Shown: in pieces, positions 1 to 64,000 of the stretch
Numbering within the stretch: the stretch's first letter is position 1
How the letters are laid out: every line of letters begins with the position of its first letter
Origin: Nageia nagi
Lineage: Eukaryota > Plantae > Pinophyta
Reading direction: 5' to 3'
DNA length: 64,000 nt
Assembly (NCBI GenBank): GCA_050084985.1
Contig: JBITNC010000001.1
Location: 72,478,001 to 72,542,000 of the forward strand
Notes under the pieces: model-generated
What the model saw: only the letters and a program-made list of their open reading frames with translations
Database searches by the model: none
Told to the model about the DNA's origin: nothing
Made by a program: the position numbers and the translations under genes

Positions 1-1967
1 GACCATTAAATGAGAGAATGGTCACCTTTTGATGCAATAAGGGTTTCTTTTTCTCTTTTTTAGCCTCAACAACAGATGTATCCACAATATTCAAATATTT
101 ATCAAAAGAAACTGCTGCCAAATAAAACCTTCAGATTTATTACTATAAGCGCAAACCATTCATCTAATTCATCAATTACCTCATCTTCCTTCGATAAAGG
201 TGGTGGAACAAGAAACATAGGCTTGGATGGCCTAGGCAAGGGAGTGTGTGAGTTAGATGATGACACATTCCCAATGTTGTAGCCTCTCCTTTCTCCTTCC
301 CTCCTTGTACCATTTGTGTTTCCCAAAGCTGCCCTCAATTCTTGTTGATTTGTCTCTTGTAAGGACACCATTCTTTGTAGCATGTCAAGTAGAGCATCGA
401 ACTTTTGCTCATTCTCTTTTCTCCTAAATAGTTCCATGATCCGCTTTTAGCAAACATCAACCTTCAAAACCTTATTTGTGCAATTCCTGAAAAATAGGTC
501 AAAAATCATGGGAAATGCTAGATTTCATATAAAAAAATTCAACATTTTTTCTGAAGGTGGTAATGAGAAGTAGAGCTTAATGGGTGCTCAAATCTACCTG
601 ACAAATACCTCCAACTGATTGAATCTTCAAAAATGTCACTTCCTTTTTTGCTTGAAAAACCCTTTTAGAAGCTTAAAACAATATGCAAAGCACTCAAAAA
701 TGCTTCTAAGGGTCAGGTACTTGACTTGGCAGATTGAATCTGATGTTAAGAGTCCAAAATGCACCATAAATGACCCCTCAAAATAGGGTTTCCTGATATG
801 GACGAATTTGAGATTATTTTTTCTACAACCAATCAAATCACAAAAAAACCCTTAATCTGAAATTTCTAAAATCTTACCCAAATTTTTTTTGAAACCATAG
901 ATCTACAATTTGGCGAAAAGGGTATCCAAATCTACAATTTTTTTTTTTTTCACAAAAAAATCCCTAAAAATCCGCGATTTTCACTAAGCCATAAATTTTC
1001 ACCACAGAAAAACACTTTTCAACATGGATCTGAAATACCCACAAAAGTTTTTTGAAAGCACTAATTTGTTTGAAAACCCTAATTCAAAAAAACTACAAAA
1101 CTGAGATACCCACAACTGCCAAAACTCAGAAAAATAGACACTGACCACAGGCTGGCAAGATTCCAGCTTTGATACCACTGGTGATGTTCCTTTTATATAT
1201 ATATATATAAAATAAACTAAAAATATATATATTACACAGGTGAAGTTTCACAACCCTACGTAAACCAGAGATATTTGCCTAGCATATAAAAAATAAAATT
1301 GCTCATAAACTAAAATATATAAATATATATACATATATATATTAAATTTTAGCAAACCAACTAAAAACTGAGAATGGACAAATGCAGTCCCACAAAACTC
1401 AAAATTGATACAAACTTCCACAAGTTGGGAACGAACTGCAAACCCCAACTGAATATGGATACCAAAAAACTCCCACCTCAATAATGACACCCCAAATACA
1501 ATAAGCATAAGGTTTGGGGCTGCCAACAGGTCTGAAACACATGTCACAAACGCTCTAAAAATGCCATGAACCACTCATAGATGCATTTTTTGTATTTTTG
1601 ATATTTTAGGGCATCAACACCCTCAATGATATTGCCAAAACCTCAAACATGCAGCTCCAATGCACTATGGGAATAAGTAAGACCTGCAATCTCAACTCAT
1701 GGAAACTCTAGGGTTTCAATATTCAATTTTGATATCAACATAACATGCCCAAAATGGAACTTTCACTTCCTTTTATATATGAGGTTCTATTTTTGCATTG
1801 ACATTTCCAAAACCCTAAAATCACTTAAAGCCTTATTTCAAGTTTATAACATAAAGAAATAATAATTAAAACTAATGTTATGTCTCCTAATACATTGCTC
1901 CCTTTTTTTATTATTTATTTCCTAAGTGTAGAAGACAAAACTGATATTTCAATCTTGGGACATTATA
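1..1967 (-). mobile_element. 5' part of a Ty3/gypsy LTR retrotransposon (5' LTR, PBS, leader, ORF start); continues off the left edge
   Basis: LTR ~1180-1967 (ggtgatgttcc...gggacattata, decayed TG..CA). PBS gctttgatacca at 1166-1177 is the reverse complement of TGGTATCA(A)AGC. Leader ~440-1165 is homologous to the 9590-10548 leader of the PDS5-carrying element (e.g. cccctcaaaatagggtttcctgata). Confidence 0.85.
102..437 (-). pseudogene. gag-position ORF N-terminus (coiled-coil then G/S/P-rich segment)
   Basis: First ATG (context ggatcATGG) downstream of the PBS and leader; low-complexity gag-like composition; no diagnostic domain visible. Confidence 0.5.
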
Positions 1968-4900
1968 ATCAAAGTCTTTCGCACACCCTTGGAGATCATG
2001 CCAATAGTGCTACCATCCTGTCGGAAGCATCCTTCAATCTTCTTGGACGTAGTCTGCATCTGGTGTCTCCAAATGACCATCTACCTTTTGTGAATAATGG
2101 GATGCCCTACCTTCAACAAGTTGAGATCAACTTCAAGATGCTTCTGGGCCTTTGCCAATACCGCTTCCTTCTTCCTAACATTGTTATTTTCCCCTTGGAA
2201 CTTGAATTGATAAAGATATTCACTCATTTGTTCCTCAACCTCCTTTCGCAAGGGGATTTTGACTTTCAGGATAGCGTTGCACTTCTTAAGTGCATGGTTC
2301 AACCAATCATGATGATAGGTGAATTCATGATAGTAGACCAACTTTTCTGGGTTATAGCGAAAATATGCTGCAGATGTGAAATGTTTGGAAGGTAACTATC
2401 CAACGTATTGAGGTGTGCTGAAATCGCGTTTTAGATCCCTGATCTCAACACCCTCGGCAAGGAGTTTGTAAAACTGTGAAGACAATCTTTTGACAGCCTC
2501 CATCACTTCATTCGTAAGCTACTCCTTCATCAATTCCCACCCCTCATGGAAGGAAGTCTGCTTCTGTAAGTGTAAAGGAGTGTTACTAATTTTTTGGAAC
2601 TCTTTTATCATCTTCCTGCTTGCCATGAGTTCTTTCTTCAACTTCTTCACTTCCCTTTTGGCTTCATAGCCTTCCTGCTCCATGATTGCAGCATTTTGGG
2701 TGACAATATGTTTTCTGGCTGTTAACCCTAGCTTAACTGGCATCTTGAATGTCTCAATGATATAGTCCTCTGCTCTCTAGGGGTGATTCTCCTTGGAGTA
2801 GCAATGGTTGATGGAGATCTCCTTTTGAGAGGTGGAAACAAAAGTGTCCACCCTTCGAATCTTCTCCCCATCTAAAAGTTCTTCCTCATCATCACAACGC
2901 AGGTCCTAGTCTATATTTTCATCATGAGTTGTACTCATGTAAAGGGCTCTAAGGCAGGCATCCAGGTCAAGATCTAAATGTTTGGTTGTTGGCCGAGGGG
3001 GAAACCTTTGAACCAACAATCTTCCTTTGTCAATTTTCTTGACCTCTTTCGCTAGAGTGGTTTGTACTACAACCATTTTCCTTGCCTTGATGTTCCTCCT
3101 ACTGTCTCTTCTTCTTCTGTTCCTCAATCTCTCCTTCGTCTTCTTTATCTCCTCCATTACCGCCTATAGATAAGCCGTTGTTTCGAAGCTGGGGAGATCT
3201 CTCATGACTCCTCTTGGTAGAGGACTTATGCGAGGAAGGGGACTTCTTCCTATGTTTGGCAGGAGAGGGCTTGGATGCAGCCACCTCTCTAGCGCATTTC
3301 TTTCCAATTATTTAGATGTCATCATCATAGGTACCAACATCCACTATTTCATCATCCGGGATGGTTTCAATCTCGATTTCATCATGTGCTGAAGCACTCA
3401 TCGCTATGTCATCTTGCTTAGGCATATTGGTAGCATTGCTAGCATCATCTTCTTCTTCTTCATCCTCGCTATGGCTCTTCGATTCTTCTACAGAATCCTC
3501 CACCGGACGATCAGAATCTTCGATCTCTTCATCGGAAGAAGAAGAGGAATGCTCAGAACTAGAGCTAGAACTTGGTTGCAAAAGGGGGAACTTTCTCCCT
3601 TGGACTAGGAAAATGGATGGATGTGGAAGGAATCACCTTAGTGGATGAAATACTGCCACATGCTATATTCACCACATCATCCAGCACATCCGAGGGAAGA
3701 GTATGATATCCAACATCTCTAAGATCAGTTTCTATTACACTGCATTTGCTTGGACCCGGGATGAGCTCCGTTGGGGCCTCGTCTTTTTCCTATAGGAAGG
3801 AAGGGTGTCTTCTTTGGTGAGGACGTGGTGTGAGCAGGAGACTTAATCCTCAAGCGGGCCTCTTTAGGTCGGGGCTTGGTAGTTCGAGTTTTTTGAGGAG
3901 GTTTTTTTCCCTAAAGGGGAGCCTTCTTCTTGCTCAAGAGAGCCTTTATGCGTGCAATTTCTCCTTTGCCATGTATATTTCTATACCTGTCCTTATCTCC
4001 CAAAGGCTTGTGAGGAAATGCGATGGACCTATGAAAAATTGTACCATAAAAACACGCAATTATCCCCTTATGATCATAATTCTTAGCAGCAGCCTCTCTG
4101 AAGAAGTTGTATTGCTGTAACTCCTCTCGCATATGCATTGCCTCCACCCATGTCTGGTACACATATCCGGATATAGTAATAGGGAAATTTATTGTGGCAT
4201 TCTTCTTCTTCTAGACCCTCTCCTTCAAGAACAAGAGCTTCCTGGCATACTCCATGAGAATCAATCTATCACTGGCGAATCTGGGCAAGAGTAGGGGTTG
4301 TTCTTCTGAACCATAGTCTCATATATATGTAAAATCGATGTCTTGCAAAAAGAAGTCTGCATGTACACTGATGGCTTGAGTAGCTACATCAGAAATCCTC
4401 TTCACTACGGATTCTCCTTTGATATCCTTGTAGATATCATATTCCCAGAAATCGATCATCTCATAGACATATTGGAACTTGTTCTGGCACCACCATTTCT
4501 GGTATGCCCTCCACACAGGGGTGTATTTCTGCCCTAAGTATCTTTCATCAGCCAACTTCTAGGATCTGACTTTGCCATGTAGCAACAGGTACACGAAATT
4601 AGATTTCATATAGAATCTCTTTGAGGAGCCGTAAAAGGACAACTGATAGCGAAGGGCATCACTGATTACACCAACCCACTGGATAGGTCTCCCCGAACTG
4701 ATAATAGCAATAAAACTTGTGAAATCTCTCCGGTACTTAACATCATTTTCCTAACCCATCACTCTAGACAAGAGAGTGATCAATTTTGCCACAACTGACA
4801 GGAATTCATCTCTCCGTGCATTGATCAGCCTCTACCCTTGAAGGTTTTGAAACTTTTCAAGTAACCAAGGTCGAATATAGTCTCCAAGTCGGGTCGTGGA

Positions 4901-5254
4901 ATCATGAAATTCTTCAGAATGGGTCAATGTATAATCGTCCCCATACCTCTTCTAGCCAAAGGCTGCTTCAATTTAGGTAGGGGAAAAGTCCATGATCATG
5001 TTGCCTTTTGTATCCTATAGAACCCTTTTGCCATAATCACATTTCCTGGCCACTTCACTGCACAAGTTTGGGAAAGGTACTGCAATGGGCATCATGACGG
5101 CATTGAACAATTCGCATGTGTGGATTAGCTCCTCGGATAAGTCCAGGTTTCCCCAATCTGTATCACCAACGAAAATGTGTTGCCCCTTGAATCTGGCTTC
5201 AAGGAGCTCTATTTTTTCCTTTTGTTGGAAGTCTATCAGGCTTTCCTTCAAAAG
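1968..5254 (-). pseudogene. Long accessory ORF of a Tat/Ogre-like gypsy element, disrupted by stops; 5' part lies at 11304-11397 beyond the inserted element
   Basis: Chain of minus-strand ORF pieces (5015-5254, 4319-4555, 3911-4162, 3312-3581, 3099-3284, 2906-3157, 2519-2743, 2081-2341): globular aromatic N-half (…DFTYI…YGSEEQPLLLPRFASDRLIL…), S/E/D-rich acidic tract, basic tract, coiled-coil C-terminus. The reading frame joins across the AAAAG TSD (…QMTR|LLKES…). Confidence 0.6.
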
Positions 5255-5992
5255 TGTAATGTTCCTTTTATTTTTATTGCTCAAGTGAATGCTCAAAACA
5301 CAGAAATAAACTTGCAGCCAAGAACAATGTCAAAACTCAGAAAAATATGCAAAATAATGGAGAGAATCAGCCAAGGAATTTTATTAAAAAAAAAAATGAT
5401 GTCAAACCAATACAATATCTGAAGTGCCACAAATGTAGATCCAAGCTCACAAAAATGCCACAAATTGGCCAGATCTGAAAATGATGCAACAGAATGAGGC
5501 TAGGCTCCCATGCAAGGCCTCCAACCCTCAAGATCTCTCCAAGAAATCGCTACCTCCAACTCTAGATGTGCAAGCATCCCCAAGATTGAGGCCCACAACT
5601 CCTGAAGTCTCCCAAGCAATAGCTACCTTTAGCTCTAGGTGTACAAACACCCCCAAGACTAAGGCCCACAACCCTTGAGATCCAAATATGCATGAACACG
5701 TGCACACTTGGGTTGAGAAAGGAATCTCCTTCACTCAAAAATAATAAAATAGATGATCCACAAGCTTCCTCAAATGGGATGCCCACTTCCCTTTTATAAG
5801 TTCATATTCTAATTTGGAGTTGACATCTCCCAACCCTAAAATCACTTAAAGTGCCCTATTACAAAATAAAAATATAAAACATAAATAAACACAACTTAAG
5901 TTATGTCTCTTAATCACATGAACTCCTTTTTCACTTTTATAATTAAGTGTAGGAGACATTTACAAAAAAATATTTATTTTTGGTACATTACA
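5255..5992 (-). repeat. 3' LTR (738 bp)
   Basis: TG…CA termini; direct repeat of 10563-11298; abuts PPT agtccaccctcctc (reverse complement GAGGAGGGTGGACT). Confidence 0.97.
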
Positions 5993-6004
5993 AGTCCACC
6001 CTCC

Positions 6005-7431
6005 TCAAATTTGCTTGTCCTCAAGCAATTGCAATGTTGGATGGTTCACAATTTCATTAATACTGTACCCAAACTGTCTCAAACACTTATGTGTGTCAAA
6101 ACCCCATATTGTTTCTTTGTTACCAAGCCCATTTTGAATTCATAACAAGGCTGATTTTCTGATAACAGCATTAAAATCATGGTGTTTGTACTCCCAAAAC
6201 GTAGCCAAACTGAGTGATTCTCCATCCCTCATAGTTGTACTATGCATGAGCATCAACCAACCAACAATAATACTGATTGGGGTTTTGAGAAAGAGGCTGC
6301 AATGTAAGAGTAACAGGTCTAATTTTCTCTTTCCAATAGCCATAAATGACTCACAATCATCTACACTCATGCTTTCATTGTTTCTCATCAATGTGCCATG
6401 CATAAATGAAGTGTAGCTATAAATCATACCAAGAAAATAGAGACTGAAAATTGTATGTACAGCAGTATTATCATAGCCATATATCCATTTTACTTCCTCC
6501 CATATGACTTCTAAACCAAGCCGAACATTAAGAACTTCATTAGGAATGTTTTTCTTTACAACACTCAATAGACATGCCGTTTCCAATGGCCCCTCATGCT
6601 GTTGTAGTAACCTTGAATTGAATGTGCATACCATGGATGAATATCTTCATAATTTCATGTTCACTCTCAAGACAAATATGACTATGTGCTCCCACAACCG
6701 AGAATACACCTTCAAAACCAGCCAATGCAAAAAGTGTATAACTCAAATTCATGGCAAAATGAAAGTAAGTTACCTTCCCAAATGTGTGGAGGTTGGCATC
6801 ACCACAAGACACCAATTTCTGAAACTTACCAAGTTTCCTATCAACAAGTTCATCCAAATCATGCCTAAAAAGAAATAGTGCGCTGCTGTCATAAAAATCA
6901 GAATTCAACTTGTACCTGTTTAGAATGTTTCTGTGGATTCTCAAGTTCAAATTTATCTTCTTTTTCCTTCTATAACTGATTGAGGCACCTTTACATATGA
7001 AATTTTCTGATCTTACTTTTCCTAAGTTGATAAAATGAACACATGCAATTTTTCAACTCATGCGTAGCAGTCTCAAATCTTATTGCATCAAATATCATGC
7101 AATGTACAGCCATATTCATGTGAATTGCAGCCAAGCCATTTGTCATCAGAATAGTCCAAAACATCTTGCAAAGTGGAGTACAAAACATGAAGGAAGATGT
7201 ACTAATGTTTTGACAACAAGTATATATAAAACTTGCCTTTGTGCATGCCCAAAGAAACACAAATCAAATCAGTTTCCTGTGTAACTTTTGCAATCTCAAA
7301 ACTGTATGCCATCTTATGCATGTCAATAATCAAATACCAACTTGAAATCCTCCAATGTAGTGTGCTCCAAATCAAACCTGAATTGAAGATGTACAAGGGC
7401 TCCAAAGTGTGCTCAAGAGTTTTCACAAGTG
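6005..7431 (-). pseudogene. Distal part of the chimeric polyprotein (unassigned mosaic) ending in a chromovirus pol C-terminal tail
   Basis: Overlapping frameshifted ORF pieces (7202-7447, 6991-7260, 6594-6950, 6140-6634). The 6634 frame continues past TGA 6140-6142 to …EIVNHPTLQLLEDKQI* (stop 6005-6007), matching the pol tail at 13855-13905 (EILAH…LLEDKQF). Confidence 0.6.
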
Positions 7432-8772
7432 CTATGAACAAATGCAATCAAGGCTGCCTAAGTGCTTCTTCAAGACCCATGAAGTGCTCAAAGTGTCTTC
7501 CAACTCCAACAATCTAAAAATGAAATGATTAGTTTCCCATCTATAACTGTTACACATTCTCAAAATTAAATCAAAAATCATCAAGACAAAATTATGAACC
7601 AATGTATGCCAAGGTTCAACAAGAAGTGCAACCCATTCATCCCATTTGTCTTTCAAACCATGTTCCAAGTATGTGCAAGTGTCCCAATAAAGTGTGGAAT
7701 CAGTCCCCTTTTTGCTATTCCAAAACTTCATCAACAAGGCAACTATAATCCCTTGAATTCTTTCAATTATGATACTTTTTTGCTGGCTATCCCAACTGTC
7801 TAAATAGCTGAGAATGTCATGTCGAATTGTGAGGTGACAAGTGTACCAATTGTCCACATTTCCTATTGTAATTTTTCTGATTTCTTTATCAGATTCATAG
7901 GTTGCCATCAAGTGAGAATTTTGTGCAATTCTTTCCACATATAAGGCTCCAAAAAACAACTCCAAATACGAAAACAGAATCAACAATGTGTATACCAATG
8001 AAAGCCATAAAAAGAGATGGAAAGATACCACATATGACCATGAAAAAGTATCTCTCTCTTTAATGTTCCATGTCGGGTGTGTTCTACACATTCTATCATG
8101 CATCCACATGAGAAAAATCAGCATTTTATTTGAAGGAACCATGGCTGTAGTAAATTTACCTTCACATGAAATATCAAAGAGTTGTCCTCCTCCCATGTAC
8201 TTGTATGAAACTTCCAAAATTTTGCATGCAACTTTGGATGTGTTTTCCTTGATTCCTTGTAGCACTATACTCTTGCCATCTAGTACAAATTTTAATTCCA
8301 ATTTTTGATAATTGGTAGAATAATCACTAAGAGACCAAAGCCATTGGACTCCCAAAACCATATGAGGCACACCACCCAATGGAAAAACAAAGAATTGCTC
8401 ATCACTCTCATAGTTTCCAAAGCTGATTTTTATATCCTTTACTACTTTATTGCGAGGAATGAGATCACCAAAGGACTCAATTTGGAAATCTCTTTTAACT
8501 CCATTCAAACTGTCACTAACTGAAAATTCTCCAATGCAATTATTATGTTCTTCATTGATTTCATTCCCAACAAGTGTACAAAATGAAGTATTTTGGGACT
8601 TTTTGAAACATACCTCATGTGAAAGAGTGACATCTCTATTACCAATCTCTTGAATGTAATCAGCCATGCAAGATGAACCATGCTCCAATGTTGAAATGTC
8701 TTCATTATGTTCTCCTTCAAAATTTTCTATTTGGCCTTCTTCTTTTTCAGTGGTGGAAACAACTTCAGAATT
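7432..8772 (-). pseudogene. In-frame continuation of the PDS5 ORF: acidic linker, C-terminal half of a gypsy aspartic protease, unassigned region with a hydrophobic stretch
   Basis: Same frame as 9585 (9585-8688=897). KDIKISFGNYESDEQFFVFPLGGVPHMVLGVQWLWSL…NYQKLELKF is the RVP_2-type 'VLGxxWL' half of the protease; the catalytic D(S/T)G motif is absent. Confidence 0.75.
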
Positions 8773-9585
8773 TTATGCACAAATTACCTCAAGCTCTTCT
8801 TTTTGATGGACAATTTCAATTTTTTCCATATTTTCCAAAGCTGATTCATCAACATAGTCCTTATCATTAAGGGAAAAATCTGTAGAATCATCCTTAGACC
8901 CTTCATTTCCAAAGAAGCATTTCAACTTCTTTTCACACTGTTTTACAACACTATCAACCAAATAATGGGCAGCTGCAGTAGTAATCAAATTTCTCCTCCA
9001 AACATCCAATAACATGGACAAGAGTGGTTGGTAAATATAATCACCTTCATTTATAATCAAGACCATAATATCTCTCATGGCTGAAATGACATTATTAGCA
9101 TGCTTTTGTCTTGCTGATGCAATGAAGTGATGAAACATTTGGTAGATTAATTCATCCATTCCCAAATCTAACAAAAGATTTCCCATTCTAGTTTTTGCAA
9201 ATATTTCAAGTAGAGAAACCCTTCTAGCAAAATGAGAAATTGAAACATTTCCTAAACCCTCAAAACTATCAACCAACAGCTGAAATATTGCTCTCAATGT
9301 GTTGTCATCATAAGGAGTTCTAGGTGCATAAATTTGCAATATTTTACACAAAAATGAAGCAACCATAATTCTTACCTCCTTATCCTTGTGGTTCAACCAT
9401 TTCGCCTTGCCTAATGATTTTACCACTGGAATTAAATCTGCATGTGGCTCATCCATCATATGCAGACAATCCCTTACTTCTTCTAAGATGCAAATAAAAG
9501 CATCTTTTGGTTGAAAGAGAATTCTCAGTTTTTCACTGGCATAATTGAGCCTTTTAATCACCTCTTTTTTGCCAACTAGTGCCAT
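8773..9585 (-). CDS. PDS5-like: Retrotransposon-captured PDS5 (sister chromatid cohesion protein) N-terminal HEAT/ARM domain, intronless, 270 aa
   Basis: WLNHKDKEVRIMVAS…IYAPRTPYDDNTLRAIFQLLVDSFEGL…FARRVSLLEIFAKTR…LLDLGMDELIYQMF…VISAMRDIMVLIINE…AAHYLVDSVVKQCEKKL is collinear with the plant PDS5 N-terminus as recalled (LNHQDKDVKLLVAS…TAPEAPYSD…IFQLIVSAFAGL…FGRRVLILETVAKYR…MLDLECDDL…SSMQNIM…AARRLAMKVIEHC). Confidence 0.9.
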   Translation of the reverse strand: MALVGKKEVIKRLNYASEKLRILFQPKDAFICILEEVRDCLHMMDEPHADLIPVVKSLGKAKWLNHKDKEVRIMVASFLCKILQIYAPRTPYDDNTLRAIFQLLVDSFEGLGNVSISHFARRVSLLEIFAKTRMGNLLLDLGMDELIYQMFHHFIASARQKHANNVISAMRDIMVLIINEGDYIYQPLLSMLLDVWRRNLITTAAAHYLVDSVVKQCEKKLKCFFGNEGSKDDSTDFSLNDKDYVDESALENMEKIEIVHQKEELEVICA

Positions 9586-10548
9586 GATCCACCATTAACC
9601 AATTCAACCCCCAAAAACCTTTGCTTCAACCAGATCCCAAACCACAAAACCTAGATAGTCCAAAACTGAAAAACTCTACAATAATTTTGCAAACCCTATT
9701 TCTGCAATTTAATTTCTGAAAATTGGTAAAAAATCATAGGAAATGCTAGATCTCATACCAAACATTTTTGTAGAATTTTTTTGAGGGTAGCAATGCAAAG
9801 TAAGGCTTAATGGGTATTCAAATCCACCCCACAAATGCTTTCACATGCTAGAATATTTAAAAACGTCACTTTTCTTTTTTTCCTCAAAAGGACCCTTCTA
9901 GAAGCTTAAAATTGCATACAAAGTGCTCAAAAATACCCCTTAGGGTTAGATGTTTGGCTTAGTATGCTGGATCTGATGCTGGAACTCCAAAATTAGCCTC
10001 AAATGGCCCCTCAAAATAGGGTTTCCTGATACCCACGAAATTAGGGTTTCTTTTTGCAACCAAACAAATTACCAAGAATCTGCAATACCCAAAATGATTT
10101 TCACTATGAAATTGGCAACCCTAATTTTGAAAAACTTTGAAACTGAGATACCCACAACTGAAAAACACTGAAAAAATGCTAGATCTGAAAATATCCACAA
10201 AAAATTTTTTTTACTCAAAACTCCAATTCTGCCTAGAATCCTTGAGCAAAATTTTTCTGACTAGCTAGAATAATAGATCAAGACTTTCTATTTTTGAAAA
10301 TAGCTTTCAATCCTGCAATTCTTATCTCTCAACCCTAGACGACTTAGTCTAGGAATGCAAATTTTCTTTAAAAAATGCCTTTTAACCTTGAAAATTGCTT
10401 TTAAAATGCAAACCTCCTTGATCTATTAGATCCCCCAAAAATATTCAACACCCAAATGCTAGAAATTGAAGATCTGAATTTTTTGCAGAAACATTAACTC
10501 CAAATCTTTGAAAAATGTTCGATCTAACCACAGGTTGGCAAGATCCAA

Positions 10549-10560
10549 GCTCTGATACTA
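10549..10560 (-). other. Primer binding site (initiator tRNA-Met)
   Basis: gctctgatacta is the reverse complement of TAGTATCAGAGC (one mismatch to TGGTATCAGAGC), 2 bp from the LTR. Confidence 0.9.
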
Positions 10561-10562
10561 CT

Positions 10563-11298
10563 TGTAATGTTCCTTTTATTTTATTGCTCAAGTGAATGCT
10601 CAAAACATAGAAATAAACTTGTAGCCAAGGAACAATGTCAAAACTCAGAAAAATATGCAAAATAATGGAGAGAATCAGCCAAGGAATTTTATTAAAAAAA
10701 AATGATGTCAAACCAATACAATAGCTGAAGTGCCACAAATGCAGATCCAAGCTCACAAAAATGCCACAAATTGGCCAGATTTGAAAATGATGCAACAGAA
10801 TGAGGCTAGGCTCCCATGCAAGGTCTCCAACCGTCAAGATCTCTCCAAGAAATCGCTACCTCCAACTCTAGATGTGCAAGCATCCCCAAGATTGAGGCCC
10901 ACAACTCCTGAAGTCTCCCAAGCAATAGCTACCTTTAGCTCTAGGTGTACAAACACCCCCAAGACTAAGGCCCACAACCCTTGAGATCCAAATATGCATG
11001 AACACGTGCACACTTAGGTTGAGAAAGAACTCTCCTTCACTCAAAAATAATAAAATAGATGATCCACAAGCTTCCTCAAATGGGATGCCCACTTCCCTTT
11101 TATAAGCTCATATTCTAATTTGGAGTTGACATCTCCCAACCCTAAAATCACTTAAAGTGCCCTATTACAAAATAAAAATATAAAACATAAATAAACACAA
11201 CTTAAGTTATGTCTCCTAGTCACATGAACTCCTTTTTCACTTTTATAATTAAGTGTAGGAGACATTTACAAAAAAATATTTATTTTTGGTACATTACA
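10563..11298 (-). repeat. 5' LTR (736 bp) with minus-strand TATA (cccttttataag, 11095-11106)
   Basis: Direct repeat of 5255-5992; followed by the AAAAG TSD. Confidence 0.97.
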
Positions 11299-11303
11299 AA
11301 AAG

Positions 11304-13186
11304 CCTAGTCATCTGGCTTTTGGTTACATGCCTTTTCGAACAACTGGCTCTGAATTTTGCTAGATTTCAATGAAGGAGCTTTGATGTTTGAAGCCATGGA
11401 GAATTCTACTTAAGCTCTTGTCAAACCCAAACGTCTAACCAATCTAGGCGCATAGTTCTGGATGAGTACAAAAGCATAGCTTGAAAAGTATGCGATTGGG
11501 CCTAGGGTCACTTAGTCAATTTTCGAACACAATTCTTCATTCCAGATCTGTTCGCATGGTTTTGAATGAGTGCCTCAAGTAATACCTTGAAGGTATGCGA
11601 TTGGGTTTAGGGGTTGATATGAAATGCCTTATCCAAAAAAGGCTAACTGAATGTGCAACATCCCTAAATCCTCCTTTCCTCCTTGGTCGTATGTTTTAGA
11701 GTGAGTGCCCAGGCATGTAAGAGAAATGGTGCAATTGGGTTCAGAAATGAATATGCAATGTTTCTCAGTGGTCTTCTTTCCTTGGTTGCATGTTTTGAAA
11801 TGAGTGCCCAAGCAAGCAAGAGAAATGATGTGACTAAGAAGAGGGGTGATTCTGGAATGATGTTTAAAATACTCAAAAAGGGGGTGATATTTATAGGTTT
11901 TGTGTAGTTTCCAGGTGTCACTTCCTTATTGGCCCATCTAAGGGTCAAATAGAAGGCCCACAATAAGGTCACATGTTTCTTGGAGTGTGCAAAAGGACGG
12001 GGTGAAAATGATGCGACTGGGAGAGGGGGGTGACTTGGCCAAATTTCAGACTGATTTTGAAGCCTTAGCCCTTAGTTGCATCCTTTTAGATGGGTGCCTA
12101 AAGCACATGCTTAAATCTTTGCGCCTGAGTCCTGGCACACTTCCCAAGGCCTAGGACCTAAAAAACTTCAAAAAAAGTGCAAGTAGTCTTTGGTCGCATG
12201 CCTAGGAAGGGATCCTTTTTCTCCTATTCTCCCATGCTTTGCTCCTTGTCAAATTTGCAAACTGAAATGAAGGGGGCTGATTTCCCTTTATAGCCCTCCA
12301 AGTGGGACACATGTCACCATGAGATAGGTGTAGAAAGAGGTCCAATGCATGGGCTCCCAATTGTCAACAAGGCTCAATACTTAGTCAATTTTCCTCTCTT
12401 CCCTCAGTCAATTTTCCTCTCTTCCCTCTAGTCGCATGGTTTTGGACGAGTGCAAAAGGACTCATCTAGATCCTTGTGACAACGTTTGAGGCTCCAAAAT
12501 TTGACTGGACGAGTGCAAAAGGACTCATCTAGATCCTTGCGACAACGTTTGAGGCTCTAAAATTTGACTAAGTGTAGAATCTCCTTTGTTGCATGGTTTT
12601 TGGTAAGTGCTAAAAGGACTCATCTCAAAGCATGTGACAATGAAAAAAAAATGCTAAGTATGAGTTGCCACCTTGGTTGCACCCTTTTGAAGGGGTGCAA
12701 AAAGGACTCCATGAAATGCATGCAACAACAAAATTCACTTAAAAAATGTGAAGTGTGAGATGATGTCCAGCCTAGTCGCACCTTCCTAGAAGGTGCAAAA
12801 GCACTCCATCGAAAACATGTGACAAGCTGAAAATGGGTGTTTCCTTTGCTTTTTCGACAGAAAAAACAACATATGAGATGCAAATGGGGTTCCTACAACA
12901 TGGGGGCCCTCAGGATGCTTTTGAATATGATGATGCAAATGACAAAAACAAGGAAGGCTGACTGGTCGCATGGCTTAAGAGGGGTGCAAAAGCACTCATT
13001 GAAAAACATGCGACATAATGAAAAATGCAAGATTTTGACTTCAACTACCATGAAAATCTAGTTTAAACACGTTCCTAAGACTAGACCGAAAGATGTGCAT
13101 CTTCTTGGACAAATTTTCCTAGAATTCCTCTTTTGCTTTCTTGAGGGTCCTCAAAATGTGAAAAATTTGGGGGGGGGGTTTCTATA
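11304..13186 (-). mobile_element. Start of the accessory ORF (ATG ~11397) and upstream promoter/LTR-like region of the host Tat/Ogre-like element
   Basis: Minus-strand TATA (ccctttatagccc, ~12284-12296); dispersed gtcgcatg/tgcgac motifs; tandem duplications (~24 bp x2 at ~12381-12426, ~63 bp x2 at ~12443-12569); ends in a G11 run plus tttctata (possible decayed LTR end or PPT). Confidence 0.5.
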
Positions 13187-13188
13187 GG

Positions 13189-13752
13189 CACAACACTTGG
13201 TATGAAGATATAATGAGATACCTAACATCCGGTACCTACCCACCTCATTTCAACATGTCGCAAAGGAGAGCATTGAGGTATAAAGTTTCTAGGTTTATGA
13301 TACAAGCAGGTCAACTGTATAGAAGAAATTATGATAGATTATATTTGAGATGCCTGGAAGAATCCCAAATCAAGGAGGTCCTGCAGCGGTTCCACAACCA
13401 AGAAAACAGAATAGGCCATGCTTCAGGTGGCGCATTAGCTCATCAAATTTTGAGGATTTTCAAGGATGTCCATGATTATGTGAAGAAATCTCATGTATGC
13501 CAGATCTCAACTGGAAGATAGAAGATTTTAAATATACCATTGTAGCCCGTTCTCGAGTCCAAACTATTCGCCCAGTGGGACTTGACTTTATTGGGGTTAT
13601 CAACCCCAACTCCTCTTTAGGGCACAAATTTATATTAATAACAACGAATTACTGCACCCGTTGGACCGAAGCTGAAGCTTGTAAGAATGCTACCTCTAAA
13701 GTAGTAATAAAATTTCTCGAAGAAATCATCACCCGCTTCGATATGCCATACT
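13189..13752 (+). pseudogene. Tat/Ogre/Athila-type integrase fragment (H2C2 zinc finger and rve N-half)
   Basis: WYEDIMRYL…LYRRNYD…YLRCL…FH…GH…HVCQ and GLDFIGVINPNSSLGHKFILITTNYCTRWTEA…VIKFLEEIITRFDMP; frameshifted and internally deleted. Confidence 0.85.
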
Positions 13753-13754
13753 CG

Positions 13755-15471
13755 TGTTGGAAACTAGAATAAAGAAATTAAGATCAAGATAGATTCATAA
13801 ATACTTGATCAAGTGGAAAGATTTGCCAAATGAAGATTCCACATGAGAAGGAGCTGAAATACTTGCACATCTATCATTGAATTGCTTGAGGACAAACAAT
13901 TTCGAGAGGGGAGGCTTTGTAACATCCCCTTTGAATAAAAACAAATAAAATTGGAATCCAAGAGATTCCTTTTTGTAAATATTTTATTTATTTATTTTAT
14001 TTGTCATTAGTTAATTGGGATAGAAATATAACGGTCCATTGGACCCACATTGTGAGCCCCAAGAGGGACGTTTTCCTCCCAAGCATAGGGTGTGTTAATT
14101 TAATAATCATTAATGCACTTGGAGATCCTAACATGATTGTGGGAATCCCAAACATCATGTAACATCCAAACTAGCATATTAAACACGTAGAACCCAATGT
14201 TGGACTTAGGCACTTGCAACAGCCTTAGGGAAGCTTCTAGACCCCCATGTTGGCCCATGTTGACACCTCAACATCCACACAACTCATAGACCTACGTTAG
14301 GCATGTGTGACACCCTGGACCCCACATTGGCATTTATGGCTCTTAGGTACCCACGTTGGGCATGTCTGAGCCCTAGGCACCCATGTTGGAGATCTTGGGC
14401 CTCCAGAAGGCTAACGTTGGATTTTAGGAGTTGGGGATGACTCCTAGGTGAGATCCAGATTCAATAATGTGTTGTATAAGGAAGTGGAGCCTCATTGCAA
14501 GGATATATAGAATTTGGTATTGAAACCCCTTCTTCTATTCAAAGACTTGGTGGCATCAAGCACCCTTGGGCATGTAGACCAAGGAGAGTCTAGGAGGCTT
14601 GGAACACCTTCTGACTAGCGGTTGAGGTGAGTGTTCGTGTTGTGAGGTTGCCTTACCCTAAGGCATCCACAATGGTTTGCACCTTCGAATCCATTCAGTG
14701 GTATTTCGGAATTATATTCGATTTCTTCATTGGGAGCTAGCCTGCGAGGGAGCCCTTCAGTGTGGCATCCACAGATTTGGTAAAGTGTGGTTGTTCTAAA
14801 GTGGTGTTCACAATATTATTCATCCTTGCACATCAATGTGCCCTAGTTGGCTCCTTGGAGGCCAATGTTGAGCCCTCTTGGGCCTGGTATTGTATTGATC
14901 TCATCATTATTCATTAATCCATCCGTGGCACATTTGGATCTCACTTATTGTCTCATATTGTGATGTGTTGATGCTATTTTACTCCTTTTGGTGTGACATC
15001 ATAATTCTTGGACTATTCTTGATGTGTTGTGCTTGATAAATGTGTTCCTGAATGTGATGTTGGCTTGTAGAGGTGATATCTTGCTTGAGAGGTGCATCAT
15101 TGAGTTTTTTGGCTCATTTTTTGACTTATTTGATGTCCTAGATCAGTTTGTGGCATGCCTGGATGCTTAGTTTGATATTTATTTGATATTTGCTTGGCTA
15201 ATTTCTACATTGAGAAAATTTGGGATTTTACATATGAATATCATGAAATTGAATGTGTATTCTGTTTTTTATGAGACTTTGGAGGTCAAACGTGTCTCTA
15301 CCCTTTTAAGTTTCTTGGTTTGGTTCCTCTATGTCCTTAATCTGAGGGACTGTGACCTACAATCAAAGACAAGGTGGCTGGAAATATTGTAATTATTATT
15401 GATTTAAATTTATATTGGACAAATGATTGCAGTTTAGATGGGAATGGTTTTAGCCAGTAGAGGCTGTTACT
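13755..15471 (+). mobile_element. 3' end of a chromovirus: chromodomain, PPT (13904-13916), 3' LTR from 13918 (right end approximate)
   Basis: KYLIKWKDLPNEDST*E chromodomain, LLEDKQF tail, gagaggggagg PPT, then TGTAACATCCCC. The LTR shares motifs with solo LTR 28780-29959 (gattgtgggaatccca, cctaggtgagatccagat). Confidence 0.75.
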
Positions 15472-16058
15472 GTGAAATAAGGTTCCCATCTTAAACATTG
15501 CTTGAATGAAAGTATTAAAAAAATTGAGTTATTAATTATTATATGCTATGTAGGTGTCACTAGATCATTGGACAGATTGATTTCTCACAAGCATCATTAC
15601 AAATCAATTAATACTTTCAAGTTGCTTTTGCAAACTGGCACTTACACCATGGTTCACATTCCAAGGCCAAATACTTCCTTTCCAACATTAGTAAGGAAAC
15701 AACATATTTTTTTATCATTCTATGACATCAACACTATGCCTTTGTAAATTCAATTCCTTCTCACGCTTCTAATTAATCTCGTATACATATTTTTAATGAT
15801 ATTGGAGTCATGGATGTTCATATTTCTTTCCTAATTTTTTTTACTTTGTTAAGTTGATTTAGTGTCCATCATCCTATTGGCTTTTCATAGCACCTTTTGT
15901 GTATTATAGTATAATATATGCTTGCAAGCTACATTGATTTCTTTGTAATAGTGCTTTGAGTTTGGGAGTGTGATTTAATATATTTTATATTTGTATTAAT
16001 AGCACATATTTTGATTATAATATTTACCTTTTAGAGACTTAAATATCATACTCTAAAC

Positions 16059-16503
16059 CCTGGTTCGAAAATCCACGAGTAATCAGCGAGTACTCGTGAG
16101 TAATCGTGATTCAGAGGCAAAACGAGTAATCCATGGTCATTACTTGGTCCTATTGGTTTTTGGAGGTTACTCAGCAATTACTCGACTACTATCAAAATAA
16201 AGCTAAAAAACATGAAAAAAAGATAGTAAACACCAACATATGTCTTTTAACTATCTAATTGTGTGTCATTCTTCTCATTCCATTGTGTTAGCTCAGTTTT
16301 TCACTCTGTAGATCAGTTTGTGAAAGATTCGAAGTTTGCGTATCACTTTGAAGAGCTTCGCCATTGATTTGTAATTTTTTTCATATTTTGAAATGTTCGA
16401 GATTTTTTTTGCCAAGTTTTGGTGCCGAGTACTCTCCGAGTTGCCAAGTACCCTCTAAATTTTTCCTAGCTGAGTAGTTCCGGAGTCGAGTTTTCCAACC
16501 TTG
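16059..16503. mobile_element. hAT-type MITE
   Basis: 8-bp TSD CTCTAAAC (16051-16058 and 16504-16511); imperfect TIR cctggttcgaaaa / ttttccaaccttg; subterminal cgagt repeats. Confidence 0.85.
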
Positions 16504-16577
16504 CTCTAAACAATTATTTTTTTCTAAAAAATTATAGAAAGATTGATATCTATCTATCTATCTATCTAATATATATA

Positions 16578-16910
16578 TAAGCATGAAACTTGTAAAACAG
16601 CTGCGTTTCTGTTTTGGAAACTCGAAAACTTGGACGCAACTGGAAAACTTGTAAAGCCTTATCTATAAAGGCTTATTTTGGATTTTATATTTTGTAATCA
16701 TGTATAGGAGTTAATATAGACATTGTTTTCTTTCTAAAATGTTATTTATGTGTATCATTCTTTTTTTTTGCAAGTTAATGTGGTATTTAAAAAAAAGCAA
16801 ATATATATATATAACACGTGTCCTCCGGTGTACCCATTTTTTGAGGGGTCACGTTTCCAAGCGTTCTTGTTTCGGAAACTTGGTAACGTTTCCAAGTTTC
16901 ATGCAACTTA
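16578..16910. mobile_element. MITE (TIR gcatgaaacttg…caagtttcatgc); left end eroded by a microsatellite
   Basis: 12-bp inverted termini; internal gaaac/gtttc motifs; TSD not resolvable. Confidence 0.65.
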
Positions 16911-16918
16911 AGAATATC

Positions 16919-16961
16919 TAAAGTTAAAAACATTTCTACAATTTAAGAATATCAAACCATC

Positions 16962-17005
<44 letters not shown>

Positions 17006-17058
17006 CCATAGTGATGATGGTTTGATATTCTTAAATTGTAGAAATGTTTTTAACTTTA
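16919..17058. repeat. Perfect 51-bp inverted repeat around a (TA)n loop
   Basis: Arms 16919-16969 and 17008-17058 are exact reverse complements. Confidence 0.95.
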
Positions 17059-19176
17059 AGAATTACTTCTCACATGATCCAGGGAAGATATTGTAAATTC
17101 AAATTGTAATCTTGAGTATTATCAATCCATGGAGTTTTTATTGTGTGTTGTCTGCAGACAGCTGCAAGCTGTTTTTTTGTTGTACATTTTGTTTTTATAA
17201 TTTATAATCAATATAAACATATATTTTTCTTATCAGGAAAAATACTATTACCCTTTAGTTTCAAGTAGCTCGTGTGATGCAATATTTTACTTCACAGGAA
17301 GATGCCATAACTTTGAACTATAACCTTTGTTTTAGGATTTGACTGTTACCTTCTTTCCACGTACTAACCTGCTCGAGGTAGATGCCACCCAGGTTAACCT
17401 CAAATGGATAGTAACTTGGCGTGAAACAAACACTTTTAGGTTGATGAGTTTACTTCTAAGGAAAGGCATTATTTTAATGTTAACGACCTTGGATGACCAA
17501 AATAGGTCATTCTTATCAATTCACATATCACTTGAATCTAAAGAATCCATCAGAAATCCAGTGATGCATGTTTACATGGACAGCCTGGTCTGTTGGCAAA
17601 GGTAATATAAAGATCCTCGATGTTTGAGAGAAGTGGAAAGTACAGAGGTTTTGGAGATGCTAATCACATTTTAGAAGGGAGGATGCTGAACATATATCTT
17701 CTTCGAGTAGTCACTTGAGAAGCAGAAGCAAAGGGAAGAAAGAGGTGATCAGATCAAGAAGACTCGTGCATGGCATGCCACTTGCGTGACAAAACACTGT
17801 TGGTTGGCTTGAAAAATGGTGGCAAGTGACGAATGTCTTCGAATAGACAAAAGTATCTTCCATGGCTACAAGGTTTTTGGCTAGGACTAATTTTTAGAAC
17901 AATCAAGAACATGAGAAAGTAAAACTGTATCAATTCAATCAGTATTATGAAACATATATATGCAGAAATATAATGAACCAGTCATGTTTCAGAAATAGTA
18001 ATGCCTTCTGTCTTTTGTTTTGAGTGATGACCATGTTATCTTATATTGAAAGAAAATGGAAATACTGGATGACATAAGTGAGATAATGAGCGATAAATGA
18101 CTCATGGAGCAGAAAAACTGAAGTCAAGTGTTGTAAAAGGTCACAAGGTTTCGAGAGTCCCTTAAATGAGAAAGAAATCTTTGAATAAGCATTTCCAGAG
18201 GAATGGAATAAGGGTAAATAGAATTAGCAAAATTTCTCGTTAGAGACAACTGTTTAGAGAAAGATTGAAGGACAAAATTGACTCCCTTAAACTACTTGCC
18301 ATGAGAAGTATGTTTGAGGTGCAGTGAAGAGTTGGACAGATAAAATGGAAGAATTACTTATGTTATTGATTGGATTTAGTAAAGGCATGTGTTGGTGATT
18401 CTTAGGAGGATAGTCTAACACTGTAATGGTCACAATAGTCCATTCGAGGTGGAAGGCCTTAGGTCTCTAAAGTTCATGCAGAATAACTTGGATTGACAAC
18501 ATAAACATTCAACAAATACATAAAAATGACAAGGCTACCAAGCAAAAGCTACCCAAATTTAACAGGGATGGTCAAGTCCCAAAGATGCATTGGAAGACAT
18601 TCGAGACTTTGGGATGGTAAAGGAAATTTTGAAACTGGAAAGAATGGAAAAATGCATTTGATAAATACTTATATTGCTAAGAGATGTTAAGTGGTTCTGT
18701 GGTTGTACTCTATAACACTGAACAAGGGAAATTAGATATAATCCATATATGTAAGTTTGAATGAATTGATGGGGAAAGCCCCAAAGAGTAGATTGATAAT
18801 TATTTATTATAGAATAGTGCTAATGGGTAAAGGAGGCTAGAAATTCCATTGTTGTAGCACAAACAATATGGTGAAAACGAGAAGCTTTCCAAATATTCAA
18901 AAACAGTTCAAGAAGCAAAATGAGTTGTGTGCGAACATCAAGGAGAAAGAAGAATACTTCAACTCTCTCATGGATAAATTGGAGGATCTACAATCTCAAT
19001 GTTTGTGGTATATGAATACCATCCTTGAGAAGGTGAACTATTTATAGATGAAGAGTCAACAAGCCATATAAGAGCTCCATGACAACTCATAGGAAATGTT
19101 TGTTGAATACATGAACTTGGAGGATGAAGCAATGTACAATCAATATCTAGTTGAGTAAGGAATTGACTTGTGTAAA

Positions 19177-22100
19177 CATAGAATAAAAGGACGGTTTTTT
19201 GAAAATACGGTTTAGGGCCAAAGACGCAAAGACGGCCAATAAACAGTCAAGTTAATGGGCTCATCCTCATCCTTCTTTTGTAGTTGCCTCACATACAATC
19301 ATAGGTTGACATAAATGTACACAATATCATTCAAGCGTTGTGTTGTCAACCTATTAACATAAAAAAAACGTGAGATAATAAGAAATTGAGAATTGAGAGT
19401 GAGAAGTAAGAAATTTCCATTGCATTTTGAAAGTTGAAAGGAATCACAATTGAAATGAATCAAATTACTAACCTGTTGCGCTTTTTGGAGTGAATTTTTT
19501 CAAATGCACTCCAATTCCACTCACATCTTGAAGCGCTACACATTTGACTAAGGATGCGGATGGCAAATCTTTGCAACTCAGGTGTTTCACCCCCAAAATT
19601 CGCCCACCACAACTCTAAAAAATGAAGTAGCAATATCAAATTAGAAAACATTAAATATTTAAATGCCTAAATGTATAAACTTAAAAGTAATGCATGAACT
19701 GTGAATTTTTCTCACTTGGAGCAATAGTGAAACGTGCCTCTCTAGAGAATTGATACCCAAAGAGGCCTCTTAAGTGCTTGTATGACTCAAGCTCCTTGAA
19801 GGTTTTGGATTGAGTGGTGGGATCCTGAACCATAGTAGCTACACATTTTGTAAGCCCCAAGTTAGCATGAGTATCAGTCTTGTATTTTGAGTTTGGTGCA
19901 AAATATAAGATAGGGTTCAAGATGGCCCCTGCTCCATGAATAGGGCGATACAACATCTTCCACCACCGTTCATCAATGAAATCCCAAAACACCATGTGCT
20001 TGTTACCAAACTCATTATCCTCATTAGGGTGGTCAATATAATAATGCATTATGGCCTCCTTGGCCCCAGCCATAGCCTCATAGAAATAGCCCATAGTGGG
20101 CCTATCACTATCAACCAAACGAAGGACTCGTTCAAGTGGTGCTATGACGCTACAAATCTCTTTGAGCGTCGCCCAAAATTCATCCTTGGATATCAATGAA
20201 GACACGACCATGCCCTTTGGCCTCGTGCTCATGGCCGTATCACTCCACTATCTAGAAACAAACATTGAACGCAGCTCATGCATGTTTCTAAATATCAATT
20301 GAAGGTTGATGAAATTGGAGGCAAAACATGTAACTCCTAGGTGCAACATGTCCCTGCCATTGGTGTACCTCCTCATCTTGCTAAGAACAATGGTTTCATT
20401 ATAAATATACCTGATAACACCAGATAAGAAATTAAGAATCATGATAGTCTAAGAGTAGTACTATAACATGAGAATAAAAAATGATAAGATAAAACAAGAT
20501 AAAATAGATGTACCTTGTGATTGACCTTGCTTGGTCAACCACCTCTCTCACCCAAGCCATTTTTCCTATGTCCTCCAGAAGAAGATCAATGCAATGACAA
20601 GCACAAGGAGTTCAATACAAGGAGGCATACATATTCATGAGCTTGTTATCTGCTGCAACATAACTAGAAGCATTGTCTTTGATCACCTGAACAACATGCT
20701 CCGGCCCCACCTCCTTCACAAACTGATCCAATAAGTCACATAACAAGTTTGCATCTTTTTCCTTATTGGATGCATCAACGGATTTCTTGAATATTGTGCC
20801 ATATTTTGAGTATACCAAAAAATTAATCAAGCCTCTACTCTTACTATCCGACCACCCATTAGATAATATTGTGCAACGCATAAACTTCCAAGATTCTTCA
20901 ATATCAGCCATTCTAAAAGCAGTAAAATAAAACTAAAATAAATTATAAAACAACTATATTAAAAAAGTAATTAAAAAAATGTAATACATAATAACATATT
21001 GTCTATTGAAATTTGATATCATTATTTACATACCTTTCATGACTTCCTGCTTGAAATCCTTCATGACAGACCCTTGCATTTTTGCATGAGTAGGGGCCAC
21101 ATACCCAAGTCTAGCATTAGCCACTGCATCGATTGATGGTTGCGAAAATACACTCTTGGTAATGTGGATTGGAGCTCCCCTGTAATAGATCAATTTTTCC
21201 AACATCAAATCAGGTTCTTTCTTCTCCTTCTTCTTCAAAAAACTGATAATGGATGGTTGGGATCTAGGAGTTGTCTGGGGTTGAAAGTAGGAATGGATTC
21301 CAACCCCTCCAGGGCATTTACTTCCACTAGATCTACTTCCACTTGCACTGCTAGTGCCACCTACACTTGGACTGAAAATATTTCCACTTGCAGTAGAAGA
21401 GCTCATCCCTCCTAGCTCCATTCGAAATGCTCATTTCCTCTCTTTTCTCTCAACAATAGAATCCAAGGCTCTAATTGCATCCAAAGCAAGATCTGGAGTT
21501 GCTTTTGGGAAACTCTCCACATCGCTCCTTGGTCTCCTAGAAAGATGCCCTTTGAACCTTGTAATTGTTCCCCGGATAGGCTTGTCACATAGATTGCACT
21601 GAAATGCTGAGAATTGCCTCGAACCCCCTCAATTGGAGTCACATATTGCCAAAATCTATCCAACTCTTTCGGCATTTTGGAGTCTTGGACAACCTCCCTC
21701 AACAATGCTCTTGCTCCCCTCTAGCTCCTCTCTCTTTCTACAAGCCCCGCAAAGCAAAAATGAGGGGAAAAATACTTCCCCCCCTTTATTCCTTCTCCCT
21801 AGCTGCTCAATTGCCTTCCGCATTTTCGTGATGTCTTTTGTGTATTTTCCTTGTTTAAATAGCTTCTAGATGACAAAAATACGAAAACGCCATCTTTTGC
21901 TTCCTAATGGGTGTTCTGGACCTGTCATGGTGCATCTTTTGATCAAAATACATTTCTTTTAGGCGTTTTAAATGACGTATTTGGAGAAAAAGAAGCCAAA
22001 AACGGTGGGTACATCGTTGAGGTGTTTAAGTTCATTTTTTTTACATTTTCTTGGCATCATTTGCATTTAAATGCTATTTTTTGGGTGAAAAGATGTGTAT

Positions 22101-22301
22101 AAACGGCCTTGAAAATTCGTCCTCAATCTTGCGTTTTTTCCATGTCTTCAACATTTTTATGGTGTTTAAATAGAGTTTAAACGGACCATTTTTTGGTTTA
22201 AAAAATAGTGTTTTTCCATTTTTTAAAGGAAAGTATTGGAAAATTAAAAAAACAGAAAAAACACCGTTTTTTCCATTTAAACGGTATTTTTTTATTCTAT
22301 G
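19177..22301 (-). mobile_element. hAT DNA transposon (defective)
   Basis: TIR catagaataaaa…ttttattctatg; near-TSD tgtgtaaa (19169-19176) / cttgtaaa (22302-22309); aaacgg/ccgttt subterminal repeats. Confidence 0.92.
19260..21675 (-). pseudogene. hAT transposase (BED finger, DUF659, hATC dimerisation domain), intron-containing, disabled
   Basis: FWQYV…CNLC…RFKGHL; CTILSNGWSD…LINFLV…VGPEHVVQVIKDNAS; LRLVDSDRPTMGYFYEAM; WWANFGGETPELQRFAIRILSQ…NWSAFEKIHSKKRNRL. AT-rich GT-AG introns; frameshifts; catalytic SDGW changed to SNGW. Confidence 0.9.
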
Positions 22302-22479
22302 CTTGTAAATCATGAAGAAGATGGGAAGTCATTTAGGTCAAGGAATGGGAAAGATGTCCTTGGGTATTAAGGAAGCTTTGGTGGTGAAATAGAGATCCAA
22401 GCATATAGGAGTCACAATCATAGTGAGATCATTTATTGGTTAGGGAGAGCAATCACATATTAGTCTACATCAATGATCA

Positions 22480-24282
22480 TGTTGGAAACCTAATCCTTAA
22501 CGATTATGGTTGATTTCAAATATTAATTAGTTTAGGTGTTATATGTGTGTAGAAGTGTGAAAGTATTTATTATTCATGTATTTTTGAATTTGTGAGTGCG
22601 AGGATTCCCAAAGGTCATAGAAAGTTGAAGTTAGAGTTGTTAGGAAGTTAAAGAGTCTCTTAATGAAGATGAGGTGATAAGCCACTTCTACTATTTATGT
22701 ATGTTGAGTGTGATCTAATACTTGAACTTTGAAGTTTAATTAATTTTCGATTTGTGCCTTACAATGGTCTCAGAGCTTGATGCTTTATTCACCATTCCTT
22801 GGCTCTCCATGTGAGTTATCTTTTCAAAAAGATAGCTCCAATTTTCAGTTTTGTTCATAAATTTTGGTATGGTTATTCATTTCTACTTCTGTCAATTGTT
22901 TTGGATCCCCATTTCCATCAAATTTGTAAAGTTTGAATTTTATAAGCTGTCATGTACTATAATATATATCTTCCATAGCTCACTCCGGAATTTCTTAGTT
23001 ATTATGGGTAACGTGGGCTTAATCCTTGAGGTGCCTTTTCTTTAGGGGATTGCATATTATTGTTGGAGGAGAAAGTTCTACACACCTTGAGGCACATCTT
23101 TTTGTTTATATTCCTTTCTTCATCCCTTTCGGATTAGGGGGGTAATATTGGAAACCCAATCTTTAGGGGTTATGGTTGATTGTAATATTAATTAGTTTAA
23201 GTGGTATAAGTGTGTAGGAGTGTGAAAGTATTATTATTATTATTTTTTGGTAGTTAAAAAATTTAGATTAATTCAAAAAGTGTTACATGGCTCATAGAGA
23301 AACAAACTAAAATTGACATAACAAGGTGAACTGAACGGAGAAAACAAAGAAGACTGATCCAAATTGTCACTGCCAACATTGGTAGAAAGGGGAGCTCCCT
23401 GACTGCTATGCCTGTGCAAAGACTATGCCTTGGAACATGTCTGCCATGCCTTTGCTGAAGCGAGCTATGCCGTGCCTTTGCTGAAGTGGGCACAATGAAA
23501 TGTTGGTGCTTAGAGAGTTCATTTGAGCACCTGATGAACTCTTTACCCCCAACTGTATCATTGTTGTCTGGTGTATATGAAATTACATAATGTTGGAAAT
23601 CTCTTGTCACTGCGTACAATACAGGGCTCAAAATTGTATTGCTGATGAGCTCTTTACCCCCAACCGTCGTCGTGTGGAATTTACTGATCAGAATGCCCAG
23701 CTCCAGAGAAAAGTGCTTATTCCTTTATAATTGATTGGAGAATAGGCCTGTAGCTGTTGACTGGCTGCCAAGCGTTTGAAGCTGAGCAAATGGAGAGCAG
23801 GGTATGACAGAGAGTGAGGCACCTGGGCAACTGCCCCCAATTCATGGTGTTTGTTGTGCCAAAAAAATCCTTTAACATCGCTACTTTGATTCAGATATTT
23901 AACTCGAGTGGGCAAGCTGCCATCTTTGAGTGATGTCCTCGGATGGAATTGCGGAGATAGGAAATGAGGCATCAAAGATGTTGGAGAGTTGCTTCTTAAG
24001 CCTGCTCCATTGACTATCAACGTCCAGTGATCAGTTGTTGAAAATCCGAGAGTTTCTTTCAGTCCAGAGGGACCATAGTGTGAAAATCTTTATTATTTAT
24101 GTATTTTCAGACTTGTGTGTGGTAGGAATCCCAAAGGTCATTAGAAGTTGAAGTTGTACAGTCTTTAAGGAGTTAGAGAGTTTCTTGAAGAAGTTGAAAT
24201 GATAAGACACTTCTTCCACTATTTATCCATGATGTATGAGATGTAAAGCTTTAACTTTGGTGTTTAACTTGAGTGCCTTGTA
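22480..24282 (+). mobile_element. TRIM (terminal-repeat retrotransposon in miniature), old; 3' LTR interrupted by a LINE
   Basis: 5' LTR 22480-22763; PBS tggtctcagagc 22765-22776; ~370 bp non-coding interior; PPT ggattagggggg 23131-23142; 3' LTR 23146-~23240 plus ~24078-24282. No TSD recovered. Confidence 0.8.
23240..24077 (-). mobile_element. 5'-truncated L1 LINE (ORF2 C-terminus, 3' UTR, A-rich tail)
   Basis: Minus frame WSLWTERNSRIFNN, the L1 ORF2 'WxxWxERNxRIF' motif; T/TTA tail at the left end; flanking duplication agtgtgaaa. Confidence 0.75.
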
Positions 24283-24297
24283 ATAAAAAAAATGAAA

Positions 24298-24553
24298 TTG
24301 GGTCCATCGCCTCTTAAAGGGGAAGTATGATCCATGAGGATCCGGTGTTGACCTCATTAAATCCCATAGATAACTAGACTTTCACAATTGGTTTGATCAC
24401 CCATAACAAGTGGAGAAGTATTGCTTTGACCTTTCACCAATCTTAGTGGCTTGTAATTAAAAACGCAATGAGGTCCATTGTCTTCGAAGGGGGAAGTATG
24501 ATCCAATGGTGACCTCATTTAATCCCCTAGATAACTAGAATTGCACAATTGGC
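24298..24553. repeat. Two diverged copies of a ~90-bp unit
   Basis: ggtccat…aggggaagtatgatcca…gacctcatt…agataactaga…cacaattgg repeated at ~24298 and ~24468. Confidence 0.7.
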
Positions 24554-27014
24554 ATGCATGACATTCCAAGTTGTTAAGTTGTAGCTTTGATGAAGACATT
24601 CCTAGCCATTAAGTGTCAACCATGGCAAGGACTCAATAGTTCGTCAAGAGTCCTCCATGATGATTGATGACTTTACCTATCTGGCAATGAACCCATGTTT
24701 GATGATGACGATACTATCATGAATCATCCTTGGAGTGAGAGGATAGGAGATAGGAGAAAAGTGAGATCTATAACATTATTGTTGTGTGTGTATGCACTGC
24801 AACAGTCCTCTTCACAGAGATACATAGCTACAATTTGTTGTGCGAGAGGGACTATACCCTGCTATACATCTCTACATAGAGACTTCGTTGTAACACATAT
24901 TAGTATATTTAATTGAGTATTCAAACTTGTATCCCTGTCTCAGTTATGGATTCTTGCTTGTAGTTTGTTGCTTCACAACTCGGTAGGGGTTTAACTCTTA
25001 ATAGAAAGGTTTAACTCTTAGTACATCAGTATTCCATATTGAAGGTTTTCACTTTAGGTCCACTAATTTGAATTATAACAGAACCAACACAAATTGTAAA
25101 TGAAATGGGTATAGAACATGATGTTAATGTTTCAGCAACTCATTGTTTAGGCCTAGATTGTGTCAGTTCATGTTCCTCTTGTGCAGCTACATATCAAATC
25201 CGATGGAGGACATTATTCCCCATTTTGATGGTTCAAGCTATGTGGACAAATTGGATGCTTGAATTTGGTGTCTGGAGGTGTTCTTTAAGATGTTGAATTC
25301 TTTGGAGACACAAACATTATCATTGTTGAGGTTCATATAGATGATCAAGCCATGGCCTTCTGGCAATCTTGTATTGAACATTGGGGACAAGAAACCCAAC
25401 ATTAAGAGTTGGAAGGGCTCTAAGAGGCTATTAGGAAGTGATGTTGTCTGCTGAAGTATACAAATGAGCTATTGTCATGATGGTTTAAGTCAATTGCTTG
25501 CTCATCTGGCTAGCTGTTCAAGATATTGAGGTCCTTCATATGAAATTCTGGCTGAAGCCTATTTTCTAAACTCCACAAGGAGTTGGAGCTCTCAATCATC
25601 AATCTTTGGAGAAGTATTTTGAACTTGTTTTATTGGTGAAGTAGAAGAAGGGACCTCAAAAATGAAACCAATCTTTTGTTTCCCAAAAGGAGAAGACACC
25701 ACGCATGATTTACACCTACTAGTTCCTCTAACTTTTCCTCAAAGAATCAGGATTTTTTATTAAAGTATCTAATTAAGAGCTAAGGATAGTAATATTGTGC
25801 TTATCAAAAGCAATCTTTGAAGATTGTGTTGAAGAATGTGTTTTTCAATATAAGAAGACAAAATACCTTTAGCAGAGCAACAATCATAGGAAAAAGATTG
25901 TAATGTTTCACTTTTTGGGGTCCCTTTCATGAGCATTTAATCACAAAGCTATTTTACCTCATCTTGTGGGATGTCCCTCCTTTAGGAGAAATTCTGTGTA
26001 TTTCGAGCATTTTATTGTATTTTGATGTATTTACGCCATTTTATGGCTTCCTGACGATGATGAGCATTCATCTTGAGTGCAAAAATGCTAACATTGAGCA
26101 CTTAAGGTTGGAAGTCCCTCTTCTGGGGGTTGAGTGATTTTTAGTAACTAGGATTATTTAATTAATTGCTAAAGTGTAGCGGGCCATTATCCACCATTAG
26201 ATACTAAATTTGTAATTATTGATCTCATCCTATGCTCCTAAAATAGGACATCTCACATGTGGGACTTAATGAAATCTTAAAATGTAATTTGGTGGGCCCG
26301 ATAGGTTAAAATTAGGTTAACGCCTCATTTTGGAGTGTAATTAATAATTTGTAACCCTAATGAGGAACTAGAATGTCTAGGTTGGGTCAACCAACCTCTT
26401 GGATGAGACACCTCCTATAAAAGGCTATTAGAGTCTCATTTGAAGGTTATGCTTGATTAATCATTATTTTGTGGGCGTGAGCTCTCCATTCCTCTTGTGC
26501 ACGCAGGGGAGGTACTTAAGGTCTAACATTCCAAAAGACTTATTCGACTGCCATCTCCTTAGGGTGTGGCATTCCCCTTGGTTGTTCAACTACCACGAAC
26601 ACAACTACTATGGAGTCCTGAATCCATCAAGGATTCACTCCATCACCACTATTGTGGAGTCTTGGAATCCATTAGGGATTCACTCCTTCAACACTACTGT
26701 AGAGTCCAAGAATCCATCAGGGATTCACTCCACCATTGCTGTTGAGATCCATCTAGGATCTACATTTCTACTGCAGAGACCTAACACTACTAGGGTTCGT
26801 CCACCTTGAAGAGGTTGTTTGGATCTCAACATGTAATCCAATCTCCTAGAGAGGATGTTTACGCTCGGAGTCATTCTGAGTCATCTTTCACTAATAGATT
26901 TGCATCCAAAGAGCTAGTCACATATAGATCCATATCCAGATTCCAGAGGAGCCAACATTAGATCGTACAACTTCTAGAGCCAGTTGGGGTCATTCAAGGT
27001 TCTTGAGTCGAGAT

Positions 27015-27743
27015 TGTAATGTTCCTTTTATTTTTATTGCTCAAGTGAATGCTCAAAACACAAAAATAAACTTGCAACCAAGGAACAATGTCAAAACTTA
27101 GAAAAATATGCAAAATAATGGAGAGAATCAGCCAAGGAATTTATTAAAAAAAATGATGTCAAACCAATACAATAGCTGAAGTGCCACAAATGCAGATCCA
27201 AGCTCACAAAAATGCCACAAATTGGCCAGATCTGAAAATGATGCAACAGAATGAGGCTAGGCTCCCATGCAAGGCCTCCAACCCTCAGATCTCTCCAAGA
27301 AATCGCTACCTCCAACTCTAGATGTGCAAGCATCCCCAAGATTGAGGCCCACAACTCCTGAAGTCTCCAAGCAATAGCTACCTTTAGCTCTAGGTGTACA
27401 AACACCTCCAAGACTAAGGCCCACAACCCTTGAGATCCAAATATGCATGAACAGTGCACACTTGGGTTGAGAAGGAATCTCCTTCACTCAAAATAATAAA
27501 ATAGATGATCCACAAGCTCCCTCAAATGGGATGCCCACTTCCCTTTCATAAGCTCTATTCTAATTTGGAGTTGACATCTCCCAACCCTAAAATCACTTAA
27601 AGTGCCCTATTACAAAATAAAAATATAAAACATAAATAAACACAACTTAAGTTATGTCTCCTAGTCACATGAACTCCTTTTTCACTTTTATAATTAAGTG
27701 TAGGAGACATTTACAAAAAAATATTTATTTTTGGTACATTACA
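27015..27743 (-). mobile_element. Solo LTR of the PDS5-carrying family
   Basis: Near-identical to 5255-5992 and 10563-11298; TSD GAGAT (27010-27014 and 27744-27748). Confidence 0.97.
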
Positions 27744-27852
27744 GAGATCCAGTCTCCTTGGTTGAGACATGTCATTCTAAGGCATCTTCATTGCTCTTTG
27801 AGTCTTGTAACTCATTTCTCTTGGCCCATTTCATTAATTTGTATTTGAGATC

Positions 27853-28475
27853 CCTAGTTGTAAAAATCGGTTTAGAATCCGATAAAATCGCCTAAAATCG
27901 GAATTGGCCAAGCAAAGGATTCGAACAAGATCGGATCCAATTTTTTTGCAAAAAGATTTTTTAGGATTTTTTTCGATTCAGATTCCGATTTTTTTGTCAA
28001 TAAAATCGTGATTTTTGGCAAAAAATCAATCGATGATTTTTTTGGATTTTTTAGGAGTAGCACTAGATGAATGTTTTGATTCAGATTTTGTTATTTTTTA
28101 TGAGTTTTTAGTAGTAGCACTAGATGAATGTTTTGAATCGTTTGATTCAGATTTTGTTATGTCACATTAGTAACCTTTAATGTTTTTTCATCATTGACAC
28201 TTGGACATTCGATATGTAATACAAAACTCTACAATTTCTTTGATATGCAATGTTGGATATTTTATGTGTTATTCTATATGGAATGTTATCAATTTAATAT
28301 GCAATGTTGAGATTTAGCTAAAACTGATTTGTTTCAATGTCAAATAGGCAAAATTTCTTCATCTTTTCTCTATGCCGATTTTATCCAATTTTTTTTCCGA
28401 TTGTTTCCGATTTTTCAAAAAATCTGAATTCTGCAGCCAAATGATTCCGATCCGATTCTGATTTTTACAACTATG
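27853..28475. mobile_element. hAT-type MITE
   Basis: TIR c(c/a)tagttgtaaaaatc; perfect 8-bp TSD TTGAGATC (27845-27852 and 28476-28483); ccgatt subterminal repeats. Confidence 0.93.
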
Positions 28476-28779
28476 TTGAGATCTATTTTTTGGCATCATT
28501 AATTTGTGTAAGTAGAGATCTAGTGTTCTAGTGTTGGACGCATGCTTTCCTTGAGTAATATTTTGTAAATCTTTGAGATCTCATGCCTAGATGCTAGATG
28601 CATGCCTATTTGATGTTGATCGTAGTAAATCATGCCCTAGAATAGTTTGCCCTATTTTTGGAGTAATATTGGTGCATTAAAAATAATTTATTGAGCATGA
28701 TTTTGGGCATTTTTGAGTAATTTGGGATTTATGGAAATTTAAGAGATTGAATTCAGAATTATTTGAGTATTTTTAAGGG

Positions 28780-29959
28780 TGTGATGTCCCCTTTGTATTA
28801 TTGGAAATAATTATGGAATTCAATGGATTCCTCTTTGTAATATATTATATTATTGTATTGTCTTTTAAATTATTGCTTGGGATAGAAGACTTGATGGGTC
28901 AATGGACCCTATTGTGAGACCCAAGTGAGATGTCTCCTTTCCAAGCATAGATTAGGAGTCTTAGTGTATTTGGAGATCCCGATCGTGATTGTGGGAATCC
29001 CAAGGTTCGTTTAGCACTTAGGAGATGTGATGAGCATTTATGTACATGCACCAATCTTCGGCACTCCTAGACCCCCACGTTGGCCCATGATGACACCCAG
29101 ACCCCATGCATGGCTCCTAGACCCACATTAGGCATGCATGGCACTCCGAACCCCCATGTTGGCACTTATGACACTCAAGGCCCCCACGTTGGCATGCTTG
29201 ACCCTAGCCACCCACGTTGGGCATTCTAGGCCCTCCAGGAGTCTAGCATTGGATTAGAGGAGCTGGGAATGATTCCTAGGTGAGATCCAGATCCATCCAA
29301 GTGTTATAAAAGGACATTGGAGCCTCATTATTGGATATGCTTAATTATTATTACACTCATACCGTCCAGAGGACAAGAAGACTTAGCGGTGCTAAGCAAA
29401 CCCCTAGGTGCAACATCTAGGAAGGCTATCAAGCTGAGGGATCCTGTTAGTCTATGACATTGGTGTAGCACCCTTGCCCATTTGATGGTCTTCCAAGGTT
29501 GAGCTTCTGCTATTCAGTTGGCCGCCAAGATCAAAGAAGGGCTCCTTCGGTGGAGAGGATTCGGGTTTTGAGGGAGCAAGACTATCACATCCATCCGTCC
29601 AGTTTGAGGATACACATTGTGCCCAAGTTGGCTCCTTGGAGACCAACATCCAAATCAAGGAGCTTGGTATTGTATTGCTATTCATTTCATATCATATATA
29701 CAGACTGTGGGCATTCGGATCTCATATCATTTGTGTGTATGCTTCATTATTGCAAAGATGTGGTGTATTTATCTATTTATGCATGTATGAGCCAGACGTT
29801 GGTATTGTTGTGTTACTCATGCTTGTAATTGATGCCCTAACCCTAACGTTGGCACCTTGAGGTTGTTTGAGCTTGCATTTACACTTCTAAGCCTGATGTG
29901 GGCATTTGCTTGGCTGGAATTGATAACTTTATTTTGAAATCGCATTTTGGATCATCACA
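28780..29959 (+). mobile_element. Solo LTR related to the LTR starting at 13918
   Basis: TGTGATG…CATCACA; TSD AAGGG/AAAGG (one mismatch); ~30-bp gacccc…gttggc repeats; TATA ~29305. Confidence 0.85.
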
Positions 29960-31093
29960 AAAGGTCCCCTATTTGGGAAACATCACAAAGATTCATAAAT
30001 TCAAGTATTAGATCCATGCACTTTCACTCACCTGATGGTTGTCATGCTCAATGAACCAGCAAACTCTCTTCCACAATAATTTTGGAGCTGGTTCTCAAGA
30101 ATGGCATCTTGAAGAACCTAATTTCTTCAAACTTGAACAAACTCTAGTTGCCAACTATAGTGCATCCTTTCTTATACCATTTAGAATGGGGTCAAAATGG
30201 AAGGTCAGCCAACATTTTTGTGACTTATCCCACAATTTGTTTTTCCGATGTTCACTATTGAGCCCATCTAAGGTATTATTCTTCATCATATCGTCAAAAT
30301 TGGTTGCTTCTGTCTGATACTTGGAACACATTATTAGCTTGAGGCCTGAGCTGTCTTTGATGTCTGTTACAAAAACCTACCACTTGCATACGGACTAAAA
30401 AGTTCATGGACCCATTATTCAACTATTAGTTGTTTGCTCTTTGGTAGGCCTGATGTCATATATGTAAATTTCCAGGCTGTTCTGATTGCTGATGGAATGA
30501 TTAGAAGGGCACTAACTAGTAGATGTGTGACTATTAGTTGGAGTTGTGTGCTTGGCTCTCCTGGTAGCCATAAAATGCTAGAAAAAGGAGGTGATTAGAG
30601 TTTTGTGGTGGTGGGATGATGTAATAATTGTCATTAGACTATTACCATCTTCCCAATAAAGAGGGCCAAACATCTGTCCGTATTTTTTCAGAATATATGA
30701 TTTTAACTGAGCTTTTATGTTATAATGCATTTTTGTTGATTTGGTAAATATTCAATTGTATATTTGTAACTACAAGTAAAACATAAGACATGCATTCTCT
30801 TTCTTTTTTGTATGTACATAAGGTCTCACAGTATTCTATATTTGCTATAATCAGTTCTTAGCATGTCTTAATGATGTTCCATCAACTGTATCCTTACGTT
30901 AGTGGGCTTCAAAACTAATATAGAACAAGCCAAGTCTGAGAGGTATTTCTCATTGTCTTCTATGGATTGCCCAGAGAGCCAATTGCAATTATAATATGAT
31001 CTTTCCTAGACTAAAATTTAAAGAATCTAGTGGCAAGTGGATCAGATCCTACTAACTGCCCATTTATTATTATGTTTGTTTTGTACAAAGCAG

Positions 31094-31216
31094 GAGTTCA
31101 ACAAAAAATCAAATTCTTTGTACACTATCCTCCGGAGTAGCAAGCTTGCTGGAAGCCAACGTGCACCTTTTTTGAGACAGTTCTTGCTTCGCTTAAATTA
31201 CAACTCTTTCTTTGAG
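31094..31216 (+). CDS. GCP4: Gamma-tubulin complex component 4, penultimate coding exon
   Basis: cag|GAG…GAG|gt, 123 bp. EFNKKSNSLYTILRSSKLAGSQRAPFLRQFLLRLNYNSFFE matches the recalled plant GCP4 C-terminus (Spc97/98 GRIP2 end, LLRLNxN). Confidence 0.93.
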
Positions 31217-31356
31217 GTATATCATTCTCTTATGATAACCATTTAAAATAATTTTGTGGATTGGAGACTAGAGATATTTTACTAGGCTTGAATGCAAAGA
31301 TCTCTCACAATTAATTGGAAGAGGTTTTTCTACTAACAATTTTCGATGGTCAACAG

Positions 31357-31419
31357 GCTACAGCAAGGGGTGCACTCAATGTTGTAAGGCCACGTCCAAG
31401 TTCATCAACATCACATTGA
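31357..31419 (+). CDS. GCP4: Gamma-tubulin complex component 4, last coding exon
   Basis: 140-bp GT-AG intron (31217-31356) with a ctaac branch point; ATARGALNVVRPRPSSSTSH* (cf. recalled Arabidopsis ATARGVLNVVRQRP…). Confidence 0.92.
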   Translation, partial: ATARGALNVVRPRPSSSTSH

Positions 31420-34129
31420 CTGTAAGCATGTAGAAATAACTGTCTCAAACTTATAAGCTATGTATCTATCACTACTTGGTTTTGTTTTCTTACAAGTTAC
31501 AAATCTGTGTGCAGATCAACTATGCTTAGAAGTGTTCAATGTAGAGATTGTATTGAAAGAATTTCATGAGAGCTGAATTTTGCTTCTGTTTTGGGTTTCC
31601 TTGAAATGGCTTTTATTAACATATTAATTATTTTGTTAGTAATATATTTTATAGATATTATAAACCCTTTTCTAAGGTGTATTATCTTAAAGGTTGAATG
31701 TGAGCTTTCCTAATTTCGGTTTTCTTAAGAGAAAGCAGCCAAGATACAATACATGTGAAGACATGTTATTGTGAAAAAGAAGATTAATCAAAAGTCTAAA
31801 GTTGGGTATGAGCTTGGGCTATGCCTCTACGCATGTTGTATTTATATCTAAATGTACATAATGTTATGGTAAAGGAAAAAAGAAAAACATTTATTCTTTA
31901 ACGACTGAGACTGTCCAAATCTTAGTATTGCTCATCCTAAATTGAAATATAATGACTTGCTCTTTCTGTAGCAATGTAAATTATTAGTTATATACTCTCA
32001 AGCAGGAGCAACATTCGTCTTATTCATCCTAAGAATTTAGATATGTTTTATTTTATAGAATAAAGGAAATTGAAATCTTATGTTTCTTTTATCCACAAAG
32101 ATTAGGAAGCATTTTCATTACATTTCTAGTTTATAGTTTATGGGTATTGGAAGCATTATACATTGTTGACAATATTTTAGAGAAATTATATGCTTTCTTT
32201 AGAGGATGTTAGTTTTTATTTTTTTGTAATTCTTGTGGTTTACGAGTAATAGACAAGAAATTGGTTTCATATTATGGGAATTTTTGTTGATAATTTGAGT
32301 TTGATTAGGTGTTTACTTCATTCATGGCTGTTAACAAGTGCTTCATTATAGCTATTACATAGCCATCAATGGAGTAACATATTTTTTACTATGTTTTTTG
32401 GTTGATATCTACATGCATGTCAATCAACGACATATCATATTTTATGTTTTGTTTAGGCTTTATGGTTGATTATGAAGAGTCATGAATAGTATATATATAT
32501 AACAATCAATGCAGAAATACGACATTTTTGAACTTTCTTGATAGGCAGCAATGTATTATGCTAAAAATCATAGCATGTCATTTCATATATAATGCATAGT
32601 ATTTAGATGAGTAGACTTTCTTGGTTACTGGAATATAGATCTAAATGACTTAAGTTTTTGTTGCATTGAATTCAATCACAAAATTTTTGACGATGGGAGT
32701 ATTATATTAACTCTTTTTCAAAGGCTATTCATAAATTTCAAATAACACGTTCATGTTTATTTTCAATTTCAAATATTTATGAAGTAGAAATACATTAATA
32801 TTTAAATTCTTGATTTTTTAGTCCATATTTACTAACCGTATTTCAGATTTTAGTAAGGGTTTAGAATTCACTTGAAAAATCATATGTTAGATTATGTTAG
32901 ATTTCATATTAAATATACTAATGCAGGCAAAGTCCCTTTCTCACAACCATCAAATATTTTGAATAAACTGCATGATATTTACGGCCTCATTAGACAACTA
33001 CATGAACCATTTAATGTATTTTTTAATAACAATATTAAGTAAAATTTTTATAGATCAGGGTCTCATGTTACAATCATGGTTAAACTTGAAATGTTGAAGA
33101 ACATTTTTGAGCCTTGAATGCAATAATAATATCATTAGATATGTAACACACAATGTATCACTAAAATAATATGTTTTTACGAGGAAATAGTGAATTTATT
33201 TAATCACTATAGTTTATACATAAACAATAATAAATATAGTAATGAAATATTTGTGTTGGTGATATCTTTGTATATAATCAGAGAGTCTTCACTCAATATT
33301 CATTTCTGTAATTCTGTTTTGCTTTGCAAATTTTGGTTCAAGATATATACTTTGAAATTATACTTAATTGGGAAAATGGGTTGAAAGAATTATGTTGGAG
33401 TTAGACATGGAATTGGAAGGATTAATTACTCAAATCTTTGTTGTTCAATTTGATAGTTCTAGCAATCAAATTGAAATATTAAATTTAAAAATGTTTATTT
33501 GATAATCATGTGATAAACAATGATAAATTAGTAATGATCAAGAGTTTTATTTAACAAGTTTTTGTAAGTATCATAGCAAAATTTTGTACTAGTTAAAGAG
33601 TATTTTCAATTAATATATGCCAGATAAGAATATATTTGAATTCAAGATTTCTTGTCCAAATGAAACAACTTGAAAATCTTGACCATGCTTCTTGTTTTGT
33701 TTGAAATTTATGTATAAAAATGCAAAAATGATTTAAATACTTAGAAATTATAGACAATTCACATTTGCAATGTTCATCTAATTGTAGGATCCATTCAAGA
33801 TGTTTATCTATTAATAATTTAATTTCTTGTGTGCCAAACACTTAATGAATGATATACAAATGATGAGAATGATACATTTTGAAGTATCTGCATGTGCCCT
33901 TTTGATATGTGAGCAAAGCCAAAGTAAGATACATGCTCTCAAAAAGTGTAGATAAAAGGCTATAATATTTAAGTTGAATCTTCTATAAAAATTATATATC
34001 TATAGAAGAAAATATTTAATTTATGTTATCTAAGCATGATTAGTAAGAAAAAAAAGCTATTCGCTTAAATATTCTAAACTAAGTGTTATTCGAAATTTAG
34101 TGTTTTTATCATTTAAAGTGAATTGAATG

Positions 34130-35860
34130 GGTTTTTTTAACACAAGGATCCAAAATCTTTATTTACAAAAATTAGATTCAAAAAGATGTCAATCATTTTC
34201 ATTGGTTACATTCATCTTGTCACTTAAAGTATGATTTCACATATTTTTCTAAGATTTGAGCTCTGAACGTAGTTTCCGCAATGAGTGTTTTGTAGTCATT
34301 TACAATGATGAGGCCTCTGTCCCTTGATCTGGCTTTATTGTTCTAGTGGTTTGACTTTCTTTGGATTTCACAGATGATTCTGATAAAGATGAGTTGGTGA
34401 TCCATTTCTTCTTACCATCCTTTTTTCTTTGAATTATGGAATGCTCGTAGGATTGATTCTATTGACGGCCATCATTATATCTTTCTAGATACTATTCTTG
34501 ATGTGTTATGTTTTAGCTTCTTGTATTTTTTTTTCTTATAGTAGGATAATAGAGGCATAAAATTTGTATGGTTATCTTTTAGAAGCCTATATTTAGAGGA
34601 TGCATTCAACCCCCAATATTCTATGAGATGACTCATTTTCTCTCCATTGTAGAGAGTGCTAATCTCCCATAGGTTTTTAGAGTTGTCTGCCTTTCATTTG
34701 TGATGTCTTTAGTTATTTCTTTTCCCTCCCTTCACCTTCTCTTCATCCTCCAACCTTGCCTTATTCCATATTAGCATTTACTTTTGCACTTCTTATGAGG
34801 CGAATGCTTAGCTAAGTTTTTGCTACATAAGTGTCCTATTGAGAGTCATTATGGTGGTTATTTTTTTAATTTACAGTTATTGCTTCCTCATATTTTGGCT
34901 TTTACTCTATTATATTCATGTTCGTTTGAGATTCTTGACTTAACCACCTTCCTATATTCCTTTTCAATGGGAAAATTAGATTTTTGTTTATAAATGTGCC
35001 TTTTTTCTTCTTTCTTTGAGGTCTTCATATTTAGGATCTTATCATTGGTTGTTGGAGTTGAGTTTTCTTCTTTTTGATTTTCCACAACTACTAGTGTCAG
35101 GCTATGTTGGATATCCTTAACATATGGGTTTCCTTTTGAGGGGATTTATCCCTTCTCTAGTTTCTCTTGGTCTTTTTGGATTGCAATCATTTGATGACCC
35201 TCCTGATGTTGTTTAGGATGCCATACTTTCTAAATTTTAGGTTACATTCATTGGGTAAATTTTCACATTATGTCCTACTTTTAGGCAAGTTGGACAAATG
35301 ATATTGCTTTTTGCAGTGGATTTCTTTGTGACTATAACTTGATATCCTTGGAGAGTTGGACTTCAAATTCTACTTAAATGGAGAATCTTGCCAAAATGAG
35401 TTTGAATCTCGCTTTTGTTACTTGATTACGAACCTACTATTCCTTACTAACTTTATGATGCCAAATTTTGAAGAGATATTTGGTAGATTCACCTGAATTT
35501 GTGTTGAAAATATTTGCGGTATTAATGGATTAAAACTTGGTTTCAAATTCTCTAGAAATATAACTCTTTTCTCAAAAAACCATGGCTAGCACTCAAGACA
35601 TAATTTTGATATTCTATGTGCCCAAAGGAGAATATAAAGTAGTCGTTCGACATTGCAATTTTTTTGATATTACCTTTGATAACACATTTTACTTTTTCCC
35701 AATTTTGAATTAAGTTAATGTTAGGCCAAACACCCAATAGAGGACCAACCAAACTGCAAATGTCTCTCTTATCTATTAATCAATAATGCACTAGAAGATT
35801 TTAGGATACAAATTATCTCCATCACCTTTGGCCCTTAGGGATGAGCATGAGTTACTCAAA
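34130..35860 (-). mobile_element. Decayed L1 LINE (ORF1 DUF4283 and zinc knuckle, endonuclease remnant)
   Basis: LVGPLLGVWPNINLIQNW…MSNDYFIFSF…YVL is DUF4283-like; downstream VNLP and a Cys/His knuckle remnant; many stops. Confidence 0.6.
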
Positions 35861-36049
35861 TGAGAAGAGGCTTGCTAGGAGCATAGTAGAGCATCCATAG
35901 TTAACATTGCATGGGCATAATTGTAGCAATCAAGGAACTATACGGTTGATTTTAGAGAGCAGAGAAAGATGAGAGAAATGAAGAATATTTTTGACATGTT
36001 CTCAACATTCAAGTTAACCATGACTATCACATGAGATCCTTTTAAGCAT

Positions 36050-36800
36050 ATATTCTCTAAGAGGGGATTACCTCTTGCCTTGTAACTCCAATAATACTCC
36101 ATGGTTGTGAAGTTTGGGGTGGAAGTATTTATAGATAAACTTGGAATAAATTTGGGCAAATTAAAAAATAATTTATACTTTATAACTTCAAAAATTTTAA
36201 ATAACACATATTATCCTTTCCTTCTTATGGAAGTGGGTTTACTCCCTATTGAGAGTGAAGCTTTAAAACAACATATATTATATAATTATAAACTTACAAA
36301 GTTAGGCCACCTTAGATTTTCTATAGTCACCAACCAAACTTGCCTAACTCATCAACCTCTTAAAAGAGGCTAGCTAAAAGACTTTGATAAATGGCATGAT
36401 TTTTTTGGGTATATATAGTAACATAATCCCTTATGGTAGCAACAATTTAGAAGTACAAATTACAAATAAAGTAATTAAATTTCTTTAGAGTGATGATAAC
36501 ATCAAAGATAAAAGAAAACTAGCTTATTGCAAAAATATCATTAATCCAAAACTTGAACATTCATTCTATCCACATAAGATTATTAATCTCGAAAAGAAAC
36601 TTGTGATTGCAAAATTAAGAACTAATTCACATGAACTACATAGTGAAAATTATAGATGGACAATACATAAAACACCTTGGGATAAAATATTTTTGAAGTT
36701 TTGTAACTTAAATACCATAAAAGATGAGACTTGTTTTCTCTCTTCTTTTTTTTTGTTCATTATACAAAGATATTAGACAAATCCATGGGATAAAATATTT
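36050..36800 (+). mobile_element. LINE (RTE/L2-like) ORF2 C-terminal fragment
   Basis: LLMEVGLLPIE…; IAKLRTNSHELHSENYRW…FCNL…DETCFL…CSLYKDIR, a C-terminal CCHC-like remnant. Confidence 0.65.
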
Positions 36801-36949
36801 TTTTGTTCCTTACGAAGCATATGATTTGATCATCCTAAACAAGACTGCTCAATTCGCTCGATCCACATATTATACTTGTTTACCTTTTGTTGGTGGTACT
36901 AGTGTGTCAATTATGCTCTAGCCAATCTCCTCTTCACCTTTCTTCCATT

Positions 36950-39300
36950 GATTTTAGTATCTACAATACTCCACCCTTATATGATCATGCTTATGTTACT
37001 CTTGCCCTTATGCTTACCACATAGCCCTATGGAAAACCACCCTTTAGTCCTTCCCTTATATCACCATCATTCCATTCCCTCACTCTCATTATGGCCATTC
37101 CCCTCATAACTCATGGTTTGATAATGAATGCAAGACCCTCCATAAACTTATGAAAAGATTGAAAATAATTAACATGTTGAAAATGCTAGAATCTTTTGGC
37201 ATCTCTTTCTCCCTAGGTCTTGTGTGTGCTCTATCACTAGCTTGCATGATTGGTTCACTTATGTCTCTACTTTATATATCCTCCCAAATCAACCTTCTAT
37301 TTTCTTCAACCCTTGATATCATCGCTACTATTTCTTCATTGATAATATAGTCTTGCAAGTTATCTATAAACTCCAAACTCAAAAAATTGTTGACCTTGAA
37401 AACCTAACTGTTGAATCCTCAAGCATAGTTAATTATAGATGTTCATACTGCTAAAATATTTAGCTATGTCTCTTCTCAAGGGTTTCCCTCTTCTTATACC
37501 TTCAATATCATCTATCCCATTTACAAATTTGGTAATCCCTTATATCCTAGTAACTACAAAATATTTATAGTTGACCACCCTTAGAAAAAGTCTTTGTGAC
37601 AACTCTTAATGATGACATACCTAGTTTTTTTGAAACACATAATCTTTGTGCACTTTCTCAAGTTAGATTTCGTAGACACTATCATATCATTGATCACATC
37701 TTCACATTATGGGCAATCATTAAAGACGTTTGAACCTAGAAAAAAGGTTTATTTCTATTTTGTTGACTTTTGCAAAGCCTTTGATATTATCCCTAAAAAT
37801 ATTCTATTTCAAAGACTTGGGGATATAAGGATCCTTGGAGATATCATATCCCTTGTCATGACATTATATGAATAATAATTTGGGCAAGTTCAAGTTGGTT
37901 TTCACTTATATGATATTGTCTATAACATTATTAGAATTAAACAAGTTTGGCTGCTCTCACCTACCCTATTTTGGCTCTATTTTGATGAACTTAGGAATCT
38001 CACCTCTAATAGCTTGGGCCCAATTTTGGGTTATTTATTGTATGGTTTCAATATCTTCATTCTTCTCTTTGAATATGACATTATTTTACTATCTCATACA
38101 ACAACTAGGCTTCAACATGAGGTTCACACTTTGAGTACATTTTGTGATACACATGATCTTGAAGTTAATCTTAAAAAGATAAAAGTGTTATCCTTTATTA
38201 AGTCAAGAATATATGCTTCCAAAATCCACCTTACTTTATTAGGTTAACATTTCAAGATAGTCACCTCATACCCTTATTTTGGTGTTAATCTTTTCATAGA
38301 TCCTACTTTCTTATTGATCCCAGCTTCTTAGAATAGGTAGAACAAAGGCTATGGTGCAACTATCTCTTTAGGCAAATAATGTATTTAAATTCAATTTTAG
38401 GATGTCACAACCAAAATTGAACTCTTTCATGTGCTTTTATCCAACTTTTGTTTATTGATAGGAGGTTTGGATACTTGGTTTGAGACACTCTAGTTGGGAC
38501 TGTATTGAGATATTTTTTTGTCATTCTAGCTTAATTTCGTGTATTTCCCCTATTGAATCTTCCAATATTTCATATCATTAGGCATTTAATATAATCAATC
38601 ATATTATATCAACAAATCCTGACTCCAAGAGATACCCTCTATCAACTCTTAAATTCTTAATGCAACTTGTAAATAAAGATATTCATTAATGTTGGTATTT
38701 AGAGACCACTTCTATCCTATTAACTAGAGGTCTAGATATTGAGTGACTTCCTCCTTCTTGGATATTAGACAAGACCTTTAACCATTCTACTAGGAGTATA
38801 AACAAAAGGATTAGGAAGGAAATACAATCAACTTAATTGAGGATATCTTAGATCGAATAAAAAAAATCACTCTCACTAAAGCTCTTACATGATAGTTAGG
38901 TTTATATGAGATTGGATAATGATGTTATTACCATTATTGATTACATCAAACTAAATGTATCACATTGTCTTACATTCCCTCTTGGTTAGATAAGATTTTA
39001 CTTACATCACCTTCATATTGAGATATCCCACCATATCCCTAGAGACCAACATACATGCAGGTTATGCAATATGCAACTAGAATTTGAAAAACATTTTATA
39101 TTCATTTTCCCATATAGTATGAAATTCAAGGTCAATACCATTTCTTATTCAAAAGTTCCCATACTTTGAAGTTATGGATGAATTACAAAGATAAAAAAAT
39201 CATCATGCTCTATATTTGAGAAGCCACCCACCTCTGACAATGGTTAATTGTCATAAGATCCTACAGTATAATTAGTGCTAGACTTATCACATCTTTTATT
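36950..39300 (+). mobile_element. Decayed LINE (RTE/L2-like) reverse transcriptase and C-terminus
   Basis: FVDFCKAFDIIPKNILFQRL; LSPTLF; ILLFEYDIILLSH…LQ…FC…LEVNLKKIKVL (YADD region degenerate); CRLC…E…HF near 39060. Confidence 0.8.
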
Positions 39301-40619
39301 CAACTATATGAAGCTATGAATTAGAAGTGTAACATGATCCTTGAAGACTTTGGAAGGACTAATTGTCAAACCATTATAACTAATTAACCCACTAGGGTCA
39401 CTCTCTCTTATTGCAACACTATGAGCTTCTTTTTGACCTTGAATGCTAGGGAATCCCTTTGACTCTCCTGATGTAGACTTTTATTACTTCAATCAAACAT
39501 GTAGGATTTGATACTTTGAAGACCCACTGCTACTTCCATCTTTGTCTACTTATCACTCTTACACTTTGAAGTCACTTTATGTGCTTCCTTTCTCTTTGTA
39601 TATGCACTCTTCTATAGTCCCCTTGACCATTTTTTTAATCACACATGGAAATTAATATCAACTTTTAAATTTATCATTTTATTCATATTTTTATGTAGGA
39701 TGATGATTATTATCTTGTTTTTATCTTTGGCCTACATTGTCTTATCTATAATATTGAGTGGATAATATTTAATGGAAATAAAACTTATCACAAAATTCCC
39801 TTGCATATTTGTTCTTGAAATTAAGATCATTCCTTTTGATAATTATAAAAGGTAAAGTGAGTCTAGACATATTATGAGATAAATAAATTAGAAATATCAT
39901 TACTTGTGGTAGAGTCAAGTGGCATTGACTAAACCAATTAGTATCTAATTTAAGGGGTAGACGAAATTACCAATCCCCACCCTGACATTAGGGGGATAAA
40001 AGAAAAAAATTATTGATTTGGGGTATTGAATATCGGGAAAGTATCATATAGTTGTAATGATGAACTTGTAGTGATGAAAAATGTGCTTCTTGATCATACT
40101 TTGTATTTAACATATTGATAAAGTATTTAACCTTTTAGACACAATTCTTGTATTAATGGAGTAAATTAAGGACTTATTTACTATTTAACGGGAGTGTTCT
40201 TTTCCATTTACTATTTTTCAATGGTTTTTAGTCTATATTTTTTGCTCTTGTTCTTGGTTCTTATAAATTGTAATTATTTTTATGTAAGATATAGTTTTGT
40301 CAAATAATCCAACAATGTTGGATAAAGAAATTTTACAAATTTATAAAAATATATAGAAATTAAATAAGTAGAAACTCCCTTTTATATTGTAATAGTTTCA
40401 TCCTTTGTGTTTTAATCTTTTTACTCATATTTAATAAAGGAATATATATATATATATATTTTATAAAATATTCAATAAATTAAAGGAAGGAACAATATAA
40501 ATGAATGAATAATCTTTTTTATCATCCTTCAAACCCTAAATATATGTATGTATGTATGTACATACATATATACATACACATACATACATATATAGATACA
40601 TACAATTATAATAGCTCCC

Positions 40620-41560
40620 TAGATACAATAGAGTAAATATGTTTTCTTCTAAGTGTGCACTTTGACATCCTTAGAGCTTCACCTTATCCATTGATTTTCC
40701 CCTAGATAATACTATCATTTTTTCCCACAATAGCATAGAGGTTGACTTCTAGATAGATGCATTTACTTTCAATGATTATCCACTACAAGTTGATCTTTTG
40801 TGAGTGGATATATTTGGTTTTTTGCACATAATTATAACATTGTAAGGCATTCTCTCTAGGATCTTTTCAACTCATTTTGCCTAATCGACGACTAGAAGGA
40901 GTGCGTAGTAGCATCCAGATGATTGAAGAACCTTGGATCATTCAATGTATTTCATGTGTATCTTTTCAAATAATTCATGGACCCTTTCAACATATCCATT
41001 TTGTGCATATCTTATGATCATTGCATTCCATGAAATTATGTTTGCATCATGCATCTTGATAGAGAAAATGAGTTAGCCCTTTCAAAAGAATTTTCCTAAA
41101 ATCTAATTCAAGGTTTTCCCTCCAATGCAAAAATATTATACAATCTTCTATATAATTCCTTAGGGATAAAACCTTCCTTACTGATATCAATTTCTTAGTG
41201 CTGATAATATACTCGTAAAACAAGCTCACTAGGATCCCAATGGAATATCTTGCCTGTTTCACTAACAAAGTCAACTTCTTCAAGGTATTCGATACCAAAA
41301 ATCCTAAGCTCCTACAAATATGTACAAGGAGGGATTTATCAACATCAAACTTAGGGAACACTCATCAAATTTAAGCTTCTAGAGAATTTATTTGTTGATT
41401 TGGTGGTTGGAGAGTTGAGATTCTAGGATTAGGCGACCATGAAGTTGGTAGAGATGGTGGTCTTGGCCAATTTGGTGGACCAATAGTGGCAGTTGATTTA
41501 TCTAGTGAAATAGTTGCAACATAGAGCATGGAAGAAGTTGATGAAGGTGTGGAGAAGGAA
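40620..41560 (-). mobile_element. Possible LINE 5' fragment (ORF1 and endonuclease remnant)
   Basis: Degenerate minus-strand ORF 41047-41361 with an upstream Pro/Ser-rich segment; weak resemblance only. Confidence 0.3.
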
Positions 41561-44559
41561 TAAGAAGGTTAAGGGGTTTATTATCGATCATGTAAAGGGT
41601 GCTTATGTGATGGTAATTTTAGGGTTTATGGCTTTTATTTTGAGGAGTTTTCTCAAGACTAAGAGGATTTTTGATCGTTTTATGATTGATTAAATTAAAC
41701 TTAAGAAAATGAACTTTGTGGTGAAGTTAATTTACTCATGGCATTGAAGAGTACTCTATGTTTCATGCAACACCCTTTCAACATATTCATTTTGTGCAAT
41801 ACATCTCTCTTCAAAACTTCAAATTGAAACCTACTTTTCAATCTAATGTTAAAAGGCTAAGGGAAATTTATATGGCTATGGAATCAATAGGTTCTATGGG
41901 TGAAAAGGTTGTAGAAGGCATTGAAGGACCTTGATTTGGGAAATCATAAGGATTTAGTTTTTCTTGAATATAATGAGTATATAAGAGCATTTAAGTAATT
42001 GTATTTTACTATTATTGGAAAATATTTTTCGTTAGCTTACTTCTTTTAATAGATATCAACAACCAAGTCTAAATTCCCTGATATGGTGTTAACATTCTTA
42101 TTTGCAAGTTACAACTCTCAACTTTCATGCTACTATTTTCCTCCAAAATAAGATTTGTAGTAATGAGGTGGATCAAAAGTTCCATGCTAAATTTTCCCAC
42201 ATTATTCTTAATAAATTCCAACACTATATAAGTAATTATATTTATATTCTCATTTGGATCTCTACTAGAGTTTTTTTCTTTACAACGAACATGTTATGGA
42301 TAGTTTATATTGTACTTAGATCGTTGTTAAAGTGCAAAAGGGTCTTTTGCATGAGCTTTATCTGTTCTAGTTCTATGATTTATTTTAGATATCTTAAGTG
42401 ATATGTAAAGAAAATGGGTGGAAACTAGAAACATATTTGACCTCAACTTGTGTTGTTTTGTAAGCTTAGAATATCCTTAACATTTGAAATATTCTATTTG
42501 TTAAAATCTTAGACATAATTTTTTATATAAATAAAATGGATAGCTTACATTATTTTCTTGGTGACTAATCATGAAGTTAGAGACATAGTTTAGGAACTAT
42601 CTATTGGTATAGAATTTCAAGTTCTAACTACCAACAATTTCTTTATTATTATCAACCATTATGGAATTTTGTGAGAACTCTTGTCCACTATGACCAAACA
42701 TACAATTTTTTTTTGTATAAATTATTTTGAAAATACATAAAAGATCATATATAAAATTTTCAAGAAAACATAAGATAATTATAAACTTTCATGACAAATT
42801 TGGATCCTAGTGAATGCTAATGTTAATATGGGTTGAAGTATTCTGATCTTGACTATCATTTCATTTTGTGCATATTTTTGTTCTTTTTCTTTAAATTTAG
42901 GGAGTACGAAATATTTTTCTTTAGTTTTATAAGATGATAAAAGTTTATTCAACAAGAATAAATTTTTAGGCTTCATTGTTATTGTCCCTTTGCAGCCAAA
43001 GCAAAGTTGAAATGTGATGAGCTATTCTAGGGTCACTCCTCAAACATGCCCTAGGAGAGGGATGTTTGGCTTTTAGCTTTGAAATTACTCCAAACAAGCT
43101 CAATCATGCATAAAATATCAAATGACTTGCTATGAAAGGAAAATATGAATTTTAACTTGCAAAAATACCTCCAAAAACCAATGTTTAGCTATGATGAGCA
43201 AATATAAAAATAACACAAGCAAATGCCTCTAGAATTCCAATGACTCAATCAGGGAGCAAAACCAAAAAGCAAACAATGCAAACACCACTCCAGATCCAAC
43301 ATCCAAGCACAAGAAGATAAATTTCAAGATATTGATAGCAAAATGTAATTGTATTGATTACATAATGATGGAAGTGCAAATACAAATATTTATGTCTACC
43401 TAAGGAGCTTTCACCAAGACTTCCTCTAATAGGCTTATATCAGATGGAACCAAGGCATCACCAATCCTAAAAGTGGTGAGGTGCAAACTATGTATTCTTT
43501 GCAAAAACTATAATGGAACCAACAATGTTCCTCTCAAGATGGCTTGAATAAGTTAAGGTTAGCCTTCTCTCATCTCAATACCTCAAATGTAGGTTTCCCT
43601 ACAAGTGGCAAAGATAGAGCTTCAAGTCAATTCAAAAATGGGTTTAATAATAATAATCATCATATCTCATAATGACTACAAGTCCTTCTTTTATTGGCAA
43701 GGGTGATCATGTTCTAATCTCACATTGAGATGATCCAATAATGAAGTGATGTGATTTGTGTGCTCATGTATGCAACATACAAGATGAGGATCCTTGGGAT
43801 GGATGAAATCACATCTAAGGGTTAGGAATGCCAACATATAAGAGGGGGTGATGTTGAAGTGCCTTGTGATTACTACCATAGGTCCAAGTACCAAGAAGGG
43901 CCAACATGGGATCTTAGGATGCTCACATGCCTAATGTCAATGCTAGGAAGCTGTCCACTTATCTTGAGATTACCAATGTCTAGTTTGAACACACCTAACC
44001 TTAGAGCTCCAAATGACCTCATAGTTAGTGCAATAACCTAAGTGGATGCTCTACCTTGAAGAGGGGAGCACTAATGACTAGAGATGCTTTAAATGCCAAT
44101 ATTACAATCATCAAGGCTAAAATATACAACACCTTATGTAAGGAGACTGATATTGTATTTATAAATATAATTACCTTGGTATTACAAATACATTATTATT
44201 GGAATTTAGTAAATAACTAAATACAAAACTTAAATAAATAAAAGGGTTATTTATTCCATAATTAGAGCTTTGCTAAGTATCTAAGTGGAATTTACATCAT
44301 TTTAGCCAATTTCTATCAAATTATACCAAATCGTACCTAAATTAATATTCCCATTTATCAAAGGTGAAATGGGGATAACATTTTAAAAAATGGACATTAC
44401 AAGTCTGCCCTCCTCAAATTACTTATCCCCAAGCAATTAGAAAAATCCACTCCTGCAGTAGAGTCTTCTTAGTTGATCCAAGAATTCACAAACTCTAGCT
44501 TCTTTTTTGGTGTAGCGCTCATGTGTTATCCATGCCCAAGCTGAATAAATTTGATGATG

Positions 44560-45128
44560 ATCTTTTCCCCTTTGAAAAAGAAGCTCATATCATATAATTG
44601 AAAATTAGTTTTAATGTTGCCTTAGGGATACATCCATTGAACTCTAAGTGTTACCTCTTATGAGTTATCTTGGGGGAGGACATAAAATTCTTCCTCAAGG
44701 ACATAGTTCCCTATATTGATATCAAGTCTTATTGATCGATCATATAATGTATAGTACTCATTAGCATTGGAGACATAGAATTCATTTATCATCTTCATTG
44801 GGAGGTTATTTCTTACTACAAACCATAGGTTAATAAAGCTTTGGGTGACTCCATTATCAACCAAAATGGAAACTTCCTCTCCTATTATCACTCCTCCAAT
44901 TCTAATAGAATAATAGTGTGGAACCAAGTGACCTACCATCATCCTTACATCTGAAATGATCCTTGAATAAGGATGACCTTTCTTTAATGGAGGGTGATGT
45001 TGTGGTGTCCTATTTTCATTATGTGCAATTAATTTCTTTTGAGAGTATACATGTACCTGTTCCCTTTGATAATTAGGATATGCCTCTCTTAGTGGTTTCA
45101 CATCCAATACTTCTTCTCCCTTAGTCAC
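44560..45128 (-). pseudogene. Gypsy aspartic protease remnant
   Basis: SIRIGGVIIGEEVSILVDNGVTQSFIN…INIGNYVLEEEFYVLP…LRVQW; no RT follows before the PPT. Confidence 0.8.
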
Positions 45129-48100
45129 CTTAATGAATTATCAAACACTTAATGCTTCCCTAACATCTTTTGATAGGTTGAATAAACCTAAAATAACTTA
45201 CATAAGGATGAGGGAGAACTTCTTGACTATTTGTTACCTCCTTCTCCTTTCCATGTTTATATCCTTTTTGATGAATCTTCCCTTTCTTTTCAATCTTCAC
45301 TATAGATGCTCTCTCAATATGAAAAATCATCATCTTGGCCCTCACAATGGTGATGTGATGACCACAACTCCTTACAATAACAACAAACCTTGTAGTGTCC
45401 TAGGAGTTTTTGAAGAAAAGCTTACCTATTGTTCATACCTAATATACCATGGTAATGCTCATGTGCTAATGATTTGAGGAAAATCCTGCATCTAGATTTT
45501 GGCCTCAAATGTTTTTGAACTATGACCACAAAAAGTGGACATCTTCCATCTAGTGGAAGAATGGTGATGAGAGATCCTTAAAACTCAAAATTGAGCCTTT
45601 CAAAAGACCAAAAACTTATTCTCAGGTGATGTTCTCTTTCCAAGCTTCCCAATGAACTTGTATAAAGTAATCAATAGGTCCTCAAGCTTCCTTAGTGTCC
45701 AACATCCAACTTCCTTATTTAGAATTTGAAAATCTACTCTTAAATTTGGTGTATCCTTTTGGTAACTCAACATTTGGCTTTATAGGGCTAGAGGATGATT
45801 TAAAATTGCATTTTTACACCAACATTATACTTTAGCTTCAAAATTCAAATTTTTGAGCACAATAAAATATAAAATTCAAAAATAGCACCTTATCACTCTT
45901 ATTGTATTTTGTTTGTCAAAATAAATAAATTAAATTTCGTATAACTCCTAAAAATAATAATTTATTTTTTCCTAATGATAAAATAAAAATATTTTGTATT
46001 TTCCAAATCTTTTTCTTCCCTTATTATTCATAAAAATAAAATGAAATATTTTTGTCTTTTTCTCCTTATTTATCCTCAAAAATAATTAAAACATGAAATA
46101 CTTAAACTACTCAAACCTATAATTTCTATCCTGCCATGGTGGAATGAGATAATAAATCTTGAACTTATGGGTTATAGGCCTAAAAAATAAAAACTGAATT
46201 GGGTTATGTCCTCTTGGAGCTCAATGTTCACACACACAAGCTAGAATAGTGCAAAGTCAATTCTAAATTTTGAAATTTGGCCAAGATACTAATCATCCCA
46301 ACTTAAATGGATGATTTTTTGTAGGTCATAACAAATAGAGCCTCTTATACTCCTTACATTTAACTTTTGGCTCTAGAAAATAGAAAAAATATCCCAACAT
46401 CTTGTTCCCAAGTTTCCATGATGCAAATACCATAATAAAATTTAGTTAATAATAGTAATCAACTCTTTCTCCTCAACATCCTCCTTGTAGTGACTTGCAA
46501 GTTCAAATTTGTTAGAAAATAATGGTTAGTATGTCTAATCTCCTTGCAAAATTTTCAATTCTTGCCTTCCATGATAAAAATTAGTAAATTCTTGCAAGAA
46601 ATATCACTTATGATGTGATCCCAACACATAATTGGCCTCAAGAAGCCAATGTCTCACTTTAGGTGCTCCTAAAATGCAACAAAAGTTTAAAAAAATCCTC
46701 TAATAGCTCAATGTCTATTCTCTAATGAACATAAAATGAAGAAAAGTATTCAAAAATCCTTCAAACCTTTAATGTTTGGCTCAAAATGAGCTTATAATAC
46801 CAAACTAATTTCAAAACAATCCTTAATATGCCATATTTGCCTAAGAATGATCCCAAAATGCAGTTTGCACCTCAAACTCTTCCTCGATATGCTAACCTTC
46901 ACTTTAGGATAGATCCAAAATGTAGATCAAGCTTCAAATTAAATACCCTTAAACTACTAATATATGGCTTAAGGGGACCTTAAAATGAGAGTTGATCCTC
47001 TGAAATAGCTTTAGCATGCCAACGTTTGGCCTAGAATAGTCTTGAAAAGTAGAATAAACCTTGGAACTCCTCTAAAATACCAATTTCCACCTATAAATGG
47101 TACCAAAATGCAATCAAGGTCTCAAAATTCTCCTAATTAGATAATGTTCTCCTCAAGTAGGCCTCAAAATGATGAACAAGATACCAAAATACCCTAAAAA
47201 ATGCAACATATGGCTTTAGGTGGGCCTAGAATGCAAATCAAATCATATAAATGCCCTCATAAATGCAATGTACTCCTTATAAAGACATCAAAATTCTAAA
47301 TTAGCTTCAAAATGGCTCCCAAAAAAAATATTCAGCTTTAGGTTGGCCTAAAATACCAACATCTAGCTCTAGATGAGCTCATAATTAGCAAACAAACCCT
47401 TATTCCTCCTCCAAACTCAGATTTATCGAGAATGGAATTCAAAGTTGAAATCAAAGATGTAAATTTTTTGAAAGTGTACCTTTTCAAGCTGGAAAAACCT
47501 CCTTAATTCCTCAAAATTTGAAATTAGGACCATAAAATTCCCAATGACTTGCTAGAACGGTGAGATTCAACTTCTAGATCTCTAACGTTTCACTCCAAAC
47601 ATCTAGATCCACCAAGAACTCCTTTGAAATGACCAATATGATGCTAGGTCAATTTTACAATTATGTAAGCTTCTTCTCTTCAACATGATAATAATATTTA
47701 TCAGCAACTACCAATGTGAGCATGTAATGACCAACCTCAAGATACTATTTGACCTCAAGTATCATCAAGGATTTGAATGAATTATGTTTGAATAATGCTA
47801 TGGTAATGACAAGTTTGATAAGAAAATATGTGTCATTTGTGATAATTTGATGCTATATTAGAGATGTTTTGACATAGGTCACCTCGAGATGGAGAAGCGA
47901 TCCAAAGACCCTAAGGACCAAAGGTGAATTGGTCACGAGAATGGAAGGGAAATGATTGGTGTTGAATCACTGACACACCCTATGACCATCGTAAATCATA
48001 TATTTGCATGTAGAATAATGGCTATGACTATCAATTTCTTGATGAAATTGTGTTTTCCAATGTGTGTGGATTAATCTTGCCTCATAGGACGAGGCAAGCA

Positions 48101-51100
48101 TCAGAGTTAAAGGTGTGTTTCCATTGTTTTGTATTTTTTATTTTCAAATTTGAAATGGAAGAAAAAAGGAATATATCTTATTTAAATATAAAAATTTGTA
48201 TAAGGTTAGAAAAGTAAATTTAGTTAAAAATAATTTAATTAAAATGAGTGCTTATACTATTGCCATATGGGGTTAATAGTAAAAATACTATTAAAAAAAG
48301 ACTAAGGTCACTTTCTGGTGTTATAAGATATTTAATGGGTAGGAAACTAATGGAGTAATTACACTATTTAGTTTTATTTTCTTGTGTTAGGTATAGATAA
48401 TAATTGGGCATTATTTGTCAGTTAATGAAAATGTTACCAAGGTATTTAATACTATTTCAATCATCAACAACTTTAAGCAAACCTACCCCAAAAATTATTA
48501 AAGGTGTGAGGAGATGTCCATTTGGAAACACTTGGACCTCCTTGGTTATAAATAAAGGGGTGGAATCTTAAGGAAAATGCCTACCCATATATGTTTTATT
48601 ATTTCATTCTTATTATTTCAAGCTTGATGTAGATTTGCATAAAGAAAAGAAGTCTCTCTTCCCTTTTCAAGTCAAGGTGCATTCCTTTACATTATTTTTG
48701 CCTAATTAAAGTATTTCTAGTTTGAGGTATTTAATGAGTTGTATGAAAATAAATAAGTGTGATTTTCTTTTTTTATTCTTCCATATATTGGATGTAGGAG
48801 TGGAAAATTTTATATACAAATTGTATTATGTATTTTATGATATTTTAAGGAGACTAGTCAAATATTTCTCCTCATGCCTTTAGCTAGAGTTTAATAAATT
48901 TATTTTGACATAATTTTATTAAAGTCCTAATATGATGTTTATCATAATATTTGAAAACATTTCATAGAACTCATTGTTGTACCATTTGAAGAGACATAGT
49001 GGTTATTTTATTTATTCTTTAAAAAGTGGAGTAGTGGGATTTTCTTTTGTTATTCTCCCTTTACTTAGATGTAGGAGTGGAAAATTTCACGTACAAATTG
49101 TATTATGTATTTTATGATATTTTAAGGAGACTAGTCAAATATTTCTTTTTATACCTTTAACTAGAGTTTAATGAATTTATTTTAAAATAAATTGTATTAA
49201 AACTTAATATTATGTTTATCATTTTTGTAAAGAAATATTGTTAAATTCATGTAAAAGTGGAGAAAATGAATTACTAAAAAATATCTTTGCTTGTTATTAT
49301 CTAAGTTTGTCAATTAAACTAATTAGTATCTAATGGGTGATAAGTTATATTTAATATTTTTAATAAGTAATTCAAGAACTCTTTAGAATCTTGTATTAAA
49401 TAAATTATGGTTTTGAGATTATGATATTGGTTTAATGTTTAGTAAAATAATTCATATGGTACTAATTGTGTAAATTAATTATTAAGGTATCCAATACCTT
49501 ATTATAATTATTTAAGATTGATTAAGGTAAATAAATAATAGATTAATGTACATTGACGAAAGAAAGAAAGTAATTTCACTTAAGGTATATAGTTAAATTC
49601 ATTTGCATAATGGTCAAATTTTAAAAGGGTTTTCATGATCCTCCTCCCTCCTAGTACTCGATCCACCTACCAAGCTCCAAGGGGATGTTTGATGCTCATT
49701 GCATGAAGATCGATGGAGATGTTCAATAGTTGATACAATAGTCAAAACCATATGACATGAACAAATTTTAATTACAAACTATTGGATATGAAATAGTATG
49801 ATTTTACAAAAAGATTCCATATTGATTAAATAGGTTGTATTATATTTGAATTGCCTTTGTATAATGCATGATTTCTACTTGTAATAAATTATGGAAGCTT
49901 CAAAGTTTATGAAAGTAAATGTCATTCATACATTTTATACATGGATTATATTACGTATTAATTAATAAATCTTGTAGATTACTTTTTATTTATATGATTT
50001 TTAGAACAATATTATCATTGTGATTTAATGAGCTTTTTTTTTTAATTATGGTTATCAAATACTACAATTAGCATCTATTATATGTATCATTAGGGGTAGG
50101 AAATTACTATTTCTTTCATAAAAATGATTAATAGGTATTACAATTGATGAAGTAAATGATTTTAACAAAACTCCTAAAGAAGTAGATTGATTAGAAAATA
50201 ATCCTAAATTAGATTTAGGGTTCTAAAAAATAATTTAGGAGCATTTGGATATTTTAAGGACTCTTGGGATTAAATTGGGTATAAATGGGACCCAATGGAA
50301 ATAAATAGGTTTATTTAGGATCCTTTTGGATGGATGCAAGAAAATGATGGAGAACCTTCACCAAAACCTACCTTTCTAAATGACAAACAAAAGAAATATT
50401 CTTTGTATGAGGATCACTTAGCATCTACATTACTTTTGTAGCAATAGTGGCTAGACATTGCCTCACAATCTTACTGCTTTATGTATGCATAAGAACTTTT
50501 AAAAAGTAGATTCATATACATAATACAATGTGTATGGAATAAATAGAATTATGTGACTTCCTGAGCAAGCCTATAATTGAGACTTCCAAGGTATACCTCA
50601 TGAGCAAAGAATGGTGTTAAATCATAGAACTTGTATTGAGCATTTTGTCATGTACCCTCTTCATTATTTGGGAATATTAGTTTATGGTTAGTGGGTTATG
50701 GGTGGTTCTTTTTATGAATACATTTAATAATAAATTAGACTAAAAAACCATTCAAGGATATTATTTAATATCCATGGCTCCCCAAGTTATGGGTACGGAG
50801 ATGCTAAACCACATGGTGGGCCTAGTTGATAGTTATGGGTAGGCTAATGACTCATATCCTCTGATAGGTGAGTAAGATGGGGATAGCAAATAAAAAAAGT
50901 ACTATTATCAAGTGAGGGTAACTAGTAGTCATACCACTTGCAGTTAGCAGATAGAGATATATCGATTATTTCATAGGTGATTCTACCCTATCATATAGAA
51001 GTTTTTTTAGGAAAAACTATTTGCTCCTATGAGATGAAAAGTTATCATCAGGTGATGATGCTAACTTAGTGGAAGTGCGATCTCTCGGGTGGTATGGGTC

Positions 51101-51959
51101 TTGAGTAGAAAACCAATACGCTATGACCAAAAAGCCTATTACACATGGTACATGGAATAGGAATGGTGAGGTTACCTTTGAGGCATCTTTTTAATAGGGT
51201 GAGTGTTGAAGAGTGAACACCAAATTTTTTATCAGGATTGGTTACCCTAGGTTCTTAACCAATCTTACCATGTTAGTGTTGAACTAGCTAGCAACATTAT
51301 TAAACTCATGTGGGATCAACTAGTTCATTCCTAGAATATCGAATGTTAAAAAAATAGGTTTGAAATTTAGGTATTTGGTTGAAAGAAATAAGTGGGTGCA
51401 TTACATTGGTATCAGAGCATCATGTTCAAACCCTCAGGCCTATGGTCCATGACTCTTTTGCTTTAAAAGTTTAGGAAGTCTAGATTGAGTATGCATGAGC
51501 CTAATAACAATACCATTTGGTTGGATTATATTATGGCACTCCCAAGATGTGTAACTAGATATTCAAGCAAACTATGATAAGGTGTCAAAAATAGCCTTCC
51601 TATAAATGCCAATTTTAGTGCAAACCAAAGAAATTGTAGGGGCCTAAATGTAAATGTTAAGGTCTAAAATGCAAATGTTAAGGGGTGAAATGCTAGAAGA
51701 GGAATAATAAGGAATACCAATTGATAAGTTCTTACAAATAATACTAGAAGTTCTTCTAACCATTCTAATAAGAATAATGGAGGAGAAGAAGCCATCACGA
51801 TACTCCAAGAGTAGGTGATAGAGAAGCAAGAACTGATAAATAATATGCTGAGTCATAGAGTTGATCCTCCAAGATAAGAATCTGATCCAATCCTTCTAGC
51901 TCAAGTAAGATGGAGTGGATTGAACAACTAGATTTAGGTAAGGATTTAATAAGAACTTA

Positions 51960-54900
51960 TGTCTAATCTAAAGAAAGCTCAAATATCCAAGTTTAATGAA
52001 AATCATGAAGGTGAGCATGTAGAAGTATGGTTATAGGAGGCTAAAACATACTTCTCAATGAAAAATCTATTACCAAAAACCAAGACCATTTGGGCTACCT
52101 ACAACTTTCAAGATGTTGCTCTATAATGGTGGAATGCATACAAGATTGAACATGGGATCCAATACCTAAAGTGGTCAAAATTTACTGTAGCATTTTGAAA
52201 AAGATTCATTCCTTATGTATATTATGATAAAAAGTATGAAGAGTACTATACTATTTCGTAAGGGTCTATGAGTGTCTAAATTTATCACCAAATATTTGTT
52301 AAACTTCTTAAGTACATCCCAAAAAATTAGAATCATCTAAAGGTGCATCTATTCCTTATAGGGTTAGATCCCAAGATTAAAATTGTAGTAAATGTCTTAA
52401 ATCCCAAGACACTTGAAGAAGCTTATGATCTAGCAAAAAGGAAAGAAAATAACTTAGAAATCAAAAATACATTTGTAAACTACAAACTTCTAGATGAAAA
52501 AGATAAGGAAATCCACCGAAAGAATCATAGTGTAGAGCATCAAGTAGAACAGATAAGCAATAAGAAAAATAATCATGATTTCTAGGAAAAAAATCACTCC
52601 AAATTTGAGAAAATACCATTTGGGAACAAAAGCTTTAAGAAGAAGAATTTTCATAGGAAGAATAAATAAATTCATAAACAACAATAGATTCTTAGAAATG
52701 AAAAGCTAAGAGGCAATCAAAATACACTAAGAGATAAGTTTCCTTAATATAAGGAAGCTCCTTGAGATGGGTGTTGGAACTATGGTGGAGCTCATTATGC
52801 AAATCGATGTCGCTTGAAGATAGAACCACCCAGAGAACATTGAATCTTTGCAACCATCAAAGTAGGACAACTTCGAGGACAAGTGACACCCCTTTAGATC
52901 TTGAGTAAATTTTTGGCAAAATATTTAAAAGTTTTGATAGATTATGGTGCAATGAATAGTTTCATTTCAAATTATTTAGTTAAAGACATAATTAAGGCAA
53001 CAAAAATTTTGATAAAAAAGGCAGTAAGAAAAGTTTGGATTAGTCTAGAAATACCCTGTTAGATAATGTTTTAGGGATGTTGAACTAGAATTACCTAAGG
53101 GATTCATAGTGTGGGATTTATATATGGTTCCCATAGCTTCTTATGATATTATTTTAGGTATGGATTAGTTAATATATCATAAAGCTTTGATTGAGTTTTA
53201 GAAGAGATGGGTAGAATACATCAATGTATTTCAAAATCAATACAGGGTGTTCAGTGATCAAGGACCATTTGAACCCTACTTGATCACATCCATGCAAATG
53301 AAATTAAATATTAGAAAAAGGGAAATGATATTTGTAGTTAAGGTCAAACAAGTGGTAGAAGAGGATAAATATATAGAAATGTTAAATAAGTATCCAGTGT
53401 TGAGAGAATATAAGGATGTATTTTCAAAGGAACTACTAGGTCTACCCCTAAAATGAGAATTTGACTTCTCGATAGATCTAGTGCTAGGAGATGAGCCTCT
53501 CTCTAGAATCCTTATAAAATGAACACAATTGATATGCAAAAGTTAAAAGTATGGTTACAAGATTTTTGAAGAAAGAGTTGATAAAGTCCTAGTGTATCAT
53601 CCTGGGGAGCTCCTATATTATTTATAAAAAGAAGGATGGAACATTGAGATTTGTATTGAATATAAGATGTTGAATAAGGTCACCATAAGAATAGATATCC
53701 TCTACCTAGAATTGATAACTTGTTAACAAATTAAAGATGTTGCTATCTTTTATATATAGAATTCAAATCAGGTTACCACTAGTTGAGAATAAAAGAATCA
53801 GATGCCCATAAAATAACATTCAAGACTTGGTATGGACATTGTGAATTTGTGATCTTATTATTTGGGATAACGAATGCTCCTGCAACATTCATGAATTTCA
53901 TGAACAATGTTTATTGATAATACTTAGTCAAATTTGTGCTAGTCATTTTAAATGATATTCTCATATAGTCAAGAAATGAGGAGAAGCATAACCATCATTT
54001 GAGATTAGTCTTAGAGGTTTTGAGATGAAATCAACTATATGGTAAATTTCTAAGTGTGATTTCTATGTTTTCCATATTCAATACTTAGGTTGTATTATTT
54101 CTATTGAAGGGATCTTAGTTGATCCTAAAAAGGTTGAAGCAATAATGAGTTGGCTTGCGCCAAAAATGTGATTGAGGCAAGAATTTCATGGGATTAGCTA
54201 GATTTTATAGAATATTTGTTAAGAAATTTTCAAAGATAGCCAATTCTATCACCATCCTACAAAATAAAAACAAATTGTCTAAGTGGACTGAGAAGTGTGA
54301 AAAAGCTTTCGTAACCTGGAAAAAAAACTTACCTCTACACTAGTTCTTACTATCCTTAACCCCCATGATGACTTTGTAGTATGTATAGATGCATCATTAG
54401 AGGGTTTGGGTGGAGTAATTTCATAAAATGAAAATTGTAGCATATGAATCTAAAAAGTTAAAGCCACATGAGTTGAATTATGCTACACATGATCTTGAGC
54501 TAGCATTTGTAGTGCATGTACTTAAGATGTGGAGGTATTACTTGTTAGAAAAACCTTTCAAATTGGAAATAGATCATTAAAACTTGAAGTACTTGTTCAC
54601 TTAGCTTGAATTAAATGCTAGGAAAAGTAATGAATGGAATTCCTCATAGAATATGATTTTTGTATTGATTATATCAAGAGTAAAGAAAAAAAATGGTAGA
54701 TGAATTAAGTCAGAAAGACATGTAAATTCCATGAAAAAGCTAGTTTGACTTGTTTGATCAAGTGAGAAGCTTACAACAAGAGGATCCATATTGTAAATCC
54801 ATTAGGGAAATGATAAAGAAAGGTAATCCTTATCTCTAGGAATTTGCTGAAAAAGATAGAATTTTGTATTTTAGAGACAAATTAGTCATCCCAAAAAAAG

Positions 54901-56150
54901 GAGATTGAGAAATTTAATCTTGCAAGAAATCCATCATCTTCCATATGTCACACATCCAAGAGGTACGAAGATGAGAGAAGACTTGAAACAAAAATTCTAT
55001 TGAAATGGAATGAAGAAGATATAGCAAGTTTGTGACAAGATTCTTGGAATGTCAAAAAGTGAAAGTAGAACATCACCATCCAAGTGGATATATGTATCCC
55101 ATGATATTCTAACACAAAAATGGCAAGTGATTTCAATGGATTTTATAGTTGGTTTTCTAAAAATTGATATTTCATCATGACTCTATATTGGTTGTGATTT
55201 ATAAGTTAACCAAGGTTGCTCATTGTGTACTTGATAACAACACAAATGATGCTCTTGTAGTAGATAATAGTTTGCATATGAAATCTTCAGACTACATGAA
55301 TTTTTTGAAGTGATAATCTTAGATAGGAATTCTAAATTCACTTCCATATTTTGGAAATCAATACATAAGGCATTGGGTACAAAGTTTAATATGACTCAAC
55401 TTATCATATTGAGATAGATGGGAAGATAAAACATGTAAAAAAGTTCTCAAGGATATTATTAGAATGTATTGCATGGAACAAAAGACCAAATGGGAAGATT
55501 ATTTGGTTGATTTTGCATACAATAATGGCTATCATTCATCTTTAAGAATGGCTCCTTTTGAAGCATTGTATGGAAGGAAATGCATAACTCCTTTGATTGG
55601 TATAATCAAGAGGATTGGGTGATGATCTAAGTGAAAATGTTAAAGCAAATGGAAGATCAACTCGAGTCTATTCAATGAAAGTTGAAGGAAGATGCTAATC
55701 AACAAAAGAGTTATGCCTATCTTAAGAGAACTTCTCGAGAATTTGCTATAGGTGATAAGGTATTTTTACAAGTCCAACCCATGAAAAGTGCCATAAAGTC
55801 AACTAAGTTAATATTTAATTTGTTGGTCTTTTTGAAATTGTGAAAAAGAAGAATCCAGTAGCCTACAAAGTTGCCTTGCCACCAAGTTTGTCCAAAATAC
55901 ATGATGTGTTTCATGTCTCCTTGTTATGAAAGTATGTTGTTGACCCTTCTCATGTTTTAGATTTCTCTAATTTGTAAATGCTAGAGTCTCATGCAATTGA
56001 AATACTCCATGTCAAGATCTTAACTTTTAGGACTAGAAAGTAAAAAATAAAGAAATTAATGAATGTTTAGTCTAATGGGAGAAGTATTTTGAATCTTTCA
56101 CATGGGAAGATACAACTATTACAAAAGATAATTCCCATATTTGTTTGACC
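51960..56150 (+). pseudogene. gag-pol (gag, protease, RT, RNase H, integrase, chromodomain), heavily disabled
   Basis: Gag helical region and knuckle remnant; VLIDYGAMNSFIS; SVSSWGAP, NRYPLPRID, FGITNAPATFM, NDILI; DASLEGLG, YATHDLEL; ISMDFIVG, DRNSKFTS, APFEALYGR; IHDVFHVSLL, TWE…FPYLF. Confidence 0.92.
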
Positions 56151-57164
56151 TTGAGTATTATTAAGGATTTGAATAGATTATGTTTGAATAATGATATGGT
56201 AATGATAAGTTTAATAAGGGAATATATATCATTTGTGAAAATTTGATGTTGGCTTCAAGATATTTTGACATAGGTCACCTCAATATGGAGAAGCAATCCA
56301 AATACTCTAAGGACCAAAAGTGAATTGGTGATAAGAAGTAAGAGTAAGAGGAGGAAATGATTGGTGTTGAATCATTGACACACTCTATTACCATAATAAA
56401 TCATGTAGTTGCATGTAGAGTAATTGCTATGAATATCAATTTCTGGATGAAATTATATTTCCCAATGTGTGTGGATTAATCTTGCCTTGTAGGACAAGGC
56501 AAGCATCATAGGTAAAGGTGTGTTTCCTTTGTTTTATGTTTTTGAAATTCAAATTTGAAATGGAGGGGAAAAGGAATATGTACTATTTAAATCTAAAAAT
56601 TTATATAAGTTAAAAAAGTAAATTTAATAAAAATTAATTAATTAAAATGAGTGCCCATACCATTGCCACATGGGGTTAATAGTAAAAACACTATTGGAAT
56701 AAGACTAAGGTTACCTTATGGTGTTACAAGATATTTAATGGGTAGGAAAATAATGAAGTAATTGCCCTAATTAGTTTTTTTTCTTATGTTAGGTATGGAT
56801 AATAGTTTTCACTAATTTGTTAGTTAATAAAAAATATCCTAAGGTATTTAATACCCTTTCAATCATCAACAACTTTAAGCAAACCTATCTCAAAAATTAT
56901 TAAATGTGTGAGGAGACATCCATTTGGACACATTTCGACCTCTTTGAACATAAATAAAGAGATGAAACCTTAATTAAAATACCTACCTATCTATTTTTTA
57001 TTATTTTATTTTTGTTATTCTCAAGTTTGGTGTAGAGTTACATGAAGAAAAGATGTCTCTCTTCCCTCTTCAAGTCAAGGTGCATTTCTTTACATTTTTT
57101 TTGCCTAATTAAAGTATTCCTAGTTTGAGGTATTTAGTGAGTTTTATGAAAGTAAATAAGTGTG

Positions 57165-57955
57165 ATTTTTTTTGTTATTCTCCCTGTATTTAGATGTAGG
57201 AGTGAAAAATTTTATATACAAATTATATTATGTATTCTATGATATTTTAAGGAGACTAGTCAAATATTTCTCCTTATGCTTTTAGCTAGAGTTTAATGAA
57301 TTTATTTTGATATGAATTTTATTAAAATTTTAATATGATATTTATCATAATGTTTGATAAAGTTTCATAGAATTAATTATTGTTAAAGTGTTGTACCATT
57401 TGAAGAGACATAGTGGTTATTTTATTCAAAGGTTGGTACCATGTCTTTTTCTTTAAAAAGTAAAGAATGGGATTTTCTTTTGTTATTCTTCCTTTATATA
57501 GATGTAGGAGTGAAAAATTTCATGTACAAATTGTATTATGTATTTTATGATATTTTAAGGAGACTAGTCAAATATTTCTCCTTATGCCTTTAGCTAGAGT
57601 TTAATGAATTTATTTTGACATAAATTTTATTAAAATCCTAATATGATGTATAACATAATGTTTGATAAAGTTTTATAGAATTCATTGTTGTACCATTTGA
57701 AGAGACATAATGGTTATTTTATTTAAAGGTTGGTACCATGTCTTTTTCTTTAAAGAGTGAAGTGAGATTTTTTTTGTTATTCTCCCTTTATTTAGATGTA
57801 GGAGTGGAAAATTTCACACATAAATTGTATTATGTATTTTATAATATTTTAAGGAGACTAGTCAAATATTTCTCCTTATGCTTTTAACTAGAGTTTAATG
57901 AATTTATTCTAAAATAAATTTTATTAAAGTCGTAATATGATGTTTATCATTTTTG
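57165..57955 (+). repeat. ~300-bp tandem unit in the LTR (3 copies here; 2 copies at ~48765-49225 in the 5' LTR)
   Basis: Repeating ttattctcc…gatgtaggagtg…ggagactagtcaaatatttc…tagagtttaat. Confidence 0.9.
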
Positions 57956-60900
57956 TAAAGAAATATTGTTAAATTCATGTGAAAGTGGGAAAAGATGAAT
58001 TACTAAAAAATATCTTTGCTTGTTATTATCTAAGTTTGTCAATTAAACTAATTAGTATCTAATGAGATGATAAGTTATGTTTAATATTTTTAATAAGTAA
58101 TTCAAGAACTCTTTAGAATCTTGTATTAAATAAACTATGGTCTTGAGATTATGATATTGGTATAATATTTAGTAAAATAATTCATATTTTACTAATTGTG
58201 TAAATTAATTATTAAGGTATCCAAGACCTTATTATGAATGATTTAATTATTTAAAATGGATTAATTATAGGGTAAATAAATAACAGATTAATGTACATTG
58301 ACCAAGGAAAGGAGATAATTTCTCTTGAGGTCTATAGTTAAATTCATTTGCATAATGGTCAAATTTTAAAAGGGTTATCCTGATCCTCCTCCCTCTTAGT
58401 ACTCGATCCACCTACCAAGATCCAAGGAGATGTTCAATCCTCATTGCATGAAGATCGATGGAGATGTTCAACGATTAATACAACAATCAAAACCATATGA
58501 TATGAAAAAATTTTAATTACAAACTCATTAGATATAAAATAGTATGATTTATCAAAAAGATCCCATTAGTGATTAAATGGGTTGTATTATATTTGAATTT
58601 CCTTTGTATAAATGCATGATTTCTACTTGTAATAAATTATGAAAACTTCAAAGTTTATGAAAGTAAATGTTATTCATATGTTTCATAGATGGATTATATT
58701 AGGTATTAATTAATGAATCTTTAGATTACTTTTTATTTATATGAGTTTTAAAAAATTTTATCATTGTGATTTAATGAAATTTTTTTAATTATAGTTATCA
58801 AATACTACAATTAGTATTGATTATATGGATTACTAGGAGTAGGAATTACTATTTTTTTATGAAAATAATTAATGGGTATTATAAATTAATGAAGTAAATG
58901 ATTTTGAAAAAAACTCCTAAATAAGTAGATTGATTAGAAAATAATTCTAAATTAGAATTATGATTCTGAAAGATAATTTAGGAGCATTTATGATATTTTA
59001 AGGACTCTTGGGATTAAATTGAGTACAAATGGGATCTAATGGGATTAAAAGGGTCGTTGAGATTCTTTGGGATGAATGTAAGAAAATGGTGGAGAACATT
59101 ATCAAGTAAACCTACCCTACCAAATGATAAATAAAAAAATATTCTTTGTGTGAGGACCACTTAGCATCGCATTACTTTTATAGCAATAGTGGCTAGATAT
59201 TGCCTCACAACTTACTACTTTACATATGCACAAGGACTTTAAAAAGTAGATTCATATACATAATACAATATGTATGGGATAAATAGAATTATGTGACTTA
59301 TTAAGTAAGCCTATAATTGAACTTCCAAGGTACACCTTGTGAGCAAAGAAAAATAGTGTTAAACCCTAGAGCTTGAATTGAGCATGTTATCTTGTACCCT
59401 CTTCATTATTTGGTAACATTAGTTTATGGTTAGTAGGCAATGGTGGTTCTTTTTGTCAACACATTTAATAATAAATTAGACTAAATAACCATTGAGGATA
59501 TATTTAATATCCATGGCTCCCTAAGTTATGGGCACAAGGATACTAGACCACATGGTGGGTCTAGCTAAAAGTTATGAGTAGGATAATGACTTATATCCTT
59601 CAATAGGTGAGTCAAGTGGAGATAGTAATAAAAAAAACTACTATTATCAGGTGAGGGTAACTAGTAGTCATACCATTTGCAATTAGTAGATAGGGGTATC
59701 ATGATTATTCCATAAGCGATGCTACCTACTCATATGGAAGTTTCCTTAGGAAAAACTATTTGCTCCTATGAGATAGAGAGTTATCATCAGGTGATGATGC
59801 TAACTTAGTCAAAGTGTGATCTCTAGGTGGTATGGACCTTGAGTAGAAAACCACTACATCATGACCAAAAAGCCTATTGCACACGGTAATGAATAAGAAT
59901 GGTGAGGTTACCTTTGAGACATCTTTTCAATAGGGTAAGTGTTGAAGAGTGAACACCAAAAATCTTTTCAAGGTTGGTTACCCTAGGTTCTTAACCAATC
60001 TTTCCATTTGAGTCTTAAACTAGCTAGCAACATTATTAAACTCATGTGGGATCACCTAGTTTATTTCTAGAATATTGAGTGTTAAGTAAAAAATAAAAAG
60101 ATCCAAAATTTAGGTATTTAAAGAAATAAGTAGATACATTATAGAGTATTATGATCTAAAAAAATATCATCAATGAATCTTCTTCAATAAAATTTGTTAT
60201 CAGTAGCTTCAACTCTTTCAACAAAACTCTCTAGTAGGATAGAGAGATCTCTAACTCATTGGTAATTCTTACCTAGGATCTAGGGTAAGATCTTAGCTCT
60301 TTAACTCATACTTGAAATCATCCATGAATGATTCCCTTGATTATAATAGGATGGTAAGAATCAAGGCTCTAATACCATTATGGTGAGCCATTCTAGGGCT
60401 CACTCCTTAAATGTGTCCTAGGAGTGGATGCTTGGCTTTTATCTCCAAAATTGACTTCAAACACACTCAATCATTCAAAAATATCCAACCACTTATAGGA
60501 AAGGAAAATATGATTTTGTACTTGAAAAAATACCTTCAAAACCCCAACATCTATCTATGATAAGTAATATGAAAATAAAAAAAGCAAATGCCTTAGTATT
60601 CCAATGAATCAATCAAGGAGAAATAATAGTAATGTAAACAATGCAAACACCACTTCAGATCTAACATACAAGCAACAAGAAGACATAAAAATATATTGAT
60701 AGAAAATATAATTTTATTGATTATATAATGGAAGAAGTATAATTACAAATATTTATGTCTACTTAAGAGCTTGTACCAAGACTTCCTCCAATAGGTTATG
60801 TTGGATGGCTCAAGGGGCTCACTATTCCTAGAAGCAATGAGCACAGACCAAGTATCGTTTGTAGTAACTATGATGAAACCAATAATGTTCCTCTCAATAT

Positions 60901-61794
60901 GGCTTGAATAAGTTGAGGTTAGCCTCTTATCACCTCAATACCTCAAATGCATATTTCCTTGCAAGTGGAAAAGTAGAGCTTCCACTCAATATGAAAAGGA
61001 GTTTAATAATAATAATAATTAGCATATATCATAATGAATATGAATCCTTTTATATGAAAGGATGATCATATCTAATATTTCATTAAGATGATCCAATGGT
61101 GGAGAGATGTGATCCATGTGCTCATATATGTAACATGCAAGATGAGAAGCCTTGGGATGGATGAAATCATATCTAAGGGATAGGAATGCCAACTTATAGA
61201 GGGGTTGATGCTGGAGCACCTTTGATCAATACCATAGGTCCAAGTGCCAAGGAGGACCAATGTGGGATCTTGGGATGGTCACATGCCCAACATCCATGCT
61301 AAGGATTCTTCCACTTGCCTCATGATTACCAACACCATAGTTTGAAATGCATGCCAAAACTTGGAGCTTCAAATGACCTTATAGTTAATGCAATTACCTA
61401 GGGGGATTCTCTACCCTAAAGAGGGGAGCACTAATGAATACAAATACCTTAAATGTTAATATTACAATCATTAAGGCTAAAATATGTAACACATCATTTA
61501 AGGAGAATAATATTATATTTACAAATATAATTACATTAGCATTAAAATACATTATTATTGGGATTAGTAATTAACTAAATACAAAAATAAATAAATAAAA
61601 GGGCCATTTATTTCATAATTAGAACTTTTCTAAATCTCTAAGTGGAATTTATATCATTTTGACCAATTTCTACCAAATTATACAAAATCACACCTCAATT
61701 AATTTTTCCATTTATCAGAGGTGAAATGGATAAAACACCTAAAAAATGGGAACATTACATGAAATCAAAGGGAATAAACCTACAAAAATATTAC

Positions 61795-63562
61795 TATAAG
61801 AATGAACCAAAAATTTCAAAATAGATTAATGAGTCAACTATTACAATCTTGAATAAGGATATTTAAAGAAACACAAAAGTGGTTATCTAATTCACCATAA
61901 ATATAACAACTACTTACAAAAGTGGTTATCTAACTGACACCATAAATATAGTAATTGCCTACAAAAGTGGTTATCTAATGACACCATAAATATATAAACT
62001 ACCTAACTAACAACCATGATGCTAAATAAGTCAAGATGCTAACCACTCTATGACACATGTCAAATATTCTTAAAATCATATGACACCTAATGATATGTGG
62101 AATTTCTTCCACTTAGAAACTTATAAATATAAAATATAAAGATACTTTTCTTCACCTACATGCTAGTGACACCTATAACTAATGATATTAAAATGAACCT
62201 TATAAAGATTAGGTTTCCAACATTCCCCATTTAATTTGAAAGGGATTAACAAAGAAATGAAAAAAAAAGATGTTCCTTAAGGTATATAGAACATTCTTCA
62301 CTAAAAAAAAATATGCAATCTCTTTAAAATATCCACCTCAAGGATTAAGCCCAATATTTCCCTCTTAATCCAAATAGGTAAAAATACCACAACAAAAGTC
62401 TTTTCACAAGAGCATAGAAAAAAATTGTCTCCATCCAAACAAGAAGAATAGTAGATGAAGTATGAGAATAAAAAGTGCAAAAAGTCTCCTCCAAAAAGCA
62501 TGAAGAAAGTATTTTATTCAACATAAGTGATTCAAAGGAAGATGAAAGTTATATAAGTATAAAACTTGAACCAATCACCAACAAATCTCTCTCAAATGAA
62601 GAGAAACAAGGTGTGAAGAATAAATTCTCCACTATGAATCCAACAAAGATGTGATCAAAGAAACAATACTAAGCCTCCCACACATACATTCTCACATAAG
62701 ATGTGATCTCCCACATTTGTACCATATATTCGATCTTTACACTTGTTTCAAATCTCATTAAATATGTCAAACCATAGGAGTATAAACAAAAGTTACCTCA
62801 ACAACCAAATTTATCCACACATGAAATCATGAAGAAAGATGTTTAGGAATCAAAGTTTCTCCACCTATATTTATTCATGTTTTTTTTTGTATATTTCTTC
62901 ACAAATTTAGAATGAAACTATCAACTCTACTACAAGGAAAGAGGCAAATCTATAGCTTGGATTGAGATGGTATTGCTATCAAAATATTAGCCATAAAAAT
63001 GAACCCAATATTTACCATAAAAATTACAATCAATAGAAATAACAACAACAATTTCATATTAGAATAAAAATAATGATTAAAAAAATATGACTCTAAAATG
63101 GAATTTCTTCTTCCTTTCTCTGATACCAATGTAAGAATGGATCAAAAATTCTAAAATAGATTAATGAGTCAACTATTAAAATATTGAAGAATATATTTAA
63201 AGAACCACAAAAGTGGTTATCTAATAGACACCATAAATATAACAACTACCTACAAAAGTAGTTATCTAATTGACACCATAAATATAGAAACTACCTACAA
63301 AAGTGGTTATCTAACCAACATCATAAATATAATAACTACTAACTAACAACTATGATGCTGAGTAAGTCAGATGCTAAATAATCTATGACACATGTCAAAT
63401 ATTCTTAAGATCCTATGACACCTAATGACACATGGAATTTCTTCCCTTTACAAACTTATAAATATAAAAATAAGTATGCTTTCCTCTAACCTACATGCTA
63501 ATGACACTTATAACTAATGATATTAAAATGAACCTTAATTCCTAAGGATTAGGTTTCCAAAA
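61795..63562 (-). mobile_element. TRIM-like non-coding LTR element related to 22480-24282
   Basis: LTRs 61795-62222 and 63130-63562, each with three ~39-bp caaaagtggttatctaa…accataaatata units; PBS tctctgatacca 63117-63128; LTR start TGTTGGAAACCTAATC shared with the 22480 TRIM; ~900 bp interior without coding motifs. Confidence 0.85.
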
Positions 63563-64000
63563 CTTAGTATCAATTTTCCTTATTACTTTAATTTTGTAAG
63601 TTTTATTTATGTCAATAGAATAAAGAAAAGGTTTTGCACATTCTAATATTGAATTTTTTGGTACTATTTCATTGGGTATACATTATGCCTCATATGCCCA
63701 AATGACAAGTAATATGACAATGATATTAAAATGATGAATAGTTGAAGTAATAATTTTAATTATAGAGTACATATGAGATTTATGATAAAATAAAGCAAAA
63801 AAAAGATAGTAGTCCCATGTTTAGAATTTGACAACAAAAAACATAATAAACAATGCTTGGTATATGATTTTTAAGTTATTAATTCCAAAAAAAGTCTTGA
63901 ATTTTTTTAATGAATGGACTTTGTAAAGTAGGGTTTTTGGAGGATTTTATGATCATTTGTATATTTGAAGGCTAATATCAATATTGATAATAACTAAGTT

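What the first reader, a model, noticed from the sequence alone, without database searches (positions are those of the whole stretch)
5255..11298. Mobile LTR retrotransposon with a captured cohesin-regulator (PDS5) HEAT domain in place of gag
Seen: a complete element (near-identical LTRs, AAAAG TSD, PBS, PPT) whose first ORF after the leader is a 270-codon intronless PDS5 N-terminal domain, with no gag, RT or intact integrase. Known: plant PDS5 genes are multi-intron here, so this points to mRNA-level capture. The PDS5 N-terminus is the docking module for cohesin release and establishment factors. Inference: the domain is far more diverged from typical PDS5 than the two LTRs are from each other, yet it is still open. 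Capture is therefore old and the family has propagated with the ORF intact. It could be a selected element-encoded chromatin/cohesin modulator (targeting tether, decoy or anti-silencing factor) or a source of PDS5-directed siRNAs. I do not know of a described PDS5-carrying retrotransposon family.
Basis: partly seen in the sequence, partly recalled or inferred. Interest (0 to 1): 0.95.

Follow-up and report, generated by a model that had tools for sequence, protein, structure and literature searches.

The report
Jumping element carrying a PDS5 domain
A defective, helper-dependent plant retrotransposon in a gymnosperm genome long ago swapped the front of its capsid (gag) gene for the protein-docking head of a PDS5C-type cohesin/DNA-methylation factor and then multiplied; the structure is real and old, but whether the stolen domain does anything is unproven.

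Summary
Window 5255-11298 is a complete minus-strand LTR retrotransposon. It has 738/736-nt LTRs (K2P 0.018), an AAAAG target duplication, a tRNA-iMet-type PBS and a PPT. Its first ORF (9585-8773) is an uninterrupted PDS5 N-terminal HEAT domain (Pfam E 5e-43; confident model, best fold match PDS5B).

New points:
- The donor was a gymnosperm PDS5C-class gene (short PDS5 head plus Tudor reader; Arabidopsis PDS5C is the RdDM factor RDM15).
- The domain replaces gag from gag's own start codon. It joins in frame to a 19-codon gag tail and a dead protease remnant.
- The stop after codon 270 is private to this copy. In four other sequencing runs that codon is a sense codon, so the family ORF runs on for at least 717 codons.
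- A 27%-diverged, decayed copy from a metagenome shares both junctions, so there was one old capture.
- Against that copy the domain shows modest coding constraint (second codon positions 35 differences vs 64 expected; stops 1 vs 6.7).
- The family is repeated: a solo LTR in this window, contigs in 13 studies, and seven more first-reader notes of PDS5 elements elsewhere in this genome.

No function, expression or binding is shown. The siRNA idea is unlikely. TE gene capture is already known to be common in gymnosperms.

The parts
5250..5254 (.). Target-site duplication AAAAG (left flank)
   Evidence: Read directly from the sequence. Identical to 11299-11303.
5255..5992 (-). 3' LTR in element orientation, 738 nt, TG...CA
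   Evidence: Direct repeat of 10563-11298: 13 substitutions and 4 gap columns, K2P 0.018.
5995..6006 (-). Polypurine tract GAGGAGGGTGGA, two bases from the 3' LTR
   Evidence: Read from the sequence.
6143..7447 (-). Domain-less 3' internal region: four overlapping open pieces in shifting frames (81, 90, 152 and 168 codons)
   Evidence: Frame map. No Pfam hit. The last piece is 58-78% identical to family-specific ORFs P0160-P0162. P0153 reads across the frame shift near 7435.
7435..8772 (-). 446-codon stop-free frame in the same frame as the PDS5 ORF; holds an inactive protease remnant at 8227-8469
   Evidence: 85% identical to gag-bearing P0152 and 43% to P0154. Protease C-terminal half matches gag-PR-RT protein P0155 at E 1.4e-10. 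No D[ST]G motif.
8773..8775 (-). Stop codon TAA ending the 270-codon ORF; private to this copy
   Evidence: All four runs laid read another letter at 8775, which makes this a sense codon in their copies (table 3). P0152 has a sense codon here.
8776..8832 (-). Gag tail (ENMEKIEIVHQKEELEVICA) kept downstream of the 3' junction of the capture
   Evidence: Homology to gag-bearing P0152 begins at window 8832, P0152 residue 218. The same junction is present in L001.
8833..9585 (-). Captured PDS5C-class N-terminal HEAT domain plus acidic linker (codons 1-251), starting at the gag start codon
   Evidence: Pfam PF20168 E 4.8e-43. PDB 5HDT and 5FRP by sequence. AlphaFold2 pLDDT 85.6 and Foldseek best hits PDS5B and Pds5. 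Tree places it in the gymnosperm PDS5C-class clade. Start context GGATCATGG is shared with the sister gag.
9586..10548 (-). 963-nt leader, about 75% identical to the leader of the gag-bearing sister element at 438-1180
   Evidence: Seven upstream ATGs.
10549..10560 (-). Primer-binding site TAGTATCAGAGC (tRNA-iMet type, one mismatch)
   Evidence: Read from the sequence. The sister has TGGTATCAAAGC at the same place.
10563..11298 (-). 5' LTR in element orientation, 736 nt
11299..11303 (.). Target-site duplication AAAAG (right flank)
27015..27743 (-). Solo LTR of the same family with its own target duplication GAGAT (27010-27014 and 27744-27748): a second, independent insertion
   Evidence: K2P 0.020-0.021 to both LTRs of the element. 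Flanks read directly.
2..1937 (-). Gag-bearing sister element, cut by the window start: gag N-terminus 437-2, homologous leader, PBS, part of the LTR
   Evidence: P0152 residues 1-96 are 94% identical to 437-150. Leader and LTR similarity.

Best explanation
This is one roughly 1%-decayed copy of a repeated, non-autonomous (helper-dependent) LTR retrotransposon family derived from a Ty3/gypsy element in a gymnosperm.

In one ancient event, the first ~217 codons of the element's gag were replaced by the first ~251 codons of a spliced PDS5C-class mRNA. That piece covers the whole short HEAT head and lacks the disordered middle and the H3K4me1-reading Tudor domain. The most economical route (inferred) is two template switches by reverse transcriptase on a co-packaged host mRNA. 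One switch was at or next to the start codon, whose context GGATCATGG is shared. The other was inside the linker, and it kept the reading frame.

The product is a PDS5N / gag-tail / dead-protease fusion ORF of at least 717 codons in the family. In this copy it is cut to 270 codons by a private stop.

The element keeps everything needed in cis (LTRs, PBS, leader, PPT). It has no gag core, active protease, RT or integrase, so autonomous relatives must copy it in trans (inferred).

During its long history the PDS5 module evolved as coding sequence under weak to moderate constraint that preserves the helical fold but not the host's invariant docking residues. I read this as selection at the level of the element for a translated, folded N-terminal module. 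My most likely guess for its action (inferred, untested) is a partner-binding decoy of PDS5C/RDM15-type proteins that cannot read chromatin.
For: - Structure of the element.
- PDS5 identity and fold.
- PDS5C-class origin: the nearest full-length relatives are Ginkgo Gb_09525 and a Welwitschia transcript (38-39% identity). Both have a PDS5 head of ~230 positions plus a Tudor domain. The window ORF with P0001-P0003 forms a clade (SH-aLRT 99) nested in the gymnosperm short-PDS5 clade.
- Gag replacement: P0152 carries gag residues 1-217, then matches the window at 85% from 8832 onward. A sister gag sits in the window behind a homologous leader with the same start context.
- Single old capture: L001 shares the leader piece, the start codon and the 3' junction at 73% identity, and has three frame-breaking deletions.
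- Coding constraint against L001, compared with a base-specific neutral simulation: amino-acid differences 101 vs 121 +/- 7.6 (P 0.005); stops 1 vs 6.7 (P 0.007); second-position differences 35 vs 64 (0 of 20,000 simulations). The two out-of-frame controls are not significant.
- Private stop and family read-through.
- Repetition: a 2,423-nt contig at 99% identity spans leader, PDS5 and protease remnant in a 64-Mb run. Contigs occur in runs under at least 8 organism labels and 13 studies. There is a solo LTR with its own target duplication. The scan holds seven other first-reader notes of PDS5 elements in this genome (unchecked).
Against: - The constraint signal rests on one pair of DNA copies and is modest.
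- The coding part is not more conserved than the aligned flanks (73% vs 72% and 66% identity).
- Standard dN/dS (0.32-0.35) is inflated by composition: an out-of-frame control gave 0.42 by NG86.
- Sites conserved in host PDS5 are only weakly the ones conserved among element copies (Spearman 0.18, P 0.014; Mann-Whitney P 0.19). About 41% of near-invariant host residues are replaced, including APEAP to APRTP.
- A trans-acting decoy would benefit broken copies too, so selection on each lineage is hard to explain.
- No RNA, protein or binding evidence: all runs laid were contigs, and their RNA/DNA nature was only a guess.
- Neither the host donor gene nor the helper element was seen.
Confidence: 0.55

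Rival explanations
1. Neutral passenger. The PDS5 piece was picked up by accident and has no effect on element or host. It is open here only because the burst that made this copy was recent and the master copy happened to be intact.
For: - This copy's differences from the other runs are mostly amino-acid changing and include a stop. Of the seven variant sites listed across the ORF and its stop codon, four change an amino acid, one makes the stop and two are silent.
- L001, P0001, P0002 and P0003 are all truncated or frame-shifted.
- The docking loop and many host-invariant residues have drifted.
- The coding region is no better conserved than its flanks.
- Captured fragments are very common in gymnosperm TEs (PMC13477047).
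Against: - Second-codon-position differences are half the neutral expectation, with 1 stop against 6.7 expected over 240 codons, while out-of-frame controls behave neutrally.
- The in-frame junction lies exactly at the gag start codon, and the frame continues for 717 or more codons in the family.
- The model is still a confident HEAT fold.
Confidence: 0.32
2. Source of small RNAs against the host PDS5C gene. Silencing of the element would spill over onto the donor gene, giving an epigenetic conflict of the kind described in maize.
For: The principle is documented for captured fragments in maize (bioRxiv 10.1101/777037) and discussed for gymnosperms (PMC13477047). The element is repeated and therefore probably a siRNA target.
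Against: The closest full-length host-type proteins are only 38-39% identical. No full-length protein above about 40% identity appeared among 1.84 billion cluster representatives. Runs of 21-24 identical bases are therefore very unlikely today. The idea also does not explain the coding-type substitution pattern.
Confidence: 0.04
3. Host exaptation. One or a few copies are domesticated as a short PDS5C-like host gene, and the constraint comes from host-level selection.
For: Short PDS5C-like ORFs of 178-337 aa are annotated as genes in Cryptomeria and Taxus. The gymnosperm clade holds many short, fast-evolving members.
Against: This copy sits inside intact LTRs with a target duplication, is broken by a private stop, and belongs to a repeated family. 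The compared copy L001 is itself decayed and element-borne. No syntenic or single-copy evidence was obtained.
Confidence: 0.05
4. A processed PDS5 pseudogene that merely landed inside an older element (nested insertion), not a recombinational capture.
For: The segment has no introns across about 250 codons of homology.
Against: There is no poly(A) tract and no target duplication at its ends. The 5' end coincides with the gag start codon and the 3' end is in frame with the gag tail. A 27%-diverged copy has the same junctions, and the whole unit was copied with its LTRs.
Confidence: 0.02

Closest known systems
Bs1 of maize (LTR retroelement with transduced host gene fragments forming a gag-fused chimeric ORF)
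   Same: Non-autonomous LTR element. It carries intron-free pieces of host genes inside the internal region, read as one hybrid ORF with gag sequence, and is copied by helpers (as reviewed in PMC13317346).
   Different: Bs1 carries pieces of three metabolic or cell-wall genes behind gag and, from my own knowledge, is present in very few copies. Here a single chromatin-factor domain replaces gag from its start codon, the family appears to be high-copy, and the capture is shared by lineages 27% apart.
Genome-wide TE capture of gene fragments in gymnosperms (Platycladus orientalis comparative study, PMC13477047)
   Same: [quoted passage not shown] Captures are older and more intense in conifers than in angiosperms.
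   Different: The main text of that survey does not mention PDS5 or cohesin. It treats captures statistically. It does not describe an in-frame replacement of gag or a test of constraint between element-borne copies.
Plant PDS5C class / RDM15 (AT4G31880)
   Same: Same short N-terminal PDS5 HEAT/ARM head of about 230 residues. The window ORF nests in the gymnosperm branch of this class.
   Different: The disordered middle and the C-terminal Tudor H3K4me1 reader are missing. The APEAP-type loop has changed, and 41% of near-invariant host residues are replaced. It is element-borne, not a host gene.
Replication-defective acute transforming retroviruses (gag-onc fusions); analogy only
   Same: A cellular mRNA fragment is recombined into a retroelement during reverse transcription, replaces structural genes, is expressed as a fusion from the gag start, and depends on a helper.
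   Different: Those are infectious animal viruses selected through cell proliferation. Here there is a plant retrotransposon inherited through the germ line, with no evidence of any cellular effect.
VANC anti-silencing proteins of VANDAL (Mutator-like) transposons (cited in PMC13317346)
   Same: A possible functional analogy: a TE-encoded protein that counters silencing of its own family.
   Different: VANC is not a captured host silencing factor. It belongs to DNA transposons and its activity has been shown experimentally. Nothing of the kind is shown here.

Membership tests
LTR retrotransposon | Two long direct terminal repeats ending TG...CA | tested here: met
   738 and 736 nt, K2P 0.018, both TGTAATG...ACATTACA.
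LTR retrotransposon | Short target-site duplication flanking the element | tested here: met
   AAAAG on both sides. The solo LTR has GAGAT on both sides.
LTR retrotransposon | tRNA primer-binding site next to the 5' LTR and polypurine tract next to the 3' LTR | tested here: met
   TAGTATCAGAGC lies two bases after the 5' LTR, with one mismatch to the tRNA-iMet 12-mer (that 12-mer is recalled from my own knowledge). GAGGAGGGTGGA lies two bases before the 3' LTR.
Autonomous Ty3/gypsy element | Intact gag, protease with D[ST]G, RT, RNase H and integrase | tested here: not met
   Only a 19-codon gag tail and an 81-residue protease C-terminal remnant are present. There is no D[ST]G motif and no RT or integrase hit. 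The Ty3/gypsy origin is inferred from the best protease match, P0155, which carries RVT_1 and RVP_2-type domains.
PDS5 (Pfam PF20168) | Significant match to the PDS5 profile and a HEAT-repeat fold | tested here: met
   147.6 bits against a cut-off of 27, but only profile positions 3-202 of 1053. Fold matches 5HDT and 5FRP.
PDS5 (cohesin regulator proper) | Conserved A-P-[D/E]-A-P loop that docks WAPL/Sororin-type motifs (PDB 5HDT is PDS5B bound to a Wapl peptide; the loop's docking role is recalled from my own knowledge) | tested here: not met
   The window has APRTP where PDS5B has APEAP (alignment). Element-borne relatives have SLEAP, SLKVP, IPKAP and others.
Plant PDS5C class | Short PDS5 head (200-300 aa) grouping with PDS5C-type proteins | tested here: met
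   Nested in a clade with Ginkgo (924 aa) and Welwitschia (901 aa) head-plus-Tudor proteins, SH-aLRT 91. This was a quick tree with LG+G4.
Plant PDS5C class | C-terminal Tudor (H3K4me1 reader) domain | tested here: not met
   No Tudor hit in any frame of the element. Homology to host proteins ends near residue 251-267.
LTR element with captured host gene (Bs1-like) | Host-derived coding segment without introns inside the internal region, copied together with the LTRs | tested here: met
   About 250 uninterrupted codons. The same segment with the same junctions occurs in L001 and in contigs of four runs. Intron positions of the donor gene in this genome were not available.
LTR element with captured host gene (Bs1-like) | Transcription or translation of the chimeric ORF | not testable with these tools
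   All runs laid were assembled contigs of uncertain RNA/DNA nature. The single read-laying run is used.
TE-encoded anti-silencing factor | Expression of the protein lowers methylation or silencing of its own family | not testable with these tools
   No experiment or methylome data were available. The idea rests only on the role of PDS5C/RDM15 in RdDM (PMC8184781).

The most novel reading that the evidence does not exclude
The family encodes a dominant-negative fragment of a silencing-linked chromatin factor. The protein-docking head of PDS5C/RDM15, without its Tudor chromatin reader, is made from the gag start codon. It would soak up partners of the host protein (cohesin or RdDM components) and blunt silencing, which would have helped a gag-less, pol-less element reach a high copy number in a gymnosperm giga-genome.
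Probability: 0.1. Interest if true: 0.85.

Novelty: new member of a known kind. Interest (0 to 1): 0.5.

Why it matters
If the domain is only a passenger, this is a clean, datable textbook case of how retrotransposons shuffle and multiply host protein modules in conifer-type genomes. It also explains the many short 'PDS5 homolog C-like' or hypothetical genes annotated in Cryptomeria and Taxus, which may be element cargo rather than genes. If the domain is kept because it works, it would be a retrotransposon that turned a piece of the host's own chromatin and DNA-methylation machinery against that machinery. No such case is documented for LTR elements. It would bear on why gymnosperm genomes fail to curb their retrotransposons.

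Tried and rejected
The DNA around P0001, P0002, P0152-P0154 and Taxus P0157 could therefore not be fetched, and only one second DNA copy (L001) was available.
- The search for related loci with the 14-sequence alignment failed for lack of a conserved stretch. The 4-sequence alignment found one locus.
- Plain dN/dS (NG86 0.32, YN00 0.35) was set aside as evidence, because an out-of-frame control gave 0.42 by NG86. It was replaced by a base-specific neutral simulation with frame controls.
- A per-site test asked whether host-conserved columns are the ones conserved among element copies. The result was weak.
- Pfam at E up to 10, the ESM Atlas and a third homology search on the downstream frames found no known domain and no host gene, including no sign of ATG2, which another scan note reports for a different copy.
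- The apparent extension of the third LTR into the PPT was a chance match. It is a solo LTR.
- A reading in which 72 nt of host 5'UTR were captured was dropped. The start context GGATCATGG is shared with the sister gag, and the extra 72 nt resemble leader sequence. It cannot be excluded.
- Copy number from k-mer depth is only an order-of-magnitude guess, because the tool warns that depth is not copy number.
- Complex prediction was not used, because no partner from this genome was in hand and I do not claim binding.
Read-through across the stop was not searched as one protein; the pieces were searched apart.

Full report
**Observation**

The window holds a complete LTR retrotransposon at exactly the coordinates given, lying on the minus strand.
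- The LTRs are 5255-5992 and 10563-11298 (738 and 736 nt). Both begin TGTAATG and end ACATTACA. They differ by 13 substitutions and 4 gap columns (K2P 0.018).
- AAAAG flanks both ends.
- Two bases inside the 5' LTR lies TAGTATCAGAGC. This is one mismatch from the tRNA-iMet primer site that I know from the plant retrotransposon literature.
- Two bases inside the 3' LTR lies the purine run GAGGAGGGTGGA.
- At the conifer rate of 2.2e-9 per site per year (a figure from my own knowledge) the insertion is about 4 My old. At the grass rate it is about 0.7 My old.

**The ORF**

After a 963-nt leader, the first long ORF is 9585-8773 (270 codons).
- It matches Pfam PDS5 at E 4.8e-43, but only profile positions 3-202 of 1053.
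- It matches human PDS5B (5HDT) and yeast Pds5 (5FRP) directly.
- With a 36-sequence alignment it gives a confident all-helical model: pLDDT 85.6, above 90 for most of residues 1-225, and disordered from about 230.
- The best structural matches of that model are again PDS5B and Pds5.
- The identification as a PDS5 N-terminal HEAT module is therefore secure.

**Which PDS5**

A search of 1.84 billion cluster representatives found 1,033 relatives.
- The closest full-length relatives are gymnosperm proteins of about 900 aa (Ginkgo Gb_09525 and a Welwitschia transcript) at 38-39% identity.
- These proteins have a PDS5 head of only about 230 profile positions plus a C-terminal Tudor domain. This is the plant 'PDS5C class'.
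- A recent preprint dates that class to seed plants and links it to RNA-directed DNA methylation (bioRxiv 10.1101/2025.05.08.652912).
- Arabidopsis PDS5C is RDM15 (AT4G31880). It has an N-terminal ARM/HEAT repeat for protein contacts and a Tudor domain that reads H3K4me1, and it interacts with the Pol V subunit NRPE3B (PMC8184781).
- In a tree of 144 N-terminal domains, the window ORF groups with three short ORFs from Logan and JGI contigs (P0001-P0003, 56-59% identical; SH-aLRT 99). That group sits inside the gymnosperm short-PDS5 clade, on long branches.
- The cargo is therefore the complete docking head of a PDS5C-type protein, without its disordered middle and without its chromatin reader.

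**How it sits in the element**

Translation of the minus strand shows that the PDS5 ORF and the next 446 codons (8772-7435) are one frame broken by a single stop.
- The downstream frame finds a 624-aa ORF on a Logan contig (P0152, 85% identical). P0152 starts with a normal gag of about 217 residues and then matches the window from 8832 onward.
- The last ~19 codons of the '270-codon ORF' (ENMEKIEIVHQKEELEVICA) are therefore a gag tail. PDS5 codons 1-251 stand where gag codons 1-217 stand in the sister.
- A copy of that sister gag lies in this window at 437-2, behind a leader that is about 75% identical to the leader of the PDS5 element.
- Both start codons, and that of L001, sit in the same nine bases, GGATCATGG. 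The 5' junction is therefore at or very near the gag start codon.
- Further downstream, 8469-8227 matches the C-terminal half of the protease of a genuine gag-PR-RT protein (P0155, E 1.4e-10). There is no D[ST]G motif, and no RT or integrase.
- The element is thus a defective derivative that must be copied by helpers. That last step is inferred.

**The stop is private**

Contigs of four public runs (four organism labels) were laid on 5299-11298.
- In all four, the base at 8775 differs from the window in a way that makes codon 271 a sense codon (table 3).
- Among the listed variant sites in the PDS5 part, the window differs from these runs at four amino-acid-changing sites and two silent ones. 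Five of the six are seen in at least three of the runs. In the next frame, thirteen of fifteen listed differences change the amino acid. This is what neutral decay after insertion looks like.
- I built no consensus. This is a comparison of copies only.
- The family-level product is therefore a fusion of PDS5 head, gag tail and dead protease of at least 717 codons.
- In this copy, open pieces in shifting frames continue to 6143. P0153 reads across the shift near 7435.

**One old capture**

The only second DNA copy I could obtain, L001 (a 6.7-kb JGI metagenome contig), aligns from the leader through the start codon, across the PDS5 segment and past the 3' junction into the gag tail.
- Identity is 73% in the coding part.
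- L001 has three frame-breaking deletions.
- Shared junctions at both ends mean one capture event that predates this split. The split is about 15-20 times deeper than the LTR-LTR divergence.

**Is the domain kept by selection?**

Naive dN/dS is 0.32-0.35, but an out-of-frame control gave 0.42 by NG86, so I did not rely on it. Instead I simulated neutral change with the base-specific substitution matrix estimated from the same columns.

| Measure over 240 codons | Observed | Neutral simulation | P |
|---|---|---|---|
| Amino-acid differences | 101 | 121 +/- 7.6 | 0.005 |
| Stops | 1 | 6.7 | 0.007 |
| Second-position differences | 35 | 64 | 0 of 20,000 simulations |

- The +1 and +2 frames behave neutrally (z -0.7 and +1.4).
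- The segment therefore evolved as coding sequence for a good part of its history.
- The constraint is weak. The coding part is no better conserved than the aligned flanks.
- Host-conserved columns are only weakly the ones conserved among element copies (Spearman 0.18).
- About 41% of near-invariant host residues are replaced.
- The APEAP docking loop of PDS5B (the entry 5HDT holds PDS5B with a Wapl peptide) reads APRTP here. It reads SLEAP, SLKVP or IPKAP in relatives.
- The fold seems preserved. The canonical docking surface does not.

**Spread**

- A solo LTR of the same family with its own duplication GAGAT lies at 27015-27743.
- The PDS5 stretch is held by 20 runs from 13 studies under at least eight organism labels, plus air metagenomes.
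- A 64-Mb run contains a 2,423-nt contig at 99% identity that links leader, PDS5 and protease remnant.
- If these are unbiased shotgun runs of a genome of 10 Gb or more, the depths imply thousands of copies. The tool warns that depth is not copy number, so this is only an order of magnitude.
- The scan's own notebook lists seven further first-reader notes of PDS5-carrying LTR elements elsewhere in this genome among about 293 windows. These notes are unchecked.

**Mechanism and rivals**

- The best-supported account is a helper-dependent Ty3/gypsy derivative. It acquired the 5' part of a spliced PDS5C-class mRNA by template switching during reverse transcription, in frame at the gag start. It has since propagated with this module as a translated, folded but fast-evolving domain.
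- What the module does is unknown. My preferred guess is a decoy for partners of PDS5C/RDM15-type proteins that lacks chromatin targeting. I give that specific idea about 10%.
- The main rival is a neutral passenger, at about one third.
- siRNA cross-talk with the donor gene is unlikely at 38-39% protein identity.
- A nested processed pseudogene is excluded by the junctions and by the absence of an A-tail.

**Comparison with what is known**

- LTR elements with captured gene pieces are known from Bs1 in maize and from rice and sorghum surveys (PMC13317346, PMC3726574).
- A 2026 comparative study reports that capture is widespread and older in gymnosperms (PMC13477047). Its main text does not mention PDS5.
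- Full-text searches for PDS5 together with retrotransposon and capture terms found nothing relevant.
- I therefore file this as a new member of a known kind. Three features are notable: the donor is linked to silencing, the swap is exact at the gag start codon, and the capture is old and has been multiplied many times.

**Limits**

- All laid runs were contigs, so expression could not be judged.
- The host donor gene and the helper element were not seen.
- The downstream domain-less frame stays open in relatives down to 43% identity and remains unexplained.

Noticed in passing
window 27015-27743: Solo LTR of the same family (K2P about 0.02 to both LTRs of the element) with its own 5-bp target duplication GAGAT. 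This is an independent insertion later reduced by LTR-LTR recombination.
   Followed up: yes
window 2-1937 (minus strand): Gag-bearing sister element cut by the window start. Its gag N-terminus (437-2) is 94% identical to P0152, its leader is about 75% identical to that of the PDS5 element, its PBS is TGGTATCAAAGC, and its start-codon context GGATCATGG is the same.
   Followed up: partly
window 6143-8772 (minus strand): A long frame without any recognisable domain stays free of stops in this copy (446 codons) and in relatives from 85% down to 43% identity (P0152-P0154, P0160-P0162). The ESM Atlas rates it as not protein-like. Why it stays open is unexplained.
   Followed up: partly
proteins P0005, P0006, P0007, P0012, P0016, P0018, P0022, P0058, P0100, P0118, P0157 (Cryptomeria japonica, Taxus chinensis): Many short (178-337 aa), fast-evolving 'hypothetical' or 'PDS5 homolog C-like' proteins are annotated in other conifers. 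One Taxus protein (P0157, 845 aa) has a PDS5 head followed by a long domain-less tail. These may be element cargo rather than host genes.
   Followed up: partly
window 5515-5603 / 5589-5675 and 10836-10909 / 10911-10981: Each LTR contains an internal direct repeat of about 75-90 nt at about 80% identity.
   Followed up: no
window 12443-12568: Two tandem 63-bp units at 97% identity, just outside the element.
   Followed up: no
window 44484-44939 (minus) and 53687-53992 (plus): Other Ty3/gypsy scraps: a protease-like piece (26-31% to P0155, P0152 and the element's own frame) and an RT-like piece (39% to P0155).
   Followed up: no
whole window: Only six ORFs of 140 aa or more occur in 64 kb, and the two longest are inside this element. 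G+C drops from about 0.37 in the first half to about 0.30 in the second half.
   Followed up: no

Follow-up and report, generated by a model that had tools for sequence, protein, structure and literature searches.

The analyzed stretch of 64,000 nt (hereafter, the window) contains a Ty3/gypsy LTR element in which no RT or integrase was detected, and which nonetheless carries a long, nearly continuous reading frame headed by part of the cohesin regulator PDS5. This raises the question of whether the frame is maintained by selection and, if so, whether the selected property is the encoded protein or translation itself. The initial annotation had proposed that gag-pol was hollowed out and refilled while its start, stop and frame were kept, under selection for continuous translation acting either through the protein product or through RNA stability and avoidance of NMD.

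The element occupies positions 5255-11298 of the minus strand (6,044 bp; Table 1), and its TG...CA LTRs, CTTTT flanks, PBS, PPT and chromovirus-like tail mark it as a true insertion of a non-autonomous element of 6 kb, probably derived from a chromovirus. The two LTRs were 1.8% diverged (13 substitutions in 735 sites; K2P 0.018). The PBS is presumably of the tRNA-Met type, with one mismatch relative to TGGTATCAGAGC, the sequence that we take to be characteristic of that type. The leader holds seven upstream ATGs, each opening 1-18 codons. Searches with Pfam, PDB and tblastn detected no capsid, RT, RNase H or integrase in the element, and no match to the components of an autonomous LTR retrotransposon was obtained outside the protease half and the tail. 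Regarding chromovirus membership, an RVP_2-type protease half and a post-chromodomain tail were present, while the chromodomain and RT were absent, so that no RT tree is possible. Parts of the element were found in 20 of the 24 sequencing runs listed. The PDS5 matches indicate a plant host, perhaps a conifer, and occurrence in air metagenomes hints at wind pollination.

Table 1. Features of the PDS5-bearing element and of a related solo LTR in the window.
Feature	Position	Strand	Evidence
Target-site duplication CTTTT, 5' copy	11299..11303	-	sequence
5' LTR, TG...CA	10563..11298	-	compared with 3' LTR
Primer-binding site	10549..10562	-	sequence
Non-coding leader	9586..10548	-	74% match to the sister-element leader (467-847) and to that of L001
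Gag-type start, 8 codons	9562..9585	-	codons and start context common to gag-headed sisters (L001; window 437)
PDS5 N-terminal HEAT-repeat piece, putatively captured, intron-less	8874..9561	-	Pfam, PDB, L001 alignment, fold
Acidic linker	8480..8873	-	also in PDS5-less sister elements
TAA, private to the window copy	8773..8775	-	family contigs, relatives
Ty3/gypsy aspartic protease, C-terminal half, without catalytic motif	8194..8475	-	protein matches, RVP_2
Unrecognizable coding-frame filler	6056..8193	-	alignments, tblastn, domain scans
TGA, private to the window copy	6140..6142	-	family contigs, relatives
Chromovirus-type pol tail EIVNHPTLQLLEDKQI and terminal stop	6005..6055	-	match to 13868-13922, P0056
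Polypurine tract	5993..6006	-	sequence
3' LTR, TG...CA	5255..5992	-	compared with 5' LTR
Target-site duplication CTTTT, 3' copy	5250..5254	-	sequence
Solo LTR, same family, own target-site duplication ATCTC	27015..27743	-	97% identical

In the window copy, the ATG at 9585 opens 270 codons that are closed by the TAA, and the same frame continues past this stop for 446 codons (8772-7435, beginning NSEVVSTTEKEEGQIENFEGEHNEDIST) up to a TAG at 7432-7434, giving 717 codons with a single internal stop. The earlier reading of two ORFs in one frame, split by a lone TAA and made up of a PDS5 N-terminus, an acidic linker and the C-terminal half of a protease, was thus borne out by Pfam, PDB and RVP_2 matches; for the second ORF the frame was correct, although its limits from stop to stop are 7432-8772 and not 7432-8688. 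Farther downstream, the frame changes four times (at about 7436, 7257, 7043 and 6645), meets the TGA, and ends in EIVNHPTLQLLEDKQI with a stop at 6005-6007 that overlaps the PPT. The anticipated ending, a chromovirus pol tail reached after a few frameshifts, was likewise recovered: positions 5988-6043 were 80% identical over 56 nt to 13868-13922 (E 1e-6), and P0056, a protein with a Pfam Chromo domain, has the identical ending LLEDKQI. P0056 is a natural 246-residue protein that combines in one frame a protease C-terminal half, the start of RT and a chromodomain tail, and represents another internally deleted element with its frame kept. The match lies within 13162-13922 on the plus strand of the window, where another element is represented by integrase remnants, a chromovirus-type tail, a PPT and the beginning of an LTR.

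About 120 of the 130 matches of the second ORF fell on residues ~100-190, which correspond to the C-terminal half of a Ty3/gypsy protease, and 9 of the 13 longer matches scanned carry the RVP_2 retroviral protease; the D-S/T-G motif is absent from the window frame. The filler had no match in Pfam, PDB, Atlas or Rfam and was not present in the viral contigs searched. An integrase-like appearance of about 7800-7650, noticed by eye, was unsupported by tblastn with the fetched pol proteins. The filler may be decayed pol; of the proposed hollowing out and refilling of gag-pol, the conservation of start, stop and frame was upheld, while the refilling was not.

Whether the breaks in the frame are private to the window copy or conserved was evaluated in eight sequencing runs, all compared as contigs. 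In family contigs from four of four runs (at most three samples, organisms A-C), both stop sites were occupied by sense codons, and each of the four frameshift sites showed indels or loose ends. A contig of 2,423 nt spanning 7557-9978, with 25 differences, covers the TAA site, and in three further organisms the TAA was replaced across the larger part, or roughly half, of the depth. The run recorded as RNA covered 14 of 30 bins with 4 contigs, and a run labeled "RNA?" showed DNA-like cover. Among natural relatives, the protein P0003 (83% identical) reads across the break at 7434 and P0008 across those at 7257 and 7043, the elements L001 and L002 (77-81% DNA identity) are without the three downstream frameshifts, and in all three alignments covering a window stop the relative had no stop at that site. 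Since contigs and natural relatives read through the breaks, both internal stops and all four frameshifts are private to the window copy, and the frame of the family is open from the gag start at 9585 to the pol stop at 6005, over about 1,200 codons, a continuity pieced together from overlapping contigs with no single contig over the whole frame. Programmed readthrough and a deliberate short PDS5 product, both considered in the initial annotation, were rejected, the former because the stops are not conserved across copies and the latter because the TAA is private.

In order to evaluate how this frame evolved, the window copy, L001 and L002 were aligned pairwise with the breaks skipped, in frames first chosen from the window's own open stretches; an apparent gap of 1 nt at 8167, on the margin of the L002 alignment, was taken as an edge artifact, because in translation L002 has the four extra residues that are present in L001 as well. 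Pairwise dN/dS values, uncorrected for transition bias, ranged over 0.66-0.91 across five blocks of the filler; those for the linker were 0.82 and 1.69. Over the 464 codons common to the three copies, 223 differences were shared by L001 and L002 and 82 were found in a single copy (six three-way differences were left out). None of the 223 shared differences created a stop, against 11.0 ± 3.0 expected under neutrality (0 of 5,000 simulations), and the same held for two context-aware nulls (9.7 and 8.2 stops expected, the latter with trinucleotide context; 0 of 4,000 each). The test comprises three copies in two lineages, with L001 and L002 (93% identical) counted as one; when one lineage only, or half the changes, was counted, 4.3 stops were expected (P 0.01). 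These shared differences were distributed 80/77/66 over the codon positions and included 53 synonymous changes (55.3 ± 5.6 under neutrality), and replacements were no more conservative than chance (mean BLOSUM -0.43 vs. -0.34 neutral). The 82 single-copy differences, by comparison, included 7 stops, and the five other frames held 17-46 stops each, of which 13-20 were gained or lost. Indels followed the same pattern: the five common to two relatives were all multiples of three, none of ten in the leader was, and single-copy indels included seven frameshifts (four in the window copy, three in L001/L002).

It could be argued that the frame is simply left from a recent gag-pol ancestor, or reflects mutation bias or the choice of frames, given that the frames were picked from open stretches of the window and two lineages were compared. 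Yet the copies differ by about 20% of their DNA, with neutral amino-acid change and no stop-making change among those shared; the context-aware nulls, the off-frame and leader controls and the stops among single-copy changes point the same way, and the frame joins were confirmed by the independent natural proteins P0003 and P0008. An absence of selection thus seems extremely improbable. The lack of stops, the in-frame shared indels and the neutral amino acids indicate instead that selection downstream of the protease acts on openness and not on amino acids. During spread the frame was policed for stops and shifts only, each copy decaying after insertion. The proposal of selection for continuous translation is consequently retained as far as translation or RNA stability is concerned, and not, downstream of the protease, for a protein product.

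Sister elements lacking PDS5 provided a further comparison. L001 and L003 have a gag-like head followed by the same linker and the same dominant frame, and the main frame of L003 contained 11 stops in 839 codons, compared with 56 and 80 in other frames. As these elements keep the frame without PDS5, its openness is independent of the captured piece. L002 and L003 have in common a TAG that precedes the end of the frame by about 120 and 250 nt and that may have been inherited or reflect two independent hits; in the sisters, openness would then not need to reach the pol stop, which fits NMD but not a strict start-to-stop rule.

The same TAG bears on the idea of a requirement in cis for the entire chimeric polypeptide, or for its conserved C-terminal tail, e.g. 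to bring the RNA to helper particles, the middle being a spacer. A spacer would likewise give neutral amino acids and no stops, and the LLEDKQ tail is kept in the window copy, L002 and L003, within or beside the main frame. However, this tail is about 16 codons long, adjoins the PPT and may owe its preservation to a role as a DNA signal; moreover, the chromodomain itself is gone, heads vary among the sisters, and the stop common to L002 and L003 lies before the tail, all of which makes a requirement in cis very unlikely.

Several rearrangements were observed in the sister elements. In the stretches 2221-2770 of L002 and 2090-2500 of L003, part of the L002 filler is repeated in the same frame, and an in-frame block of 123 nt after the shared TAG distinguishes the two elements. 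In L001, positions 1-270 have an inverted duplicate at 1865-2500, probably an assembly or amplification artifact. Positions 1-1970 of the window (minus strand) hold the 5' part of a sister LTR element, truncated by the window start, with the same leader and a gag-like head at 437. Elsewhere in the window, pieces resembling a hAT-type transposase were noticed by eye at 19681-21430 (minus strand), a near-perfect palindrome of 140 nt (two arms of 70 nt, 96%, no spacer) was found at 16919-17058, and two pairs of old duplicated blocks with AT-rich subrepeats (47748-51354 and 56144-60090; 43484-44394 and 60844-61751) were 78-95% identical and lay 8.4-8.7 kb and 17.4 kb apart.

The first ORF was assigned to the PDS5 N-terminus by Pfam (PF20168, E 4.8e-43; residues 30-224 on model positions 3-202 of 1053) and by PDB (PDS5B, 5hdt, E 1.3e-12), with additional matches to human and yeast PDS5 structures and to plant PDS5 clusters in Atlas. 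The N-terminal HEAT repeats are therefore present, while the full HEAT array with the kleisin-binding region is absent, as the match stops at position 202. Structure prediction gave stacked HEAT repeats at modest confidence (pLDDT 62), with 5hdt again as the best match, and along 159 residues the piece was collinear with PDS5B. The L001 element and that at 1-1970 have leader and start context in common and begin MELFRRKE, the window element begins MALVGKKE, and the match of L001 to the latter resumes at about 8873; hence the PDS5 piece replaces about 55 codons of the gag head. It is intron-less and joined in frame on either side, from which we infer capture via an mRNA. The existence of several carrier families is suggested by diverged PDS5-bearing contigs (about 80-85% identity), one of which had a depth of 82. 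When longer relatives headed by PDS5 were sought at the protein level, none was present among 1,038 candidates and one, an orchid chimera, among 7,565, an absence that constitutes weak evidence because repeat contigs are short. Scans for loci matching the PDS5 part gave nothing in the metagenome, viral and prokaryote collections.

The PDS5 piece could also be functional cargo, for instance a WAPL/SWI1 decoy that alters cohesin or chromatin, and this would be compatible with a frame selected for translation. The PDS5-like fold and the several carrier families suggested by the diverged contigs would favor such a role, and WAPL1 and SWI1 bind residues 1-809 of Arabidopsis PDS5A, although the available text of that study maps the binding only to these 809 residues (PMC6465247); the N-terminal 300 residues are given to PDS5A in a review (PMC8044525) and mapped to SWI1 in PMC6465247. 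In a table of which 40 of 178 rows were listed, 10 of 23 between-species sites in the piece were synonymous (5.2 under neutrality, P 0.017) and the synonymous share differed from that of the filler (Fisher P 0.047), but the excess was lost (6 of 19, P 0.21) when four sites were dropped in a zone where other PDS5 repeats pile up. Replacements relative to P0001 and P0002 were more conservative than those in the filler (mean BLOSUM +0.21 vs. -0.29, P 0.004; neutral -0.38 ± 0.19), yet those between P0001 and P0002 were not (-0.20), and the signal against these two sequences, host or element in origin, may predate capture. At the loop that aligns with human APEAP the three sequences diverge (APRTP, SLKVP and IPKAP), the family frame joins the piece to about 950 drifting residues, and sisters without PDS5 have spread too. 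Amino-acid constraint on the piece itself is thus only suggestive, a decoy role is possible but unsupported, and we regard functional cargo as unlikely.

The reading that best accounts for these patterns remains translation itself: the window element is a decayed copy of a non-autonomous Ty3/gypsy family whose frame of about 1,200 codons is probably kept open because RNA translated to near its 3' end would escape NMD and be copied more by the helper. The full-length RNA would most likely double as mRNA and genome. With an early stop, several kb would become 3' UTR and the RNA would be exposed to NMD, so that only copies translated to near the PPT would give progeny, mobilized in trans by an autonomous chromovirus as the helper element. 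Avoidance of NMD is the likely cause of the open frame, but the filter could also be another translation-coupled step, such as export or packaging. A PDS5 piece captured via an mRNA would have survived because the frame was kept. In plants, long 3' UTRs full of stops predispose RNAs to NMD, which has been proposed for Copia RNA (PMC5580714, available text), and in MHV a long ORF, even one encoding a non-functional chimera, improves the replication of defective-interfering RNAs (PMC8255065, available text). On the other hand, many plant non-autonomous LTR families are described in the available text of bioRxiv 2026.03.01.708851 as having zero coding capacity, so that an open frame is not a general need.

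If correct, these results would tell apart, within a genomic parasite, selection on translation as such and selection on a protein, given the combination of no stops and neutral amino acids, and would connect RNA surveillance with the spread of particular retroelements in a way open to testing. They also advise caution, since in plant genomes rich in repeats a long ORF or an apparent "expansion" of the PDS5 gene family can be the cargo of an element, and they suggest a route to new genes in which an in-frame capture at once joins a long frame. A bolder conjecture, which we consider to have a small chance of being right, is that a widespread, DI-RNA-like class of non-autonomous plant LTR elements has to keep a kilocodon frame open only for translation, one branch of it being a PDS5 decoy for WAPL/SWI1; if true, the class would be a standing factory of long in-frame chimeric proteins, and the decoy a transposon-borne cohesin regulator. 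A search of the accessible literature found neither a PDS5-carrying LTR element nor an LTR family with its frame kept for translation alone.

Among known non-autonomous LTR elements, LARDs are defined by an internal region without coding capacity. The window element agrees with them in size (6,044 bp, above 4 kb) and non-autonomy, but differs in its family-wide open frame, which is under selection. It resembles the non-autonomous LTR families of plants (LARD, TR-GAG and domain-remnant families) in having LTRs, PBS, PPT and TSD, more than 4 kb, protease and pol-tail remnants, no enzymes and the need for a helper (bioRxiv 2026.03.01.708851, available text). According to the same source, such families show relaxed constraint and patchy remnants, whereas here a long frame has been purged of stops with no constraint on its amino acids, and TR-GAG elements keep a real Gag, whereas here the capsid is lost. 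Further, TR-GAG elements have a Gag ORF and measure under about 4 kb, in contrast to 6 kb here, with 8 start and a few capsid-start gag codons.

The PDS5 piece shares the N-terminal HEAT repeats (positions 3-202) with the PDS5 cohesin regulators (PF20168; 5hdt, 5frp), although it amounts to about a fifth of the model, the rest is absent, and it is repeat-borne. Maize Bs1 is an LTR element with a captured host gene piece. Both non-autonomous LTR elements and gene capture are thus known, the latter in gymnosperms as well: in the available text of a survey, host coding pieces in Ty3/gypsy elements, amplified with the element, are common in conifers, and PDS5 has no occurrence in its main text (PMC13477047). 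In contrast to these gene-capture elements, the piece is here fused in frame at the gag start, at the head of an open frame under selection. MHV is a cytoplasmic RNA virus studied by experiment, while the window element is a nuclear retroelement in which a fall in fitness with stops or frameshifts, whatever the sequence, is read from an evolutionary signal only; still, it resembles the defective-interfering RNAs of that virus in its dependence on a helper, its rearranged genome and its chimeric ORF, and in both translation would matter rather than the sequence translated (PMC8255065, available text).
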